DNA of 53,099 nucleotides from a virus. Taxonomy: Duplodnaviria; Caudoviricetes. The notes beneath the pieces are model-generated. The model saw only the letters and a list, made by a program, of their open reading frames with translations. It searched no databases and had not been told where the DNA came from. Below are positions 1 through 53,099 of the stretch, piece by piece. How positions within the stretch are numbered: position 1 is the stretch's first letter; each line of letters starts with the position of its first letter. The stretch covers positions 1-53,099 of the IMG/VR virus record IMGVR_UViG_3300005613_000084; one strand, given 5' to 3'. Position numbers and translations under genes: made by a program.

Positions 1-123
1 ATGTTGATCCGGAGGCTTTAACTAAGGATTCTCTTCGCCAGGTAGTCAACGAGACGACGGTCCAGACCGTTATTGCCACGGCTTTTGCTGGGTCTCCCGG
101 GGTCATGCGGCAGATGAGTCGTG
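1..123. repeat. Terminal direct repeat (circular assembly overlap), copy 1
   Basis: Bases 1-123 are identical to 52977-53099. Confidence 0.97.
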
Positions 124-3100
124 CCAAAATCGAGCGGGTTACCCAGGAGATTATGACCTACGCCAGAGAGGGGAAAGTACCCTCTCGGAAGACATGGAAG
201 AAATGGGGGCTGGCTCCTGAGTATGGTGAGTCTCGAAAACAACGAAAAGCGTTCACAGAGCAGCTAACTGGCGCACTACAGACGCCCCTGGAGGCCCGAG
301 TGGTCCAGACGGCCCAGGAGCCAGCCGGAGCCCCGGAGGCCGTGAGCGAGCCGCAGACGGCTGCTGACAGGGCAGTAATGGACCAGGGATTGCCGGTTGG
401 TCACCCGGCGGTCCAGGAGGCTGCCGCTGCCCCCGCCAAGAAGCCAGCAGTGACCCCGCAAGAGGAGGCTGTTGAGCCTGCTGCTGAGCCAGCCAAGGTA
501 TTCCAGCAGAGGGCCCTCGGGATTGCCGGCAATTTGACGACAGAGGCCATGGAGTCTGGCGGCCCGTTGCCGGCAGATGGCATCCACGCACCAGAGACTA
601 CTAAGCCAGGAAAGAAGGGGAAGTCGCCTGTAGCCTCGAAAGCGCGAGCGGCGGCCGCTGATCTTGTTTCGATCGCGTCCCCGGTGGCGGCCGGTGGATG
701 GCAGGCCAGGCGGACAGGGCACATTATGCGAGAGGGGATGGCTCGTGCGGCGCAGTGGGACGAGGTGTCTAAGCATTCGCTGGACGCAATTGAGCGGTCG
801 TTCTATAAGATGTCGCCCGATGAGAGGCTTGAATTTATTGACCGCATGGAGTCGGGGAAAGAGCAGCCAGGCGAGTTGAATGTTGTCGCAAAGGTAATCC
901 GGAGTGAGTTGGACGCAGCGCGAAAACGTGTTCAAGAAGTCGGGAAGTTGGAGAAATTCAACGAAGACTATTTCCCGCACCTATGGAAATCCAGTCCGGA
1001 AGCAGACACAGTGCTTGGTCAAGTTTTTCAGAAGACATACAGAAAGTCGGGCTTCCTGCGTAAGCGAACGATTCCTACCGTCAAAGAGGGGCGCGAGGCT
1101 GGTCTTGAGCTTGTGACTGACAACCCGGCGGAGCTAGCGTTCATGCGAATTCACCATATGAATGAGTATGTCGCGAAAACCGAGGCAATGAGCCTCCTGA
1201 AGCAACATGGCTTGGCTGTGTTTGTTCCGGCGAGTTTAGAGAAAGACTATCTGCTGCCCGGATTTAAGTTCGTAGACGATCCGGCCTTTCTGGTGCAAAC
1301 ATCAGCAGATACGACAGTTACGGAAGTGTTTGATAAGTTGCTCGTGGATCAACTTACGTCAGTTGCAAACTCCCTTGGAGTGTCGACAAAGAGGGTAACG
1401 AAGCTGGAGTCATTCGGTGAGACCGTCACGACAAAGAAGGGGCGGCGGATCATCAAGACGCGGGTAGGGACCCCTGTGGCGACACTCGCACATGAGATCG
1501 GGCACAACATTGGCGAAATCTACGGTCTGTACGATTACATGGTCGAGAGTGGCGGCAAGGCAGTGCAGCAAGAATTAGATGCACTGTCATCCCTTCGCAC
1601 CGAAAGGTCGGTACCTGGAACGGAAGGGTTCGTTGAATACTCCAAAACTCCAGCGGAGCAAGAGGCTGTCATTCTAGAGGCGTGGCTTGTCTCGCCAGAG
1701 AAGATGCGCGAGGTTGCGCCGAAGGTGACTGGGATGTGGCAGGATTTCTTAGCTGCCAACGAGCCGCTGAGCCCACTCCTAATGCTGGACCGCTCACTCG
1801 TACTTGGGACGCAAGAGCAGACAATTGAGCAGCCTGGTGTGCGTGTGATTGGGCGATGGGCCATGCCGGAGAAGGTTGCGGGAATGATTGAGAACCAACT
1901 TTCCCCTGGTTTACGCCGAAATCCAAACACCGCAGTTCGCACACTATACAATACCGCAAGGATGTATGGTAATGCGATGAATCAGGCTAGCTTATCGTTG
2001 TCTGCGTTTCATGGAATTAACGTGACGACTGACGCTGTTGCCACACAAACTGGCGTGTCAATCCTGAAATTACTGCGCGGTGACTTGCCAAGCGCGGCGG
2101 CAGAATTCGTCACAGCCCCAATGGCTGGCTTCAAGTCGTTGTGGCGCGGAAACAAACTTATTAAAGCGATGCGCGGCGACCTCAGCAAGATAAAGAATCA
2201 GAAGTTAGCGGACACAATCGAGGACGTTATCAGGGCTGGTGGGCGGGCCAGTATGGACGCCAGGTACCATAATCAGTCGATTAGGGCCCTCAGAAACACA
2301 TTCTACAACCTGAAGTTCGGGGGGCCCATAAAAAAGGTGTCCTCGGCCATTAAGCTCCCGGTTCAGAGTGTCTTTGCGACACTGGAGGCAGCAGCAATTC
2401 CAATCATGGAGTATATGGTACCGAGGCTGAAGCTGGGGACGTTTCAGTATTTGGCAGGTGACATATACAGTAGGTCGGCTAATCTTTCCGAAGAACAGAT
2501 TACTGAACAACTAACTCAGGCATGGGATAGTGTAGATAACCGCCTTGGCCAGCTTCCGTATGACAACTTGTTCTGGAATCAGTACGTCAAGGATGTGTCT
2601 ATGTTGGCGGTACGGTCGGTTGGGTGGAATCTCGGTTCGATCCGCGAGTACGGTGGTGCAGTCACGGACATCTTTACTGCCAAGGAACGGATTGCAATGG
2701 GCGGGGAATTAGTTAGTGGCAAACAGGCTTATGTAATGGGGGCAGCCGTTTCGTATGCAACCCTCGGGGCCGTGCTGACTTACCTGTTTACTGGAGATCG
2801 ACCGAAAGAGTTGAAGGATTATTTTTTCCCGCCCACCGGCAAGCAGAATCCGGATGGAAGCGCTGAGCGGATTGGTCTACCGACCTATTCCCGTGATGTG
2901 TACTCGTGGACGCACGACCCGGCGCGAACGGCGCATCATAAAGTGCATCCGATGTGGGGCACGTTTATTGACATGTGGGCCAACGAGGACTACTACGGCA
3001 CAGAGATTCGGAATGCAGACGATCCACTAATGGCTCAACTGATTAATAGCGTGCAGCATGTTGGAGAAGCATACATACCGTTTTCGGTTCGCAATTACAT

Positions 3101-3575
3101 GAGGATGCGCGAGGCTAAAGAGCCGGCTGCCCAGGCTGCCGTTGCGAGTGGCCTCGGAATCACGTCTGCTCCCGCATATATCACGCGAAGCAAGGCGCAG
3201 AAACTCGCTATGAAGTATCTCATTGCGAAGATACCGGCCGGCTCCCGCACGCAAGAGAAAGCAGAGAAGAGCAAAAGGCGAAAGGGGCTCGTTCGCCAAC
3301 TGAGGGCCGGAGAGGAAGTTGCGCCAGAAGAGTTTGAGGGTCTCACTCTCACGGAACGGAAAGGAATCGTTGCGGAATCACGATTACAGCCGCTTGCCGC
3401 GTCAGTCAAGAGGCTGTCGTTACGTGAGGCGCTTGATGTGTACCTGCAAAGTACGCCAGAAGAGCGTAAACAACTGTGGCCAATTGTTGTGGCGAAGCGC
3501 CAGAACGCAAGAGCGATAGACCAAGAGGTAGCTAAATACTACCTTGAAGTCGCAAAACTGTCGAAGACGTTGTAA
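105..3575 (+). CDS. C-terminal part of a large (~1454 aa) internal virion/DNA-ejection protein; gene starts at 52187 and crosses the contig junction
   Basis: The frame is open from GTG 52187 through the repeat into this ORF (ATG 53081 = ATG 105). Last gene of the virion module. Contains an HExxH motif (AHEIGH). Function inferred from size and position. Confidence 0.75.
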   Translation: MRQMSRAKIERVTQEIMTYAREGKVPSRKTWKKWGLAPEYGESRKQRKAFTEQLTGALQTPLEARVVQTAQEPAGAPEAVSEPQTAADRAVMDQGLPVGHPAVQEAAAAPAKKPAVTPQEEAVEPAAEPAKVFQQRALGIAGNLTTEAMESGGPLPADGIHAPETTKPGKKGKSPVASKARAAAADLVSIASPVAAGGWQARRTGHIMREGMARAAQWDEVSKHSLDAIERSFYKMSPDERLEFIDRMESGKEQPGELNVVAKVIRSELDAARKRVQEVGKLEKFNEDYFPHLWKSSPEADTVLGQVFQKTYRKSGFLRKRTIPTVKEGREAGLELVTDNPAELAFMRIHHMNEYVAKTEAMSLLKQHGLAVFVPASLEKDYLLPGFKFVDDPAFLVQTSADTTVTEVFDKLLVDQLTSVANSLGVSTKRVTKLESFGETVTTKKGRRIIKTRVGTPVATLAHEIGHNIGEIYGLYDYMVESGGKAVQQELDALSSLRTERSVPGTEGFVEYSKTPAEQEAVILEAWLVSPEKMREVAPKVTGMWQDFLAANEPLSPLLMLDRSLVLGTQEQTIEQPGVRVIGRWAMPEKVAGMIENQLSPGLRRNPNTAVRTLYNTARMYGNAMNQASLSLSAFHGINVTTDAVATQTGVSILKLLRGDLPSAAAEFVTAPMAGFKSLWRGNKLIKAMRGDLSKIKNQKLADTIEDVIRAGGRASMDARYHNQSIRALRNTFYNLKFGGPIKKVSSAIKLPVQSVFATLEAAAIPIMEYMVPRLKLGTFQYLAGDIYSRSANLSEEQITEQLTQAWDSVDNRLGQLPYDNLFWNQYVKDVSMLAVRSVGWNLGSIREYGGAVTDIFTAKERIAMGGELVSGKQAYVMGAAVSYATLGAVLTYLFTGDRPKELKDYFFPPTGKQNPDGSAERIGLPTYSRDVYSWTHDPARTAHHKVHPMWGTFIDMWANEDYYGTEIRNADDPLMAQLINSVQHVGEAYIPFSVRNYMRMREAKEPAAQAAVASGLGITSAPAYITRSKAQKLAMKYLIAKIPAGSRTQEKAEKSKRRKGLVRQLRAGEEVAPEEFEGLTLTERKGIVAESRLQPLAASVKRLSLREALDVYLQSTPEERKQLWPIVVAKRQNARAIDQEVAKYYLEVAKLSKTL

Positions 3576-3600
3576 CTACTTTTTCCTAGGAGATGCATCT

Positions 3601-4026
3601 ATGGGACTGCTGCAATTGCTTTCGTTACTGAGACGTGTGCCCGTTCGTGATCTGATTGATTTCCCTGACGACCTGAGCGATAGTGAGGACGTTCGTCGTT
3701 GGACTATGGCGGCCATTGAGTTGGGCGTCGTGCTGGCTGAGCGCACCGTGATTGAGGTCGACGACACGATCTTCGATTTCGCTGCTGACCTGGTTGGTAA
3801 TGACGATTCGTGGGCTTTGATTCACGGTGTCGTGTTGGCGGTCATTGAGGGGCGATTCACGCCCGAGCAGAGCCTTCAGTGTTCGCAGGAGCTTCAGGAG
3901 GTTACCGAGTGCGCATTCAATCCGATGATGATCTTCGCAATCATCCAGGCTGTCCAGGCTGGGATTAAGATTCTGAAGGCGATCCGCGCGGCTCGTCAGC
4001 AGCGCCAAATTTCGCTTGCCGTGTAG
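3601..4026 (+). CDS. Hypothetical protein with C-terminal hydrophobic/amphipathic helix and basic tail; possible lysis-associated membrane protein
   Basis: AGGAG RBS before ATG 3601; C-terminus PMMIFAIIQAVQAGIKILKAIRAARQQR; lies directly after the virion genes. Confidence 0.55.
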   Translation: MGLLQLLSLLRRVPVRDLIDFPDDLSDSEDVRRWTMAAIELGVVLAERTVIEVDDTIFDFAADLVGNDDSWALIHGVVLAVIEGRFTPEQSLQCSQELQEVTECAFNPMMIFAIIQAVQAGIKILKAIRAARQQRQISLAV

Positions 4027-4039
4027 AGAGGAGGCATCC

Positions 4040-5026
4040 GTGAGACGATTGCTTTTGATTCTGCTATTGGCTTTGCCGGGGTGTGTGCCTATATCAGAGG
4101 ACCAGGAAGATGCGCTGAAATCACCTCCGGTTACATTGCCGATCCCGGAACCCGGCGATCCGATTACTGAGCCGGCCCCAGAGCCCTCTGCCGACCAACT
4201 TCGCGAATACCTCGCGGCGACTTGCCGTCTGCGCGGTGGGGGCTCTGGCGGGACAGGATGTTGTTTTGCGGTTGACGATCAGTACGTCTATATCCTGACT
4301 TGTCGGCACGTCGCCGGACGGACGAAGACGTTTGAGGCTGAGTTCTGGCTGCACGGCCGGATTACTGGCAAGTACAAAGCGACGACCGTGAAGGTCCTGA
4401 CGGTCGACGCTGCGGTTCTCAAGATTCCAGTGAGCGCCTTCAAGGAAGGCGAACTACCAAACGCCATTCCAATCGGCGAGAAGTCGCCAAAGAAAGGCAG
4501 CACGATCATTTCAGTCGGCTGCCCGGGGCTCTCGTGGCAATCGCTGTTTGAGGGGCACGTTAAGGGGAGCGCGAACATGACTCCGCAGTATAACGGTGGC
4601 AGGACGAGCTTCACGTTCGTCCCGCCACCCAAGGGTGGCCGGTCGGGTTCCGCGATTCTCCAAGATGGGAAGATCGTTGGAATCCTCTGGGGCTCCGATG
4701 GCGGAATCGGCTATGCCGTGCGCGCCGAGGATTTCCGGGCCGGAGCTATGAGCGCGATCGGCTCACGAGAGGGCTCTGGTAATTTCTTCTTCCGGGCGGA
4801 CTGGTGTAGGTTCTGCCCGGAAATGAATGAGGTCGTGGTTCAGTTAGTCCAGGAAGGTGTTGATATCCGGGTGATTGACTACGATGAGAACACGACGTTC
4901 GCGGAGATGTACGATATCGGTGGGTTGCCGGCCTATGTGAACCGGCTAGGTGAGACGTTGTCTGGGGTGCAGCCGATTGGCCGGCTGCGCGAGTTCTACG
5001 GGAGGGGGTGCAAGTGCGATTCTTAG
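4040..5026 (+). CDS. Predicted lipoprotein: trypsin-like serine protease plus C-terminal thioredoxin-like domain
   Basis: GGAGG RBS then GTG 4040; signal peptide with lipobox (RRLLLILLLALPG-C); Pro-rich linker; triad motifs LTCRHV, DAAVL, GGRSGS; ADWCRFC CxxC motif followed by thioredoxin-like GGLP. Confidence 0.85.
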   Translation: MRRLLLILLLALPGCVPISEDQEDALKSPPVTLPIPEPGDPITEPAPEPSADQLREYLAATCRLRGGGSGGTGCCFAVDDQYVYILTCRHVAGRTKTFEAEFWLHGRITGKYKATTVKVLTVDAAVLKIPVSAFKEGELPNAIPIGEKSPKKGSTIISVGCPGLSWQSLFEGHVKGSANMTPQYNGGRTSFTFVPPPKGGRSGSAILQDGKIVGILWGSDGGIGYAVRAEDFRAGAMSAIGSREGSGNFFFRADWCRFCPEMNEVVVQLVQEGVDIRVIDYDENTTFAEMYDIGGLPAYVNRLGETLSGVQPIGRLREFYGRGCKCDS

Positions 5027-5280
5027 CCTGCTGTCCACTGTGGGGGATGGCCGCACTCTTAGCGGCCGAAGGGACGCCAGGAATCCCCCAGATCGCCCCC
5101 GAGATGCTTCAAGGCGGAGCCCTGGCGGTCCTCGGCTGGACAATATATTATGTGTTGTCACGCGTTGGCCCGGCTCACACAAAGGCCCTGACGGAGCAGA
5201 GAGACGCCTTCCTGGAGGCCCTGAAGGCTGAGCGGCAGGAAATACGTGAACTCCTCTCGGCGCTCCGGAGGCCAGACTGA
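5008..5280 (+). CDS. Small membrane protein with C-terminal coiled coil (holin-like)
   Basis: Hydrophobic segments (WGMAALLAA; GGALAVLGWTIYYVL) and a charged helical tail; followed by a terminator. Confidence 0.5.
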   Translation: MQVRFLACCPLWGMAALLAAEGTPGIPQIAPEMLQGGALAVLGWTIYYVLSRVGPAHTKALTEQRDAFLEALKAERQEIRELLSALRRPD

Positions 5281-5300
5281 GCGTTAGGTGGGGCGGGAGC

Positions 5301-5333
5301 GAGCCGGCCGAGGTCACGGTCGGCTCTTTTTTT
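5301..5333 (+). terminator. Rho-independent terminator ending the late/lysis operon
   Basis: GAGCCGGCCG-aggtca-CGGTCGGCTC stem followed by T7. Confidence 0.85.
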
Positions 5334-5660
5334 GCGCGGGTGTAATCACACCCAAACCTGTTCCCTATAGTCCCTATTGTCCCCAATTTGTCATATCAAA
5401 TAAGAGTTGATATTGACATAACCTATTGCGGGGTAATGGGATGCGATCCGTCGCTATTTTCTCGCTTTATGCCTCACGAGCATGCGCCACTGCCTTCTTG
5501 GCGTCACCCTAAGATGCTGGCTAGTAGCGACTTGCGAGTTGGTCGTCTTATCTGACGGAAATCCAATAACACCCGCTTTACACCCGGGAGCTTTCTGGGT
5601 ATGCTGAATTAGTACAATTTGCTTTGGAAAATGCTATACTTCCTCTGGAGGGTGGTTGAC
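5334..5660. other. Probable attP-containing intergenic region
   Basis: Non-coding gap between the lysis terminator and the integrase; holds two 25-bp imperfect palindromes (5419-5443, 5510-5534). Core site not identified. Confidence 0.4.
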
Positions 5661-6821
5661 ATGGCGAGACCTGAAGTTGTCACGTACCGCGATTGGAAAC
5701 GCGAGCATCCCGACTGGCCCCTGACGGTCCATCCGAGCGGCCAGTGGTCGAAGAAGGTCAGAGGGCGCGTCCACTACTTCGGTCCGCTGTCTGACCCCGA
5801 CCGGGCGTTGCGACTCTGGCTCCAGGAACGCGATCATCTATTGGCCGGGATAATCCCGCCCACGCAAGACGGCGGCTTGACGGTCCGGGAACTAGTCGCC
5901 AGGCACCTCGCCGATGTGGACGACCGGATCGCCACTGGTCGGCTTTCGCCACAGACGCGCTATGATTACGTGGCCGCCAAGCGGCTCCTAGAGGATACCC
6001 GGCTCGCTGGGATGCCAGTCGCATCTCTGGGGCCGGAGCACTTCACAGCAGTCCAGAGCGGCTTGGAGCGGTCGGGGTACAGCCGGTCGACGATGCGTAA
6101 TCGTATCACAGCCGTTAAAACCGTCTTTCGCTGGGGTCGCGAGATGGGGCTGTACGACCGAGAGATTCGTTACGGCCCGAGGTTCCGTCCCCCTGGGCTT
6201 CATGCAATCGAGATTGAGCGAGAGGATCGCGGTAAGACTAGATTCCTGGATCGGGAGATGATTCTGACGGCACTTGGGACCGCGGCCCCCGACATGCAGA
6301 TCGCGATCCTATTGGGGATCAACTGCGGGTTCTATCAGGGTGATTCGGTTGTAATCACGCTTGACCACCTTCATCTGGATGGCGAGATACCGTATCACGA
6401 CTTCCGCCGCGTGAAAAACGGACGTGAACGCCGGGCGGCTCTCTGGCCTGAGACGGTCAAAGCGATCCGGGATTATCGGTACAACTATCGCAAACCGATC
6501 GACCAGACTGAACGCCGCCTCCTGTTGACTAGGCGGCGGCGCGCACATAGCGGACGAGGGGCATTAGAGCGATCGTGGTGTAAGTTGCTGCCGAATGCTC
6601 CCCTGGGCGCCTCCCTCGGTTCTCTCCGTCACACCTACGCTACTGTTGTAGACCTCGTGCCCGACCAAGCCATGATCGACCTTACGATGGGGCACGCCCC
6701 GCGTTCGCTGCAAAAACGGATCTATTCGCAACTCAATCTACATGAGCTAGGGAGGCTACGGAAAATAGCGCATACTGTACGCGAATGGTTATTTGATGGA
6801 TCGGTGCAGGATTCGCCTTGA
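5661..6821 (+). CDS. int: Tyrosine recombinase / phage integrase
   Basis: GGAGGG RBS; N-terminal arm-binding-like segment; RVKNG, SLRHTYAT, MGH and a C-terminal Tyr (RIYSQL). The first catalytic Arg position reads GFYQGD. Confidence 0.9.
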   Translation: MARPEVVTYRDWKREHPDWPLTVHPSGQWSKKVRGRVHYFGPLSDPDRALRLWLQERDHLLAGIIPPTQDGGLTVRELVARHLADVDDRIATGRLSPQTRYDYVAAKRLLEDTRLAGMPVASLGPEHFTAVQSGLERSGYSRSTMRNRITAVKTVFRWGREMGLYDREIRYGPRFRPPGLHAIEIEREDRGKTRFLDREMILTALGTAAPDMQIAILLGINCGFYQGDSVVITLDHLHLDGEIPYHDFRRVKNGRERRAALWPETVKAIRDYRYNYRKPIDQTERRLLLTRRRRAHSGRGALERSWCKLLPNAPLGASLGSLRHTYATVVDLVPDQAMIDLTMGHAPRSLQKRIYSQLNLHELGRLRKIAHTVREWLFDGSVQDSP

Positions 6822-6846
6822 CAAGATGTTTCACCCGAGTCATACT
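6818..6846 (+). promoter_or_regulatory. Sigma70-type promoter for the repressor gene
   Basis: TTGACA (6818-6823), 17-bp spacer, CATACT (6841-6846). Confidence 0.7.
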
Positions 6847-6871
6847 ACACTAGGCGCAGGGGGACACAGGC

Positions 6872-7114
6872 ATGGTGATTGCGAGCACTAGAATGCCTCT
6901 CGACCCGAAACTAAAACGACAGATGCGACGGGCCTTGTTTGAGTCGAACCTATCGCAAAGGGAATTAGCTGAGCGAACCGGCTTGGCTCCTAGCACGGTC
7001 TCTCTCGTCCTTGGTAACCGACCGTGCGATGTGAAACTCTCCACGCTTGAAGCTATCGCTCGCGCTCTTTCCTGCGAACTTGAAATTAAATTCCGCGAGC
7101 TACCGCGCGACTGA
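6872..7114 (+). CDS. XRE/Cro-CI family HTH regulator (candidate repressor)
   Basis: LSQRELAERTGLAPSTVSLVL...KLSTLEAIARALSC is a typical HTH_3 pattern. Confidence 0.9.
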   Translation: MVIASTRMPLDPKLKRQMRRALFESNLSQRELAERTGLAPSTVSLVLGNRPCDVKLSTLEAIARALSCELEIKFRELPRD

Positions 7115-7181
7115 CCCCACCTCTCGCCGCCCTCGCTGTCTTTATGTCTCTGCATTCCCGGTACTCTTCTGCGCGAGCGGT

Positions 7182-7580
7182 ATGCAATTCCTCCTCTCGG
7201 ATACCGAAGCCGTCGATATGATGCGCGCGGCAGTACGGCGCACTGACGGAAGGCTGCTGATTGACCTCCCGGATACTTCGCTGGCCAGTGTGAGGATTAA
7301 TAAGCCACACCTGCAATTCTCTGCCCTTTCGCGTATAGTCCGCTATGGACAGCAGGGCCTTCGGCTGTCCAGTATCGACTTCTCTTTACTGCGACACCTG
7401 CATGAGCACGGTCGAGTAACTTTCGAGGAAGCTCAAGACGCTGTATGGGGTAAAAATGTGAGCGATGGCGCGATTCGTAAAGCGTGCTCTCGCCTTTCTG
7501 AACGCCTCCTGGACGCCGATATCCCACTCGCGATTCTCACGCGACACGGCGCCATTCTCCTGGAGGAAGTCGCGGTCTGA
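7182..7580 (+). CDS. OmpR/PhoB-type winged-helix DNA-binding protein lacking a receiver domain (start uncertain)
   Basis: LSSIDFSLLRHL...VTFEEAQDAVWG...GAIRKACSRLSERL...ILTRHG resembles Trans_reg_C. Confidence 0.7.
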   Translation: MQFLLSDTEAVDMMRAAVRRTDGRLLIDLPDTSLASVRINKPHLQFSALSRIVRYGQQGLRLSSIDFSLLRHLHEHGRVTFEEAQDAVWGKNVSDGAIRKACSRLSERLLDADIPLAILTRHGAILLEEVAV

Positions 7581-7582
7581 TT

Positions 7583-7611
7583 TGTGACAGAAACCTGTCA
7601 CAGTTGTGACA
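7583..7611. promoter_or_regulatory. Operator-like TGTGACA/TGTCACA inverted repeats upstream of the excisionase
   Basis: TGTGACAG-aaac-CTGTCACA (7583-7602) overlapping a second dyad TGTCACA-gt-TGTGACA (7596-7611). Confidence 0.6.
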
Positions 7612-7654
7612 AGCTGTCTGGATAGAGTTGAAGTATCAGCATTGAGCTTCAACC

Positions 7655-7909
7655 ATGTTCGGCACGGCAATCATGCGACTTTTGACCTTCAAGGAAGCTG
7701 CCAGGCAACTCTCCGTCTCGGTGCGCACCATCCAACGTCTCATTGAGCGAGGCGATTTGGTATGTGTAAACGTCTCTCCGTCCGGCGCTACTAAACGACC
7801 GCGACGACGTATCCGCGAGGAAGACCTGACAGCCTTCATTCTCGTCCGCCAAGAGGAGCCCCGCCAGGATCGCCTTGCACGCCGGCGGAGGCGAAGGGCG
7901 TTTACATGA
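7655..7909 (+). CDS. xis: Excisionase-like HTH_17 DNA-binding protein
   Basis: LLTFKEAARQLSVSVRTIQRLIERGDL...RRRIREEDLTAFI. Confidence 0.85.
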   Translation: MFGTAIMRLLTFKEAARQLSVSVRTIQRLIERGDLVCVNVSPSGATKRPRRRIREEDLTAFILVRQEEPRQDRLARRRRRRAFT

Positions 7910-8043
7910 CAGAGGAAGAGATGGCCGATTGGAACCAGCGACTAGAAGACGGCTGGAGAATGCTAGCCGACGACTACGGGACAGAAGACACCGACGGATT
8001 AACGATCTGGAACCCGAAAGAACCTATCACAGACGAGGAATAG
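7906..8043 (+). CDS. Small acidic protein (45 aa, 15 D/E)
   Basis: ATGA-coupled to the xis stop and fills the gap before the ATPase: MTEEEMADWNQRLEDGWRMLADDYGTEDTDGLTIWNPKEPITDEE. Below the ORF-track cutoff. Confidence 0.55.
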   Translation: MTEEEMADWNQRLEDGWRMLADDYGTEDTDGLTIWNPKEPITDEE

Positions 8044-8045
8044 TT

Positions 8046-8831
8046 GTGGCCTACGATCTGAGTCAGATTTCATCCGGCAAGTGTGTCCGTGCACCGCGCA
8101 TCATTCTGTTGGGCGTCGAGAAGATCGGTAAGAGTACCTTTGCGGCCGGCGCGAATCAGCCGGTATTCCTCCCCATTAAAGGCGAGGAAGGAATTGACGA
8201 CCTGGACGTAAATAGGGTGCCGGTCTGTCAAACAGTTGCAGATGTTTTTGGTTGGCTGAAATTCCTGCACGAGGGCCAGCATGAATTTCAGTCGGTCGTA
8301 ATCGACTCAGTGAGTACGCTCGCGCTGATGATGCACGCGGAAATCTGCGCGAGAGGTAACGTCAAGTCAATTAACGACGTTGGCGGCGGGTATGGAAAAG
8401 GCACCGATGAAGCCGTTGGAATCTGGCAGGACATTACTGTCTGGCTGGATGCGATCCGGCGAGACCGCAATATGGCTTCAATCCTGGTTGGCCACGTCAA
8501 AATTAAGCGGTTCGACGATCCTGGCGGCGATTCCTACGACCAGTACCAAATGGATGTGCATGAGAAAGTCAGTAATCTTCTCTTCCGCTGGGCCGACTCG
8601 ATTCTGTTCTGCAATAACAAGGTCGTTGTCAAGGAAGAACAACTCGGCTTCCATAAAGATAACGTGAAGAAGCGCGGAATCGAAATCCAGGCCGGAAGCA
8701 GATGGCTCTACACACAAAAACGTCCCGCGCATCCAGGCGGAGGACGGGGTGTCTATGGCCGCCTTCCATACGAACTGCCGTTGTCTTGGGAGGCATTCAC
8801 GGCGGCCGTGTCTGCTGCAATGCAGCAATGA
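8046..8831 (+). CDS. AAA_24 family ATPase (Sak4-like single-strand annealing recombinase)
   Basis: Walker A GVEKIGKS, Walker B VVIDS, GYGKG motif; GAGGA RBS before GTG 8046. Confidence 0.85.
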   Translation: MAYDLSQISSGKCVRAPRIILLGVEKIGKSTFAAGANQPVFLPIKGEEGIDDLDVNRVPVCQTVADVFGWLKFLHEGQHEFQSVVIDSVSTLALMMHAEICARGNVKSINDVGGGYGKGTDEAVGIWQDITVWLDAIRRDRNMASILVGHVKIKRFDDPGGDSYDQYQMDVHEKVSNLLFRWADSILFCNNKVVVKEEQLGFHKDNVKKRGIEIQAGSRWLYTQKRPAHPGGGRGVYGRLPYELPLSWEAFTAAVSAAMQQ

Positions 8832-8873
8832 ATCACAGCGGCCCGGCGGAGCGCGGGCCGCCCGGAAACAGCT

Positions 8874-9284
8874 ATGTCGGAAATGAAAACTTGCAACCGA
8901 TGTGGCCAGAGGAAACCACTGACCGCATTCCCAATGTACTCCGGCTACCGAAAAGACGGCAGTCGGAAACGGCGAGGATATTGTAGAGAATGCTTTAACG
9001 CACAGAAACGTTGGCGGTACAAAATGGAAATGCACACGCACCTCTCTGAATGCGAGCGCTGCCCGACGTGTGGCGGTAAAGTCCACCCTGTACAACTGTC
9101 TGAAACTTTAATTGTGCCGTGCCTTCTGTGTTTTACGCTCGGCCTGCGCGATCCCCTGGAGAACTCTAATGCAACTACCCCAGCCGATGCCTGCTCCTCA
9201 GCCGATGCCTGCCGTAAATCAGCCGATGCCTATTTCTCAGCCGATACCCATGGTGCCTGCGATGGCGACGGATCAGTACGGTGA
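8874..9284 (+). CDS. Zinc-finger protein (KxCxxCG..KP...F...CxxC)
   Basis: CNRC, CREC, CPTC and CLLC pairs; 3' end overlaps the next gene by 116 nt. Confidence 0.6.
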   Translation: MSEMKTCNRCGQRKPLTAFPMYSGYRKDGSRKRRGYCRECFNAQKRWRYKMEMHTHLSECERCPTCGGKVHPVQLSETLIVPCLLCFTLGLRDPLENSNATTPADACSSADACRKSADAYFSADTHGACDGDGSVR

Positions 9285-9846
9285 CTTACAGCAAGTTCTG
9301 GGTCAGCCGATCGACCCGAACACGATTGAGCCGCAAGATGATTTTGACGCTCTGCCGCCTGGTGAGTACCCCGCACTGATTGAGTCTGCTGAGATTAAGC
9401 AGACCAAGGCAGGAGACGGCTACTATATCAAAATCATCATGCAGGTCTTGGACGGCCAGTATAAGGGCCAGAAGATTTTCGATAACATCAACATCCGGAA
9501 TCCGAATCCAAAGTGTATGCGGATCGGTATGCAGGCCCTCGGGGCGCTCGGTCGCGCAGTTGGGGCTCAGCGGCTTTCCGACATGTCACAGCTTATCAAC
9601 CAGGTTGTGGTCGTGAAGTTGCGCGTCAAGAAAGACAAGACCTATGGCGAGCAAAATATCGTCCAGAAGTACCTGCCCCCTGGTGAGGCGCAGCCTCAGG
9701 TTGGTGATGCTGGACTGCCGAGACCTGCTGTAACTCCTGGGTCGCCTGCCGCTGTACCCGCGGCCACCGCCCCACAGGCCGTTGGTCCCGCTCCGGCACC
9801 GACACAACCGGCAGCAGGGCAGTCGAGGCCGTGGGACTCTCGATAG
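9169..9846 (+). CDS. DUF669-family single-stranded DNA-binding protein
   Basis: GGAGA RBS; FDALPPGEYPALIESAEIKQTKAGDG...LDGQYKGQKIFDNIN; Pro/Ala tail ending RPWDSR; next to the AAA_24 gene as is typical. Confidence 0.85.
   Translation: MQLPQPMPAPQPMPAVNQPMPISQPIPMVPAMATDQYGDLQQVLGQPIDPNTIEPQDDFDALPPGEYPALIESAEIKQTKAGDGYYIKIIMQVLDGQYKGQKIFDNINIRNPNPKCMRIGMQALGALGRAVGAQRLSDMSQLINQVVVVKLRVKKDKTYGEQNIVQKYLPPGEAQPQVGDAGLPRPAVTPGSPAAVPAATAPQAVGPAPAPTQPAAGQSRPWDSR
9181..9258 (+). repeat. Tandem CAGCCGATGCCT-type repeats encoding QPMP
   Basis: Four copies of cagccgat(g/a)cc at 18-21 nt spacing. Confidence 0.8.
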
Positions 9847-9925
9847 CTGGCTCGATGTTGGTTCCGGTGGCCACGGATGGCCACCGCTCTCTTCCCTCTC
9901 CGAAAAAGACCGAGATCGAAGACTG

Positions 9926-10129
9926 ATGGGATGGCTCGGGAGCGCCCTGATTATCGCTGGCCACTGGCGGCTCGGTGCACGGTCGCGAGTCGGATTCCTA
10001 CTCGGGATCGCTGGTGGCTGTTGCTGGATCACAGAGGGTGTTCGTATTGGGAAAACGGATTTGATTTTCATTGAGTGCGTGCTTGCGACAATTGCAATCA
10101 GAAACTTCTGGAGATGGGGACATGACTGA
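9926..10129 (+). CDS. Small membrane protein (PnuC-like phage family)
   Basis: Three short hydrophobic segments, ending RNFWRW. Confidence 0.55.
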   Translation: MGWLGSALIIAGHWRLGARSRVGFLLGIAGGCCWITEGVRIGKTDLIFIECVLATIAIRNFWRWGHD

Positions 10130-10535
10130 AGAAATTGAACAGCTAAGGAAACTCGCAAAGCAACTTTCTGACGCGAAAGACGCAGAGGAAATCGCGCGAG
10201 AACTCCGAATCGGTATCGAGCAGCAGATCGCTGAACTCGTACCGACTGACGAGGAAGGGCAGCGAACCATTTCGCTTGGTAGCAGGTTGAAGCTGACTGT
10301 AAAGCGTGGCCTCATCTACAAGGCCGACACCGACGAAATTGCACGGACACTCAATCAACTGGGGCTCAAGGATGGCAACAAGTACCCGGTGCCTGTCAAA
10401 ACGACCACAAAGGTGACCCTGGATACTGCTGGCTATCGCCAGTATCGCGAGGAATTGCCAGAGGTATGGAAGGCGATTTCCCAACACGTCACCGCCAAGC
10501 CGGCGAAGGTTGCCGTGACCCTAAAGGGAGAGTAA
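10122..10535 (+). CDS. Hypothetical phage protein (N-terminal coiled coil)
   Basis: Translationally coupled within the replication operon; ends VTAKPAKVAVTLK. Confidence 0.7.
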   Translation: MTEEIEQLRKLAKQLSDAKDAEEIARELRIGIEQQIAELVPTDEEGQRTISLGSRLKLTVKRGLIYKADTDEIARTLNQLGLKDGNKYPVPVKTTTKVTLDTAGYRQYREELPEVWKAISQHVTAKPAKVAVTLKGE

Positions 10536-10753
10536 TGAACCTGAAGCGATTGGTAACCAAGGAAGAGCGGATGCGCGCCTACGCAGAGCGGCATAAAAGA
10601 CACGAAAGACGACCTGAGTTTAGCCCTTGCCGCGAGTCGCGCACATCACGCTTACCGATTTGCGTGGGCTTACAAGCACTCGCTGATGTATGGGGCGCAA
10701 CTGCAAGGGAGAAGCACAATGAAAGTGTGGCTGTCCAATATCCGGCTCGTTGA
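10535..10753 (+). CDS. Hypothetical protein
   Basis: GGGAG RBS; TAATG coupling to the upstream gene. Confidence 0.55.
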   Translation: MNLKRLVTKEERMRAYAERHKRHERRPEFSPCRESRTSRLPICVGLQALADVWGATAREKHNESVAVQYPAR

Positions 10754-10919
10754 AGCCGACAGAATCATGTCCGCCTTTCCTGGCGTTACTCCAGGGACGC
10801 CACACGCTGCCGGTGGAATGTCGGCCAGGGAACTCTGTAAGGCCAATATTATCGGCCTTTATGCTCCCGAGGCGCAAGCTGCCGAATTGACGTTCCGACT
10901 AGGAGATCGAAATGAGTGA
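10719..10919 (+). CDS. Hypothetical protein
   Basis: GGGAG RBS before ATG 10719. Confidence 0.55.
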   Translation: MKVWLSNIRLVEADRIMSAFPGVTPGTPHAAGGMSARELCKANIIGLYAPEAQAAELTFRLGDRNE

Positions 10920-11331
10920 TACAGTAGTTACGAAAGAGTTTCGCAAGAGTGGCAACGGAGAGTTTTACTCGATAGTAAGGAAGGATACAACGGGCTTACG
11001 TTCTCAACTAGAGACCATAATACAACTCGGCTGGCTGCCTCGGGACATTGAAATCCCCGAAACCGCCAAGAGTCTGTGGTTTGAATTCTCGCGCAAAAAG
11101 AGGGCCGGTTCAATTCCAGTTGAGCTTCGCGCCTACGATATGACGCTTGAGGTGGAGAATCCTCTTGCACCCCCAGAGTGGAAGGATGGGAGGGGATGGA
11201 AACCACAATATACTTCATTGTACTCATCTGAGATCGTAGGTGGCCTCGCAAAGGCGCTGAAAATCCTGGGTCTAAAGTGTCTCTTGACAGGGAACAGTAA
11301 GCGCTTTATGCGAGTTCTCTACACCGAATAG
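10912..11331 (+). CDS. Hypothetical protein, paralog of 14459..14809
   Basis: AGGAG RBS; shares EIP(E/D)TAK(S/T)LWFE...SIPVE with 14459..14809. Confidence 0.7.
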   Translation: MSDTVVTKEFRKSGNGEFYSIVRKDTTGLRSQLETIIQLGWLPRDIEIPETAKSLWFEFSRKKRAGSIPVELRAYDMTLEVENPLAPPEWKDGRGWKPQYTSLYSSEIVGGLAKALKILGLKCLLTGNSKRFMRVLYTE

Positions 11332-11342
11332 GAGGTAACATC

Positions 11343-11453
11343 GTGAACACTATCACCTCTGAATTCGGTGCTCTTATGGTGTTATTTGGAATACTCGAAT
11401 TCGCGATTGGCGCAATCGCTGGCTGGTGTTTGAGAGGACTTCATGGGCGGTGA
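11343..11453 (+). CDS. Small single-pass membrane peptide (36 aa)
   Basis: GGAGGT RBS, GTG start; FGALMVLFGILEFAIGAIAGWCL. Confidence 0.5.
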   Translation: MNTITSEFGALMVLFGILEFAIGAIAGWCLRGLHGR

Positions 11454-12756
11454 TATCGCAGACGTACAGGGTGATTCGCAGACCGTTCAGGCGATTTTCG
11501 CCCACTACAAACAACAGGGCGATAACGGCTACATGAGCCGTACAGTCCCCGCGTCGATGCTCGGGCATCCGTGCGAACGATACCTCTGGTATTGCTATCG
11601 GCAGTGCTGTAAACCGGACTTTGACGGTCGGATGTACCGCTTGTTCGAGACTGGCCAGCGGGAAGAGGAACGGATCGCCGCGGACCTTCGCGCGATTGGG
11701 TGTACGGTCCACGTTGAGGATGAGCAGACCAAGAGGCAATTCTTGGTGACTGAGTTCGGCGGGCACCTGAAAGGCTACCTGGACGGCTGTGTCCTCGGGC
11801 TCCCGGAGGCACCGAAGACCTGGCATGTCCTGGAAATGAAAACACACAACGCCAAGTCGTTCCGGGATCTGTGCCGGCAGGGCGTCCGGAAATCACAGCC
11901 GAAGCACGCTGCGCAATGTGCTATTTACATGCACCTAACCGGCATGAAGCGAGCCTTGTATTTTGCGACCTGCAAGGATAACGACGCGATCTACATAGAG
12001 AGGCTTCGATACGACAAAAGCGAGGCGAAGGTTTTAATGGCTAAGGCGCAAGGGGTCATTGAATCAGTAACCCCGCCTTTCCGGCTTTCCGACCGGCCCG
12101 ACTACTATGAATGCCGTTGGTGTGATGCGCACGATATCTGCCATGGCACTGGCGAATTTGCGCTGCCCGTTCCGAAACTCTCTTGCCGGCACTGTTGCCA
12201 CGCTACGCCAGTAGTAACTGGCGACGGCGGGCAATGGGAGTGTGAACGGCATCACGTGCGCATCAACACCGATAGCCCATGTAGCGACCATTTGACGCTC
12301 CCCGTACTCCTCCCTTTCGCGGAGCCGGGAATCTATGACGAAGACGAGCGGGAACGAGAGTCGATTGAATTCCGAAACGCAGACGGAACCACTTGGAAGC
12401 ACGGCAATGCCTCGGGCTGTATCACAAGCCACGCCCTTATGGGAATGCCGGCCAGTCTGACTGGTAATGAGACCGTCAGTGCTGCTGGTGACCTCTTCGG
12501 TGCTCGGATTACCGGCTACGTTGCCGACGATATTCTCGCTCGTTATCCAGAGGGAGACTCACGGGTTATTTGGAAGGGGCGGGCCGGTGAATTCATGGAT
12601 GCCTGGAATGGAATCTACCAAGAGAAGTTCGCTGAACTGAAACCGATCGCCAGATGCGACCTCGCGGAGGCGACTGTCTGTGAGTACGAGGGCGGACGGA
12701 TCGCAATCCTTTGGGAAGGTGGAAAGCTGGCTGAGATTCGCGAGGGGGTTGAGTGA
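11443..12756 (+). CDS. PD-(D/E)XK (Cas4-like) exonuclease with Cys clusters
   Basis: ASMLGHPCERYLW, GYLDG...VLEMKT, Q-x-x-x-Y, CRWC...C; within the phage recombination module. Confidence 0.85.
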   Translation: MGGDIADVQGDSQTVQAIFAHYKQQGDNGYMSRTVPASMLGHPCERYLWYCYRQCCKPDFDGRMYRLFETGQREEERIAADLRAIGCTVHVEDEQTKRQFLVTEFGGHLKGYLDGCVLGLPEAPKTWHVLEMKTHNAKSFRDLCRQGVRKSQPKHAAQCAIYMHLTGMKRALYFATCKDNDAIYIERLRYDKSEAKVLMAKAQGVIESVTPPFRLSDRPDYYECRWCDAHDICHGTGEFALPVPKLSCRHCCHATPVVTGDGGQWECERHHVRINTDSPCSDHLTLPVLLPFAEPGIYDEDERERESIEFRNADGTTWKHGNASGCITSHALMGMPASLTGNETVSAAGDLFGARITGYVADDILARYPEGDSRVIWKGRAGEFMDAWNGIYQEKFAELKPIARCDLAEATVCEYEGGRIAILWEGGKLAEIREGVE

Positions 12757-14370
12757 GTGGAGCCTCGCCCCTACCAGAACGAATGCCTCGCGGCGCTGGA
12801 CAATCACATCTGCACGGCTGAGACGAACCCGTGTGTTGTGATGCCGACTGGCTCCGGTAAGTCCCCATGTATCGCGTGGATCATCCAGAAATGGAAAACG
12901 GAGTCACCGTGGTTCCGTTGCGTGATTCTCGCGCATCGGAAAGAGCTAATCGAGCAGAACGCCAAGGCGCTGGAGGCGATTGCCCCCGAGCTTAATGTGG
13001 GTATTTTCTCGGCAGCACTAAAACGTCGAGATTGGGAGGCTTCCGTTCTTTATGCCTCTATTGATTCCATCTTTTGGCGGGCAGGCGATTTTACGCCCTG
13101 GGACGTAATCATGGTCGACGAAGCCCACAGAATACCATTGAAAGGCGAGGGGAAGTACCGGCGATTCATTCAGGAGAGCCGGCAATGGAACGATAGGCTC
13201 CGCGTTGTCGGTTGGACTGCAACGCCCTTTCGTCTTGACGGCGGGCGGATTTGCCATCGCGATCATATCCTGAATGAAGTGTGCTATGAAGCCAAGGTGA
13301 CGGACCTCATTAAACAAGGCTTCCTCTGTAATTTGCGGTCCAAGGTAGGGGAGGCACAGCCGGACTTATCGAGCGCCAAGAAAGCCTGCGGAGACTACAC
13401 GATCAAGAGTCTCGCGGAGATTACGAATCGCGATCAGATCGTTACCGAGGCCGTGACGGAAGCTGTACGGCTCATCGGAGCCGAGAACCGTAAGGCCGTG
13501 ATTTTCTTCTGTGTCGATGTCGCGCATTGCGAGCGGGTGAGCGCTGAGCTTCAAAAACACAGAATCTACGCGCCTGTTGTGACTGCTAAAACGAAACAAC
13601 GCGATCGCGACAGAATCGTCAGAGATTTTAAGGCCCGGAAAATCAACGCCCTGTGTAATGTCAATGTTTATACAGAAGGATTCGATGCGCGGCACGTCGA
13701 CTGCATTGTGCTCCTGCGCCCGACTCTCTCGGCGGGGCTTTACTCACAGATGGTAGGTCGCGGGCTGCGAATTCACGACGACAAGACGGATTGTCTTGTG
13801 CTGGACTTCGGAGGCTGTATTGAGCAACACGGCCCGATAGATCTCCTGGACGGCGAGCCCGTGGTGATGGCAACATGCGGCAACTGCCGTGAGTCGTTCT
13901 CTCGTGCCGCGCGAGTCTGCCCGCAGTGCGGTTGGGAAATTCCGAAACAAGAGATCGAACGTCTAGAGGGCGAGGAACGGGAACGGCGCTTACACGGCAA
14001 GCAGGCATCGGGTGAGTCTATCATCTCGACACAGCCAAAGACGCGCAAGGTCGACGCTGTATTCGTTAATCGGCATGTCAAAGCTGGCTCTCCTGATTCG
14101 ATCCGCGTGCAGTACCGCTGCGAACTGTCGATGTACCGCGAATGGATTTGCCTGGACCATGATGGGTACGCTGGCAAGAAGGCGCAACAGTGGTGGATAC
14201 AGCGCTTCGGGCGACCGAAGAACGGAATAATTACCGTCAACGAAGCCCTCGAAAACCTCTTCCTTTCGCAGGAAATCCTGGAGTGGACAAAGACTATCAC
14301 CGTTCGGTACGGCAAAAGGTATTGGGAGATCGTTGCATACAATAAACCTCTGGAAATGGAGGCTGCATAA
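12757..14370 (+). CDS. Superfamily 2 DEAH helicase (RadD/YejH-like) with C-terminal zinc ribbon
   Basis: PRPYQ, PTGSGKS, DEAH, TATP, TEGFD, QMVGRGLR, CGNC...CPQC. Confidence 0.95.
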   Translation: MEPRPYQNECLAALDNHICTAETNPCVVMPTGSGKSPCIAWIIQKWKTESPWFRCVILAHRKELIEQNAKALEAIAPELNVGIFSAALKRRDWEASVLYASIDSIFWRAGDFTPWDVIMVDEAHRIPLKGEGKYRRFIQESRQWNDRLRVVGWTATPFRLDGGRICHRDHILNEVCYEAKVTDLIKQGFLCNLRSKVGEAQPDLSSAKKACGDYTIKSLAEITNRDQIVTEAVTEAVRLIGAENRKAVIFFCVDVAHCERVSAELQKHRIYAPVVTAKTKQRDRDRIVRDFKARKINALCNVNVYTEGFDARHVDCIVLLRPTLSAGLYSQMVGRGLRIHDDKTDCLVLDFGGCIEQHGPIDLLDGEPVVMATCGNCRESFSRAARVCPQCGWEIPKQEIERLEGEERERRLHGKQASGESIISTQPKTRKVDAVFVNRHVKAGSPDSIRVQYRCELSMYREWICLDHDGYAGKKAQQWWIQRFGRPKNGIITVNEALENLFLSQEILEWTKTITVRYGKRYWEIVAYNKPLEMEAA

Positions 14371-14458
14371 TGATTGACAACATGATTGATAACCCGTTCG
14401 TTTGCGAAATGCTCCGAATCATCAGAATCAGGCCCCCAGTTAAAGAGGAGACTGCACA

Positions 14459-14809
14459 ATGAAAGTTATGTCCAAAGCGTTCCATAGAGATGGAAAAGTT
14501 TTCTACTTGCCGGACGCGAACCACTTCGATCCAGAGCCAATGAACATTGATTGGCTCAAAGACTTGGAAATCCCAGACACCGCCAAGACGCTGTGGTTTG
14601 AGTTGCTTGACAAGCCGACCGATAACTCAATCCCCGTGGAAGCAAGCTCTTGCGGTCTATGCATTGACCTCTCAACTGACGAAGATCAATCGTCCCTCTA
14701 TCATAATGAGTTAATTGGCAGGGGCGGCAAGAGGCTGGATAGTTTCATTGGGAAAAGTGCGTTTGGCCACAGAAACATGCACTTGCAGGTTCATTATCGT
14801 GAAGAATGA
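14459..14809 (+). CDS. Hypothetical protein, paralog of 10912..11331
   Basis: GAGGAG RBS; shared IPDTAKTLWFEL...SIPVE and SLY motifs. Confidence 0.7.
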   Translation: MKVMSKAFHRDGKVFYLPDANHFDPEPMNIDWLKDLEIPDTAKTLWFELLDKPTDNSIPVEASSCGLCIDLSTDEDQSSLYHNELIGRGGKRLDSFIGKSAFGHRNMHLQVHYREE

Positions 14810-14984
14810 AATCACACGAATAACGATTGTGCGACATAACTCAATCTCAGCCAGGCATTGGTACGTGATCCCTTTTCCGCGAGGTAACCACCGCAATAGG
14901 AAATTTAATCACTTCGATGACGCGGAGGAATATGCGGAATCCCTTTCTCCGCACGCGGAAATAAAAGTTGAGGCTTACGACTAA
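14799..14984 (+). CDS. Hypothetical protein
   Basis: Fills the operon gap; GTG start uncertain. Confidence 0.45.
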   Translation: MKNEITRITIVRHNSISARHWYVIPFPRGNHRNRKFNHFDDAEEYAESLSPHAEIKVEAYD

Positions 14985-14996
14985 AGGGGATGCATA

Positions 14997-15167
14997 ATGT
15001 CGATTGAAAATCCAAAAACGCACGCGGAATTTATTGCGCGGTGGCGCAGGATACTCGGGTGCGAGAGTTGTAAGGCCCCAGAGGCACCAATGGTATGCTG
15101 GTGTCGTGTATGCGTTCAACTGGAGAGTATGCGGAGAGAAATGCGTGCAATCATGGGTAAGCAATGA
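14997..15167 (+). CDS. Small Cys-containing protein (56 aa)
   Basis: AGGGGA RBS; CESC and CWCRVC; ATGA-coupled to the primase gene. Confidence 0.5.
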   Translation: MSIENPKTHAEFIARWRRILGCESCKAPEAPMVCWCRVCVQLESMRREMRAIMGKQ

Positions 15168-17416
15168 ACCACTTCCTTGAAGCAGCCTTACGATATGCCG
15201 AGTTTGGTTGGCACGTCTTCCCGTGTGTGCCGAACCAAAAGGTACCCATCACAAAGCACGGCGTCAAAGACGCCACGCGAGATGCCGACCAGATTCAAGC
15301 ATGGTGGACACAGTGGCCGGCTGCGAATGTGGCTGTTGCGTGTGGCGCGGAAAGCGGCGTCTATGTGATAGATGTGGATGTGACCGCGGCCGGGAACGTG
15401 AACGGCTATGAGTCACTGAAGGAGTTTCCGGAACTCCCGGATACTGTTATCCAGAAGACGCCACGAGGTGGCTTCCACGCTTTCTATCGCACAGACAACC
15501 CGCCGGCCAACAAGAACGGCTTCCGGCCGGGGATCGACCTTCGGGGCGATGGGTACTACGTCGTGATTGCGCCGAGTATCCATCCGAATGGTGGACAGTA
15601 CGTCTGGGCTCCGGGTTGCGCTCCGGGCGAGATCGCGATCGCCAAGTACCCGGACTTCATACGCCCGCCGGCCCGTCAGCCGTCCACTAAGCCGGCCGCA
15701 CCGCTCCCGCTCCCCGTCCCAACAGGCGACAGCGCTGCGAGGATGCGCGTTGCCGAGGCGTACATCCCAACGTGCGACATAGCCGTCCAAGGGCAGGCTG
15801 GGCACAACAAGCTGTTTTGGGCGGCGCAATGTGCGGTCAACGGGATCGGGCTCTCGGATTCCGAAGCCTACGACGTTCTCACACGGCTCTTCAACCCCTT
15901 CTGTCAGCCCCCTTGGGACCTGAGTATCCCGAAAGACGAAAAGGATTTCCGCCGGAAGATCAGCGAGGCCCAGAGGAACCCGCCGGGTGACTTGCCGCAT
16001 CTCTGGGTACTCAACAATCCTGACTACGAACATCTCCGCGAGGATGCGCCCCAAGAGGCGTATGACTGGGCTGAGGCGATGCTGGCTAATCACCTGGCCG
16101 GGCAGCAGGCCGTCGAGCAGCCTCTCGTAATCACGGCTCCTGAATTCAGGCTCGACAACCCGCCTGGACTGATCGGCGAGATATGTGAATGGATCGACGC
16201 TACGTCGCTCATCAAACAACCGCTTCTCACATTGGCCTGCGCGCTGACGTTTGGTGGGGCTTTATTTGGACGAAAGATCAAGGATACACTCGGCACGCGA
16301 ACTAACCTGTACTGCATGGGGGTTGCGAATTCCTCAAGCGGCAAGAACCATGCACCTTCTCAAATTCGCAATCTCTGCACGCACTCCGGCTGCCTCGATT
16401 TACTCGGCGGGGAGTCTACTGCGTCCGACTCTGCAATCGAGGAGCGCGTTGCTTGTTCGCCTTCCACACTTTTCCTGTGGGACGAGATTGGGTTTATGCT
16501 TAAGGATATCAAGCGGGGACTTTCTCCACATCGGGCGGCTATTGTGTCGCTACTGATGCGACTCTACTCACTGTCTGGTTCAGTCTACACTGGTCGAGAG
16601 TATGCAGAAAGCGATAAGCGACGGAAGATCATCCAGCCTTGTTGCTGCCTGTATGGAAGTTCTACGCCGATCCGCTTTGCGGAGGGTATTTCTGTTGGTG
16701 AGTTAGAGGATGGCTGGCTCGCCAGATGCCTTTGCTTCAGAGCTTCCGATGATATACCGCGCAAGGTTCGCAGCACTTCAGACCAGCCGCCACCGCCGGG
16801 GCTCTGCGAGAAGGTGGCGCAATGGTTCGCGCGGCAGCCGCAGGCCACAGACGGGCATACTATCGGCGAGTTCGCAAGGTTCGATCCTATCCTTGCGTCG
16901 GCAACGGACCTACCGCCTACGCAGATCGTAGTGCCACGGACTGGCGCGGCGGAGCGGCTGTTTATTATGCTGGACGACGAAGCGCACAGCCCTGAAATTC
17001 AGGAAAGCAGGATGGGGGCACTCTGGCGCAAAGCGGAAGAAAACGCGCGGAAGGTAGCGCTGATTATCGCGGCCGGCGCGAACTACGATGCGCCAGAAAT
17101 CACAGAAGCCGTTGCGGAGTATGCCTGCCAGCTTATAAGGCACCTACTGTTGCAATTCACTGAACGCACAGCGCCCGAGATTGTTGATAATCAAATTGAA
17201 TTTGACAAACAAAAAATCTTCAGGATTATCGCAAGGCACGGCACTAGAGGGTGCGTACATCGCACAATCACAAAACAGACACAGCGCATGAATCGAAAGG
17301 GCAGGGATGCCCTGATTGCGGACATGATCGAAGCTGAGCGTATCTTGCGTGAACCAGAAGGTCGAACATTCCGATATTGGTCAGCGGAGCATTCTCCATG
17401 GACGCAGAAACCGTAA
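15164..17416 (+). CDS. Bifunctional primase-polymerase (Prim-Pol) fused to a DUF3987-like helicase domain
   Basis: GWHVFPC, VIDVD, TPRGGFH, GYYVVIAPS; C-terminal P-loop ANSSSGKN and WDEIG. Confidence 0.9.
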   Translation: MNHFLEAALRYAEFGWHVFPCVPNQKVPITKHGVKDATRDADQIQAWWTQWPAANVAVACGAESGVYVIDVDVTAAGNVNGYESLKEFPELPDTVIQKTPRGGFHAFYRTDNPPANKNGFRPGIDLRGDGYYVVIAPSIHPNGGQYVWAPGCAPGEIAIAKYPDFIRPPARQPSTKPAAPLPLPVPTGDSAARMRVAEAYIPTCDIAVQGQAGHNKLFWAAQCAVNGIGLSDSEAYDVLTRLFNPFCQPPWDLSIPKDEKDFRRKISEAQRNPPGDLPHLWVLNNPDYEHLREDAPQEAYDWAEAMLANHLAGQQAVEQPLVITAPEFRLDNPPGLIGEICEWIDATSLIKQPLLTLACALTFGGALFGRKIKDTLGTRTNLYCMGVANSSSGKNHAPSQIRNLCTHSGCLDLLGGESTASDSAIEERVACSPSTLFLWDEIGFMLKDIKRGLSPHRAAIVSLLMRLYSLSGSVYTGREYAESDKRRKIIQPCCCLYGSSTPIRFAEGISVGELEDGWLARCLCFRASDDIPRKVRSTSDQPPPPGLCEKVAQWFARQPQATDGHTIGEFARFDPILASATDLPPTQIVVPRTGAAERLFIMLDDEAHSPEIQESRMGALWRKAEENARKVALIIAAGANYDAPEITEAVAEYACQLIRHLLLQFTERTAPEIVDNQIEFDKQKIFRIIARHGTRGCVHRTITKQTQRMNRKGRDALIADMIEAERILREPEGRTFRYWSAEHSPWTQKP

Positions 17417-17778
17417 CGATCGTTCTTCCGTTGCCAGTGAAGGTGTTATCGCCAAACTGCGCTATTGCTACGCCAGGCGGGCGTTTTATGAAGGCTCGGG
17501 CGACGAAACGCTACCGTAAATTAGCCCGCGAAGCTGTCCAGGCGGAAAGCCTGGTCGGCTGGGAAAAGGCGTCTGTAGCCGCAACGTTCTACTGGCCCAA
17601 CCAACGGAAGAGAGACACCGACAACGCAATCGCGAGTCTGAAGGCAGCCTACGACGGGCTCGTGGACGCTGGACTGCTGCCCGACGACGACTACGAACAC
17701 ATGCAGCGAGAGCGCCCCGTATTCGAGATCGACCGTAACCACCCCAGGGTGGAGTTGCTAGTAACGAGACTCCAATGA
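17398..17778 (+). CDS. rusA: RusA-like Holliday junction resolvase
   Basis: LPLP...SPN, RDTDN...KAAYDGLVDAGLLPDDD. Confidence 0.8.
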   Translation: MDAETVTIVLPLPVKVLSPNCAIATPGGRFMKARATKRYRKLAREAVQAESLVGWEKASVAATFYWPNQRKRDTDNAIASLKAAYDGLVDAGLLPDDDYEHMQRERPVFEIDRNHPRVELLVTRLQ

Positions 17779-17786
17779 GGAACACC

Positions 17787-18050
17787 ATGGCGAAAAGCAA
17801 ACGCAAACCAGCCGCAGAGCTTGTGGCGCATTCCATTTCGCGACAGCAACCATCTTCATGGTACGACAGTCTTTCGGCAGACGACAGACAGTACGTCCAA
17901 GAAGTCGTGCAAGAAATCGTTCTCCAACCTGGGATCGCACTGCTTCCGGTAGCGAAAAAGCTCATTGCAGAGCTTCAGTTGGAACGCAGCGCGGAGACAG
18001 TTGCCAAGAAACTTAGAAGCCTCGTTATAATAGAGGAGTGCCGTGTCTGA
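17787..18050 (+). CDS. Hypothetical protein (possible HTH)
   Basis: GAGGA RBS; overlaps the start of the phosphoesterase gene. Confidence 0.6.
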   Translation: MAKSKRKPAAELVAHSISRQQPSSWYDSLSADDRQYVQEVVQEIVLQPGIALLPVAKKLIAELQLERSAETVAKKLRSLVIIEECRV

Positions 18051-19137
18051 AAAACCGCGTAACGCGAAAGACCTGCTTAACAGAGCAGAGAAATCCGGCC
18101 TGGAATTTGAGCTAAGCAGGGTTCGTGCTGATGCAGCGAAATGGCGACGGAAACATGCAGACGCCATGGCTGCCGCCAAGACTTTCGAGGCGCAGGTCAA
18201 CGCGCTTCTTGCAATCGAAGATAATCCAATCATCCAGAATTTCGAGCGACAGAAGCGGCAGAAGGGCAAATCAGAGGGCGTTGCTGCTATCGTGCCGGCC
18301 ACAGATTGGCATGTCGAGGAACGGATTGAGCCAGATCAAGTGAACTTCAAGAACGCCCACAACCTCACGCTAGCAGAGAAGAAGATCAAGCGTTTCTATG
18401 CCAAGATTTTGCGGCTACTGGATTGGCAAAACAGCTTCGCTCCAGTGACGGAGCTTTGGCACCCGCTGTTAGGCGATTTGCTCTCTGGTTACATCCACGA
18501 GGAACTTGAAGAATCGAACGAACTGAGCCCAACCGAAGCCAGTGTGTTTCTCCAGGAGATGCTTTGTTCGGGAATTGACCTGTTGTTGCGCGAGACAAAG
18601 TTGCCAATCTTCATACCGACATGCCAGGGGAACCACGGGCGCACCACTCCGCGTAAACGCATCAAGACCAGTTACAAGAACAGCTACGAATGGCTGTTGT
18701 ACATGACGCTGGCTAGATTCTACCGGCGCAATAATCGCGTCCATCTTGATGTTGGGCGAGGGTATCACAATACCCAGACAATTATGGGGCGAAAGGTTCG
18801 ATTTCATCATGGAGACGGTCTGCGTTACCAGGGTGGTGTAGGCGGAATTACGATCCCGGTAAACAAGGCGATTGCCCAATGGAATAAGGCCGGGGAAGTC
18901 GACTTTGATATCTTCGGACATTGGCACACGCACCTCGTGAACTATCCAACCTGGATTTCATGTGGATCGCTGATGGGTTACTCGGAATACTCTGTGGAGA
19001 TCAAGGCAGATTTCCAGCACCCGACGCAAACGTGGATTGTGATTGATCGCAACTACGGCCTGACGGCAGCCTTGCCTATTTTCGTAACGCAAGCCGGCAT
19101 TAACTACAAACTGAAGAAGTACAGGAGAGCATCGTGA
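18043..19137 (+). CDS. Calcineurin-like metallophosphoesterase
   Basis: DWH, LGD, GNHG, HHGD and GHWH motifs in canonical order. Confidence 0.9.
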   Translation: MSEKPRNAKDLLNRAEKSGLEFELSRVRADAAKWRRKHADAMAAAKTFEAQVNALLAIEDNPIIQNFERQKRQKGKSEGVAAIVPATDWHVEERIEPDQVNFKNAHNLTLAEKKIKRFYAKILRLLDWQNSFAPVTELWHPLLGDLLSGYIHEELEESNELSPTEASVFLQEMLCSGIDLLLRETKLPIFIPTCQGNHGRTTPRKRIKTSYKNSYEWLLYMTLARFYRRNNRVHLDVGRGYHNTQTIMGRKVRFHHGDGLRYQGGVGGITIPVNKAIAQWNKAGEVDFDIFGHWHTHLVNYPTWISCGSLMGYSEYSVEIKADFQHPTQTWIVIDRNYGLTAALPIFVTQAGINYKLKKYRRAS

Positions 19138-19619
19138 GAGAATTCGACACTGGCGCTACCCGCGACGACGACGACGACAAATTGGATTTCGAGGGTTTCC
19201 TTTCGCCGGTTGCCCTAGAGGAATACGCGAGATACCTACACAAGCATCGCCAGCAGGCCGATGGCCAGATGCGAGCGAGCGATAACTGGCAGAATGGGAT
19301 CGCGAATGACGTATATATGAAGTCAGCCTTCCGACACTTCATGGATTGGTGGAAAAGTCACCGAGGCTATGACGTTTACGACACAAAGGATGGCCATCAC
19401 GTTCACGAGGGAGAAGCTATCTGCGCGCTGATCTTCAATGCGTTTGGTTATTTGCATGAACTGCTTGTGCGAGGATATACAGAAACGAGCGAGCAGAAGG
19501 TGCTGCGGCGCAAGACTAGGACCACAGAGGAAGCACACTCCGCGAACATACTTGCGGCTTGCGACACCTGCGCTAGTGCTGGACCCTGTAACGAATGCAT
19601 CCAAGAGGAATCCCGATGA
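19134..19619 (+). CDS. dATP/dGTP diphosphohydrolase-like protein (DUF5664)
   Basis: REFDTGATRD...K, NWQNGI, SAFRH, ALIFNA. Confidence 0.75.
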   Translation: MREFDTGATRDDDDDKLDFEGFLSPVALEEYARYLHKHRQQADGQMRASDNWQNGIANDVYMKSAFRHFMDWWKSHRGYDVYDTKDGHHVHEGEAICALIFNAFGYLHELLVRGYTETSEQKVLRRKTRTTEEAHSANILAACDTCASAGPCNECIQEESR

Positions 19620-20263
19620 GCAAAATCAACCGTATTTTTCTCGACCTAGATGATGTGTGTAACATGTTCACGATGCACGCATTGAAACGACTCGGCTGCC
19701 CCGTAGAGGCCGACCAGCTAGAAGCTTTCGATCCCGCGTGGGGTTTCGATCTAGCGAGGGCCGCGAGTGCCCTACACCCAGAGCGTGAGTTCACGCCGCA
19801 AGAGTTATGGGCACAACTGAAAGGCCCATCAGTCTGGGCCGACGCGCCAGAGTCGCCAGAGTTCCGGCCGCTTTTGGCAATATGCAAGGCGATAGTTGGA
19901 CTGGAGAACACCTACTTTCTGACAACCCCCGTTGATGATCCACACTGTTCACAAGGCAAGCATCAATGGATTCTGGAGCATGCGCCAGAGGAGATGCACC
20001 GGAACTTTTTCATCACCCCCAATAAGCAGCTTCTCGCGCGCCCGGAATGCCTCCTAATTGACGATAGCGACAGTAATATCGAGGCTTTTCGTGGATGTGA
20101 CGGAGAGGCTATCACGCTACCGCGGCCGTGGAATAGCAAACACGAGTTCTTCGGGGCGCCCCTGGAGCATGTATATAGTGCAATAAGCCGTGTTCCCGAC
20201 CATTATCAGCAAAGGTCTCTCATTCAGCACCTAGTCAAGGGCATAGATACGAGGGCCGTATGA
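19616..20263 (+). CDS. HAD-family 5'(3')-deoxyribonucleotidase-like protein
   Basis: IFLDLDDV motif I, FLTTP, K..W, LLIDD, PWN. Confidence 0.85.
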   Translation: MSKINRIFLDLDDVCNMFTMHALKRLGCPVEADQLEAFDPAWGFDLARAASALHPEREFTPQELWAQLKGPSVWADAPESPEFRPLLAICKAIVGLENTYFLTTPVDDPHCSQGKHQWILEHAPEEMHRNFFITPNKQLLARPECLLIDDSDSNIEAFRGCDGEAITLPRPWNSKHEFFGAPLEHVYSAISRVPDHYQQRSLIQHLVKGIDTRAV

Positions 20264-20829
20264 CCGGGGCTTTTGCGTGGATTGGCCGGCTGGCCGAATG
20301 GATCGGGCAATGGATTCCGCAAGTGAAGCACCTGGAATGTACAGACATTGCCGTGACGATCACCCGGGGCTCTGTAGTGAGAGTGCGGAGCCCCGGGTTG
20401 GTGGTTCTCTGGCCGTTCTGGACCTCGTATTACTGCCGGCCAGGGAATATCCAAACATGCATCCCACCGACCAAGACACTCACGACCGCAGACGGGCGAA
20501 CCGTAGTGGCCGGCGTGATGGTACGATACGAGTTCGACCGAAGCGAGGAATCCGTGGTCCGGGCCCTGATCGAAACGGATAGTGTTGAAGACTCGCTCGC
20601 TGATGAGGTGTGCGCTGTGCTTTGCGCGCTCATAACAAGTAAGACGTTCAGTGAGCTAATGGAAGACCGCACGGCAATCAACCGCTCACTAACTGGCCGG
20701 ATTAGTACCCAACTTTCACAGTATGGGGTGCGCGTGCTCCGGGCGCAGTTGGCCGACCTAGGGCAGTGCATCAACCTGAACCACACCGGGGGTCGCCCTG
20801 GCGTCAATTACGAGGAGGATGAGGAGTGA
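20260..20829 (+). CDS. SPFH/Band 7 domain protein
   Basis: PGLVVLWPFW, TLTTADG..V, YGVRVLRAQLAD. Confidence 0.8.
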   Translation: MTGAFAWIGRLAEWIGQWIPQVKHLECTDIAVTITRGSVVRVRSPGLVVLWPFWTSYYCRPGNIQTCIPPTKTLTTADGRTVVAGVMVRYEFDRSEESVVRALIETDSVEDSLADEVCAVLCALITSKTFSELMEDRTAINRSLTGRISTQLSQYGVRVLRAQLADLGQCINLNHTGGRPGVNYEEDEE

Positions 20830-21044
20830 TTTCAGAAGAGGCAATTAAGCGTCTTGCGTGCGAGCAGCTAGGCGAAGAGGGGGTAGATTGGCGCTTCGAG
20901 AAAAATGGGACGCGATATAGGATCGTTGCCCCTTGTTTCCTATACCAATTCGTCTCAATCGATCCGCATAGACATGATGAGCAAGAAATCAAGAGACAAA
21001 TCCAATCGCTTACAGACCGAGAAATGAAACAATTGCCATTTTAG
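20826..21044 (+). CDS. Hypothetical protein, tandem paralog of 21057..21299
   Basis: EAIKRLACEQLGEEGVDW vs EALARKLANKELGVEGTDW. Confidence 0.6.
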   Translation: MISEEAIKRLACEQLGEEGVDWRFEKNGTRYRIVAPCFLYQFVSIDPHRHDEQEIKRQIQSLTDREMKQLPF

Positions 21045-21056
21045 GGAGAATGAGGA

Positions 21057-21299
21057 ATGAGCGTTGAAGCACTCGCCAGAAAGCTAGCCAATAAAGAGCT
21101 TGGCGTCGAGGGGACAGACTGGTTTATGGCCCCAGAAAGAGGGCACGAAAAAGTCATGTTCCGAATCACAACGCCAACTAACCAGCACGGAGCGCTATTT
21201 GACCTACGCGAAACACACGACAGCAGGAGTAAGCTGGGATTCTTTAATTTCCAACTTCGCTTACGCAGCCTCAAGGAACATAAATGCAACATCGACTAA
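21057..21299 (+). CDS. Hypothetical protein, tandem paralog of 20826..21044
   Basis: RBS upstream; shared N-terminal motif. Confidence 0.6.
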   Translation: MSVEALARKLANKELGVEGTDWFMAPERGHEKVMFRITTPTNQHGALFDLRETHDSRSKLGFFNFQLRLRSLKEHKCNID

Positions 21300-22042
21300 T
21301 CGAAGGCGACTGTCTAAAAGTTCTGGCAACCCTCCCAAGAGCCACTTGCCTTTTCGCAGACCCGCCGGACAACATTGGTCTGAAATACGCAGAAGGAAAC
21401 GACAAGCTACCTGACCGTAAGTACCTAGCTCAATTCGAGCGCTGGCTATATCAGTTCATTCGCTTAGCAGATATCGTATGGGTGAGCTATAATGCGAAAT
21501 GGTTCATACAAGTCGGTGCGATACTTGACCAAATGTTGAACCTTTTCCGCTGGCTCAAGGCTCGGCAATGCGTTCAGACCTTCACCTTTGGACAACACCA
21601 ACAAACGACGCTCAGCAACAACTACCGCCCCTTGCTTTTACTGCATCGCGAAGACGCGCAATTTTACCCCGACCAAATTCGCATTCAATCCCAGAGACAA
21701 AAGAATGGCGACAAGCGAGCCGACCCGAGAGGCCGAGTGCCCGGTGATGTGTTCGATTTCCCCCGAGTGGTGGGCAACTCTAAGCAGCGCCGATCTTGGT
21801 GCCCTACACAGCTTAACGAGGGCCTTATCGAGAGATGCATTCGGTTCTCTACGGCCGATTCCAAAACAGACACCGTTATTGATCCTTTCGCTGGAACAGG
21901 GACCACTTTACGTGTATGCCAGAGAAGAAATCGTGAATGCATCCTGATAGAGAAGAGCAGCGCCTATTGTTCAGAGATCGCAAAAGAACACGCCCTAGAG
22001 ATCGAAAGACCCCTAGGACGTGCAGGGAATGCAGTAGTATGA
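21284..22042 (+). CDS. N6-adenine/N4-cytosine DNA methyltransferase (beta class), variant DPPD motif
   Basis: IEGDCL, FADPPD (usually DPPY), VIDPFAGTGTT, ILIEK. Confidence 0.85.
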   Translation: MQHRLIEGDCLKVLATLPRATCLFADPPDNIGLKYAEGNDKLPDRKYLAQFERWLYQFIRLADIVWVSYNAKWFIQVGAILDQMLNLFRWLKARQCVQTFTFGQHQQTTLSNNYRPLLLLHREDAQFYPDQIRIQSQRQKNGDKRADPRGRVPGDVFDFPRVVGNSKQRRSWCPTQLNEGLIERCIRFSTADSKTDTVIDPFAGTGTTLRVCQRRNRECILIEKSSAYCSEIAKEHALEIERPLGRAGNAVV

Positions 22043-22104
22043 TGGTGCGCGTTGGGCAGTTCTTGATCTGTCCTAACGCTGATTGGGCTGGGCGGTGTGG
22101 GAAA

Positions 22105-22695
22105 CTATTCCCCCTCCGGTTCCTCTAGGTCCGGCGGATTCAACGTGGTGCCACACGGACACACCGGCAGGCCAACCTCCAACCACTTCTGCGTTGTGCG
22201 CACCGTATATCCACAGTCTGCACACTCCAATTTCTTCATGCGAGTTGTCTGTGTCTTCGGCGCGTTGCTGTAGTCTAGCTGGGCGTGCGGATACTTGCCG
22301 ATCCCTTTCGTGATTCCCTTGAGCGTGGCTTTCAGTTCGTCACTTGCTGTTGTGTCAGTCATTCTGCCCTTTAACCCCACTGCCCTGGCCAGCGCGCCGA
22401 AGCGTTTACCATGCTTCTGGTCGATCCCGACCGCGCAGTGAACCAACTCGTGAACAAGCACAGCCGCTACTTCGATTGGATCATCAAGCAGGGGGGAGAT
22501 GAAGACCTCAAAGCTCCCATCCGCACTTTGCTTACTGCACCACGCCTCCCCGATTCGTTTGCGATGCTTCGCTAAGGCTGACTTAGACGGCCAGGAGCAC
22601 GAGGCCCGGACCTTCCTGGGGACCGGCTGTCCAGCTTCACGGAATACCGGGCGAAGGGCACTAATACACTCTGATAGCCATTTCTCTCGGTTCAT
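22105..22695 (-). CDS. SprT-like zinc metalloprotease
   Basis: LVHELVH...HGKRF and C-terminal CADC...CPC zinc ribbon. Confidence 0.85.
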   Translation of the reverse strand: MNREKWLSECISALRPVFREAGQPVPRKVRASCSWPSKSALAKHRKRIGEAWCSKQSADGSFEVFISPLLDDPIEVAAVLVHELVHCAVGIDQKHGKRFGALARAVGLKGRMTDTTASDELKATLKGITKGIGKYPHAQLDYSNAPKTQTTRMKKLECADCGYTVRTTQKWLEVGLPVCPCGTTLNPPDLEEPEGE

Positions 22696-23123
22696 CGCTT
22701 GCCTTTCTCTGTTACTTCACGTTTCCTCTTAACCCAGCGCCGGCCACACACTGACGCTAGACACCGTTCGTTTCGCTGCGCGATACTCCTAAATAGCGGG
22801 TGATTGATTGTATCTAGCAAATACAACTCGTGCAGTTCAATCGCGATAGCGAGCAACTTCTTGCTTTCGCGCTGGGCCCGAAGCTCATACAGCAACGGCC
22901 CGCGGGTGTGAGTCGGCAGTTGGGTGTTACCACACACTGGACAGCGCTTCTCAAGCCTTCTCCGCCGCGCTTCGGCTCGCCCCTCCGCTTGCTTGGCGTT
23001 GAAACAGCGTTTACACACCGCCGCTATTCGCCGTGCACCTCCAGGCCGCGCCGGGCCCTTGAATGCAAAACACTCAATCGGCCTGGCCTCAAAACAGTTA
23101 GAGCAGATTTTGCGCTCAACCAT
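22692..23123 (-). CDS. Zinc-finger protein
   Basis: CSNC, CKRC, CPVC; N-terminus resembles 8874..9284. Confidence 0.65.
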   Translation of the reverse strand: MVERKICSNCFEARPIECFAFKGPARPGGARRIAAVCKRCFNAKQAEGRAEARRRRLEKRCPVCGNTQLPTHTRGPLLYELRAQRESKKLLAIAIELHELYLLDTINHPLFRSIAQRNERCLASVCGRRWVKRKREVTEKGKR

Positions 23124-23337
23124 TGGCTAACTCCCCGAAGGTTCTCAGCACGATTTCCCTGCGCTCTGGCGGACCATCGGCCAGGTAGAGCAAGATGCCG
23201 GCCAGTAGGTGGGCCGTCATTGGGGTGAAGTCGATCGCCTCCAGCCGCTTTTTGTAGCGGTTGTAGCGCTGTGCCGCGGGATTACCGCGGGGACGCTTAG
23301 CTTTGCGACTCGGGAGTGGGTTGGTTGGGATTTTCAT
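23116..23337 (-). CDS. Hypothetical basic protein
   Basis: Overlaps neighbours at both ends within the operon. Confidence 0.6.
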   Translation of the reverse strand: MKIPTNPLPSRKAKRPRGNPAAQRYNRYKKRLEAIDFTPMTAHLLAGILLYLADGPPERREIVLRTFGELANG

Positions 23338-23504
23338 ACAATCACCCCCCCTACCTGAAGGCGAAACGGCTCGCCTTCATGCGGGCCGCTCGTGATTACC
23401 CCACACATGAATAGTCTCCCATCTTCCTCGATAACGTCCATAATTTGCAGGGCGTAATCACCCGGGGGCATACTGTCGATGGTGTGTACTACAGGTTTAG
23501 TCAT
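23334..23504 (-). CDS. 56-aa protein resembling the N-terminal half of DUF669 SSB
   Basis: Starts at a linker repeat; MTKPVVHTIDSMPPGDYALQIMDVIEEDGRLFMCGVITSGPHEGEPFRLQVGGVIV; ATGA overlap with the next gene. Not in the ORF track. Confidence 0.7.
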   Translation of the reverse strand: MTKPVVHTIDSMPPGDYALQIMDVIEEDGRLFMCGVITSGPHEGEPFRLQVGGVIV

Positions 23505-23713
23505 TGCTTGCCTTTCTCTGGTGCTTCAAGTTTCGCTAATACCCTCCGACAGCGGCTACACGTTGGTCTGCGCAGTCGTGTTTCACGTGGATTCAGAATG
23601 AAAGTTCCGCAGAGTGTGTCCAGCAGGTTTCCGTCTGCGCTCCTGTCTTGGTCGAGGGCGCAGCACCAGTCCTTTTTGCCCACTTTACGGGCGCACCACA
23701 CTTTATTACTCAT
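23501..23713 (-). CDS. Small Cys-rich protein (70 aa)
   Basis: Starts at a linker repeat (MSNKVWC...); TLCG...PTCSRC; ends in linker-encoded EAPEKGKQ. Confidence 0.7.
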   Translation of the reverse strand: MSNKVWCARKVGKKDWCCALDQDRSADGNLLDTLCGTFILNPRETRLRRPTCSRCRRVLAKLEAPEKGKQ

Positions 23714-24044
23714 TGCTTGTCTTTCTCTGGTGCTTATACTGTCTGATTCTGGCACAATTACCCGATGATTTACAATAGGTACCGTGGTAGCGCAGACCGT
23801 TGATTGCGTGAACGTCAATCGGCACGCGCACTCCGCCAAAGTTATCCCGGTACTCGCGACCGAAACATACGCTCCCTAGCCGCTCTCCAGTCCAGGTAGT
23901 TGCCCTTTGGTTCTCTTTGTCGATATAGAGAGAGTATCGGTCTGGTTTGTCGCGCAGAAACTCGTACACTTCTACGGCGCTGATTTCATCATTCGACTGG
24001 CGATCAATTCGTGCGCGAATTGCCTTATACTCGGTCTCAGTCAT
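23706..24044 (-). CDS. Hypothetical phage protein
   Basis: Starts at a linker repeat; TTWTGERLG motif. Confidence 0.75.
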   Translation of the reverse strand: MTETEYKAIRARIDRQSNDEISAVEVYEFLRDKPDRYSLYIDKENQRATTWTGERLGSVCFGREYRDNFGGVRVPIDVHAINGLRYHGTYCKSSGNCARIRQYKHQRKTSNE

Positions 24045-24226
24045 TGCTTGCCTTTCTCTGGTGCTTCACAGGTGACGAACCCGGCGCGGTCCTCATATTT
24101 CAGGGTGCGCTCCATTCCGCGCCGGTCACTCTCTGCTTCAGCCTGAGTGTGATACGGCCCGCAAGGCTCGACACCCTGTAAGCCGACCACCCACCAGCCG
24201 TCCGCACGTTGTTCGGCCCTGGACAT
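24041..24226 (-). CDS. Hypothetical phage protein
   Basis: GWW...GPYHTQAEAE; ends in linker-encoded EAPEKGKQ. Confidence 0.7.
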   Translation of the reverse strand: MSRAEQRADGWWVVGLQGVEPCGPYHTQAEAESDRRGMERTLKYEDRAGFVTCEAPEKGKQ

Positions 24227-24477
24227 TAGACTGCTGCCTTTGCTTTTTCCTTCTGGCCACTAATCGAGCCATCATACAGAATCCGATTCGTGCCAAAGCC
24301 GCCCCATCGAATTAAAGCGACTTCAACGCAATCCACGCCGTCCTGGTCGACGTAGGCTGTACAGCGAACCGCGCCCGACCACGAGGCGCACTGCGTCACC
24401 ATGCCGGAGTTTTTTGACCCCAGTCGGGTTGCTCGTGTCCTTGCCTTGCCCGTTGCGGTACCATAAAAACGTGCCAT
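24226..24477 (-). CDS. Hypothetical phage protein
   Basis: GGAGA RBS; MARFYGT...ATRLG; TAATG coupling. Confidence 0.7.
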   Translation of the reverse strand: MARFYGTATGKARTRATRLGSKNSGMVTQCASWSGAVRCTAYVDQDGVDCVEVALIRWGGFGTNRILYDGSISGQKEKAKAAV

Positions 24478-24507
24478 CGGTGCATTCTCCAGGGTGTGAA
24501 ACAGAAA

Positions 24508-24915
24508 TCAGCCAATGTGCAGCCGGCCATCATCGCCAACCACAACCCAACACTCGCCGAACGCCTTGCAGGCTTCCGTAAGCTTGTCGCCCACTTCACC
24601 CAACTCCCGATCCCAGAAACCGGCCCCATGGCTATGTCGCGTCAACCAGAAATCATGCCCAGCCATTTCGTCGTCTGAGAATTCGTCATTGTTGTAGTGT
24701 GCCTTTTGCAGAAGCGCTGCATTCTCGGCTTGGAACTTCCGGCAATCCGTGATTGCCCTCTTAATCGCTTCTGGCGTGAAGTCGTCAAGCCCGTAGTTGC
24801 TGTCAAGCGGTACTCCGCCTGATTCGTCTGCGTTGTCGGTCTCTGCCCATAACGCACACTCCAGGTACGCAATTGTGAATGCGCCGAGGTCAGTGGGTGT
24901 AAGGGTGTCGTTCAT
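24508..24915 (-). CDS. Hypothetical acidic phage protein
   Basis: AYLECALW...AGHDFWLTRHSHGAGFWDR; starts at a partial linker. Confidence 0.75.
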   Translation of the reverse strand: MNDTLTPTDLGAFTIAYLECALWAETDNADESGGVPLDSNYGLDDFTPEAIKRAITDCRKFQAENAALLQKAHYNNDEFSDDEMAGHDFWLTRHSHGAGFWDRELGEVGDKLTEACKAFGECWVVVGDDGRLHIG

Positions 24916-25082
24916 TGTTGCTTGCCTTCTGTCTTATTGTCGTGGGTTCGCAGTCCACGGCCTACCATCTGTGAGTAGAGCCCAGCACACGCACGGCAAT
25001 AATAGGTGCGCTCGCCCGACTTCCGGTTGACTACAGTGTGCCGCACGCGCGGTCGACCACAATTCACACAAACCTTTGCCAT
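24912..25082 (-). CDS. 56-aa zinc-ribbon protein fused to a helicase motif VI peptide
   Basis: MAKVCVNCGRPRVRHTVVNRKSGERTYYCRACAGLYSQMVGRGLRTHDNKTEGKQQ; linker repeat at the start and ATGA overlap at the end. Not in the ORF track. Confidence 0.75.
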   Translation of the reverse strand: MAKVCVNCGRPRVRHTVVNRKSGERTYYCRACAGLYSQMVGRGLRTHDNKTEGKQQ

Positions 25083-25183
25083 CGTTACTTGCCTTTCTCT
25101 GGTGCTTAACGGAAACGAGTAAAATCGAGCCCCCGCCCGGGAGGCGAACCCCGGTTACGCAATTGCGGGTGAGGGGGGGCTAG

Positions 25184-25459
25184 TCAGAATGCAGTTGTGC
25201 CCCAACTGCGCAGCCGGAACGGGATACGCTTAGCTGTGGCCTTGATATGACTGTGCCTGCTGTTATCAATGCCACATTTTGCCTGCGCGATTGCCTCATT
25301 GTGGTCTGCGGCAAGGACGAACACGCGCGATTTCACGCCCTCATATCGCAAGGTGACGCGCCACAAGTGCATCTCGCGTCCCTCGCGAGTAAGGGCGTAG
25401 GTGTAATCGTCGCGCTCTGTGACATGTAGCGTGGCTTCCGGTGTGGTCAAGGTCTTCAT
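25184..25459 (-). CDS. Hypothetical protein
   Basis: GGAGA RBS before ATG 25459 (MKTLTTPE...). Confidence 0.65.
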   Translation of the reverse strand: MKTLTTPEATLHVTERDDYTYALTREGREMHLWRVTLRYEGVKSRVFVLAADHNEAIAQAKCGIDNSRHSHIKATAKRIPFRLRSWGTTAF

Positions 25460-25461
25460 AG

Positions 25462-25596
25462 TCAGTTCTCCAATCCACAAGGGCGGTAGTCCGGGCGCTG
25501 CATGGCGCGCCAGATGATGCGCTTCATGCGTGCTTGTTCTCGTGCTTGGCTGTCCATGGTGAGCACCTTACGTAGCCGACGGAGTAGCTTGCTCAT
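25462..25596 (-). CDS. Small basic protein (44 aa)
   Basis: GAGGGGA RBS; MSKLLRRLRKVLTMDSQARE...; fills the operon gap. Confidence 0.5.
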   Translation of the reverse strand: MSKLLRRLRKVLTMDSQAREQARMKRIIWRAMQRPDYRPCGLEN

Positions 25597-25608
25597 TGCG
25601 ATCCCCTC

Positions 25609-25836
25609 TCAGAGTGAGTTGTACTTGGATGGGGAGAATTCGAGTGAGAAGCAAAGCCAGTGCACATACAGCGAAGCTGGCCAGCGAGACGTAACAACTG
25701 GCAGCCACAGCACGCGCGATTTCTGCCAGAAGTACAGCCAGACGCAACGCACTCGTCCCCGGCGCCCGCGCCACTCGATAGACCATTCATGTAGGCCACT
25801 ATCGTAAGCAGTGAAGTGAGAATGGTGGAATCTCAT
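25609..25836 (-). CDS. Hypothetical Trp-rich protein
   Basis: ATGA-coupled to the upstream gene. Confidence 0.5.
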   Translation of the reverse strand: MRFHHSHFTAYDSGLHEWSIEWRGRRGRVRCVWLYFWQKSRVLWLPVVTSRWPASLYVHWLCFSLEFSPSKYNSL

Positions 25837-26012
25837 TGCGTCACCCCCAGGAAAGAGACGATGGCCAGACCGTCTGGCCGGAGATAGACAGCCGGCTGCG
25901 ATCCACCGCGGGTGAATCGCCGGTAGACTTCGCTGATTGTCAATGGTTCGGCCGGTCGGGCGACCAGCACGCGTCGACCAAGCTCGACTCGGATAGTGTG
26001 GGCGAGGTCCAT
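25833..26012 (-). CDS. First gene of the leftward (early) operon, hypothetical
   Basis: GGAGGA RBS before ATG 26012 (MDLAHTIRV...), just downstream of a near-consensus promoter. Confidence 0.6.
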   Translation of the reverse strand: MDLAHTIRVELGRRVLVARPAEPLTISEVYRRFTRGGSQPAVYLRPDGLAIVSFLGVTQ

Positions 26013-26060
26013 GGTTAGTCCTCCGGTCGTGTGTGTGCCCCGATTGATCGGTCTACATGA

Positions 26061-26089
26061 AGTGTAAACGCGCACATATATACTGTCAA
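26061..26089 (-). promoter_or_regulatory. Near-consensus sigma70 promoter for the leftward operon
   Basis: Minus strand TTGACA (26089-26084), 17 bp, TACACT (26066-26061). Confidence 0.8.
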
Positions 26090-26380
26090 CCAGAAATCCC
26101 GACTACTCCACCCGCATTCTCACCCGACGTATCGGAGTGTGATGGTTGTAGTAGTTGTGAGGGTTTGGTGGGAATTAGGGTGGATTAGGTGAGATGAGAA
26201 GGGAGATGAGAGGCAGAACAAGGCCCACACGTTAATTCTGAGAGGGTTTGGAGTGTGGGAAGGTAGTTTGGGTCGGATTCGTGAGGAGGGCGTGAGAAGG
26301 CCGCACAGGGCTTCTGAGGTGAGGTGTGGTCAATGTGATGGCGCTTCCTATTTCGCCCTTGTCGTCACATTAATGGCGCA

Positions 26381-26433
26381 ACCATTGCAGAATTGCAACG
26401 TTCACCCCTTAACCATTGCAATATTGCAATGGT
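26381..26433. promoter_or_regulatory. Tandem palindromic operator-like sites
   Basis: Perfect 22-bp palindrome ACCATTGCAATATTGCAATGGT (26412-26433) and an imperfect copy at 26381-26402. Confidence 0.55.
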
Positions 26434-26827
26434 ATCACATGCCAGCCGTCCAATATGGCATGTGCTCACACGTGGCTACACCACACACGTTGTAGTGCCA
26501 TGATGTGTAAGCCCTTGCTACGTCTAGGCTTAGACAGCGCTACGCTCATGGTGTTGTACCATGTGTACAACGAAGCGCGCTCTCAGGGGGGCCCCATGAC
26601 CGTCAAAATCTGAACCACTCCCCCCCCTGTTTACCTTCTTCCGGTTACAGTTAGGTCCGCTCTCCCGACACCCCAAAATTCAACAGAAATCGAAGAACGG
26701 CCCCCTATAGGGACCCATTACTCTTTACGAATTACACCCCTATTTATGTGCATTGTGCTGTTAGCTACCCCCCCGTTGACACTTAATTGGTCGTTTATAC
26801 GCCCGGAAAAAGGGGAATAGGAAGCTC

Positions 26828-26870
26828 TAAGTAAAGTAGTAGTAAGTAGTAGTAGTAACTACTTAGTAGT
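26828..26870. repeat. AGT-rich short tandem repeat with embedded palindrome
   Basis: taagtaaagtagtagtaagtagtagtagtaactacttagtagt; TAAGTAGT-N7-ACTACTTA at 26843-26865. Confidence 0.7.
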
Positions 26871-27308
26871 TCCTCCGCTCTACTGTCCCCGGTGTCCTTG
26901 GTGTCACGGGTAGTGGGCTGAGAGGATATTGAACTTATATTCTATATCCTTTCATATCCGCTCAGATTTTAATTCCGGAGAAACCGGGGCCACCAATAGT
27001 GACTTTATACCTAATTCCTTACTACATAAGGACTTGAACTGTCAAATAAGTGTCATCACTGGTGTCCACCATTATGACAGGATGACCAAGCCCCTCATGG
27101 GACGTAGCTGAACATACAAAAACCAACCGGGGGGGAGATTTCCGGGTCGAGCGGCCTGATTACCAATCATTGGACAGCAGGTCCTCGTGTACGCGCACGT
27201 GGCTCCATGGAGCCTCCATGGAGAGAGGCGATTTCACAATCGTCCTACTCCGGGGTTCTCCATAGAGAAGGACGATCGGTCAGAAAAAATCAGAGATTTT
27301 CCGGGACT

Positions 27309-27347
27309 GTACCGAGACGGATCGAAATTCCCTGGGTAACGTGAAAG
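27309..27347 (+). promoter_or_regulatory. Bipartite promoter-like motif, copy 1 (degenerate)
   Basis: GTACCGAGA-N14-CTGGGTAACGTGAAAG upstream of the HTH pair. Confidence 0.55.
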
Positions 27348-27388
27348 GGACGATAGGTTACCCGTCCTGTTTCAGAGGGAGGAATCGT

Positions 27389-27763
27389 ATGAATGACGAG
27401 AAGAGTGATGCCCAGATGCTTGCTGAGATCATCACGAATGTCAATCCTGGACCGCTGACCTTCGGCGACGTGGTTCGGGCTGCCCGCATCGCAGCTAAGC
27501 TCTCGCAAGAGGAGTGTGCGAAGCGAGCCGGCCTCTCGCAGGTCTACTGGTGCAAGGTGGAGTGCGACAGAAGCGATCCGTCGAAGTGCTACCTGAAGTA
27601 CCGGAAGAAGTTATTGGAGTATGCCCGCGGCGGCGGGAGCCCGACGAAGTACATACGGAGACTGTTCCAGGAGAGCAATGAGCGCATGAAGCGCTTCGCC
27701 GATGCCCTGGGCGTAAGCGTCGAGCAACTGGTCGCTCCGCTGGTCGACAGGGAGGAGAATTGA
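27389..27763 (+). CDS. XRE-family HTH protein with internal insertion
   Basis: GGGAGG RBS; FGDVVRAARIAAKLSQEECAKRAGLSQVYWCKVE...FADALGVSVEQL. Confidence 0.85.
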   Translation: MNDEKSDAQMLAEIITNVNPGPLTFGDVVRAARIAAKLSQEECAKRAGLSQVYWCKVECDRSDPSKCYLKYRKKLLEYARGGGSPTKYIRRLFQESNERMKRFADALGVSVEQLVAPLVDREEN

Positions 27764-27764
27764 G

Positions 27765-28118
27765 ATGTCGTATATGACGCTTGAAGAAAAGCTAATCCAT
27801 TGGTGTCAGACTGATTTCGGACGACGCTTATTGGTGCTCCGCGAGAAGGCTGGGCTAAGTAAAGCGGCTGCTGCGCGTGCGGTCGGTATTTCGCAGGGTT
27901 ATTGGTGGAATATCGAGCGAGGCAACACTGATCCATCTAGGCGCCTCAGAAGGGTTCACCAAGAGATGCTGAAAGTCCTTCGGAACGGCGAAATTCCGAC
28001 CCGAAAATTGAAGCATAAATACCTGTTTTACTATAAGCGTATTAGGAAATATGCTGACGCCATTGGCGTGTCCGTTGTCGAGTTAATGGCCCCGCTTTTT
28101 AGGCTGGACGCGGCCTGA
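27765..28118 (+). CDS. XRE-family HTH protein with internal insertion (tandem paralog)
   Basis: FGRRLLVLREKAGLSKAAAARAVGISQGYWWNIERG...YADAIGVSVVEL. Confidence 0.85.
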   Translation: MSYMTLEEKLIHWCQTDFGRRLLVLREKAGLSKAAAARAVGISQGYWWNIERGNTDPSRRLRRVHQEMLKVLRNGEIPTRKLKHKYLFYYKRIRKYADAIGVSVVELMAPLFRLDAA

Positions 28119-28136
28119 TCCGCCCTTGGACGGCCC

Positions 28137-28160
28137 AGGCCCGCTATGGCGGGTCTTTTT
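28137..28160 (+). terminator. Rho-independent terminator
   Basis: GGCCCGC-tatg-GCGGGTC followed by T5. Confidence 0.75.
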
Positions 28161-28177
28161 CTATTTCTTGGGAGGGG

Positions 28178-28216
28178 GTACCGAGAAAAGAGGTGAGTTC
28201 CTTGTTAGCGTGGAGA
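28178..28216 (+). promoter_or_regulatory. Bipartite promoter-like motif, copy 2
   Basis: GTACCGAGA-N14-CTTGTTAGCGTGGAGA just after the terminator, before the packaging operon. Confidence 0.65.
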
Positions 28217-28245
28217 ATGATACTGCATTTCAGAAGGGAGAATTC

Positions 28246-29787
28246 ATGGGTGTGATTAATGAGTCGAATATGGATGATTACATCAACAGCGTACCGAGCA
28301 CAATAAAGGGGAGAACCTATAAAGCTTGGATCATAGATGAGAAGGATCAGATGAAGCCAGAAGAGAAAATCGAGAAAGCCTATTGCGAGTATCAGGCGTG
28401 GCCCGATCCACCGCGGCGTCGGTTCCAGCCGATCCGGCGAGTGCTCCGCTTCTTGATTAACCGTCTTCCTACTGTCCGGCAATTAAAGGATGAGTTGGCG
28501 CATACGACAGAGGAATTGGCATGTGAACGACGGGCAGTCATTGGGGCTATCGAGAACTCCGATCAGCTTCATACTACCATCGAGCAATTGCGTGAGGAGC
28601 GCGATCAAGCCCGGTGTCAAGAAGTTAAGGCGCATGGCGTCGAAGTAAAGCGTTTGCTTGCGCAACTTGGAAAGCTTCGCACTAAGAACCATGAGCAAGA
28701 GAGTCGCGAGAAAGAGCTTCGGGACTTGCTTTATTGTCGCACTGTTGATCTTCGGCAGGCAACTGCCGATCGTGATGGTGCTTGGAATAGTCTCCAGCAA
28801 GTAAAGGATCAGCGCGATAAGACCTGGCGTTGGCTTGAGGAAATAACAGAAGCTCGCGATGAAATGGTCGATAGAGCCGTTCAGATACTCCAGGAGTGCG
28901 ACGAAGCAAAGCAGAATCACACAGATGCGCTTGCGTGGAATGCCCTGGTTGTTCAGGAGCGCGATGCCTTACGAGTAGAGCGGGATCAAGCCATTAAGGA
29001 TCGCGACAAGCTCCAGGAGACACTTAGTAGCTCTCTCTATCGGCCTGTCGTTGATGCCGAAAAGTACGACGCAGTCGTTGCTGAGCGCGATCACCTTATT
29101 GAAGAGAGTCGCCTGGCGACGATCGCGTATAACTTGCTGGTCAAGAAATTCCAGGATGCTTGCGACAAGAGAGACTACTTCGCCCGGGATGTTAAAATCC
29201 TAGAGGGGCAACGCAATGAGGCTTTGGAATGTGCGAGGGATTTCGATAAGCAGTGTAACGTCCTTGATGGATACAATAAGCAGGCCAACAGCGAGATGGA
29301 TCGCATGAAGAAGATGATTGCTGACCTGGAGGGGGAGCGTGATAAACTCAAGCACGAGGACATCCCGTATCTGAGGAAAGCGCGCGATAGTCGGATTATT
29401 GAACTGAAGAAAGCTCGGGCCGCTGAAACTAAGTTCCATGATGATCTGCGAAAGGCAGTTGGTGTATTGGAGCATTCTATTGGGATTTCTCCCCGTGTAG
29501 TTGAGGGGCCACTTGGCTTCAAGAATCAAGTAGGTCTGATTACTCGATTGCATGATGTTGCCGGTGTATTGAGAACTTTGAGCGAAGCCGGTAAGTGTGT
29601 GGAGGGGAAGTCGGAGCAAGAGAAGCGCTTTGCTATCGCGCTGGAAAACTGCCGGCACTATGCCCAGCAGTCGTTAGGGATTTCTGGGCAGAGTAGCTTC
29701 CATCGTCAGCAGTGCCGCAACATCATCAGGGAGGTCAACGACCAATACCCGTTCGTGTCGGTGAATCAGCAGGAGGACGAGTTGTAA
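28246..29787 (+). CDS. Long coiled-coil protein
   Basis: GGGAG RBS before ATG 28246; recurring ERD/ARD helical motifs. Confidence 0.75.
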   Translation: MGVINESNMDDYINSVPSTIKGRTYKAWIIDEKDQMKPEEKIEKAYCEYQAWPDPPRRRFQPIRRVLRFLINRLPTVRQLKDELAHTTEELACERRAVIGAIENSDQLHTTIEQLREERDQARCQEVKAHGVEVKRLLAQLGKLRTKNHEQESREKELRDLLYCRTVDLRQATADRDGAWNSLQQVKDQRDKTWRWLEEITEARDEMVDRAVQILQECDEAKQNHTDALAWNALVVQERDALRVERDQAIKDRDKLQETLSSSLYRPVVDAEKYDAVVAERDHLIEESRLATIAYNLLVKKFQDACDKRDYFARDVKILEGQRNEALECARDFDKQCNVLDGYNKQANSEMDRMKKMIADLEGERDKLKHEDIPYLRKARDSRIIELKKARAAETKFHDDLRKAVGVLEHSIGISPRVVEGPLGFKNQVGLITRLHDVAGVLRTLSEAGKCVEGKSEQEKRFAIALENCRHYAQQSLGISGQSSFHRQQCRNIIREVNDQYPFVSVNQQEDEL

Positions 29788-30432
29788 GTGGGCAGTATCA
29801 ATGACGCATCGCCAGACAGGATGTCACCGCAGGTCTCGATGCGAGAGTTCCGTAAGCGCTGCCACTCTATCCTCTGGCGGCAAGAGGCAGGCGGGAAGAA
29901 GGACAAGCTCACCTACGACCGTTTTAAGCGGCTCGTAGGTGAGTTTCAGCGGGACGGCGGCATGACGGCCGATCAGGCTGTCGTTGAGGCGGCGAAGGAT
30001 TTTCAGTGCCTCAAGCCGCTTTTCCGGACGTATAACATCTCCGACTACGACCCGCACCCCGAGTCGCACGCGGACACGCCAAGGGTAGATAAGCGGCCGC
30101 GGACGGTCCGGTGTGACGGCAAGTCGCTCTCGTATCGAGAGCAGTTGGCGTGGGCCATGGATGCCGCGGGGAAGTTCCTTCGCGTCGGTGTTGAGCCGGC
30201 GACCTGCCCGAATGATCGGGCTTTTTTTCTTTACATCCAAGCAAAAGAGCAACCCAAAGAGTTTATGCAGCGCCTTGGCCAGGTCGAGGCAAAGGGTGAC
30301 ACAGAAGAGGAAGAGCGTCGTCTATCGAAACGAGCCGGCCAGCGAAGCGTGGAGGAAATTGACGCCATGCTGGCAGAACTAGGAGAGAAACATGAAGAAG
30401 CGTCTTCAGAGAGTGATATGGTGGCTGGATGA
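29788..30432 (+). CDS. Candidate terminase small subunit
   Basis: Helical 214-aa protein upstream of TerL; positional inference only. Confidence 0.45.
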   Translation: MGSINDASPDRMSPQVSMREFRKRCHSILWRQEAGGKKDKLTYDRFKRLVGEFQRDGGMTADQAVVEAAKDFQCLKPLFRTYNISDYDPHPESHADTPRVDKRPRTVRCDGKSLSYREQLAWAMDAAGKFLRVGVEPATCPNDRAFFLYIQAKEQPKEFMQRLGQVEAKGDTEEEERRLSKRAGQRSVEEIDAMLAELGEKHEEASSESDMVAG

Positions 30433-30535
30433 TCTGACTGATTGGGCGAGCAGGATTGGCGAAGTGTTCTCCATAGGTCTGGTGGTTGCGATGTTCGCAT
30501 TTGGGTTCTTGGTGATGCGCATGTTAGCGCCCTAA
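30392..30535 (+). CDS. Small membrane peptide (47 aa)
   Basis: AGGAG RBS; VFSIGLVVAMFAFGFLVM. Confidence 0.5.
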   Translation: MKKRLQRVIWWLDDLTDWASRIGEVFSIGLVVAMFAFGFLVMRMLAP

Positions 30536-30550
30536 TGGGGAGGGAGAGAA

Positions 30551-30676
30551 ATGAAGAGTTATCTATCGGGCCTCCTGTTCGGTTGTGGTGTGGTTGTCTT
30601 TCTGATCGTTTATGCCCTCTGGTGTCTTGCTGTCGTGGAAGCGGCTGTGTGGTACGCAGAGAGATTCATACTTTAA
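30551..30676 (+). CDS. Small membrane peptide (41 aa)
   Basis: GGGAG RBS; LLFGCGVVVFLIVYALWCLAVV. Confidence 0.5.
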   Translation: MKSYLSGLLFGCGVVVFLIVYALWCLAVVEAAVWYAERFIL

Positions 30677-30690
30677 GAGGGGAGAGTTAC

Positions 30691-30975
30691 ATGCCAGTAT
30701 ATGGCGCTATCTGCCGTGGTCCGTTAGCGTTCGCTGAAGATTTTTACGTCGACCGGATGCATCGGCGCATTCATTGGGGCGACCTGGCGGATACGAAGAA
30801 GATTGAGCTTCTTCGCAGCTTTACCCGTAAGGTGAACATACTAGAGAGGGCCGTCTGGATGGCAGCTTTGGAACTCAGTTGTGGCAATCAGCGCGACACC
30901 TTGGATAGGTTTGGGAAGTTGATTGATGCCGCAACTGAGTATGATGAGCAACGACGGCAAGAACTGACTGAATGA
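30691..30975 (+). CDS. Hypothetical protein
   Basis: GGGGAG RBS before ATG 30691; ATGA-coupled to TerL. Confidence 0.6.
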   Translation: MPVYGAICRGPLAFAEDFYVDRMHRRIHWGDLADTKKIELLRSFTRKVNILERAVWMAALELSCGNQRDTLDRFGKLIDAATEYDEQRRQELTE

Positions 30976-32789
30976 AAGTCTCCACCTCTTTTGCACATCA
31001 TGTTCCGACTGACATAAGGGAGAACCTTCGGTGGAAGGCCAAAATCCATCGAAGAGTCATGGACGACCCTGCGTATGCAGAAGTGATTTGGGACGCCTGT
31101 AAGCAGGACCCGATTTTCTATGTGAATGGGTTTGTGTACACTTACGACCCGCGCCGAGAGCCGTTTCCTAAGGTGCCGATGATCCTGTTTCCGTTCCAGG
31201 TGGACGGCCTGTCACAGATCATCCGTGCGCTCAATGCGCACGATATTTTTGTTGAGAAATCGCGAGACATGGGGGCCTCGTGGCTCTGTATCCTTGCGCT
31301 TGAATGGGCATGGCACTTCCATGACGACCTGGCGTTTCTGATGGGGTCTCGGGTCGAGGACTACGTAGACAAGACGGACAACCCGAAGGCGCTCTTTTGG
31401 AAGATCGACTTCCTCCATCGCCATCTACCGAAATGGTTAATGCCCCCTGGCTACACCAGCGCGTATCGCAGTAAGCTGCATATTTTCAACCCGTACACCG
31501 GGTCGGTGATTGATGGCGAATCGACCACAGAGAACTTCGCTCGTGGCGCCCGGTTGACGGCAATCCTGCTGGATGAGTTTGCAGCGGTCGATCAGGGGCA
31601 CCAAATCTTGGGCGCGACCCGCGATGCCACGAACTGCCGGATATTCAACTCGACTCCCGCCGGGATCGCCAATGCCTATTATGACGTACGGCAGACCGGA
31701 ATCCGGAAGCTCCGTTTCCATTGGTCGGAACATCCGCTGAAGAATCCCGGGCTCTACACTACGGCCAAAGATGGCACCTTGAAGGTGCTCGACAAGGAAG
31801 GTTATCCCGACCGTTATCGCCCAACACTGGACGGCAAGCTCCGCTCGCCCTGGTATGACATACAATTCGATCGGGCCGCGTCACCCCGCGAGATTGCGGA
31901 ACAACTGGATATCGACTACCTCGGCTCCGGTTATCAGTATTTCTCGGCAGAGGCCATTCAGAGGGCAATTCGTCGATTCGCTTGCGATCCGATCCTCGTG
32001 GGTGACCTGGAATATGATTCCGTCACTGCGGAGCCGATTCGCTTCAGGGAGCATCAGGAGGGCCGGCTGAAGCTCTGGTGCCTGCTGAATAGGGATGGCA
32101 GCCTGACGATCGATCACCCGGTGGTTATCGGTGGGGACGTGTCGGCCGGTACGGGTAGCAGTAACTCCTGTTTGTGTGCCTATGATGCCACAACAAATGA
32201 GAAGCTTGCCGAGTATGCCAATCCGTATATCCGCCCCGAGGAATTCGCCAGGCAGGCCGTGGCGCTGGCGCAATGGCTGAACAAGGCATATCTGATATGG
32301 GAGAACAACGGCGTTGGTCGGCAGTTTGGTTCTCGTGTGGTTGAGCTTGGCTATGGCAATATCCATTACCGCCGGCGTGAAGAGGCGATCAGCAAGAAAG
32401 TATCGGACGTGCCGGGTTGGGCCAGCACGATCGAGACGAAGCTTGTTCTAATGGGGAGCTATCGCGCCGGGGTTGAGAATTCCAAGATCGTCAACCGGTC
32501 GAAGATCGCGCTGGAGGAGACGTTGGAGTATATCTTTGACGCCAAGGGCGGTGTAGCGCACTCGCGAGAAAACAGCAAAACCGATCCGACCGGCGCAAAG
32601 AAGAATCACGGTGACCGGGTAATGGCCGATGCGTTGGCCCAGCATGGCCTCACGGCGCGCCGCACGGCTCCACCGAAATTAGAGAAGCAGAAGGCACCAT
32701 ACGGCTCTCTTGCGTGGCGCATGGAGCAACGGAGACAGGCAGAACAATCTCCAGGGAGGGAGCTATTACATTCGGAAGGCTGGGGGTAA
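30972..32789 (+). CDS. terL: Terminase large subunit
   Basis: LFPFQ adenine-binding motif, KSRDMGASW Walker A variant, ILLDE Walker B, NSTP, nuclease GGDVSAG, WENNG, HGDRVMADAL. Confidence 0.93.
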   Translation: MKVSTSFAHHVPTDIRENLRWKAKIHRRVMDDPAYAEVIWDACKQDPIFYVNGFVYTYDPRREPFPKVPMILFPFQVDGLSQIIRALNAHDIFVEKSRDMGASWLCILALEWAWHFHDDLAFLMGSRVEDYVDKTDNPKALFWKIDFLHRHLPKWLMPPGYTSAYRSKLHIFNPYTGSVIDGESTTENFARGARLTAILLDEFAAVDQGHQILGATRDATNCRIFNSTPAGIANAYYDVRQTGIRKLRFHWSEHPLKNPGLYTTAKDGTLKVLDKEGYPDRYRPTLDGKLRSPWYDIQFDRAASPREIAEQLDIDYLGSGYQYFSAEAIQRAIRRFACDPILVGDLEYDSVTAEPIRFREHQEGRLKLWCLLNRDGSLTIDHPVVIGGDVSAGTGSSNSCLCAYDATTNEKLAEYANPYIRPEEFARQAVALAQWLNKAYLIWENNGVGRQFGSRVVELGYGNIHYRRREEAISKKVSDVPGWASTIETKLVLMGSYRAGVENSKIVNRSKIALEETLEYIFDAKGGVAHSRENSKTDPTGAKKNHGDRVMADALAQHGLTARRTAPPKLEKQKAPYGSLAWRMEQRRQAEQSPGRELLHSEGWG

Positions 32790-32791
32790 CG

Positions 32792-34537
32792 ATGGCGAAA
32801 ATGACAAATCCGCTGAATATGGTGCAGTTTCGGCGACTGCGTCAGAGTATTGAGTGGTCGGAAAAGCAACTGGAGTTTCCGCGCAGGAAGCGCATCGAGG
32901 GGATTAAGCAGTTTGTCGGCACGCACTATTTTGATGGCGGTGCAGAGAAGCGCGTCCCGGCTCCATTCTTGAAACTGGCCGTGACGATCCTTGTGCGTAT
33001 GCTGGCCCCTCGTGTGCCACGAGTTATGATCGACACGAAAGAGGCCGGGTATGAGCCAGTGGCCGCGAATCTGGAACTGGCAGTGAATCAGATACCGGCG
33101 GAGATCGGGCTGCAAGATACGATGCGCCGGCTCGTTACTGAGGCGCTTTTCTCGTCTGGCTGGCTCAAGATCGGGTTGCATAAGGTAGGAGAGGTTCTTG
33201 GGCACGACTATGGCGAGTCGTTCGTCGACCTGGTGACGTTAGACGACCTCGTACTCGACATGGGGGCAAAGCACTTCGATCAAATCCAGTATATCGGCAA
33301 CGACTACTGGCTGAATCTTGAAGATGTGATGGAGAACGACTGGTTCCCGAAGAAATGGAAAAACGGCCTGACGCACGATGAGTACACGACGATCGGCGAG
33401 GGGGGGGAAGAGCGAGCCGAGGGTATATCGCAAGGTTCGACCCCCGAGTTGTTCCGGCGGAAGGTCTTCCTGCGGGACGTGTGGCTGCCGCGGGAGAAGG
33501 CCGTCGTCACGTATGCACCGCGAAAAGAACGTCGGTTGAATGTGGTGGACTGGGCCGGCCCGGAGACTGGCCCGTATCTCAAGCTCGGTTTCGAGGACGT
33601 ACCCGGAAACGTGCTGCCTTTACCGCCGATCGCGGCATGGCGCGACCTGCATGAGTTGTCGAATGTCCTGTTCAGGAAGCTCGGCGACCAGGCAGACGCG
33701 CAGAAAACGGTAGTCGGATTCCATGGAGATGATGAGGCCGCGCAGAATTTCCGTAATGCGAAAGATGGCGAAGGTATTACACTCGTTGGCCAGGAACCGA
33801 CGAACATGAAGGTAGGCGGTGTCGAGCAACCGACCCTCGCGTTCTTCCTGCAATGTCGCGACCTCTATAGCTATTTCGCGTACAACATGGATTCCCTTGG
33901 CGGGCTCGCGCCACAGGCAGAAACGCTTGGGCAGGATAAGCTGATTGCCGAGGCATCCAATGCGCAAATTCGCAGCATGGCTGACCAGGTGGTTGACTTA
34001 TCGAAGGAAGTCTTCCGTTCGCTGGCCTTCTATGAGTGGCACGATCCGATTCGCCGCCGGCAACTGCGTAAGACAGTCCCGGGCACGAATCTCTCGATTG
34101 TCGTGCCGTGGGACCGCTCGTCCCGCGTCGGCTCGTTCGGTATCTACGACCTGGATATTGACGTGTTCTCACTCCAGGACGACTCGCCGGCCACAAAGCT
34201 GCAAAAGCTCAGGCTGATCCTCGCTGAGTTCATAATGCCGTTCATGCCTGCGGTCGAGCAGGCCGGCGGGATGCTGGACGTGCAGGAAATCTTCGCGCTG
34301 ATCGCCAAATACGCCGATTTCGATGAGTTGAATCGGCTGATCGTCTGGGCCGACCAGGCGATGGGCGGCGGTGGTGGAGAGAAGCCAGGAATGCCGGCCA
34401 ACACGACCCGGACGTATGAGCGAGTCAACCGCCCCGGGGCCACGGATCGCGGCAAGAGCCAAATCCTCCAGCAGGCCCTTCTCGGCGGACGGCCCCAGGA
34501 GAGCGAGACCGCTGCCCTGGGTCGGCAGAGTGGGTAG
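32792..34537 (+). CDS. Portal protein
   Basis: About 580 aa immediately after TerL and before the scaffold/capsid genes. Confidence 0.8.
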   Translation: MAKMTNPLNMVQFRRLRQSIEWSEKQLEFPRRKRIEGIKQFVGTHYFDGGAEKRVPAPFLKLAVTILVRMLAPRVPRVMIDTKEAGYEPVAANLELAVNQIPAEIGLQDTMRRLVTEALFSSGWLKIGLHKVGEVLGHDYGESFVDLVTLDDLVLDMGAKHFDQIQYIGNDYWLNLEDVMENDWFPKKWKNGLTHDEYTTIGEGGEERAEGISQGSTPELFRRKVFLRDVWLPREKAVVTYAPRKERRLNVVDWAGPETGPYLKLGFEDVPGNVLPLPPIAAWRDLHELSNVLFRKLGDQADAQKTVVGFHGDDEAAQNFRNAKDGEGITLVGQEPTNMKVGGVEQPTLAFFLQCRDLYSYFAYNMDSLGGLAPQAETLGQDKLIAEASNAQIRSMADQVVDLSKEVFRSLAFYEWHDPIRRRQLRKTVPGTNLSIVVPWDRSSRVGSFGIYDLDIDVFSLQDDSPATKLQKLRLILAEFIMPFMPAVEQAGGMLDVQEIFALIAKYADFDELNRLIVWADQAMGGGGGEKPGMPANTTRTYERVNRPGATDRGKSQILQQALLGGRPQESETAALGRQSG

Positions 34538-34556
34538 TGGTAGTTCTTGTTGGCGG

Positions 34557-34595
34557 GTACTGAGACGTTTTCTCATTCTCTTGTTAGCGTGGAGA
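34557..34595 (+). promoter_or_regulatory. Bipartite promoter-like motif, copy 3
   Basis: GTACTGAGA-N14-CTTGTTAGCGTGGAGA before the capsid operon. Confidence 0.65.
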
Positions 34596-34610
34596 TAGTG
34601 AAGGGGAGAT

Positions 34611-34979
34611 ATGCCTACGTACTGCTACAGCAGCCCGGACGAGCCCGGGAAGATTTATGAGTTCGTTTTTCCGATGGGCCAGGCCCCGCGGCAGATCGAG
34701 CTTTTGGTCGGCAAGGTGACAGTGGAGCGCGACTACAGGGCTGAGTTGGCTGGAGCCACGATTTCAGTCCGTGGCGGCAGCGACACTCGGTCGAAGGCGT
34801 GGCCACGAACTTGTTATGCCAGCGGTGTGAATGCCGCCCAGGCCGGCGAGCTTCGGCAGCATCTTCGCGATCGCGGAGTGCCCACTGAAGTCACGGCCGG
34901 TGGAGACCCCGTTTATACGTCCGCAGCGCATGAGCGGAAGGCCCTGAAAGTGCGCGGAATGTACAACAAGAAAGGTTAG
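34611..34979 (+). CDS. FmdB-like small protein
   Basis: MPTYCY...YEFVFPM N-terminus; between portal and scaffold; canonical CxxC pairs absent. Confidence 0.55.
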   Translation: MPTYCYSSPDEPGKIYEFVFPMGQAPRQIELLVGKVTVERDYRAELAGATISVRGGSDTRSKAWPRTCYASGVNAAQAGELRQHLRDRGVPTEVTAGGDPVYTSAAHERKALKVRGMYNKKG

Positions 34980-34988
34980 GAGAGAGCT

Positions 34989-36002
34989 ATGCCAAGTGAA
35001 GAACTGGTCAAAGAAATCGAAGAGGCAGCCGAGCAGGTTTCGGCGGAGCATGAGCAAGAGCTTGCTGAGGCGAGAGAAGATGGCGAACAGAAGGTTGCTT
35101 TCGGAGGAGTTGAGGTTGAGTATAAGGAGGGCTTTAATCACCTAGACGAATCTCAGCAGGAAGCCGACGACACTGGCGAAGAGGATTCGGAAGCGGACGA
35201 TACCGCGACTGAGTCTGACTCGAAAGAGGACGACGATACTGAAGCGAGCGAGGATACCGAGGGCGAGACTGAACGGCAAGAAGACCTGCCGGCCACGCCT
35301 GATCTTAGCGATGAAGTTCTCGCACGTGCAATCAAAGCCGGTATGTCGTTAGGGGATGCACTGACGTTTCCTAACGAAGCTGCCTTGGATCGTGTCGTGT
35401 CTGCTGTCGAGAATGCTGCAAAACCGGCAGACCAGAAACGCGACGAAGACGACACTGATCCGTTCGCCGCGCTGAAGCTCGACCCGGAGAAGTTTGAGCC
35501 GGAAGTAGTCGAGATGTTCGACAGTATGCGCAAGGCGCTCCAGTCGCAACAGGAACAAATCCAGGAATTCAGGCAGCAGCAGGAACATATCGTGCAGTCG
35601 GGCCAGATGGCGGCTGCGCGTGAGGTAGAGCAGTGGTTTGACGGGCAAGTCGAATCACTCGGCGAAGATTTCGTTGATGCCCTCGGCACTGGCGGGCATA
35701 GCTCGCTGGATCGGGGAAGTCCGCAGTATGCGAAGCGTGAGCAGATTGCGGAACACATGTCTGTTCTTTTGGCCGGCTATCAAGCCCAGGGGCAGAATGC
35801 GCCGCCGCGTGAAGACGTATTCAACATGGCGGCAAGGTTTGTCTTGGCGGACAAATACCAGGAGGTACACGAAAAACGTCTGGCTGGCGATCTGGCGAAG
35901 CGTAAGGGAGCACACCTCCAGCGCGTGAATCGCTCGAAAGCTAAGCCGAGTAGGTCAGTGGAAGAGGAGACGGCGGCGATGCTTGATGAGCGATTCGGCT
36001 GA
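34989..36002 (+). CDS. Capsid scaffolding protein
   Basis: Very acidic N-terminus, coiled coil, directly before the major capsid gene. Confidence 0.75.
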   Translation: MPSEELVKEIEEAAEQVSAEHEQELAEAREDGEQKVAFGGVEVEYKEGFNHLDESQQEADDTGEEDSEADDTATESDSKEDDDTEASEDTEGETERQEDLPATPDLSDEVLARAIKAGMSLGDALTFPNEAALDRVVSAVENAAKPADQKRDEDDTDPFAALKLDPEKFEPEVVEMFDSMRKALQSQQEQIQEFRQQQEHIVQSGQMAAAREVEQWFDGQVESLGEDFVDALGTGGHSSLDRGSPQYAKREQIAEHMSVLLAGYQAQGQNAPPREDVFNMAARFVLADKYQEVHEKRLAGDLAKRKGAHLQRVNRSKAKPSRSVEEETAAMLDERFG

Positions 36003-36030
36003 CGTTCTCCGTAGTAATTAAGGGGCAGAA

Positions 36031-37068
36031 ATGGGGCTTCCGTATTCGGATATTGACGATGCGGTTCTCTTGACGCAAGAGAATCTTGTCAAAAAGGGCG
36101 CGTTCGTGGATATGCAAACTGATTTGCAGGACCACGTCGCGGTTCGTGAGCTTTGGAAGAAGCATGTTAAGACGTTCGAGGGTGGTGATGATTGGCGCTG
36201 GGATGCGCAGATGGATCACAACCACTCGGCGCGTGCGGTCCAGTTGTTTGAGACGGACGGGTCGTCCCTGACGGACACGATGAAGCAGGGCACAGTGAGC
36301 CCTCGTCACGTCAACGCACACTATATTTACGATCAGCGAGAGAAGGATTTCCAGCGCGGCGGTCATGCGATCGTCAATCTGATTAAGACTCGTTACGTCG
36401 GGATGATGGTCTCGTTTTACGAGACGTTGGAAGGATTTTTGTGGGGCAAGCCCGACGACTCGTCGGATGAGCGCACGCCCTATGGTCTTCAGTATTGGAT
36501 CGTCAGAAATGCGACCGAGGGCTTCAATGCCGAGAACCCGACTGGGTTCACTGATGGCCGTGGCAATATCGACTCGACCGTCTACGAACGCTGGGCGAAT
36601 TGGTCGAACGACTACCTCGCGATTTCCAAAGAGGATCTGATTCGTTCGATGCGTCGGGGGCACCGTAAGACGCGGTTCCGCTCGCCGGTCTCGCATGCCG
36701 TGCCGAGCCTCGCCAAGACCGGAAATGGAATCTACACGAACGATGCCGTGCTTGGGATCATGGAGGAACTGCTTGAGCAGCAGAACATGAACCTTGGCAA
36801 TGACCTGGCCAGTAAAGATGGCCGGGTGACGTTTAAGTCGACCCCGGTGATATATGCACCGTACCTCGACAACGACAGCGAGAATCCGGTCTACATGCTG
36901 GATTGGAAGTGGCTGGCAATCGGTGTGATGGCTGGATGGCAGAACCAACTGACTAAGCCATATATGGTCAAAGACAAACACTTGGTCCGCCGAGTCGACT
37001 TGGACGCTACGCTGCAAATGGTCTGTACGGACTTGCGTAAGCAGAGCATTTACTACAAGGCTGCGTAA
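36031..37068 (+). CDS. Major capsid protein
   Basis: 345 aa after the scaffold; size and synteny fit an HK97-fold capsid (LWG...PYGL motif). Confidence 0.8.
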   Translation: MGLPYSDIDDAVLLTQENLVKKGAFVDMQTDLQDHVAVRELWKKHVKTFEGGDDWRWDAQMDHNHSARAVQLFETDGSSLTDTMKQGTVSPRHVNAHYIYDQREKDFQRGGHAIVNLIKTRYVGMMVSFYETLEGFLWGKPDDSSDERTPYGLQYWIVRNATEGFNAENPTGFTDGRGNIDSTVYERWANWSNDYLAISKEDLIRSMRRGHRKTRFRSPVSHAVPSLAKTGNGIYTNDAVLGIMEELLEQQNMNLGNDLASKDGRVTFKSTPVIYAPYLDNDSENPVYMLDWKWLAIGVMAGWQNQLTKPYMVKDKHLVRRVDLDATLQMVCTDLRKQSIYYKAA

Positions 37069-37100
37069 GCACGCACGAATCCCAATAAAAGGAAAGCGAT

Positions 37101-37901
37101 ATGGTCTCTTTTGCGATCGATGGCCACGAAAAGTTGGCTCCTAGCCGGAGCGCTTGGGTGTGGTTTGGCGGCTCGACGGCCCTGAAGGAGGGCCAGGCTG
37201 TCTGTTATAACTGGGACTACGGAACCGCGACCGCCTTTGATGGCCGGCGGTTTAACCGGGTCGAGCTTCCGAGTACGACCAACGCGCAGTATTTCGCTGG
37301 CGTTGCGGCTCGGAAATACTCCGCTGTGAGCGGCGGGCAACTGATTGAGATTTTTCTGCCGGGCAGTGTGTGTAACATCTACGCGAAGGCGACCTGTGTG
37401 ATTGGCACGGGGCTCTTGACGTTCGATGTGACCGAGGATTACGAGGGCTATTTCCGGTACGAGGGGCTTGATGGCGAAGGATCAGCGGTACCAATGCAGA
37501 CCGTTGATCGCGGGACTACTGCCGGTCTCGTTATGGCGAAGCTCCAGCAGGGGCCCCCGAGTGGCGGCTTAGAAGTCGTGCAGCTTGTCGACGACACCGC
37601 TTGGGTAGCTATGGTTGGCGGAACTACTCTGTGTATCGGCGTTGCTGCGGGTTCTGGAGATTGTGAAGAGGAAATCCTTGACGGGACGATTGAAGGTCTT
37701 CGGAAGAAGATTGAAATCATCACGACCGAGGTTGGAACCAATAACGCCAAGATCCACATCGAAAACGATGATGGTCGCCAGTCGGACGGTAGCTATGATC
37801 TGGCCAGTGTGAGCTTGGATGCTGTTGGGGATCAGGTCGTTTTCCAGTGGGTCGGTGGCTGCTGGACGATCCTTGGTGGTAGTGGTATGGAAGAGGCATA
37901 G
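37101..37901 (+). CDS. Capsid decoration/cement-like protein
   Basis: Gly/Thr-rich, follows the capsid gene; ALKEGQAVCY...FAGVA. Confidence 0.55.
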   Translation: MVSFAIDGHEKLAPSRSAWVWFGGSTALKEGQAVCYNWDYGTATAFDGRRFNRVELPSTTNAQYFAGVAARKYSAVSGGQLIEIFLPGSVCNIYAKATCVIGTGLLTFDVTEDYEGYFRYEGLDGEGSAVPMQTVDRGTTAGLVMAKLQQGPPSGGLEVVQLVDDTAWVAMVGGTTLCIGVAAGSGDCEEEILDGTIEGLRKKIEIITTEVGTNNAKIHIENDDGRQSDGSYDLASVSLDAVGDQVVFQWVGGCWTILGGSGMEEA

Positions 37902-37922
37902 GTGGGGCAGGATCGGGGCTGG

Positions 37923-37960
37923 GTCGCCGGGCGGGTTTCTCTCTTCGCCCGCCCGGCGGC
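37923..37960 (+). other. Strong GC hairpin after the capsid operon
   Basis: GCCGGGCGGG...CCCGCCCGGC inverted repeat; no clear U tract. Confidence 0.6.
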
Positions 37961-37971
37961 TGACAGTCTTC

Positions 37972-38040
37972 ACCCTGGTCGTCTAAGTAAGACAATCTCA
38001 CAAACGAGAGGCAATCTGGGTTCAAATCCCAGCCAGGGAG
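37972..38040 (+). ncRNA. tRNA-like element (pseudo-tRNA; no assignable anticodon)
   Basis: Acceptor CCCTGG/CCAGGG; D-stem GTCT/AGAC with 5-nt loop; stem TCTC/GAGA with 6-nt loop ACAAAC; canonical T-arm CTGGG-TTCAAAT-CCCAG; no CCA. Confidence 0.6.
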
Positions 38041-38043
38041 CTT

Positions 38044-38544
38044 ATGGCGGAAGACAGGAAGGAATGCACGCGATGTGGCGAGTGGAAGCTAATATGTGAA
38101 TTCCCTAAAGACAAAAAGGGTAGGAACGGGTACGCCTCTATTTGTAAGGCATGTGTTCTGACTAGGAGGCAGAAGGGGTACGAGTACCAGAAGGAATATT
38201 GGGATAAGCCGGGGAATAAAGCGAGAAAGAAAGAGAACGCGAGAAAGTCGTATCTCAGGAATCGTGAGAAAATTCTTGAGAGAAACAGGACGCGGAATAT
38301 CTCTAGAAGGTACGGGTTGCCTGTTGGCGCTTTCGAGGAAATGCTAGCAAGACAGGGTGGGCGGTGTCGGATTTGTGGGATGAAGCCGAAAAAGCGTAGG
38401 TTGCACATAGATCACGATCACGATAGTGGGGCCGTTCGCGGATTACTTTGTCAACGGTGCAATCATATGCTAGGTAATGCAAAAGATAATCCGGCCATAT
38501 TAAGGATGGGTGCACTTTACCTAGAGGAGAGTAGCTTTGAGTGA
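38044..38544 (+). CDS. Endonuclease VII-family (probable homing) endonuclease
   Basis: QGGRCRICG...HIDHDH...VRGLLCQRCN; N-terminal zinc finger; inserted among structural genes. Confidence 0.9.
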   Translation: MAEDRKECTRCGEWKLICEFPKDKKGRNGYASICKACVLTRRQKGYEYQKEYWDKPGNKARKKENARKSYLRNREKILERNRTRNISRRYGLPVGAFEEMLARQGGRCRICGMKPKKRRLHIDHDHDSGAVRGLLCQRCNHMLGNAKDNPAILRMGALYLEESSFE

Positions 38545-39322
38545 GTCCGGGCTGAGTATCGGCTGGACAGAACTGCAACAGCGCGTCGGCTTCTTCCTCG
38601 GGTACGGTCGGACGATCGCTGATTGGACGGCTGACCAGACGGCAGAGGTTGCTGAGTATGTCCAGTCGGGTGTCCGCCGGGTCTATTTCCCGATCAGCGA
38701 TAACCCGATGGTGCTCGGCTATGAGTGGTCATGGATCAAGCCGTCCACCACAATGGACATTGAAGACGATGATGGCGACTACGATTTTCCGGATGATTTC
38801 CATCGCCTAATCGGCAAGATGTATTTTGCGGCTGATTCATGTTATGCGCCAATCAAGTCAGTCGGGGTCGGTGACATCCTGGCGATGCGCTCCGCCCATG
38901 ATCGCACTGGACCGCCCCAGTACGTGGCGGTTCGTCGCAAGACGGAAGACCGGGAGTCTGGACAGCGATGGGAGGCTCTGTTTTGGCCGGAGCCGGACGC
39001 AGACTACACGTTGACTTACAAATACGAAGCATACTCCGGAGCACTCTCGGATTCGTACCCGTATACGCTCGGCGGTATGGCACTTGGTGAGTTGTTCATC
39101 GAGAGTTGCCTGGCCGTGGCCGAACAACAGGCGACCGATGAAGCCTCAATTCATACGGCGCTGTACGATCGGCTGTTACTGAGTGAGGTGATGCGCGATC
39201 GGAAGCGCGGTGCTGCGACGTACGGGCGAGTCGGCAATCGGGAGATTGACGAGAAGGGTCGGATTCGACACGGTGACACGGGGTCGACGTACCCCATCAC
39301 GTATAAGGGGGAGTCGATTTAG
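38537..39322 (+). CDS. Head-tail adaptor/connector protein
   Basis: YEWSW, YDFPDDF, FWPEPDADYTLTYKY pattern typical of podoviral adaptors; synteny. Confidence 0.7.
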   Translation: MSESGLSIGWTELQQRVGFFLGYGRTIADWTADQTAEVAEYVQSGVRRVYFPISDNPMVLGYEWSWIKPSTTMDIEDDDGDYDFPDDFHRLIGKMYFAADSCYAPIKSVGVGDILAMRSAHDRTGPPQYVAVRRKTEDRESGQRWEALFWPEPDADYTLTYKYEAYSGALSDSYPYTLGGMALGELFIESCLAVAEQQATDEASIHTALYDRLLLSEVMRDRKRGAATYGRVGNREIDEKGRIRHGDTGSTYPITYKGESI

Positions 39323-39469
39323 TGGAGCCTTCTGAAGGGATGGTTGAAGATGCGATGTCGCACTACCTTCACTGTGCACGACATGAGACAGTAGTTAGTA
39401 AATGGCTCCTGGAACAAACAACGCCCTGTCGGTTCGTTGTTCGGATGGATGGGGATATTGAGGAAGTAA

Positions 39470-39739
39470 ATGGCTAAGAGAAAGACACTGGCTGAGATGC
39501 AAGCTGAGGCCCGTAAGGCGCGCGAGGCAGAGAAATCGCTTAACGATGCACTGGCGAAGCGACGGGGAGCGCGGGCGGCAGCGGAAGCGAAGAAGCCGCC
39601 AAAACGGAAGACGCCACAACAGATTCGCAGGGAACAAAATGAGGCGACTCGTGGTAAGTTAATGCCGAAGACTGGCTTAGATAAGCTGACTGAGGCGCTG
39701 ACGCCGAAGAAACCACCGAAGAAGAAAAAGAGGCGATAA
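39470..39739 (+). CDS. Small highly basic protein
   Basis: GAGGA RBS; K/R-rich. Confidence 0.65.
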   Translation: MAKRKTLAEMQAEARKAREAEKSLNDALAKRRGARAAAEAKKPPKRKTPQQIRREQNEATRGKLMPKTGLDKLTEALTPKKPPKKKKRR

Positions 39740-40041
39740 TGGCAGCAGCCACGCATACGTTCACTACTACGGACAGCGAGCAAATCATTGCTGCTGATGA
39801 ACTCCGCGACCATATCACGATTCAGTTGCAGTCTGCGAATACTCCGGTATATCTTGCCTTCGGGGAAGATGGGGTAGACGCAACTGGCATTTGTCTGCTT
39901 TACCCCGGTTGCTCGGTGAGAGTGCGCGGGGCCAAGGCGCGGGGGGCAGTGAATGGGATTGATGCGACGGGAACGGCCGTGGTTGGCATCGAGACCTGCG
40001 AAGACGTGGAATACCGCCCTGGCTCTTATATTTGGTTGTAG
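39739..40041 (+). CDS. Small virion protein, tandem paralog of 40045..40389
   Basis: QIIAADELRDHITIQL...VYLAFGED vs QILAADEHRDHVTVQL...VYLGFGED. Confidence 0.75.
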   Translation: MAAATHTFTTTDSEQIIAADELRDHITIQLQSANTPVYLAFGEDGVDATGICLLYPGCSVRVRGAKARGAVNGIDATGTAVVGIETCEDVEYRPGSYIWL

Positions 40042-40044
40042 ATT

Positions 40045-40389
40045 ATGGCCGCGACAGCCTGGAGTATTGGGGCGCTTGAGGTAGATGCTTCCAAGCAGAT
40101 TCTTGCTGCTGACGAGCATCGGGACCATGTAACAGTGCAGTTGCATGCCCAGACGAATTCCGGACAGGATATTGTCTATCTTGGTTTTGGAGAGGATGCT
40201 GTTTCTGGTGAAGGGTTATTTCTTGGGCAAAAGGGTTGCTCAGTAAGGGTGCTTGGGCCTAAGGCCAGATTGGCGATAAACGCGATTTGTGATGCTGTGG
40301 TTTCTGGTGGGACGGAAACGATGGAAGATATCGAGTATCGTCATGTGAGAGATCATCCATCGTGGCAAAACGATAAGCCACAGTCATAG
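40045..40389 (+). CDS. Small virion protein, tandem paralog of 39739..40041
   Basis: Shared GCSVRV.G.KAR.A.N.I and E..ED.EYR motifs. Confidence 0.75.
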   Translation: MAATAWSIGALEVDASKQILAADEHRDHVTVQLHAQTNSGQDIVYLGFGEDAVSGEGLFLGQKGCSVRVLGPKARLAINAICDAVVSGGTETMEDIEYRHVRDHPSWQNDKPQS

Positions 40390-40454
40390 GTGAGGCATGG
40401 AGGGAAACGTGTGGAGCAGGATTTTGGAACTTTCTTAACTGAGGGGCAGAGACG

Positions 40455-42209
40455 ATGATTCAGAGGGTATGTGCGCTACTGCGGATGCAACCGCCGATTG
40501 TTGATAATCGGGGTCTGCTGAGTCTTTCTGGAGCGACGGTTCCGACTGATGGGACAGACGGCTACCAGACTGGGTGTATTTTTCAACATACGGACGGCGG
40601 TGGCGGAACCGCCCTCTATATCAACGAGGGGTCGGTAACGAGTTGCGATTTCAATCCAGTCGAAGCCGGGAATATCACCACGTCACTTGATGTGGGTGCG
40701 TTCTCTTCGCTTACGGCCGGGAGTGGGATTGCGCTTTCTTCAGATAATCGCTCTGCTGCTGCTATTTTCGGTGACGACAATGGGTTGTCCATTGCATCCA
40801 ATGTCTATAACCTGCGGACACGACTCCTCCTGACAGTCGATCAGGCCGGCGCTTCGATTCGCGCCCTGATGGCGCAGTTGAAGTGTGCTGATGGTGTGGA
40901 CGTAGAAACCGGAATCTACACGGCGAGCCAGGGCTATCTCGAATTGGCCGGCACGCACATTGCCAAGAATGGCGCTACCCTCTCGTGCATCGACGCCAGT
41001 ATGGAGATCGGGACGAAGCTAACGACTAATGTCGGTGGAGAAGCTTGTGGCATTCACGTCGAGACGACTGGCGCTGGTACGATCACCAACGACGGCACTT
41101 GTGCTGGCATTCTAATTGACAAGGCCGCGGGAGCGGCTAGCTGGCCTGTTGGGTTGCTGATTGATGGGGCATCCGCCCATCAGGCAATCAAGGTTGGTGT
41201 CCAGGACACGGGTGTTGATCTGACGACCACGTATCCATTTGCAGTCGAAGTGCACTGTGAAGCAAACGCGAATATCGTTGCCGGCGACACTGGTTCGACT
41301 GCTGGTATTTATGCTCGGTATGCAATCGAAGTGGCGCAGATTACCAACACTTCGCATATTGGCATCTTTGGCAAGTTGCGGGTCAAGGCCGATCTGGACG
41401 ATGGCAATCATGCCGGCTTGATGGGCTGGGTTGAGATTTCAGGAACTACGGAAATCGGCGGAATTGCTTCCACGACTACTGCCGCTGGCAACTTTTCTGT
41501 CATTGCGCCGTCTACACTCAATCTTTCCACTGGCCACCTGAACGGTATTTGCGTTGATTGCAGTGTCGATGATGAGGCGACTATTGGTGGGACGTTATCT
41601 GGTATTCGCCTCAAGAAGAGCACCGGCTGTTATGCCTGGCCGACTGGTATTGCGATTGATGCTGGCGCTGCGGTTATCGGTATCAATCTATCGGTAACTA
41701 CGCAAGCTTCCGTAATGACGGTTACGGCGCTTCCGGCTGATGCTCGTGCGTCTCGCTTTGCGTACACGTGCGCTACTCCTGCAATGTCAGATGGCTACGG
41801 TGCCCATGAAATTGACCTGACGATTAGCGGAGTTGGTACAGGCGGTATCCAGGCTGCCTCAACTTGGGTCAACTTGACTGCCACTGCAACTGCGCCGAGT
41901 TACACGTTCTGTCATAATGACGGAATTTGGCAAGATGCCAGTGCAACGATCAGCGCCGCCTATATCTCTTGGGCTAAGTATCAGTGTCTCCTGTCTGATA
42001 ATCCGGCGTGGTGCAGTCTGTGGGAGTTGAATTTCTCTGGTGCCAATTCGGAGATTGACGCGATCTTCAATTGCAATGACGCTACCTTGGCACTTGGGTA
42101 TCAGGAAGGCACCCCGACGAAAGCTGCTGTTGGTAGTATTCCGTTTTTCTCGGTTGCCGGAGGTGGAATCAGGTACATTTACCTGTACGATCATCCTGAC
42201 TCCGATTAG
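40455..42209 (+). CDS. Tail/head fibre-like structural protein
   Basis: G/A/T-rich beta-type composition; GCIFQHTDG...ALYINEG N-terminal motif; lies in the tail region. Confidence 0.6.
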   Translation: MIQRVCALLRMQPPIVDNRGLLSLSGATVPTDGTDGYQTGCIFQHTDGGGGTALYINEGSVTSCDFNPVEAGNITTSLDVGAFSSLTAGSGIALSSDNRSAAAIFGDDNGLSIASNVYNLRTRLLLTVDQAGASIRALMAQLKCADGVDVETGIYTASQGYLELAGTHIAKNGATLSCIDASMEIGTKLTTNVGGEACGIHVETTGAGTITNDGTCAGILIDKAAGAASWPVGLLIDGASAHQAIKVGVQDTGVDLTTTYPFAVEVHCEANANIVAGDTGSTAGIYARYAIEVAQITNTSHIGIFGKLRVKADLDDGNHAGLMGWVEISGTTEIGGIASTTTAAGNFSVIAPSTLNLSTGHLNGICVDCSVDDEATIGGTLSGIRLKKSTGCYAWPTGIAIDAGAAVIGINLSVTTQASVMTVTALPADARASRFAYTCATPAMSDGYGAHEIDLTISGVGTGGIQAASTWVNLTATATAPSYTFCHNDGIWQDASATISAAYISWAKYQCLLSDNPAWCSLWELNFSGANSEIDAIFNCNDATLALGYQEGTPTKAAVGSIPFFSVAGGGIRYIYLYDHPDSD

Positions 42210-42222
42210 TGTGTAGTTGTTC

Positions 42223-42264
42223 ACCCGGTGCCTTGTGTCGAATACAGGGCACCGGGTCCCTTTT
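42223..42264 (+). terminator. Hairpin / probable terminator
   Basis: ACCCGGTGCCTTGT...ACAGGGCACCGGGT followed by CCCTTTT. Confidence 0.6.
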
Positions 42265-42284
42265 CTTGTTTTGAGGAGAGACGT

Positions 42285-42725
42285 ATGAAGATGAATTTTG
42301 GTGTGCTCAGCAACTCGTTGGATTCGTGGCGTCTGCTGGTGGCGTTGCGTATGAAGCCGGCTATTGCGTACATGGTCGCGAAGTATGCGAAACAAATCGG
42401 TGAGGAATGCGATCTGATTAACCAGCAGCGTGAGACGTTGATCCGCGACCTTACGGGCACTAAGCCCGGCCAGGCGGCTAAGATCGAAGAGGGCACTGAG
42501 ATGCACGCTGAATTCATGCGGCAGTACGCCGAGATCATGGGGACAGAGTGCAACGTGACTATGGTGCCGATGAAGCTCATGGAAGTTATCGACAGCATAG
42601 TCGAGTCTGAGGCGGCTGCACTTACGCCGCAGGACATGCTCATACTGGATCAGTTTTTCGTGCAGGAGTCGCCAGAGGAGGAGTTCCGGAATGACGACGG
42701 CACTCCGAAGGAAGCGATCGACTGA
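42285..42725 (+). CDS. Hypothetical helical protein (possible fibre chaperone)
   Basis: GAGGAG RBS before ATG 42285; follows a fibre-like gene. Confidence 0.65.
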   Translation: MKMNFGVLSNSLDSWRLLVALRMKPAIAYMVAKYAKQIGEECDLINQQRETLIRDLTGTKPGQAAKIEEGTEMHAEFMRQYAEIMGTECNVTMVPMKLMEVIDSIVESEAAALTPQDMLILDQFFVQESPEEEFRNDDGTPKEAID

Positions 42726-42747
42726 CACCTTGACTGATAAATACTCC

Positions 42748-42786
42748 CCGGCGGTCCAGCGTTGCGCGGGGCCGCCGGTTCTTTTT
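42748..42786 (+). terminator. Rho-independent terminator
   Basis: CCGGCGGTCC...GGGCCGCCGG followed by TTCTTTTT. Confidence 0.65.
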
Positions 42787-42802
42787 GGGTAAGAGGAGAG
42801 AG

Positions 42803-43081
42803 ATGAAGTTTTATCGTGAACCTTGCCCGGACACAAGATGGCCCCTTGTCCTTACATGCAAGCTACTTGGTGTTCGATGGGGAATCCGGGAGTGCGTTTG
42901 GCGCTATTTCAATTATTGGTTTCATAGGTTGTGGTACAGATATTGGTGTACTCACCCTGATTTGCCTAATAAAGAGTGGAAAGAGGGGGACGTGGTATCT
43001 TTCGATAGAACTGCTTGGTGGCAAGGCACGCCTGGCCGGCTGGGACCCCGATATGAGATAGGGCCTCGATACTGGCGATAG
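42803..43081 (+). CDS. Hypothetical Trp-rich protein (moron-like)
   Basis: GAGGAG RBS before ATG 42803. Confidence 0.55.
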   Translation: MKFYREPCPDTRWPLVLTCKLLGVRWGIRECVWRYFNYWFHRLWYRYWCTHPDLPNKEWKEGDVVSFDRTAWWQGTPGRLGPRYEIGPRYWR

Positions 43082-43092
43082 AAGGGGGAGAG

Positions 43093-43392
43093 ATGCACTT
43101 AAATAGCAAAATGGTTGCAAGAATCAAACACTTCGCAGAACAGTTGTTCGGAAGGGAAGCCGAAATCAACTTTATAGCCGGAAAGCGTATTGACGGAAAT
43201 GGAGACTGCTGGCAATTAAAGCGAGCCAAGCCTAGTCTGCTGACATACAGGCTGGATGCGACAAAAGGAAGGATTCATGGCTATGCTTTGTTCGATACGA
43301 ATCGCATGAAGTCCGATAGGGATATTGAGAGAACCCTTATTGGGTTGGATGTGTCAATGGCAGCCCAGTTAGGGAAACTGGCTAATGGCTAA
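43093..43392 (+). CDS. Hypothetical protein
   Basis: GGGGGAG RBS; overlaps the nozzle start. Confidence 0.55.
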   Translation: MHLNSKMVARIKHFAEQLFGREAEINFIAGKRIDGNGDCWQLKRAKPSLLTYRLDATKGRIHGYALFDTNRMKSDRDIERTLIGLDVSMAAQLGKLANG

Positions 43393-45724
43393 AAAGAGAC
43401 GCCTCAGAGTACCGTTCCCACTGGCTGGCTTGAATCGTCGGGCCGCCTTTCGGCAACAGCCGCCGTACACGTCGCCAGACATGAGTAACGTCTGGCCGAT
43501 CGGTACATTCGAGGAGCGTATGCGCGGCGGTAGCCGGCCAGGGTTAATCACATCGCACATTACGGACCTCGGAACGAACGTGCGGATGCTGTATAACATG
43601 ACTCTCGCGCTGGGCGACGACTTCACGGCGTGGTCTGATAATTTCGCTGGCTCCTCACTGGCGGCTGCCTGGGCCCAGGCGTCGTGGGCATCAGATACGC
43701 CGGACATCCTGCCATCTGCGATGGCCTCTATCGACTATTCGACCAGCGAAGGTGAGGTAGTTCGTGATGCCCTGTCGATCGACACGACGCAGGCATACAC
43801 GGTCGAGATGTTCATCGTGCCGTGGAGCGCTGAGTTTCACGGGCAATACAGGCTCTACCTCCGCCTGGACGACACGACACCGGCTTATGCGACGGATGGA
43901 GTGCAAGTTGAACTGACTATGACAGGCTCGGATGGCTCGTGGTCGGGAACATTGAAGTCGTACACGGGTTCGGTGGCCACAACGACTGACTCGGATACCG
44001 GCACCATCACCACGCCGGCCCCGGGTTGGCTCTCGGCTGTCGTGAGCGGTAATGACGTGGACGTGTATTGGCACGGCACAAAAATCCTCTCAGGAACCGT
44101 GGATGCCCATACTGGCGCTCGTGTCGGATTCGGAATGGAGTGTACGGAGAGTGGCGGTATCTGTCTGGTTAACACGTTCAGGGTCCAGTATTTCTCGACC
44201 AGCACGATCAGCGGCTCACGCACGATGCTTGTAGCCTCGGCGGGCGGTAACCTGTATTACGAGGACACCTACGGCACTATGACGCAGGTTGTTACGGACT
44301 TGACACTGCGGAGCGATGTGGGCTTGCAATGCGTCCAGAGCGGGCAGAAGTTATACATCGCAGACTACGGGCTGCGGGTGACGGGCACTGACGGGACGGT
44401 CTCGGGGAGCGATCTGGACGCGGCTGGTGTGGCTGATTGGACGGCTCACTCCATCGACCCGCACGACGACGTGGTTGTAATCTCAAATGTAGGTGGAGAC
44501 ACTACGGCCGGTACGTACACGATTGATTCAGTTGCGGCCGGGGCACTGACGCTCACGGCAGCACCAGGCGACGGAACCTGCACGTATCGAGTGGAGCGTG
44601 CGCCGAAGGTGTACGACCCAAGTGCAGGTACACTGTCAATCCTCACAGCCGAAGGCGCACCAACTCTGCAAGTGCCGACCGGCTGTCCACTGATTGCACG
44701 GTTTTTAGATCGGATTGTCCTCGGTGGCGCAGACACAGCACCGCACGTCTGGTATATGGCTCGTCAAAGTGACGAAGATGATTGGGATTATTCGCAGACC
44801 GACAGCCAACGGGCTGTGGCCGGCACCGCTTCTGAGGCCGGGACGCCTGGCGACCCGCTGACCTCACTTATCGCGCATAGTGACGACTACCTAATTCTGG
44901 GTTGTCGTACTGAGGTTTGGATGATGCGCGGCGATCCGGTCTACGCGCCGGACCTGGATTCGGTCAGCCACACGGTCGGGATTATTGGCCCGGAGGCTCG
45001 GTGTATCGGCCCGGCCGGCGAGTTGATCTTCCTGACTTTAGACGGCTTGTATGCCCTTCCACCCGGTGGCAATTCGGAGCCGATCCCGCTGTCGCGCGAA
45101 GTGCTGCCGGAAGAGTTTGCGAACCTGCACCCCGAGACAACCACTGTACTCCTAGAATTTGATACGGAGAACCATGGTGTCCATATCTTCCTGTCGCCGG
45201 ATTCATCGAATGCTAGGACGCACTGGTGGTTTGATTGGACGAATAAAACGTTTTGGCCCATCACGCTTTCATCTAACCACGAACCTCTGGCGGCCTGCGC
45301 GGTCCAAGGCACGAATGTCGAAGATTCGGCGGTTGTATTGGGTTGTCGAGACGGCTATCTTCGACGGTTCTCTGGGCTTGCGGAAAATGACTGCGGGACG
45401 GCGTATGCGACATACGTTGAGATCGGCCCGATACCATTGGCGGCAGATGGCAAATTCGGGACGATTCTATCCCTGGACGGGGTGCTTGCCGCCGATAGTG
45501 CTGACGCAACGTGGTCGATCCATCCGGCGCAGACTTTCGAGGAGTCGACCACGGCCGCGTCAGTAGCCTCAGGGACGTGGAGCGGTGGCCTGAACGCTTC
45601 AGTACACCGGCTGGGCCGCGGGCAGGCCGCGATTCTGAAGATCACAGGGACCTCAGGCCGGGCTTGGGCGTACGAGCAGTCCACGATGGACGTGGTTGAC
45701 TCTGGCCGGCGGAGGATCGCCTGA
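43385..45724 (+). CDS. Tail nozzle / tail tubular B-like (P22 gp10-like) protein
   Basis: PFPLAGLN N-terminus, RGGSRPG, beta-rich 779 aa; podoviral synteny. Confidence 0.7.
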   Translation: MAKKRRLRVPFPLAGLNRRAAFRQQPPYTSPDMSNVWPIGTFEERMRGGSRPGLITSHITDLGTNVRMLYNMTLALGDDFTAWSDNFAGSSLAAAWAQASWASDTPDILPSAMASIDYSTSEGEVVRDALSIDTTQAYTVEMFIVPWSAEFHGQYRLYLRLDDTTPAYATDGVQVELTMTGSDGSWSGTLKSYTGSVATTTDSDTGTITTPAPGWLSAVVSGNDVDVYWHGTKILSGTVDAHTGARVGFGMECTESGGICLVNTFRVQYFSTSTISGSRTMLVASAGGNLYYEDTYGTMTQVVTDLTLRSDVGLQCVQSGQKLYIADYGLRVTGTDGTVSGSDLDAAGVADWTAHSIDPHDDVVVISNVGGDTTAGTYTIDSVAAGALTLTAAPGDGTCTYRVERAPKVYDPSAGTLSILTAEGAPTLQVPTGCPLIARFLDRIVLGGADTAPHVWYMARQSDEDDWDYSQTDSQRAVAGTASEAGTPGDPLTSLIAHSDDYLILGCRTEVWMMRGDPVYAPDLDSVSHTVGIIGPEARCIGPAGELIFLTLDGLYALPPGGNSEPIPLSREVLPEEFANLHPETTTVLLEFDTENHGVHIFLSPDSSNARTHWWFDWTNKTFWPITLSSNHEPLAACAVQGTNVEDSAVVLGCRDGYLRRFSGLAENDCGTAYATYVEIGPIPLAADGKFGTILSLDGVLAADSADATWSIHPAQTFEESTTAASVASGTWSGGLNASVHRLGRGQAAILKITGTSGRAWAYEQSTMDVVDSGRRRIA

Positions 45725-48700
45725 TGGTGCGTCGTCGCATTCCACATCCGAACGTACCGACTGAGGTACGCCAGGCGTTTCAGCGAGCCACAGAGGATAC
45801 TAGTATCCTCACGGACGGCGCGGCTGGCGAGGTGCTGGTTGGGGTCGGGGTCGGATCGACTCCGGCCTGGGGTACGAGCCTGACGGCCTTGACGCTGTTG
45901 ACGTGCGACAACATCACGATCAATGGCGCAGCTATCACGAGCGACACCGGGGCGATCAGTTTCGGTAATGAGAATCTGTCGACGACTGGGACGATTGGTG
46001 GTGTAAACGTCACGAGCGGGGCGGACCCTGGGCACACCCATACTGGCGCGAGTCTCAGCGGGATTGACATCTCAGCCGATACGAACCTCGCGGTTACGGC
46101 TCCGATCGTACTGACGGACGATACGCTAAGTCTGAATCAAGCGGGCATTGACCACGGTTCCTTGGGGGGACTGATGGACGACGACCACACGCAATATCTG
46201 CTTGCAGACGGCTCTCGCGACCTGACGGGCGACTTATCTGTCGATGCTGGGATTACGATCGACGGCCGTGACATTTCCGCTGACGGTGCGTTATTGGATG
46301 AGGCATACGGCTGGGGTGACCACGGGAGCGAGCCGTACTTGTGGTCGAGCGACACGGGGACGGCATGGACCGACCTCGGTACGATGTTCAGCCAGACGAA
46401 AATTTGGTGCCTGGAATACGTCGGTAGCGGAGTCGCGCTAGCTGGGACATATAACGGCGGGAAGGTGCTTCGGTCGACAGACTATGGAGCCAATTGGTCG
46501 GATCTCGGGCAGCAGGCCAGCGAGCAAAGCATCCGAAGTTTATGTAATCTCGGAAGCGGGATTGTTATTGGCGGGACCGGAGCTAACGGTAAGATTATCC
46601 GTTCGACAGACTACGGCGCAACGTGGAGCGATCTCGGGCAGCAACATAGCTGTGCGTGGATTTATTGCCTCGCGGATTGTGGTAGTGGGATTGTAATTGC
46701 GGGTACGTCGGCTAGCGGCAAGATTTTACGATCCACTGATTCTGGCGCGACGTGGAGCGATCTTGGCTCGCCGGACGGCGGCACTTCGACGCAAGTATAC
46801 TCAATCATCTATCTCGGGAGCGGAATCGCCCTAGCCGGGACGACAGGCACGGGTAAGGTCTTTCGGTCTACGGACTACGGCGCAACGTGGTCCGACCTTG
46901 GGCAGCAACACAGCGTGGATGGCGTGCGCTGCTTTGTTCACCTCGGTAGTGGCACGGTGCTGGCGGGAACTGGTAACGGCGGCAAGTTACTGAAGTCGAC
47001 GGACTGGGGAGCGAACTGGACAGACGAGGGGCAGGTTGGAGCGGAGACGAAGTTTGGCTACTTCGCTTATACGGGGACCGTGTTGATTGCCGGATTCAAC
47101 GACAGCGGGCGCGTTTACGTCTCGACTGACGATGGTGATACCTGGACGAACTTGGGAGTACAAGGCAGCGCGGCTGGTATCCTTAGCGCAGCCTACCTGG
47201 AAAATGACATTTCCGTTATCGGCACCAGAGATAATGGGAAGATTTTGCGGTCCACGGGATATTCCACTACGTCAGTAACGCCCGCGAATTGGGACGCGGC
47301 TTACGACGCGATCGGAAAGGCGGCGGTTGATTCGAGCGCGACGGCCGACTACCTGGGGGCCGCGTCGAACGATGGCGTACTGCGGACAGGCAGCGGGCTT
47401 AGTTACTACGATGGTGGGGACTACGTTACGCTGGCCCTCGACATTAATGGGCTGGCGGCGGTTTCTCCGGTGGTTGCTGCCGACGCAATACCAGTCTATG
47501 ACGAGACGGCCGGGGCTTCTCGAAAGGTTACGTTTGCGAACCTGGAGAGTTCACTCAGCCACGACTCGCTTGGTGGTTTCGTTGCGGCGGAGCATGTCTC
47601 GCTACCGAATACGATAGCTAATGTCCTCACGGACCATACTCTCGCGGCTCACACGGCGCTGGGGCTCCAGGAAGTAGTCACGGACGACACGACATACTAT
47701 ATCTCTACGACTGGGAACGATTCGACTGGTGACGGGTCAAGTGGCAGTCCGTGGGCAACGCTCGACAAGGCGCTAACTACCATTGAGTCTAAGCTTATTG
47801 CTGGTGATTCGACAGTGACGATCATCTTCAAGGATGGTACCTATACTATCGGTTCTGCCGACACACTGAACCATGTGAACGGCGACCAAATTGAAATCGA
47901 GGGCGAGAACAGCTACGACATTACACTGTCGTCAATTCAGAGTTCTGGCGGCGCAGCCGGCGCATGGTCGATCGTCCTGAATGTTAGCGATGTGTCGAAT
48001 TGCGCTGTGAATGATTATGTCCTCATTCCGTATAGCGCGGCAGGTGGTACCCGCCCTGAGACGCTGTGCGGCTGCCATAAGATCACGAATGTCGATGTTC
48101 CGAATACACGAATTACCGTAACGTCCAAGAGTCTTCATACTGCCGCGCCAAGCGGGGCCGTTGCCGGGACGATCACAGTTATCAAAACGATGCTCTCCTA
48201 TTCGGCGGCTGGCTGCGATGGGATCATTATTGACTACGGGAAATCACTCGGGAACCTGGATAAGCTCGTACTTGTTGGTGGCGCAGCGAATAACGGCATT
48301 ACAGTTCGTGCTCGTGCGTTTTTCCAAGGTGGTACGCAACTTGGAATTGATGGCTTCAGTTATGGCTTAGAAGCCCTGAATTCAACCATTGTACAAGCCG
48401 GATACCTCATTGTCTCCGGGGCAGCTTCTCGCGGCGTGAATGCCTATTGGACAGATACTACCTATCTCTCTTATGGGGTCTTCTCGGGATGTGGCGCATA
48501 CGGTGTGGTCGTCGAATCATGCAGGGCGTTGCTGTATGCTGCTGTTGCGAGTGGTAATGTGAACGGAGTCTATGGACAGATTAGCGCTACGATTTCAATG
48601 AGGACCCCAGCAAAGATCACATACAACACAACGACAGGTCTAAAAGCGTGGCTTAATTCTATCGTAGATGCCGCAACAGCAACCTGCGCCAATAATGGTA

Positions 48701-48759
48701 CGGATTTCTCTCCGGCAGCAAATACTCTTGGTAGTGTCGAGAGTTACATCAGGAACTAG
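45724..48759 (+). CDS. Tail fibre/spike with BNR/Asp-box propeller repeats and C-terminal beta-helix
   Basis: DHGSLGGLMDDDHTQYL fibre motif; about seven RSTDYGATWSDLG-type repeats; YYISTTGND...GSSGSPWATL motif. Confidence 0.85.
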   Translation: MVRRRIPHPNVPTEVRQAFQRATEDTSILTDGAAGEVLVGVGVGSTPAWGTSLTALTLLTCDNITINGAAITSDTGAISFGNENLSTTGTIGGVNVTSGADPGHTHTGASLSGIDISADTNLAVTAPIVLTDDTLSLNQAGIDHGSLGGLMDDDHTQYLLADGSRDLTGDLSVDAGITIDGRDISADGALLDEAYGWGDHGSEPYLWSSDTGTAWTDLGTMFSQTKIWCLEYVGSGVALAGTYNGGKVLRSTDYGANWSDLGQQASEQSIRSLCNLGSGIVIGGTGANGKIIRSTDYGATWSDLGQQHSCAWIYCLADCGSGIVIAGTSASGKILRSTDSGATWSDLGSPDGGTSTQVYSIIYLGSGIALAGTTGTGKVFRSTDYGATWSDLGQQHSVDGVRCFVHLGSGTVLAGTGNGGKLLKSTDWGANWTDEGQVGAETKFGYFAYTGTVLIAGFNDSGRVYVSTDDGDTWTNLGVQGSAAGILSAAYLENDISVIGTRDNGKILRSTGYSTTSVTPANWDAAYDAIGKAAVDSSATADYLGAASNDGVLRTGSGLSYYDGGDYVTLALDINGLAAVSPVVAADAIPVYDETAGASRKVTFANLESSLSHDSLGGFVAAEHVSLPNTIANVLTDHTLAAHTALGLQEVVTDDTTYYISTTGNDSTGDGSSGSPWATLDKALTTIESKLIAGDSTVTIIFKDGTYTIGSADTLNHVNGDQIEIEGENSYDITLSSIQSSGGAAGAWSIVLNVSDVSNCAVNDYVLIPYSAAGGTRPETLCGCHKITNVDVPNTRITVTSKSLHTAAPSGAVAGTITVIKTMLSYSAAGCDGIIIDYGKSLGNLDKLVLVGGAANNGITVRARAFFQGGTQLGIDGFSYGLEALNSTIVQAGYLIVSGAASRGVNAYWTDTTYLSYGVFSGCGAYGVVVESCRALLYAAVASGNVNGVYGQISATISMRTPAKITYNTTTGLKAWLNSIVDAATATCANNGTDFSPAANTLGSVESYIRN

Positions 48760-48761
48760 CC

Positions 48762-50135
48762 ATGTCCGGTGCATACGTAGCAAAAGCTGCCGAGACTTCC
48801 TCGCTGAGCGTCCCGCCCGGTTGGGATATAGATTGGCCATTTCCGGGACCGTACCCGCCGGGGTATGAGCCAGATTTCGACCTTACCATGACAGCGCCAA
48901 CAAGTATGTTTCCTGGTGGCGTGACGGTTGATATTGATTCTGAACTTGTTGACAACGAATCATACGAGACAAACGAACCAGACAATGGCCTGACGTGGAC
49001 AGCGGCATGGGGCGATACTGAAGAGGCCGTTGAGATTAGGTCGCCGGGTGGCGAATGGATGGCGAGCGTTAGTGAGTCGTATGCAAACATAGACGATTAC
49101 TGGGGCACTGCTACGGAGTTGCAATTCAATACCGAAGAGAGCGATATTGGGCGAACCGTCGTAGTGAGCGTGTCGAGCACTCCGTTCACTGGGTACGATG
49201 TTTCGGACGTTGCAAGCATTGTAGTTATGATAGATGTTCCGTCTGAAAGTTGTGAAGAAGATTGCGATCGCCCGGAAGCAACTGGATGCATAGATGATTG
49301 CAGTAACGCGGTCGCTGCCGCGGCGAATCCGGCAACTACAGCAATCGGGTCCTACAACGCTAATGCGTGCCAAAAGAATCCAGCAGCGGCATGTACTGAA
49401 GCCCAGCGAACCGCAGCAACGGACGCCGGAGACGCCGCAAGTTTACTGCGCGCAGAGTGGGTTACACTGTGGAGTAGTTATTGCACTGCCGTAGAGCTTG
49501 TGGCGCAGCTTACTTGCGAACTTGATGAGCTTACTTGCACGCTCAATGAAGCGGAAGGCTCTTCGCAGGCAATCATTGACGAAATAGAGGCAGATATAGC
49601 GGCGAAGGAGGCCGAGATTACAGCCGCCGAAAGTGACAGGGACGCCAAGCTAGTGCTTGCTGATAGTAAGAGTGACGAGGCAGACACTAAGGCTGACGAG
49701 TCGATGGCTCTTGCTGACCTCGCTGCGCCGCATAGTTGTCAATATTTGTTTTCTAGTGCTCCTGGGACGGAGGCGCTAGTTGATTACGCTTGTGCGAGCC
49801 TTGGGCCAACGTGCGGCGGCAGGGAGCCACTACGATGCTATGTAAGGTGGTATGTTCAGCAGAAAACTAATCAGACCATTTGCGCCGGCGGCTCACACAT
49901 TGGCGATTGGTCGACTCGAATGTCTGGCCAATATACGGCGGCAGGTAAGCCATTTGTTACATATCTACCCGGATGCAGCGGGGTTCCGTACTATGCGTGC
50001 TCGTGCTATGGCGCTTGCGGGAGTTGCGTAGATGGGGGTGCTTGTGCTAGCGGTTGTACAAGCTCGTATGTGTACGATGTTAGGCTTCTAAAATACTACC
50101 CAGAAACGACCGACGAGGGAGAGACGTGCTGCTGA
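48762..50135 (+). CDS. Cys-rich acidic virion-associated protein
   Basis: About 23 Cys concentrated after residue 160; central acidic coiled coil. Confidence 0.7.
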   Translation: MSGAYVAKAAETSSLSVPPGWDIDWPFPGPYPPGYEPDFDLTMTAPTSMFPGGVTVDIDSELVDNESYETNEPDNGLTWTAAWGDTEEAVEIRSPGGEWMASVSESYANIDDYWGTATELQFNTEESDIGRTVVVSVSSTPFTGYDVSDVASIVVMIDVPSESCEEDCDRPEATGCIDDCSNAVAAAANPATTAIGSYNANACQKNPAAACTEAQRTAATDAGDAASLLRAEWVTLWSSYCTAVELVAQLTCELDELTCTLNEAEGSSQAIIDEIEADIAAKEAEITAAESDRDAKLVLADSKSDEADTKADESMALADLAAPHSCQYLFSSAPGTEALVDYACASLGPTCGGREPLRCYVRWYVQQKTNQTICAGGSHIGDWSTRMSGQYTAAGKPFVTYLPGCSGVPYYACSCYGACGSCVDGGACASGCTSSYVYDVRLLKYYPETTDEGETCC

Positions 50136-50440
50136 TGGATTGGCCTGAATGTAAATACCGCAATGACGGACGGCCCGCCTCCATTCGAGCTTGCTTCAAG
50201 AAGCGGGTTACTTGTACGGCAGCCCAATGCGTAGAGTGTGACGCCAGAAAAGCAGGAAAGTCTTCTTGGCTGCCCAGCGAACCGTCGCGTGGGTTCGGAG
50301 ATGTAGTGGCTAAGATAACGCACGCTACGGGGATCGACAGGGTAGTCACAATGGTTACGAGTGCTATCGGCATGAAAGATTGTGGATGCAAAAAGCGGCA
50401 AGAACGACTGAACCAGATATTTCCATTCAATAAGGGGTAG
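50126..50440 (+). CDS. Small Cys-rich phage protein
   Basis: RGFGDVVAKITHATGI...DCGCKKRQERLN motif. Confidence 0.75.
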   Translation: MLLMDWPECKYRNDGRPASIRACFKKRVTCTAAQCVECDARKAGKSSWLPSEPSRGFGDVVAKITHATGIDRVVTMVTSAIGMKDCGCKKRQERLNQIFPFNKG

Positions 50441-50443
50441 GCG

Positions 50444-51070
50444 ATGCTTGGGAGTTACGGCGGCAGGAGTGCGAGCATACTAGGGGGCGGTGGGTTTGGC
50501 GTATCAACAACCACTGACCCCTGGGGGCGCACGTCGTCAAATTATGATGCTGGCGCAGCTATGCAACAGCGCCTTGCGCAGGAGCAATGGGATTTCGAGA
50601 GGCAGAAATATCAGAACGAGCTACAGCAGTCCAAGGCGGCTGGGACTAGCCTCAGTAAGCTCATCAATCAGTATAACCAGGGTTGGGGTGAGGCGAAGGC
50701 TGCGAACGAAGCCCGCTATCAGCAGGGACTCGGGATCATCGACCAGACCACTGGCCAGCGTGAGGCGGATATCCGGAGCGATTACGCCGGGCAGCGGTCG
50801 GACATGATGCAACAGCTTGCTAGGACCGGCATGGGGAATACTACTATTTCCCCGACACTCGGTCTCGGTGTCGAGCGCGAGAAGCAATCGGCACTAAACC
50901 GCCTGGCTGATAGCCTGCAAGGTACCAAGCTTGGGTGGATCGAACGTCGCGAGGATGAGTATCCCGAAAGTGACATGATTATCTCACTCATCAACCAACT
51001 CGGAAAGGGTTCCGGTGGGCAGAGTGGTTCGCAGGCTTATAGCGCTATTGGAAATATGAGGATCGCCTAA
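50444..51070 (+). CDS. Putative DNA-ejection/internal virion protein
   Basis: Gly/Gln-rich helical protein; first of three coupled genes ending the virion module. Confidence 0.6.
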   Translation: MLGSYGGRSASILGGGGFGVSTTTDPWGRTSSNYDAGAAMQQRLAQEQWDFERQKYQNELQQSKAAGTSLSKLINQYNQGWGEAKAANEARYQQGLGIIDQTTGQREADIRSDYAGQRSDMMQQLARTGMGNTTISPTLGLGVEREKQSALNRLADSLQGTKLGWIERREDEYPESDMIISLINQLGKGSGGQSGSQAYSAIGNMRIA

Positions 51071-52197
51071 TGGGAATTCGAGTCAAACATGGAGAAGGCG
51101 ACATTTCGGCCCTGGCCGGGCTTGCTGCGTTGGCTGGAGCTACTGAGGCCCGGACGCCACAAGCGCCGCAAGTATCGCCGCAAGGGGCGCCGCGAGGTGG
51201 TGGCGGTGGTGGCGACAGGCGGTCTGGGGTGAGCCGCGGCCCGACGCTGGCTGACTATGGACAGCTTCATTACCCAAGCGATCGCGAACGGGCTGCCGAG
51301 GCGAAGACTCGGGAGATGGAGTATCAGCAGCGGTTGATTAAGCAGGAAGAAGCCCAAAAGCGAGCGATCCCGGTCGACTTCAAGTATACGCCGAAGCAGC
51401 GCGCGAAGATTGCGCATCTCCAGAACAGCAAGCAACAAATGCAGGCTAGTGAGAGATTTTCGCCACAAGAAAAAGAAATGTTATCGCATAAATATGATGC
51501 GGAAATCGACGCGATCAAGCCGACTGGAATCCCTCGCGACCCCAACGCTCCACAGTACCCGGAGGGCCGCGGGCCTGGTGATACGTTCCAAGAAGCAGAT
51601 GGTGCGTGGTATACGATCGACGAAAAAGGTGTGAAGAAACTTCTGTCGCGTTATGACCAAACGCGCGAAGGGATTGAGCAGAAGGCAGCCGCAGCGCATG
51701 ACCTCAAACTTCTTGATCTGCGCCATAAGCTGGCCACTGAGCAAATTGAAGCTGGCATAGGGAAGGATGGATTGCCAATCAAGCGCTATCGCACTAGCGA
51801 AGAGATTGACGAGAGAATGGCGATCATTTCTAACGAGCAGCCAGAGGTTGAGTACCGTGAAGACCTGGAGCCTGTATTACGCAAGATGGTGGCGGACCGC
51901 AAGAAGGGAGAGGAATCAGAGAAACCCAAGGGTCCTGATTACGTTAGTCGAGACAAATCAGGGAAGCCAAAGGGTCGCAAATATCTCTCCCGCGCAAGAA
52001 GCATGGGTATAAAAACGACAGAAGCCGAAGAGGGAATGCCGCGAGACGTTGGGATTGCCCAGGCATTCCTGCGTACGATTCAGGGGCGATTGCTCGCCGG
52101 GTATGAGCCCTCAGGACGAATAGCAGATGCGATTGATGAGGCAACCGCTATCGTCGAATGGTATGCCATCACACAGGGAGAGCAAGGTGCCGATTGA
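51070..52197 (+). CDS. Putative DNA-ejection/internal virion protein
   Basis: TAATG-coupled; charged helical protein. Confidence 0.6.
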   Translation: MGIRVKHGEGDISALAGLAALAGATEARTPQAPQVSPQGAPRGGGGGGDRRSGVSRGPTLADYGQLHYPSDRERAAEAKTREMEYQQRLIKQEEAQKRAIPVDFKYTPKQRAKIAHLQNSKQQMQASERFSPQEKEMLSHKYDAEIDAIKPTGIPRDPNAPQYPEGRGPGDTFQEADGAWYTIDEKGVKKLLSRYDQTREGIEQKAAAAHDLKLLDLRHKLATEQIEAGIGKDGLPIKRYRTSEEIDERMAIISNEQPEVEYREDLEPVLRKMVADRKKGEESEKPKGPDYVSRDKSGKPKGRKYLSRARSMGIKTTEAEEGMPRDVGIAQAFLRTIQGRLLAGYEPSGRIADAIDEATAIVEWYAITQGEQGAD

Positions 52198-53099
52198 CCT
52201 TGATGTTCTGAAGTTCGCTCGTCAATATCGCGATGAAGCGCCCGCGGTACGCAGGGGTGGCCAGGTCGATCCTAGCTTAATTGAGTTTGGTCGTAATCTG
52301 AGTACGCAACTTCATCAAAAGCAACCGCAACCGGAGCGCCAAGAGTTGACGGAAGCGGAGCGCCGTCAGTCGATGCAAATCATCGAGCGCGAGAGACTGC
52401 TGGCGCAGGCCAGTAAGACGCTTGGCGAATCGAATCTACCTGGAGTCAAGGCGTATGCGATCCAGGCCGGCGGTGACCTTACTGCGCTAGGTGCTCGGCT
52501 GATCGGTAAAGATGAGTATGCCGATCGGATGAATCGCTTCACTGACGCTATCGAGGAAGTACAGCGTAAGCGTGAGCGCGGCGGAATCGTTCCTGACGTG
52601 ATTCAGAGTGGTGTGCGTGGGGCTGGGCGTTCGCTTACGACAATGGGGGCAGCCGGAATGGTTGGTGGTCCAGCCGCAGCGATCGCAGCCGCTTCCACTC
52701 AAGAGGCGAACCGAGCCATCACTGAGGGGCGGGACGCCGGACTGAAGGGCACTAAACTGGCCAGCTATGCGGTCGGCCAGGGCGTCATTGAGGGGGTTCC
52801 GGCTGCTGTTATGCAGCGAATGGGCCTTGGTGGCGTGGAGTCTATGGTTGCCGGCAAGCAGGCCGTGGCGAGTGGCGTTCGTGAAGGGCTGAAGCGGATA
52901 GGGATGGCAATCGCGCAGGAAGTCCCAGAAGAGCTTGTGACTGAGATCAGTCATAGCGTAGCTGCGAAGGTGGCTGATGTTGATCCGGAGGCTTTAACTA
53001 AGGATTCTCTTCGCCAGGTAGTCAACGAGACGACGGTCCAGACCGTTATTGCCACGGCTTTTGCTGGGTCTCCCGGGGTCATGCGGCAGATGAGTCGTG
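52187..53099 (+). CDS. N-terminal part of the ~1454-aa internal virion protein (continues to 3575)
   Basis: GGGAG RBS, GTG 52187; no in-frame stop to the window end; in frame with ORF 105..3575. Missed by the ORF track. Confidence 0.85.
   Translation, partial: MPIDLDVLKFARQYRDEAPAVRRGGQVDPSLIEFGRNLSTQLHQKQPQPERQELTEAERRQSMQIIERERLLAQASKTLGESNLPGVKAYAIQAGGDLTALGARLIGKDEYADRMNRFTDAIEEVQRKRERGGIVPDVIQSGVRGAGRSLTTMGAAGMVGGPAAAIAAASTQEANRAITEGRDAGLKGTKLASYAVGQGVIEGVPAAVMQRMGLGGVESMVAGKQAVASGVREGLKRIGMAIAQEVPEELVTEISHSVAAKVADVDPEALTKDSLRQVVNETTVQTVIATAFAGSPGVMRQMSR
52977..53099. repeat. Terminal direct repeat (circular assembly overlap), copy 2
   Basis: Identical to 1-123. Confidence 0.97.

Follow-up and report, generated by a model that had tools for sequence, protein, structure and literature searches.

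A lipoprotein serine protease-thioredoxin fusion in the lysis position of a phage from a lineage that integrates in Planctomycetales genomes

To our knowledge, every known tailed-phage lysis system for walled bacteria includes a peptidoglycan hydrolase. Mycobacteriophage LysB is an esterase working beside the classical endolysin, and the SAR endolysin Lyz of phage P1 is a lysozyme activated by disulfide isomerisation, without a thioredoxin domain. A title-level literature search, in which subscription journals were thinly covered, found no title describing planctomycete-phage lysis genes or a cassette such as the one presented here. We have analysed a phage genome of about 53 kb with an integrase-like gene (IMGVR_UViG_3300005613_000084; the window is this whole stretch of 53,099 nucleotides), in which a lipoprotein joining a serine protease to a thioredoxin-fold domain is encoded, together with two small membrane proteins, at the end of the late operon.

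The first 123 nt of the window are repeated exactly as its last 123 nt, and the reading frame of a giant virion- or ejection-type gene is continuous across the ends, with its 5' part at 52127-53099 and its 3' part at 1-3575, both on the + strand (about 1474 aa in total, stop at 3575). Its homologues in relatives have 1149-1865 aa and are followed by the cassette where this is present. A weak Pfam SprT-like match (E 1.3e-4) to one of the 62 ORFs of the window would, judging from the HEIGH motif at 1491-1505, belong to this gene. Between its stop and an intrinsic terminator that closes the late operon (5301-5333, + strand; stem at 5301-5326 with 10 pairs, 8 of them G-C, followed by TTTTTTT), there are three + strand ORFs, as an earlier reading of the sequence without database searches (hereafter the sequence-only reading) had described. 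The cassette genes are tightly packed behind the giant gene, and no promoter-like site was found on the + strand from 3000 to 5576. The cassette adjoins an integrase-like gene of 400 aa (5619-6821, + strand), which is read as such from motifs and position only, its product having neither a Pfam match nor a PDB sequence match. No tRNA genes were found in the source genome.

The central gene (4040-5026, + strand) encodes a protein of 328 aa. Although its ORF is open from 4016 (336 aa), we place the start at the GTG at 4040, because it is preceded by GGAGG and because the N-termini of the homologues agree. The N-terminus is a signal peptide with an LPGC lipobox (4040-4084, cysteine at 4082-4084), assigned by motif; a cysteine occupies the lipobox column in 14 of 20 aligned sequences, the other six having a hydrophobic N-terminus, so that the fusion is probably a Sec-exported, lipid-anchored protein. 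A PA-clan protease domain follows (4190-4756), matching Pfam Trypsin_2 at E 5.5e-15 (56.8 bits, cut-off 27.6), with the catalytic His, Asp and Ser at 4307-4309, 4406-4408 and 4643-4645. Structure prediction covered two proteins, and the AlphaFold2 model of the fusion has a mean pLDDT of 83; its best Foldseek matches, led by MarP/Rv3671c, are MarP, DegS, DegP and DegQ (E about 1e-11, identity 17-24%), indicating an HtrA-like fold. Pfam finds no PDZ domain, and the C-terminus has instead a thioredoxin fold (4775-5005) with the motif WCRFC (cysteines at 4805-4807 and 4814-4816) and an invariant proline at 4928-4930, probably that of the cis-Pro loop. All 20 of the 20 aligned sequences have H98, D131, S210, C264, C267 and P305 (residue numbers refer to the 336-aa ORF), and C264, C267 and P305 align to the WCGPC motif and loop proline of solved thioredoxins. 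The single sequence stays below the cut-off for Pfam Thioredoxin (20.4 versus 23.5 bits); the family profile matches solved thioredoxins in the PDB at E 1.6e-10, and 14 of the 19 homologues in the fusion alignment A2 carry a precomputed PF00085 annotation. The lipobox, the intact triad and the WCRFC thioredoxin-like domain noticed in the sequence-only reading are thus borne out.

The upstream protein, gpA (3601-4026, + strand; 141 aa), is acidic (21 D+E versus 12 K+R); its only hydrophobic helix lies towards the C-terminus (residues 109-125) and precedes a basic tail, so that the earlier label of amphipathic is roughly right. The protein is a candidate holin, antiholin or lysis regulator. It is conserved in five of seven viral loci, and a two-segment membrane protein with the sequence GLLRSKTFWVN takes its position in L005, L006, L015 and L017. 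Downstream of the fusion, gpC (5014-5280, + strand; 88 aa) has a GTG start behind GGGAGGGGG, with 5008 as an alternative start, and can be described from its sequence as holin-like: its N-terminus has a hydrophobic segment, the segment LQGGALAVLGW is conserved, and the C-terminus is helical and charged; in the protein of the window the first hydrophobic segment alone rises above the hydropathy threshold. A weak Atlas lead for gpC pointed to Holin_BhlA (score 0.84). Hydropathy and conservation of gpA and gpC would fit holins, yet neither these two nor the alternative upstream protein matches a Pfam, PHROGs or NCBIfam family beyond two weak matches, DUF7940 (E 0.003) and a holin PHROG (E 0.16). 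A spanin pair was also considered and rejected, as the lipoprotein of the cassette is a 328-aa enzyme and the helical end of gpC should, from its charge distribution, be cytoplasmic. An overlapping ORF at 4950-5231, whose LAGC motif is weak, was likewise dropped as an o-spanin candidate for want of conservation in L001.

Synteny of the cassette holds in all fusion-bearing relatives examined, with the fusion directly followed by gpC in 7/7 viral loci and in 7/7 metagenome loci having downstream sequence, so that this survey of the gene neighbourhood finds a conserved cassette flanked by holin-like small membrane proteins. The integrase-like gene lies 3' of the cassette in six of the seven viral loci, the exception being L006; since L006, L019 and L021 retain the cassette with no integrase gene 3' of it, the cassette is not tied to a lysogeny module. 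Neither the protease nor the terminase-like protein had a tblastn match among 50,697 phage records. The distant 241-aa secreted proteases of L023-L027, on AT-rich contigs of about 100 kb, were set aside as a different family in a different context.

Two relatives show what may occupy the equivalent place when the fusion is absent. G421 has no match to the fusion family profile A2; upstream of a gpC homologue (41% identical) it carries a Trypsin_2 protease with a signal peptide (E 3.4e-16), and there are also four membrane proteins and a YiiX/C92-like cysteine peptidase (matched by Foldseek to 3kw0 and 2if6 at E 6e-5, TM about 0.5). In the integrated prophage of G582, the genes directly after the giant gene, at the prophage end, encode a C92-like peptidase that lacks a signal peptide, a pair of exported proteins, and a thioredoxin that has a lipobox and the motif WCGPC (Pfam E 1.9e-12); there are also two membrane proteins of one segment each, of which one is tail-anchored. 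The recurrence of exported peptidases, a lipoprotein thioredoxin and small membrane proteins at this place therefore makes a lysis role likely. Motif-based guesses that the 181-aa protein of G582 and the 224-aa protein of G421 are papain-like peptidases, and that the 229/233-aa protein has a thioredoxin fold lacking CxxC, had no phmmer support in the PDB and stay guesses. The same protease domain was found in a wider set of 36 distinct viral-contig proteins from 44 viral loci. A hydrophobic segment lies just before the domain in 35 of the 36 and at the C-terminus in 22, the next downstream ORF is small and has a hydrophobic segment at its N-terminus in 14/32, and a C92-like ORF lies just upstream in nine of the 31 with enough upstream sequence, a pairing in view of which the lysin may be another enzyme, to which the protease is accessory.

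No peptidoglycan hydrolase was recognised in the window. When the 62 ORFs were compared with Pfam, the best 25 of 45 families at E ≤ 0.01 included none that is muralytic, and the best 25 families of each PHROGs comparison included no lysis family; any family beyond these could only be weaker (E > 5.7e-4 for Pfam, and E > 2e-4 to 4e-4 for PHROGs). Ten late ORFs scanned directly against PHROGs gave no lysis family, and the fusion protein itself matches no muralytic family. A six-frame search of the genome with nine muralytic Pfam families yielded 0/9 matches at E ≤ 1, each of the nine having matched in 1 to 14 of 14 control genomes. The earlier statement that no amidase, lysozyme, transglycosylase or M15/M23 peptidase can be recognised is therefore upheld. 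Its stronger form, that the fusion stands instead of an endolysin, may hold for this clade only, because the C92-like peptidase of the relatives could be a wall amidase.

With regard to the host, several observations support the Planctomycetota type that had been proposed from the sequence. A protease 81% identical to that of the fusion lies on a contig of an uncultured Planctomycetaceae MAG, the contig that harbours the integrated G582 prophage (1.79 Mb) comes from a genome of the same order as this MAG, and clusters combining Trypsin_2 and thioredoxin are commonest in Planctomycetota. The phage lineage thus integrates in Planctomycetales genomes. The terminase-like protein had no match in 401 sampled Planctomycetota genomes, and a search for attB with region 5281-5640 in 20 genomes of the MAG family returned the phage contig itself and chance-level matches only. 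As to the envelope, an excerpt of one study reports that murABCDEFGJ and mraY are non-essential in Planctopirus limnophila, with normal growth and shape of the mutants, and places a protein with the Cys-rich YTV domain in a Planctomycetes-restricted group of essential genes (PMC10632474); an excerpt of another confines YTV genes to Planctomycetales (PMC8567305), and an excerpt of a review cites the finding of peptidoglycan components in Planctomycetes (Jeske 2015, van Teeseling 2015). The MAG, a candidate host, has 10 matches to YTV repeats (controls 0/14) and five Mur-ligase matches, from which peptidoglycan is probably present in it, yet no enzyme for peptidoglycan was seen in the phage. The premise of a proteinaceous wall is reasonable given the Cys-rich YTV proteins of the host order, and needs updating in view of the peptidoglycan components and the Mur ligases.

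From its sequence and context, we read the fusion as a lysis-module enzyme with a role in lysis, and we put the probability of this reading at about one half. The fusion would be made late in infection and placed in the periplasm, where its thioredoxin domain would exchange disulfides, either opening Cys-rich, disulfide-crosslinked wall proteins or switching conserved cysteines of the protease domain itself. The protease domain would then cut envelope proteins, with gpA or the two-segment protein upstream, and gpC downstream, serving as putative holin-type timers. Given Cys-rich YTV wall proteins in the host order and dispensable peptidoglycan synthesis in Planctopirus, a disulfide-crosslinked protein wall is a reasonable substrate, which we infer. 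The direction of the redox reaction is likewise putative, and an exported thioredoxin for which no electron donor is known could act in oxidation or isomerisation instead of reduction.

Other roles have to be weighed. The fusion might be an accessory lysis factor that removes an extra envelope layer, such as a protein wall or outer-membrane tethers, much like LysB or spanins in other hosts, with an unrecognised peptidoglycan hydrolase encoded elsewhere in the genome. The C92-like peptidases found beside the protease in relatives, the several enzymes of the G421 and G582 cassettes, the Mur ligases of the MAG and the many window ORFs, about 40, without assignment would all be accommodated by such a role, which we nevertheless consider unlikely, as two C92-like families gave no match in the window (six frames, E ≤ 10) and the listed Pfam and PHROGs matches included none to a muralytic family. 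That the fusion is itself a true endolysin of unusual fold, an S1-type protease cutting the stem peptides or cross-links of peptidoglycan, would be in keeping with the lack of any other candidate, and bacteriolytic S1 proteases of Lysobacter exist. This is very unlikely, however, since the fold matches are to protein proteases of the HtrA/MarP type and not of the alpha-lytic type, and it is not obvious what a CxxC thioredoxin would do on peptidoglycan. MarP is reported to activate RipA by cleavage in Mycobacterium, and as MarP/Rv3671c is the best structural match, the fusion could be imagined to activate a wall hydrolase of the host in the same way; the resemblance is one of fold only and there is no known partner, which makes an activator of host autolysins highly improbable.

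Roles outside lysis have also been considered. Prophage ends are a usual place for lysogenic-conversion genes, and the Llp lipoprotein of phage T5 offers a parallel for a function in exclusion or debris avoidance. The fusion is a lipoprotein, its gene comes after the virion genes and beside an integrase-like gene, and in G582 the cassette is at the prophage end; it could degrade or misfold a surface receptor or the entry proteins of a rival phage, and would protect lysogens or keep progeny off debris. Superinfection exclusion or lysogenic conversion appears distinctly unlikely to us, because the cassette genes follow the late operon closely, with no promoter-like site of their own on the + strand (3000-5576), relatives keep the cassette where no integrase lies 3' of it, small membrane proteins always accompany the fusion, and the signal-less peptidase of G582 could get to the envelope only with a holin. 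Since serine proteases are often found in phage genomes, a virion or prohead maturation protease might be thought of, but the signal peptide with lipobox, the membrane anchoring of the relatives and a distance of about 17 kb downstream from the capsid-like gene (36031-37065) leave this hardly credible.

Returning to the fusion as a lysis-module enzyme, its implications can be extended to a broader proposal, which is tentative and, in our estimation, doubtful: phages of Planctomycetales would lyse by redox-assisted proteolysis and not by peptidoglycan hydrolysis, the fusion would be the sole envelope-degrading lysin of this clade, opening and cutting YTV-type wall proteins, and the thioredoxin-protease fusions of Planctomycetota cells would serve the hosts themselves as 'autolysins' of a protein wall. 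If this is true, the pairing of an exported protease with a disulfide oxidoreductase represents a host-specific answer to an envelope strengthened by cross-linked protein, and the substrates of the fusion would name the load-bearing components of the planctomycete wall, an old question. The results also indicate that membrane-anchored serine proteases of phages form a broader family, so far undescribed (the 36 proteins and 44 loci above), part of which, 9/31, is paired with YiiX/C92-like peptidases.

In its arrangement, the locus resembles holin-endolysin(-spanin) cassettes: it is short, it closes the late operon, and it combines a putative envelope-directed enzyme with flanking small membrane proteins and a terminator. 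It differs from them in that the enzyme is in no known muralytic family and carries its own lipoprotein signal for export, and in that its membrane proteins are without a match among holin and spanin families. The fusion shares fold, catalytic triad and a predicted periplasmic location with the HtrA family and MarP (Rv3671c), whereas it is phage-encoded, has no PDZ domain and ends in a CxxC thioredoxin. Cellular Planctomycetota proteins with thioredoxin and Trypsin_2 combine the same two domains and are exported, with ORFs of about 520-620 aa in the sampled genomes; in the five full-length examples the domains come in the opposite order (signal, then WC[GA]PC thioredoxin, a linker, the protease and a long tail), and they match the phage profile mainly via the thioredoxin part (E 1e-10 to 1e-14). 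LysB acts with an endolysin, of which none was seen in the source phage, and shares with the proposed role of the fusion that a lysis enzyme attacks a host-specific envelope layer other than peptidoglycan. Finally, P1 Lyz provides a precedent for the thiol-disulfide control of an exported phage lysis enzyme, a control that is putative for the fusion.

The giant virion-type gene is followed on the plus strand by three genes and a strong intrinsic terminator, an arrangement that the sequence-only reading had described together with a lipobox protease, intact in its His/Asp/Ser motifs, fused to a CxxC thioredoxin; both descriptions are borne out. The first gene, gpA (3601-4026), encodes an acidic protein with one C-terminal hydrophobic helix and then a basic tail. 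For the middle gene the most likely start codon is the GTG at 4040, which has GGAGG upstream and with which the homologue N-termini agree. The product of the third, gpC (5014-5280), has a hydrophobic segment at its N-terminus, the conserved stretch LQGGALAVLGW and a helical, charged tail. The genes overlap or lie at most 25 nt apart, no promoter-like site is present on the plus strand between 3000 and 5576, and the terminator (stem 5301-5326, eight G-C pairs, then a T run) closes the cassette.

The middle protein matches Trypsin_2 (Pfam, E 5.5e-15), and its AlphaFold2 model (20-sequence input, mean pLDDT 83) is closest among solved structures to MarP/Rv3671c, DegS, DegP and DegQ (E ~1e-11), with no PDZ domain found; in BFVD it matches phage proteins labelled 'trypsin-like' and 'periplasmic serine protease'. 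The final ~85 residues have a thioredoxin fold: the single sequence scores slightly below the Pfam thioredoxin cut-off, and the family profile matches solved thioredoxins at E 1.6e-10. In all 20 aligned sequences the triad (H98, D131, S210), both cysteines of the thioredoxin motif (C264, C267) and P305 are invariant, as are C70 and C83; C96, two residues N-terminal of the catalytic His, is kept in 19. The lipobox Cys is present in 14 of the 20, and the other six have a hydrophobic N-terminus. These domain and fold matches, invariant residues and N-termini indicate that the protein is an exported protease, with a probable lipid anchor and a thioredoxin domain that is catalytically plausible as a thiol-disulfide oxidoreductase.

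The window, 53,099 nt long, represents a genome with a unit length of 52,976 nt, either closed into a circle or terminally redundant, since positions 1-123 recur as an exact 123-nt direct repeat at 52977-53099 and the giant ORF (52127 to 3575, plus strand, ~1474 aa) runs in frame across the record ends; its database class is direct terminal repeats, at 100% completeness. The giant virion-type protein carries a HEIGH zinc-protease-like motif (1491-1505), to which a weak SprT-like Pfam match (E 1.3e-4), seen in one of the 62 window ORFs, probably belongs, and this region could be an entry-associated peptidase. Beyond the cassette, a 400-aa integrase-like gene (5619-6821, plus strand) looks by eye like a tyrosine recombinase (RHTYAT ... 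MGH ... Y); it had one chance-level match and no other in Pfam at E<=0.1, and none among PDB sequences at E<=1. An endonuclease VII-type gene (38044-38541, PHROGs E 5e-36) lies inside the structural module, with a second, copy-like match among the early genes, and some ten small minus-strand genes, most without assignment, separate the replication and packaging modules (22105-25480). The window has no tRNA genes, and neither its protease nor its terminase-like protein found a match by tblastn in 50,697 deposited phage genomes.

Judged by sequence profiles, the genome has no recognisable muralytic enzyme, as had been claimed; structure models covered two proteins, so a cryptic muralytic fold may yet be present. 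The 62 ORFs matched 45 Pfam families at E<=0.01, and the best 25 of these (all E<=5.7e-4) have roles in replication, regulation and structure, with no muralytic family among them. PHROGs scans of the same 62 ORFs, of 28 late ORFs, of 32 early or small ORFs and, directly, of ten unassigned late ORFs gave no lysis family among the best 25 families listed; one early or small ORF matched PHROG 200, 'lipoprotein', at E 1.5e-4. When the six frames of the window were searched with Phage_lysozyme, Amidase_2, SLT, Peptidase_M23, Peptidase_M15_4, Glyco_hydro_25, Glyco_hydro_19, Amidase_3 and Glyco_hydro_108, none of the nine matched at E<=1; in the controls, every one of them was detected in 1 to 14 of 14 genomes.

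Besides the window's own protein, the fusion has 22 database relatives. At 50% clustering about five representatives match both domains (P0015, P0011, P0020, P0028 and P0029); the number of matching representatives is 53 at E<=1e-30 and rises to 1235 when the limit is E<=1e-10, the majority of those listed matching by the protease domain alone. The neighbourhood is kept in related phages: the order giant gene, protease, gpC holds in all seven viral loci, and a gpC homologue lies 3' of the protease in all seven metagenome loci having downstream sequence, in two cases (L015, L018) with one or two small ORFs in between. The flanking genes vary more, with gpA 5' of the protease in five of the seven viral loci and the integrase-like gene 3' of the cassette in six. 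In L005 and L006 the place of gpA is taken by an 80-100-aa protein that contains the motif 'GLLRSKTFWVN' and is hydrophobic in two segments, a protein which L015 and L017 also carry, and in L006, L019 and L021 the integrase is absent and gpC directly adjoins early genes.

Two related genomes carry other cassettes. G421, a 48.6-kb record (95% complete), has most structural and replication genes in common with the window and no match to the family profile. Early genes in convergent orientation come after its giant gene, and elsewhere a seven-gene cluster (L054:10244-14261), preceded by a resolvase gene, ends in a gpC homologue (41% identity). The other six genes encode a protease with a signal peptide (Trypsin_2, E 3.4e-16; hhalign against the fusion family, probability 51%, E 1.6e-4), four proteins that contain hydrophobic segments, and a 218-aa YiiX/C92-like protein with invariant His and Cys, whose model from five sequences (pLDDT 76) resembles YiiX and Bacillus cereus 'cysteine peptidase' structures (E 6e-5, TM ~0.5). 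G582 holds a ~49-kb prophage within a 1.79-Mb contig, to which 27 of 61 window proteins match, the capsid-like protein at 65% identity. There, a 1865-aa giant gene is directly followed by six minus-strand genes (L074:3246-6282) at the very end of the prophage, with host-like genes adjoining on the far side. The first encodes a C92-like peptidase that lacks a signal peptide (Peptidase_C92, E 0.0028). The other five encode, in order, a protein with a lipobox, one with both a signal and an anchor, one with a single hydrophobic segment at the N-terminus, a stand-alone 116-aa lipobox thioredoxin (WCGPC, Pfam E 1.9e-12) and a 98-aa tail-anchored protein. Thus, exported serine protease, CxxC thioredoxin, C92-like peptidase and small membrane proteins recur in varying combinations, which in the window clade and in G582 come behind the virion genes and in G421 lie just 5' of early genes.

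A profile built from ten longer relatives led to 45 viral loci (L075-L119), of which 44 match the family profile, giving 36 distinct proteins of 173 (a truncated ORF) to 800 aa. A hydrophobic segment lies just N-terminal of the protease domain in 35 of the 36, the exception being 5'-truncated, and C-terminal of it in 22; proteases with segments on both sides could be anchored at both ends. WCxxC follows the protease domain in four. A small ORF with an N-terminal hydrophobic segment occurs within 260 nt downstream in 14 of the 32 with enough sequence there, and in 9 of the 31 whose upstream sequence is long enough a C92-like ORF adjoins or precedes the protease. The C92-like ORFs form two groups, homologous by hhalign (probability 89%, E 2.5e-6), and neither matches the six frames of the window at E<=10. 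The secreted 241-aa trypsin-like proteases of L023-L027, on ~100-kb AT-rich viral-like contigs with no obvious lysis context, proved unrelated.

The Planctomycetota-type host proposed earlier is upheld. An 81% identical protease lies on a contig of a metagenome-assembled genome (MAG) titled uncultured Planctomycetaceae; as the 18 kb examined carry phage genes throughout, binning is the sole basis for this link. The prophage of G582, a genome of the same order, is stronger evidence at order level: its GC is 0.51-0.57, against 0.61 in flanks with housekeeping-type genes. The capsid-like protein was matched in 5 of 401 genomes of that order. In published accounts, the planctomycete wall is described as protein-dominated, with peptidoglycan components detected later, and YTV genes as confined to Planctomycetia/Planctomycetales (the review PMC12673574, and PMC8567305). 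For Planctopirus limnophila, one study reports murABCDEFGJ, mraY and other wall-synthesis genes as non-essential, deletion mutants with normal growth and appearance, and, among Planctomycetes-restricted essential genes, one for a protein with the YTV domain, which is Cys-rich and a suggested regulator of wall rigidity (PMC10632474). The MAG has ten YTV-repeat matches, against none in 14 controls, and five Mur-ligase matches.

The cassette is most economically explained as a lysis module suited to an envelope where cross-linked protein outweighs peptidoglycan, and we give the lysis-module reading a probability of about 0.5. It draws on the position and packing of the genes, their export signals, the small membrane proteins that always accompany them, the cassette's independence of the integrase and the varied combinations of its parts in relatives; moreover, a relative's peptidase without a signal would need a holin to gain access to the envelope. 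That the fusion is the sole proteolytic-redox lysin against Cys-rich wall proteins is a bolder claim, which we consider rather unlikely. The thioredoxin domain could open disulfides of the substrate or switch the protease via C70, C83 or C96.

Of the three main rivals, one makes the fusion an accessory lysis enzyme beside a hydrolase that the profile searches do not see. Another takes the fusion as an exclusion or conversion lipoprotein, a role that the lipobox would suit and that has to be set against the cassette's independence from the integrase and its constant small membrane partner. Direct action of the protease on peptidoglycan peptides or host autolysins is less likely. Among the titles listed in literature searches, none dealt with lysis by planctomycete phages or with protease-thioredoxin cassettes.

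The fusion has cellular parallels, which also fit the proposed host. ESM Atlas clusters that pair Trypsin_2 with thioredoxin are commonest in Planctomycetota, and the sampled genomes encode 520-620-aa proteins in which a signal peptide is followed by a WC[GA]PC thioredoxin, a linker and the protease; at five Planctomycetota loci (L034, L036, L039, L041 and L043) the proteins are of 540-580 aa, with a long tail after the protease. These cellular proteins share the domain pair of the phage protein but in reversed order, with the thioredoxin before the protease.

Follow-up and report, generated by a model that had tools for sequence, protein, structure and literature searches.

How did a phage gene coding for no more than 56 residues come to carry, near its end, a copy of motif VI of an SF2 DNA helicase resembling the one encoded by the same genome, and is the copied peptide of any use to the phage? 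This question is raised by a locus on the minus strand of the window, i.e., the whole stretch of 53,099 nucleotides analysed here, which had previously been read from the sequence alone as a mini-gene carrying a captured helicase fragment.

Results

A small zinc-ribbon gene in a minus-strand operon

The window has a GC content of 55% and carries an exact terminal direct repeat of 123 nt (bases 1-123 are identical to 52977-53099). Judged by its sequence, it is a complete phage-like genome, either a closed circle or one with direct terminal repeats. A block of small genes lies on the minus strand, approximately 11 kb downstream of the replication module, and the features relevant for the locus are the following:

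7875-8831, plus strand: AAA_24 protein of the replication module
12757-14370, plus strand: SF2 DNA helicase of 537 aa (phrog_16) with ResIII and Helicase_C domains, part of the replication module
15164-17416, plus strand: PrimPol protein of the replication module
26089-26061, minus strand: promoter-like site at the head of the operon (sequence scan)
25126-25145, minus strand: GC hairpin of weak terminator character, with a T run, in the interval separating the 98-aa ORF from the mini-gene, a region that aligns with the related contig L082
24912-25082, minus strand: mini-gene of 56 aa (from the ORF list) with a zinc ribbon, a helicase-derived tail and a linker-encoded end (EGKQQ and the stop)
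24508-24915, minus strand: gene of 135 aa (phrog_1915, function unknown), directly downstream of the mini-gene and ATGA-coupled to it
22023-21988, minus strand: strong terminator-like hairpin at the end of the operon (sequence scan)

The fold of the hairpin at 25126-25145 is no better than that of shuffled sequences (z 0.47).

The mini-gene product has the sequence MAKVCVNCGRPRVRHTVVNRKSGERTYYCRACAGLYSQMVGRGLRTHDNKTEGKQQ. As had been claimed for this CxxC..CxxC reading frame of 56 aa, it overlaps the gene at 24508-24915, the TGA stop of the one and the ATG of the other forming the coupling element ATGA, and the proposed linker ribosome-binding site was likewise recovered as a copy of a repeated motif just before the start codon. 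This 19-nt junction motif, CAGAGAAAGGCAAGCAATG, occurs five times in the window, always on the minus strand and between 22693 and 25101, at an expectation of 0.02 by chance. It stands at gene junctions of the operon, where it combines a Shine-Dalgarno-like GAAAGG with the ATGA overlap and at the same time contributes the final codons of the genes lying upstream of it (...EAPEKGKQ and the stop), several of which are thus alike at their C-terminus. Degenerate versions are found at the same junctions in the related genome G002 as well as before the mini-gene ortholog in L082. Both ends of the mini-gene are framed by this element:

25083-25101, minus strand: linker/RBS copy upstream of the mini-gene start, with two mismatches to the 19-mer
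24912-24931, minus strand: degenerate RBS/coupling linker CAGAAGGCAAGCAACAATGA (junction comparison), supplying the last codons and the stop of the mini-gene together with the RBS and the ATG of the next gene

A search with the 135-aa neighbour led to the related viral contig L082, the helicase of which is 69% identical to that of the window, and comparison with this contig delimits the older part of the mini-gene:

L082:4864-4995: mini-gene ortholog of 43 aa, MAKTCDKCGGPRVRYTVVNQKTGYRTRYCRACARQYKASMKGK, syntenic and directly upstream of the 135-aa ortholog
24984-25082, minus strand: ancestral zinc-ribbon part according to the ortholog comparison, codons 1-33, CxxC-x20-CxxC

The L082 ortholog is 64% identical to the window protein, with all four cysteines in common, and is directly followed by an ortholog of the 135-aa gene (72% identity). 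The upstream GC hairpin and the RBS linker align between both sequences as well, the linker copy of L082 (4845-4863) occupying the same place before the mini-gene ortholog. Comparison of the window with L082 shows no change at C5, C8, C29 or C32, and the two conserved CxxC knuckles that characterise a zinc ribbon are accordingly present in both proteins. Over the ribbon codons 2-33, pS amounts to 0.70 and pN to 0.18, giving a dN/dS of 0.10 (NG86), a value which argues for a ribbon that is translated and under constraint. On this comparison, 24912-25082 is a genuine small zinc-ribbon gene.

Profile searches do not assign the protein to a described family: no curated zinc-ribbon family matched above its cut-off, the best Pfam match being PF17283 with 18.1 bits at a cut-off of 28.1, and no PHROG family matched the mini-protein. 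Helicase_C, ResIII and DEAD gave no match in the 56-aa protein at E up to 0.1, and of the features that define an SF2 helicase (two RecA-like domains with motifs I-VI) it contains the motif VI residues alone. The exact sequence is present in the ESM Atlas, where the nearest clusters are unnamed small hypothetical proteins (scores 0.93-0.94, 136-150 shared features). In an AF2 model built from the two-sequence alignment (mean pLDDT 72.7), strands at residues 13-18 and 25-29 form a hairpin, followed by a helix at 30-40 and a short strand at 45-48. The modelled helix begins at the second knuckle and extends into the helicase-derived residues, which suggests that the inserted residues, continuing the helix from the second CxxC, would be tolerated; as the tail of the ortholog fills the same place, the insertion may be structurally conservative. 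Foldseek of this model against the PDB returned nothing at E <=0.001 and generic small zinc-binding folds at E >=0.4. A complex prediction of helicase residues 1-365 (18-row alignment) with the mini-protein gave no verdict (score 0.00 in both runs, controls not folded).

An in-frame copy of helicase motif VI at a cassette boundary

The tail of the mini-protein is encoded by one of the two arms of an inverted repeat, I1:

24928-24986, minus strand: 59-nt in-frame copy of SF2 motif VI (AGLYSQMVGRGLRTHDNKT)
13732-13790, plus strand: helicase segment encoding motif VI, to which the copy is closer than to any other sampled helicase (repeat search and alignment)

The helicase ORF of 537 aa includes AGLYSQMVGRGLRIHDDKTD and carries a CxxC..CxxC ribbon of its own after motif VI. 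With 59 nt and 83% complementarity, I1 is the longest of 93 inverted pairs in the window. When the window was scanned with the 59-mer, the agreement of 49/59 positions reported from the first reading was reproduced at 13732, against 33/59 at the second-best site and a maximum of 34 for 200 shuffled 59-mers. A captured segment should have an identifiable source sequence, and helicase motif VI provides it. Nine of the ten mismatches are transitions, eight fall on third codon positions, and the longest exact run is 17 nt. Taken codon by codon, six mismatches are the sole change in their codon and synonymous, and the tail peptide is identical to the helicase at 17 of 20 residues, both as first described; the remaining four mismatches lie in two residue-changing codons (ACC/ATT and AAT/GAC). 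In total, the 20 shared codons display 8 synonymous and 3 non-synonymous differences (pS 0.54, pN 0.066). Within the 13 residues AGLYSQMVGRGLR, all of which are identical between helicase and copy, there are five synonymous changes and no residue change, a pattern to be expected of differences gathered in a functioning helicase. A DGR template/variable pair was considered for I1 and rejected, the mismatches being ordinary transitions in nine of ten cases and not tied to adenine (A at 0/10 mismatch positions in the helicase copy and at 3/10 in the mini copy).

The mini-gene ends in 20 nt of degenerate linker sequence, and the helicase piece therefore lies exactly at a cassette boundary. In L082, the CRACA of the second knuckle leads directly into a linker-like tail, RQYKASMKGK and the stop, which resembles two degenerate linker copies. 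At the DNA level, this tail does not significantly resemble motif VI from the helicase of the window or from that of L082, codon-shuffled sequences matching the score in 1761, 732 and 960 of 2000 cases, and an older helicase capture in the L082 tail was rejected on these grounds. As expected for a mosaic joint, the segment is thus absent from the ortholog. Because L082 is without the segment and its tail without motif VI likeness, the helicase piece would have been added in the lineage of the window, and because the ortholog lacks it, the insertion can be placed after the last zinc knuckle and ahead of the conserved linker with the RBS for the following gene. The earlier claim of a capture is supported: the segment is helicase-derived and in frame, and the syntenic ortholog is without it. 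The ends of the insertion show short junction matches, GCGAGGC vs GCGGGGC (6/7) and ATAAGGCA vs ATAAGACA (7/8), with shuffled sequences often scoring as high.

Judged by the helicase, the closest relatives (84%) are G002 (100% complete) and G001 (82% complete), in both of which the operon genes p83, p61, p112, p143 and p196 have orthologs. The mini-gene, the 135-aa gene and the 98-aa gene are absent from both of them, and other small ORFs occupy this place in G002. Since these relatives keep the neighbouring genes without the mini-gene and p135, the stretch appears to be swapped between relatives. The operon features also a second conserved junction type, TTTCACACC(Y)TGGAGAATGCACCGATG, which is found before the 83-aa gene both in the window and in G002 and, in a similar form, before ArdA in L082 (window 24478-24505, minus strand; L090 about 570-615; L082 about 5380-5425). 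This ArdA anti-restriction protein (L082:5424-5951, PF07275, E 1.8e-41) is encoded directly after the 135-aa ortholog, and a different gene is found at the matching position of the window.

Distribution of the fusion and of the neighbouring gene family

A word search of 5.8 billion proteins with the mini-protein returned the protein itself only, twice, and phmmer against 1.84 billion representatives yielded 16 matches, namely the protein itself and 15 long proteins (342-1392 aa), each in 4-15 stretches. A profile scan with the two sequences recovered only the same L082 phage from viral and metagenome contigs and was empty for genome contigs; viral contigs gave 0 matches to the junction pattern CxxC-xx-LYSQMVGRGLR. 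Tblastn of the mini-protein against the loci gave 93 rows, 88 of which fall in open frames of at least 390 aa and represent helicases, while the other five comprise three rows for the L082 ortholog and two weak chance matches (E 0.14 and 0.51). In the collection of deposited phage genomes, all matching records (21/21) are matched in annotated helicase genes. Helicase matches reaching further into the mini-protein, i.e., to residues 11-50 (L042, L051) or, in deposited phages, to residues 11-52/53 (H28-H32, E 0.1-0.5), were rejected as additional cases, being composed of motif VI and a chance PRV..TV.V. The fusion is a singleton across all the collections searched, which covered proteins as well as viral, metagenome and genome contigs. 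The sequence-only reading had named a fusion confined to this genome, with neither purifying selection nor translation, as an outcome that would speak against it; half of this was found, no search having returned a second genome.

A captured-fragment pattern throughout the operon was also looked for and rejected: when 22000-25600 was compared with the remainder of the genome by tblastx, only the helicase piece and one true paralogy emerged. The latter links the N-terminal Cys-rich region of the 143-aa ORF (22989-23123, minus strand) to 8874-9008 (plus strand) at the start of ORF 8874-9284, with 33% identity over 45 aa (E 6e-7). In PHROG, weak matches of the 143-aa ORF are to families of the HNH endonuclease, endonuclease VII and Lar-like type. 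In order of length, I1 is followed in the genome by two inverted repeats that likewise touch 24752-25216, the 470 nt around the mini-gene. The 34-nt pair I2 (25183-25216 vs 9549-9582) is out of frame and the 29-nt pair I3 (24752-24780 vs 31941-31969) in frame (FTPEAIKRAI vs FSAEAIQRAI). As further captures, both were discarded, their lengths being expected by chance according to our own estimate, and their clustering is still odd. Homologs of the 135-aa protein show equivalent residues at the position of I3.

The family of the 135-aa protein is widespread: tblastn finds it in 471 phage records, the hosts of which include Mycobacterium (179), Escherichia (108), Gordonia (40), Rhodobacter (23) and Caulobacter (21), and it features a conserved HDFWLTRNGHGAGFWD motif. 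A zinc-ribbon gene as fixed partner of this family was considered and rejected, none being located upstream in 3/3 inspected records (of 471), and none was found upstream of the 135-aa homolog in L083. In a distant viral contig (L084:4356-5360), the 135-aa domain forms the C-terminal part of a 334-aa protein, the own CxxC...CxxC stretch of which has no BLASTP likeness to the mini-protein.

The donor of the helicase piece

For a comparison of possible donors, 51 viral loci bearing the motif were gathered via peptide patterns including SQMVGRGL. The best match to the 59 nt among their helicases is 47/59, compared with 49/59 for the helicase of the window. In terms of differences over the 59 nt, the copy is separated from the own helicase by 10, from L054 and L053 by 12 each and from L055 by 14, and the own helicase is separated from L054 by 8 and from L053 by 11; the whole-gene pS between the own helicase and its 84% relatives is 0.60-0.67. 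From these difference counts and the whole-gene pS, the copy would branch near the own helicase, at a depth typical of separate phages. Among the six close sequences compared, GTA as the V codon and the HD residues are confined to the copy and the own helicase; the T after GLR is found also in the helicase of L023, and the N before K also in the L001 and L055 helicases. No viral contig encodes MVGRGLRTHDNKT, and since in addition no sampled helicase is nearer than that of the window, a foreign donor is a hypothetical one. By our own arithmetic, a neutral copy would be expected to have gathered approximately 16 non-synonymous changes (dS about 0.95, split equally between both copies), whereas 3 are seen, and an own-helicase donor would therefore imply a tail under strong selection. 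The synonymous bias had been ascribed beforehand either to capture from the helicase of a related phage or to selection on the peptide, and both readings still fit.

Discussion

The explanation we favour, and consider probable, is an in-frame, one-off mosaic joint derived from the helicase of a diverged sister phage, in which the ribbon is the working part and the tail a passenger. The ancestral form would have consisted of the ribbon and a few residues, followed by the conserved linker that provides RBS and coupling for the downstream gene, as in L082. In the lineage of the window, approximately 57-59 nt of an SF2 helicase motif VI from this phage group would then have been inserted in frame, exactly between the last zinc knuckle and the linker, presumably as a mosaic joint or templated filler via illegitimate recombination or template switching at the gene boundary. 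The donor was probably a diverged helicase allele of an unsampled sister phage, in which the synonymous differences could have built up under helicase constraint, and the capture itself would be fairly recent; the fused cassette may have come whole from the sister phage. We favour such a donor because the clade is thinly sampled, the nearest helicase being only 84% identical, because cassettes are visibly exchanged between relatives at this place, and because the residue conservation of the tail tracks the helicase's own invariant positions.

A different history would be an old capture from the own helicase, with the motif VI peptide kept by selection for use, which we regard as unlikely, though deserving of attention. 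Such a tail might mimic a helicase surface as a decoy, or bind or modulate a helicase or ATPase. It would fit well with the own helicase being the nearest of all sampled (49/59 vs <=47/59 elsewhere) and sharing the GTA codon and the HD residues exclusively with the copy among the six compared, with a pS of 0.54 beside a pN of 0.066 and all 13 core residues intact, and with the position of the gene in an accessory operon, its cassette in L082 adjoining ArdA. However, no search found a second genome with the fusion, the sole ortholog manages without the tail, and 20 residues taken from the RecA2 core need not fold as they do in the helicase, as is generally known for SF2 enzymes; moreover, a foreign helicase donor predicts the same sequence pattern equally. 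The more specific idea of a domesticated motif VI peptide presented on the zinc-ribbon scaffold and acting in trans, as bait for a host immune sensor directed at this phage helicase family or as modulator of the helicase or a related ATPase, is in our view quite improbable, and the roles originally suggested for the mini-protein, i.e., decoy for a host sensor or inhibitor of rival helicases, are unsupported. A full-text literature search (phage, helicase, motif VI) gave nothing relevant on a helicase-motif peptide acting as decoy. Should the capture from the own helicase be old and the tail neutral ever since, the own helicase would be the nearest sampled sequence, as it is, but a pS of 0.54 predicts many residue changes and probably stops or frameshifts, and with 3/20 residues differing in an intact frame we give this version very little credit.

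The 59 nt could stem from helicase reads of a co-occurring phage that were wrongly spliced in during metagenome assembly, and in fact the window looks like an assembled viral contig, with bases 1-123 equal to 52977-53099. Both flanks, however, belong to one locus syntenic with L082, so that two graph jumps within 59 nt would be needed, the helicase piece is in frame, and the longest exact run in common with the own helicase measures 17 nt; an assembly chimera is therefore extremely unlikely. We think just as little of a role at the DNA or RNA level, with the 59-nt inverted homology as recombination or inversion site or as RNA pairing tag. Although I1 is the longest inverted repeat of the genome, it has 83% identity and no exact run above 17 nt, recombination between its arms would presumably invert about 11 kb including replication genes, and the third-position excess points to constraint on the protein rather than on the nucleotides. 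Furthermore, each copy lies on the sense strand of its own gene, so that the two mRNAs have the same sense and cannot pair. The homology tag that had been put forward as an alternative is consequently unlikely, given same-sense mRNAs, an identity low for recombination and codon-aware substitutions.

Relation to known systems

Phage mosaicism via illegitimate recombination at gene boundaries is the subject of the Hendrix/Hatfull model. The mosaic joint favoured here resembles this model in that the new joint lies exactly at a gene boundary beside a short conserved junction sequence, and in that neighbouring cassettes differ between close relatives. It differs in the captured piece, which is only 59 nt long and comes from the middle of an essential replication gene, and which is moreover inverted, 11 kb away and read in its original frame within another protein. 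Templated filler insertions are known from microhomology-mediated or template-switch repair joints. Here, the likeness consists in a short copy from the own or a co-infecting genome at a junction, with possible microhomologies of 6-8 nt at both ends, whereas the microhomologies in the present case are not significant. The event itself is not reconstructable because the copy is 17% diverged from the nearest template.

At the protein level, the tail matches motif VI of Helicase_C (PF00271) in 13 identical residues, including the Q, GR and R of QxxGRxxR, but the mini-protein presents motif VI alone and with 56 aa is too small for a RecA-like domain. Small zinc ribbons such as Zn_ribbon_SprT (PF17283) and Zn_Ribbon_TF (PF08271) share the CxxC-x20-CxxC arrangement and a predicted beta hairpin between the knuckles, although all Pfam matches of the mini-protein are below cut-offs. 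With anti-defence mimics, e.g., the DNA mimic ArdA, the mini-gene has in common its place in an accessory operon, and the cassette of the relative neighbours ArdA.

If the tail is a passenger, the locus represents a clean, well-bounded and datable mosaic joint, which shows phage small genes gaining coding sequence: a short stretch of an essential gene came to lie, in frame, beside the conserved RBS linker of a cassette boundary, and the ortholog represents the state before the event. If the tail were selected, the phage would be using the best-conserved peptide of its own helicase a second time, on another scaffold, which bears on phage-host sensing and on helicase regulation. Should the domesticated tail prove true, it would constitute a new way for phages to reuse a fragment of an essential enzyme.

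Further repeats in the genome

Two repeats elsewhere in the window were observed in addition. The small plus-strand genes 10912-11331 and 14459-14809 have a common stretch of 44 nt with 84% identity, which encodes the peptides DIEIPETAKSLWFE (10912-11331) and DLEIPDTAKTLWFE (14459-14809). Both genes flank the pair consisting of a 437-aa ORF and the helicase and are, by this likeness, probably diverged paralogs. Moreover, four copies of a 104-nt unit are located at 46418-46914, with a spacing of 129-135 nt and 63-74% identity to the reference copy. These units fall within the 1011-aa ORF 45724-48759, which suggests a repeated domain of approximately 43 aa in a likely tail protein.
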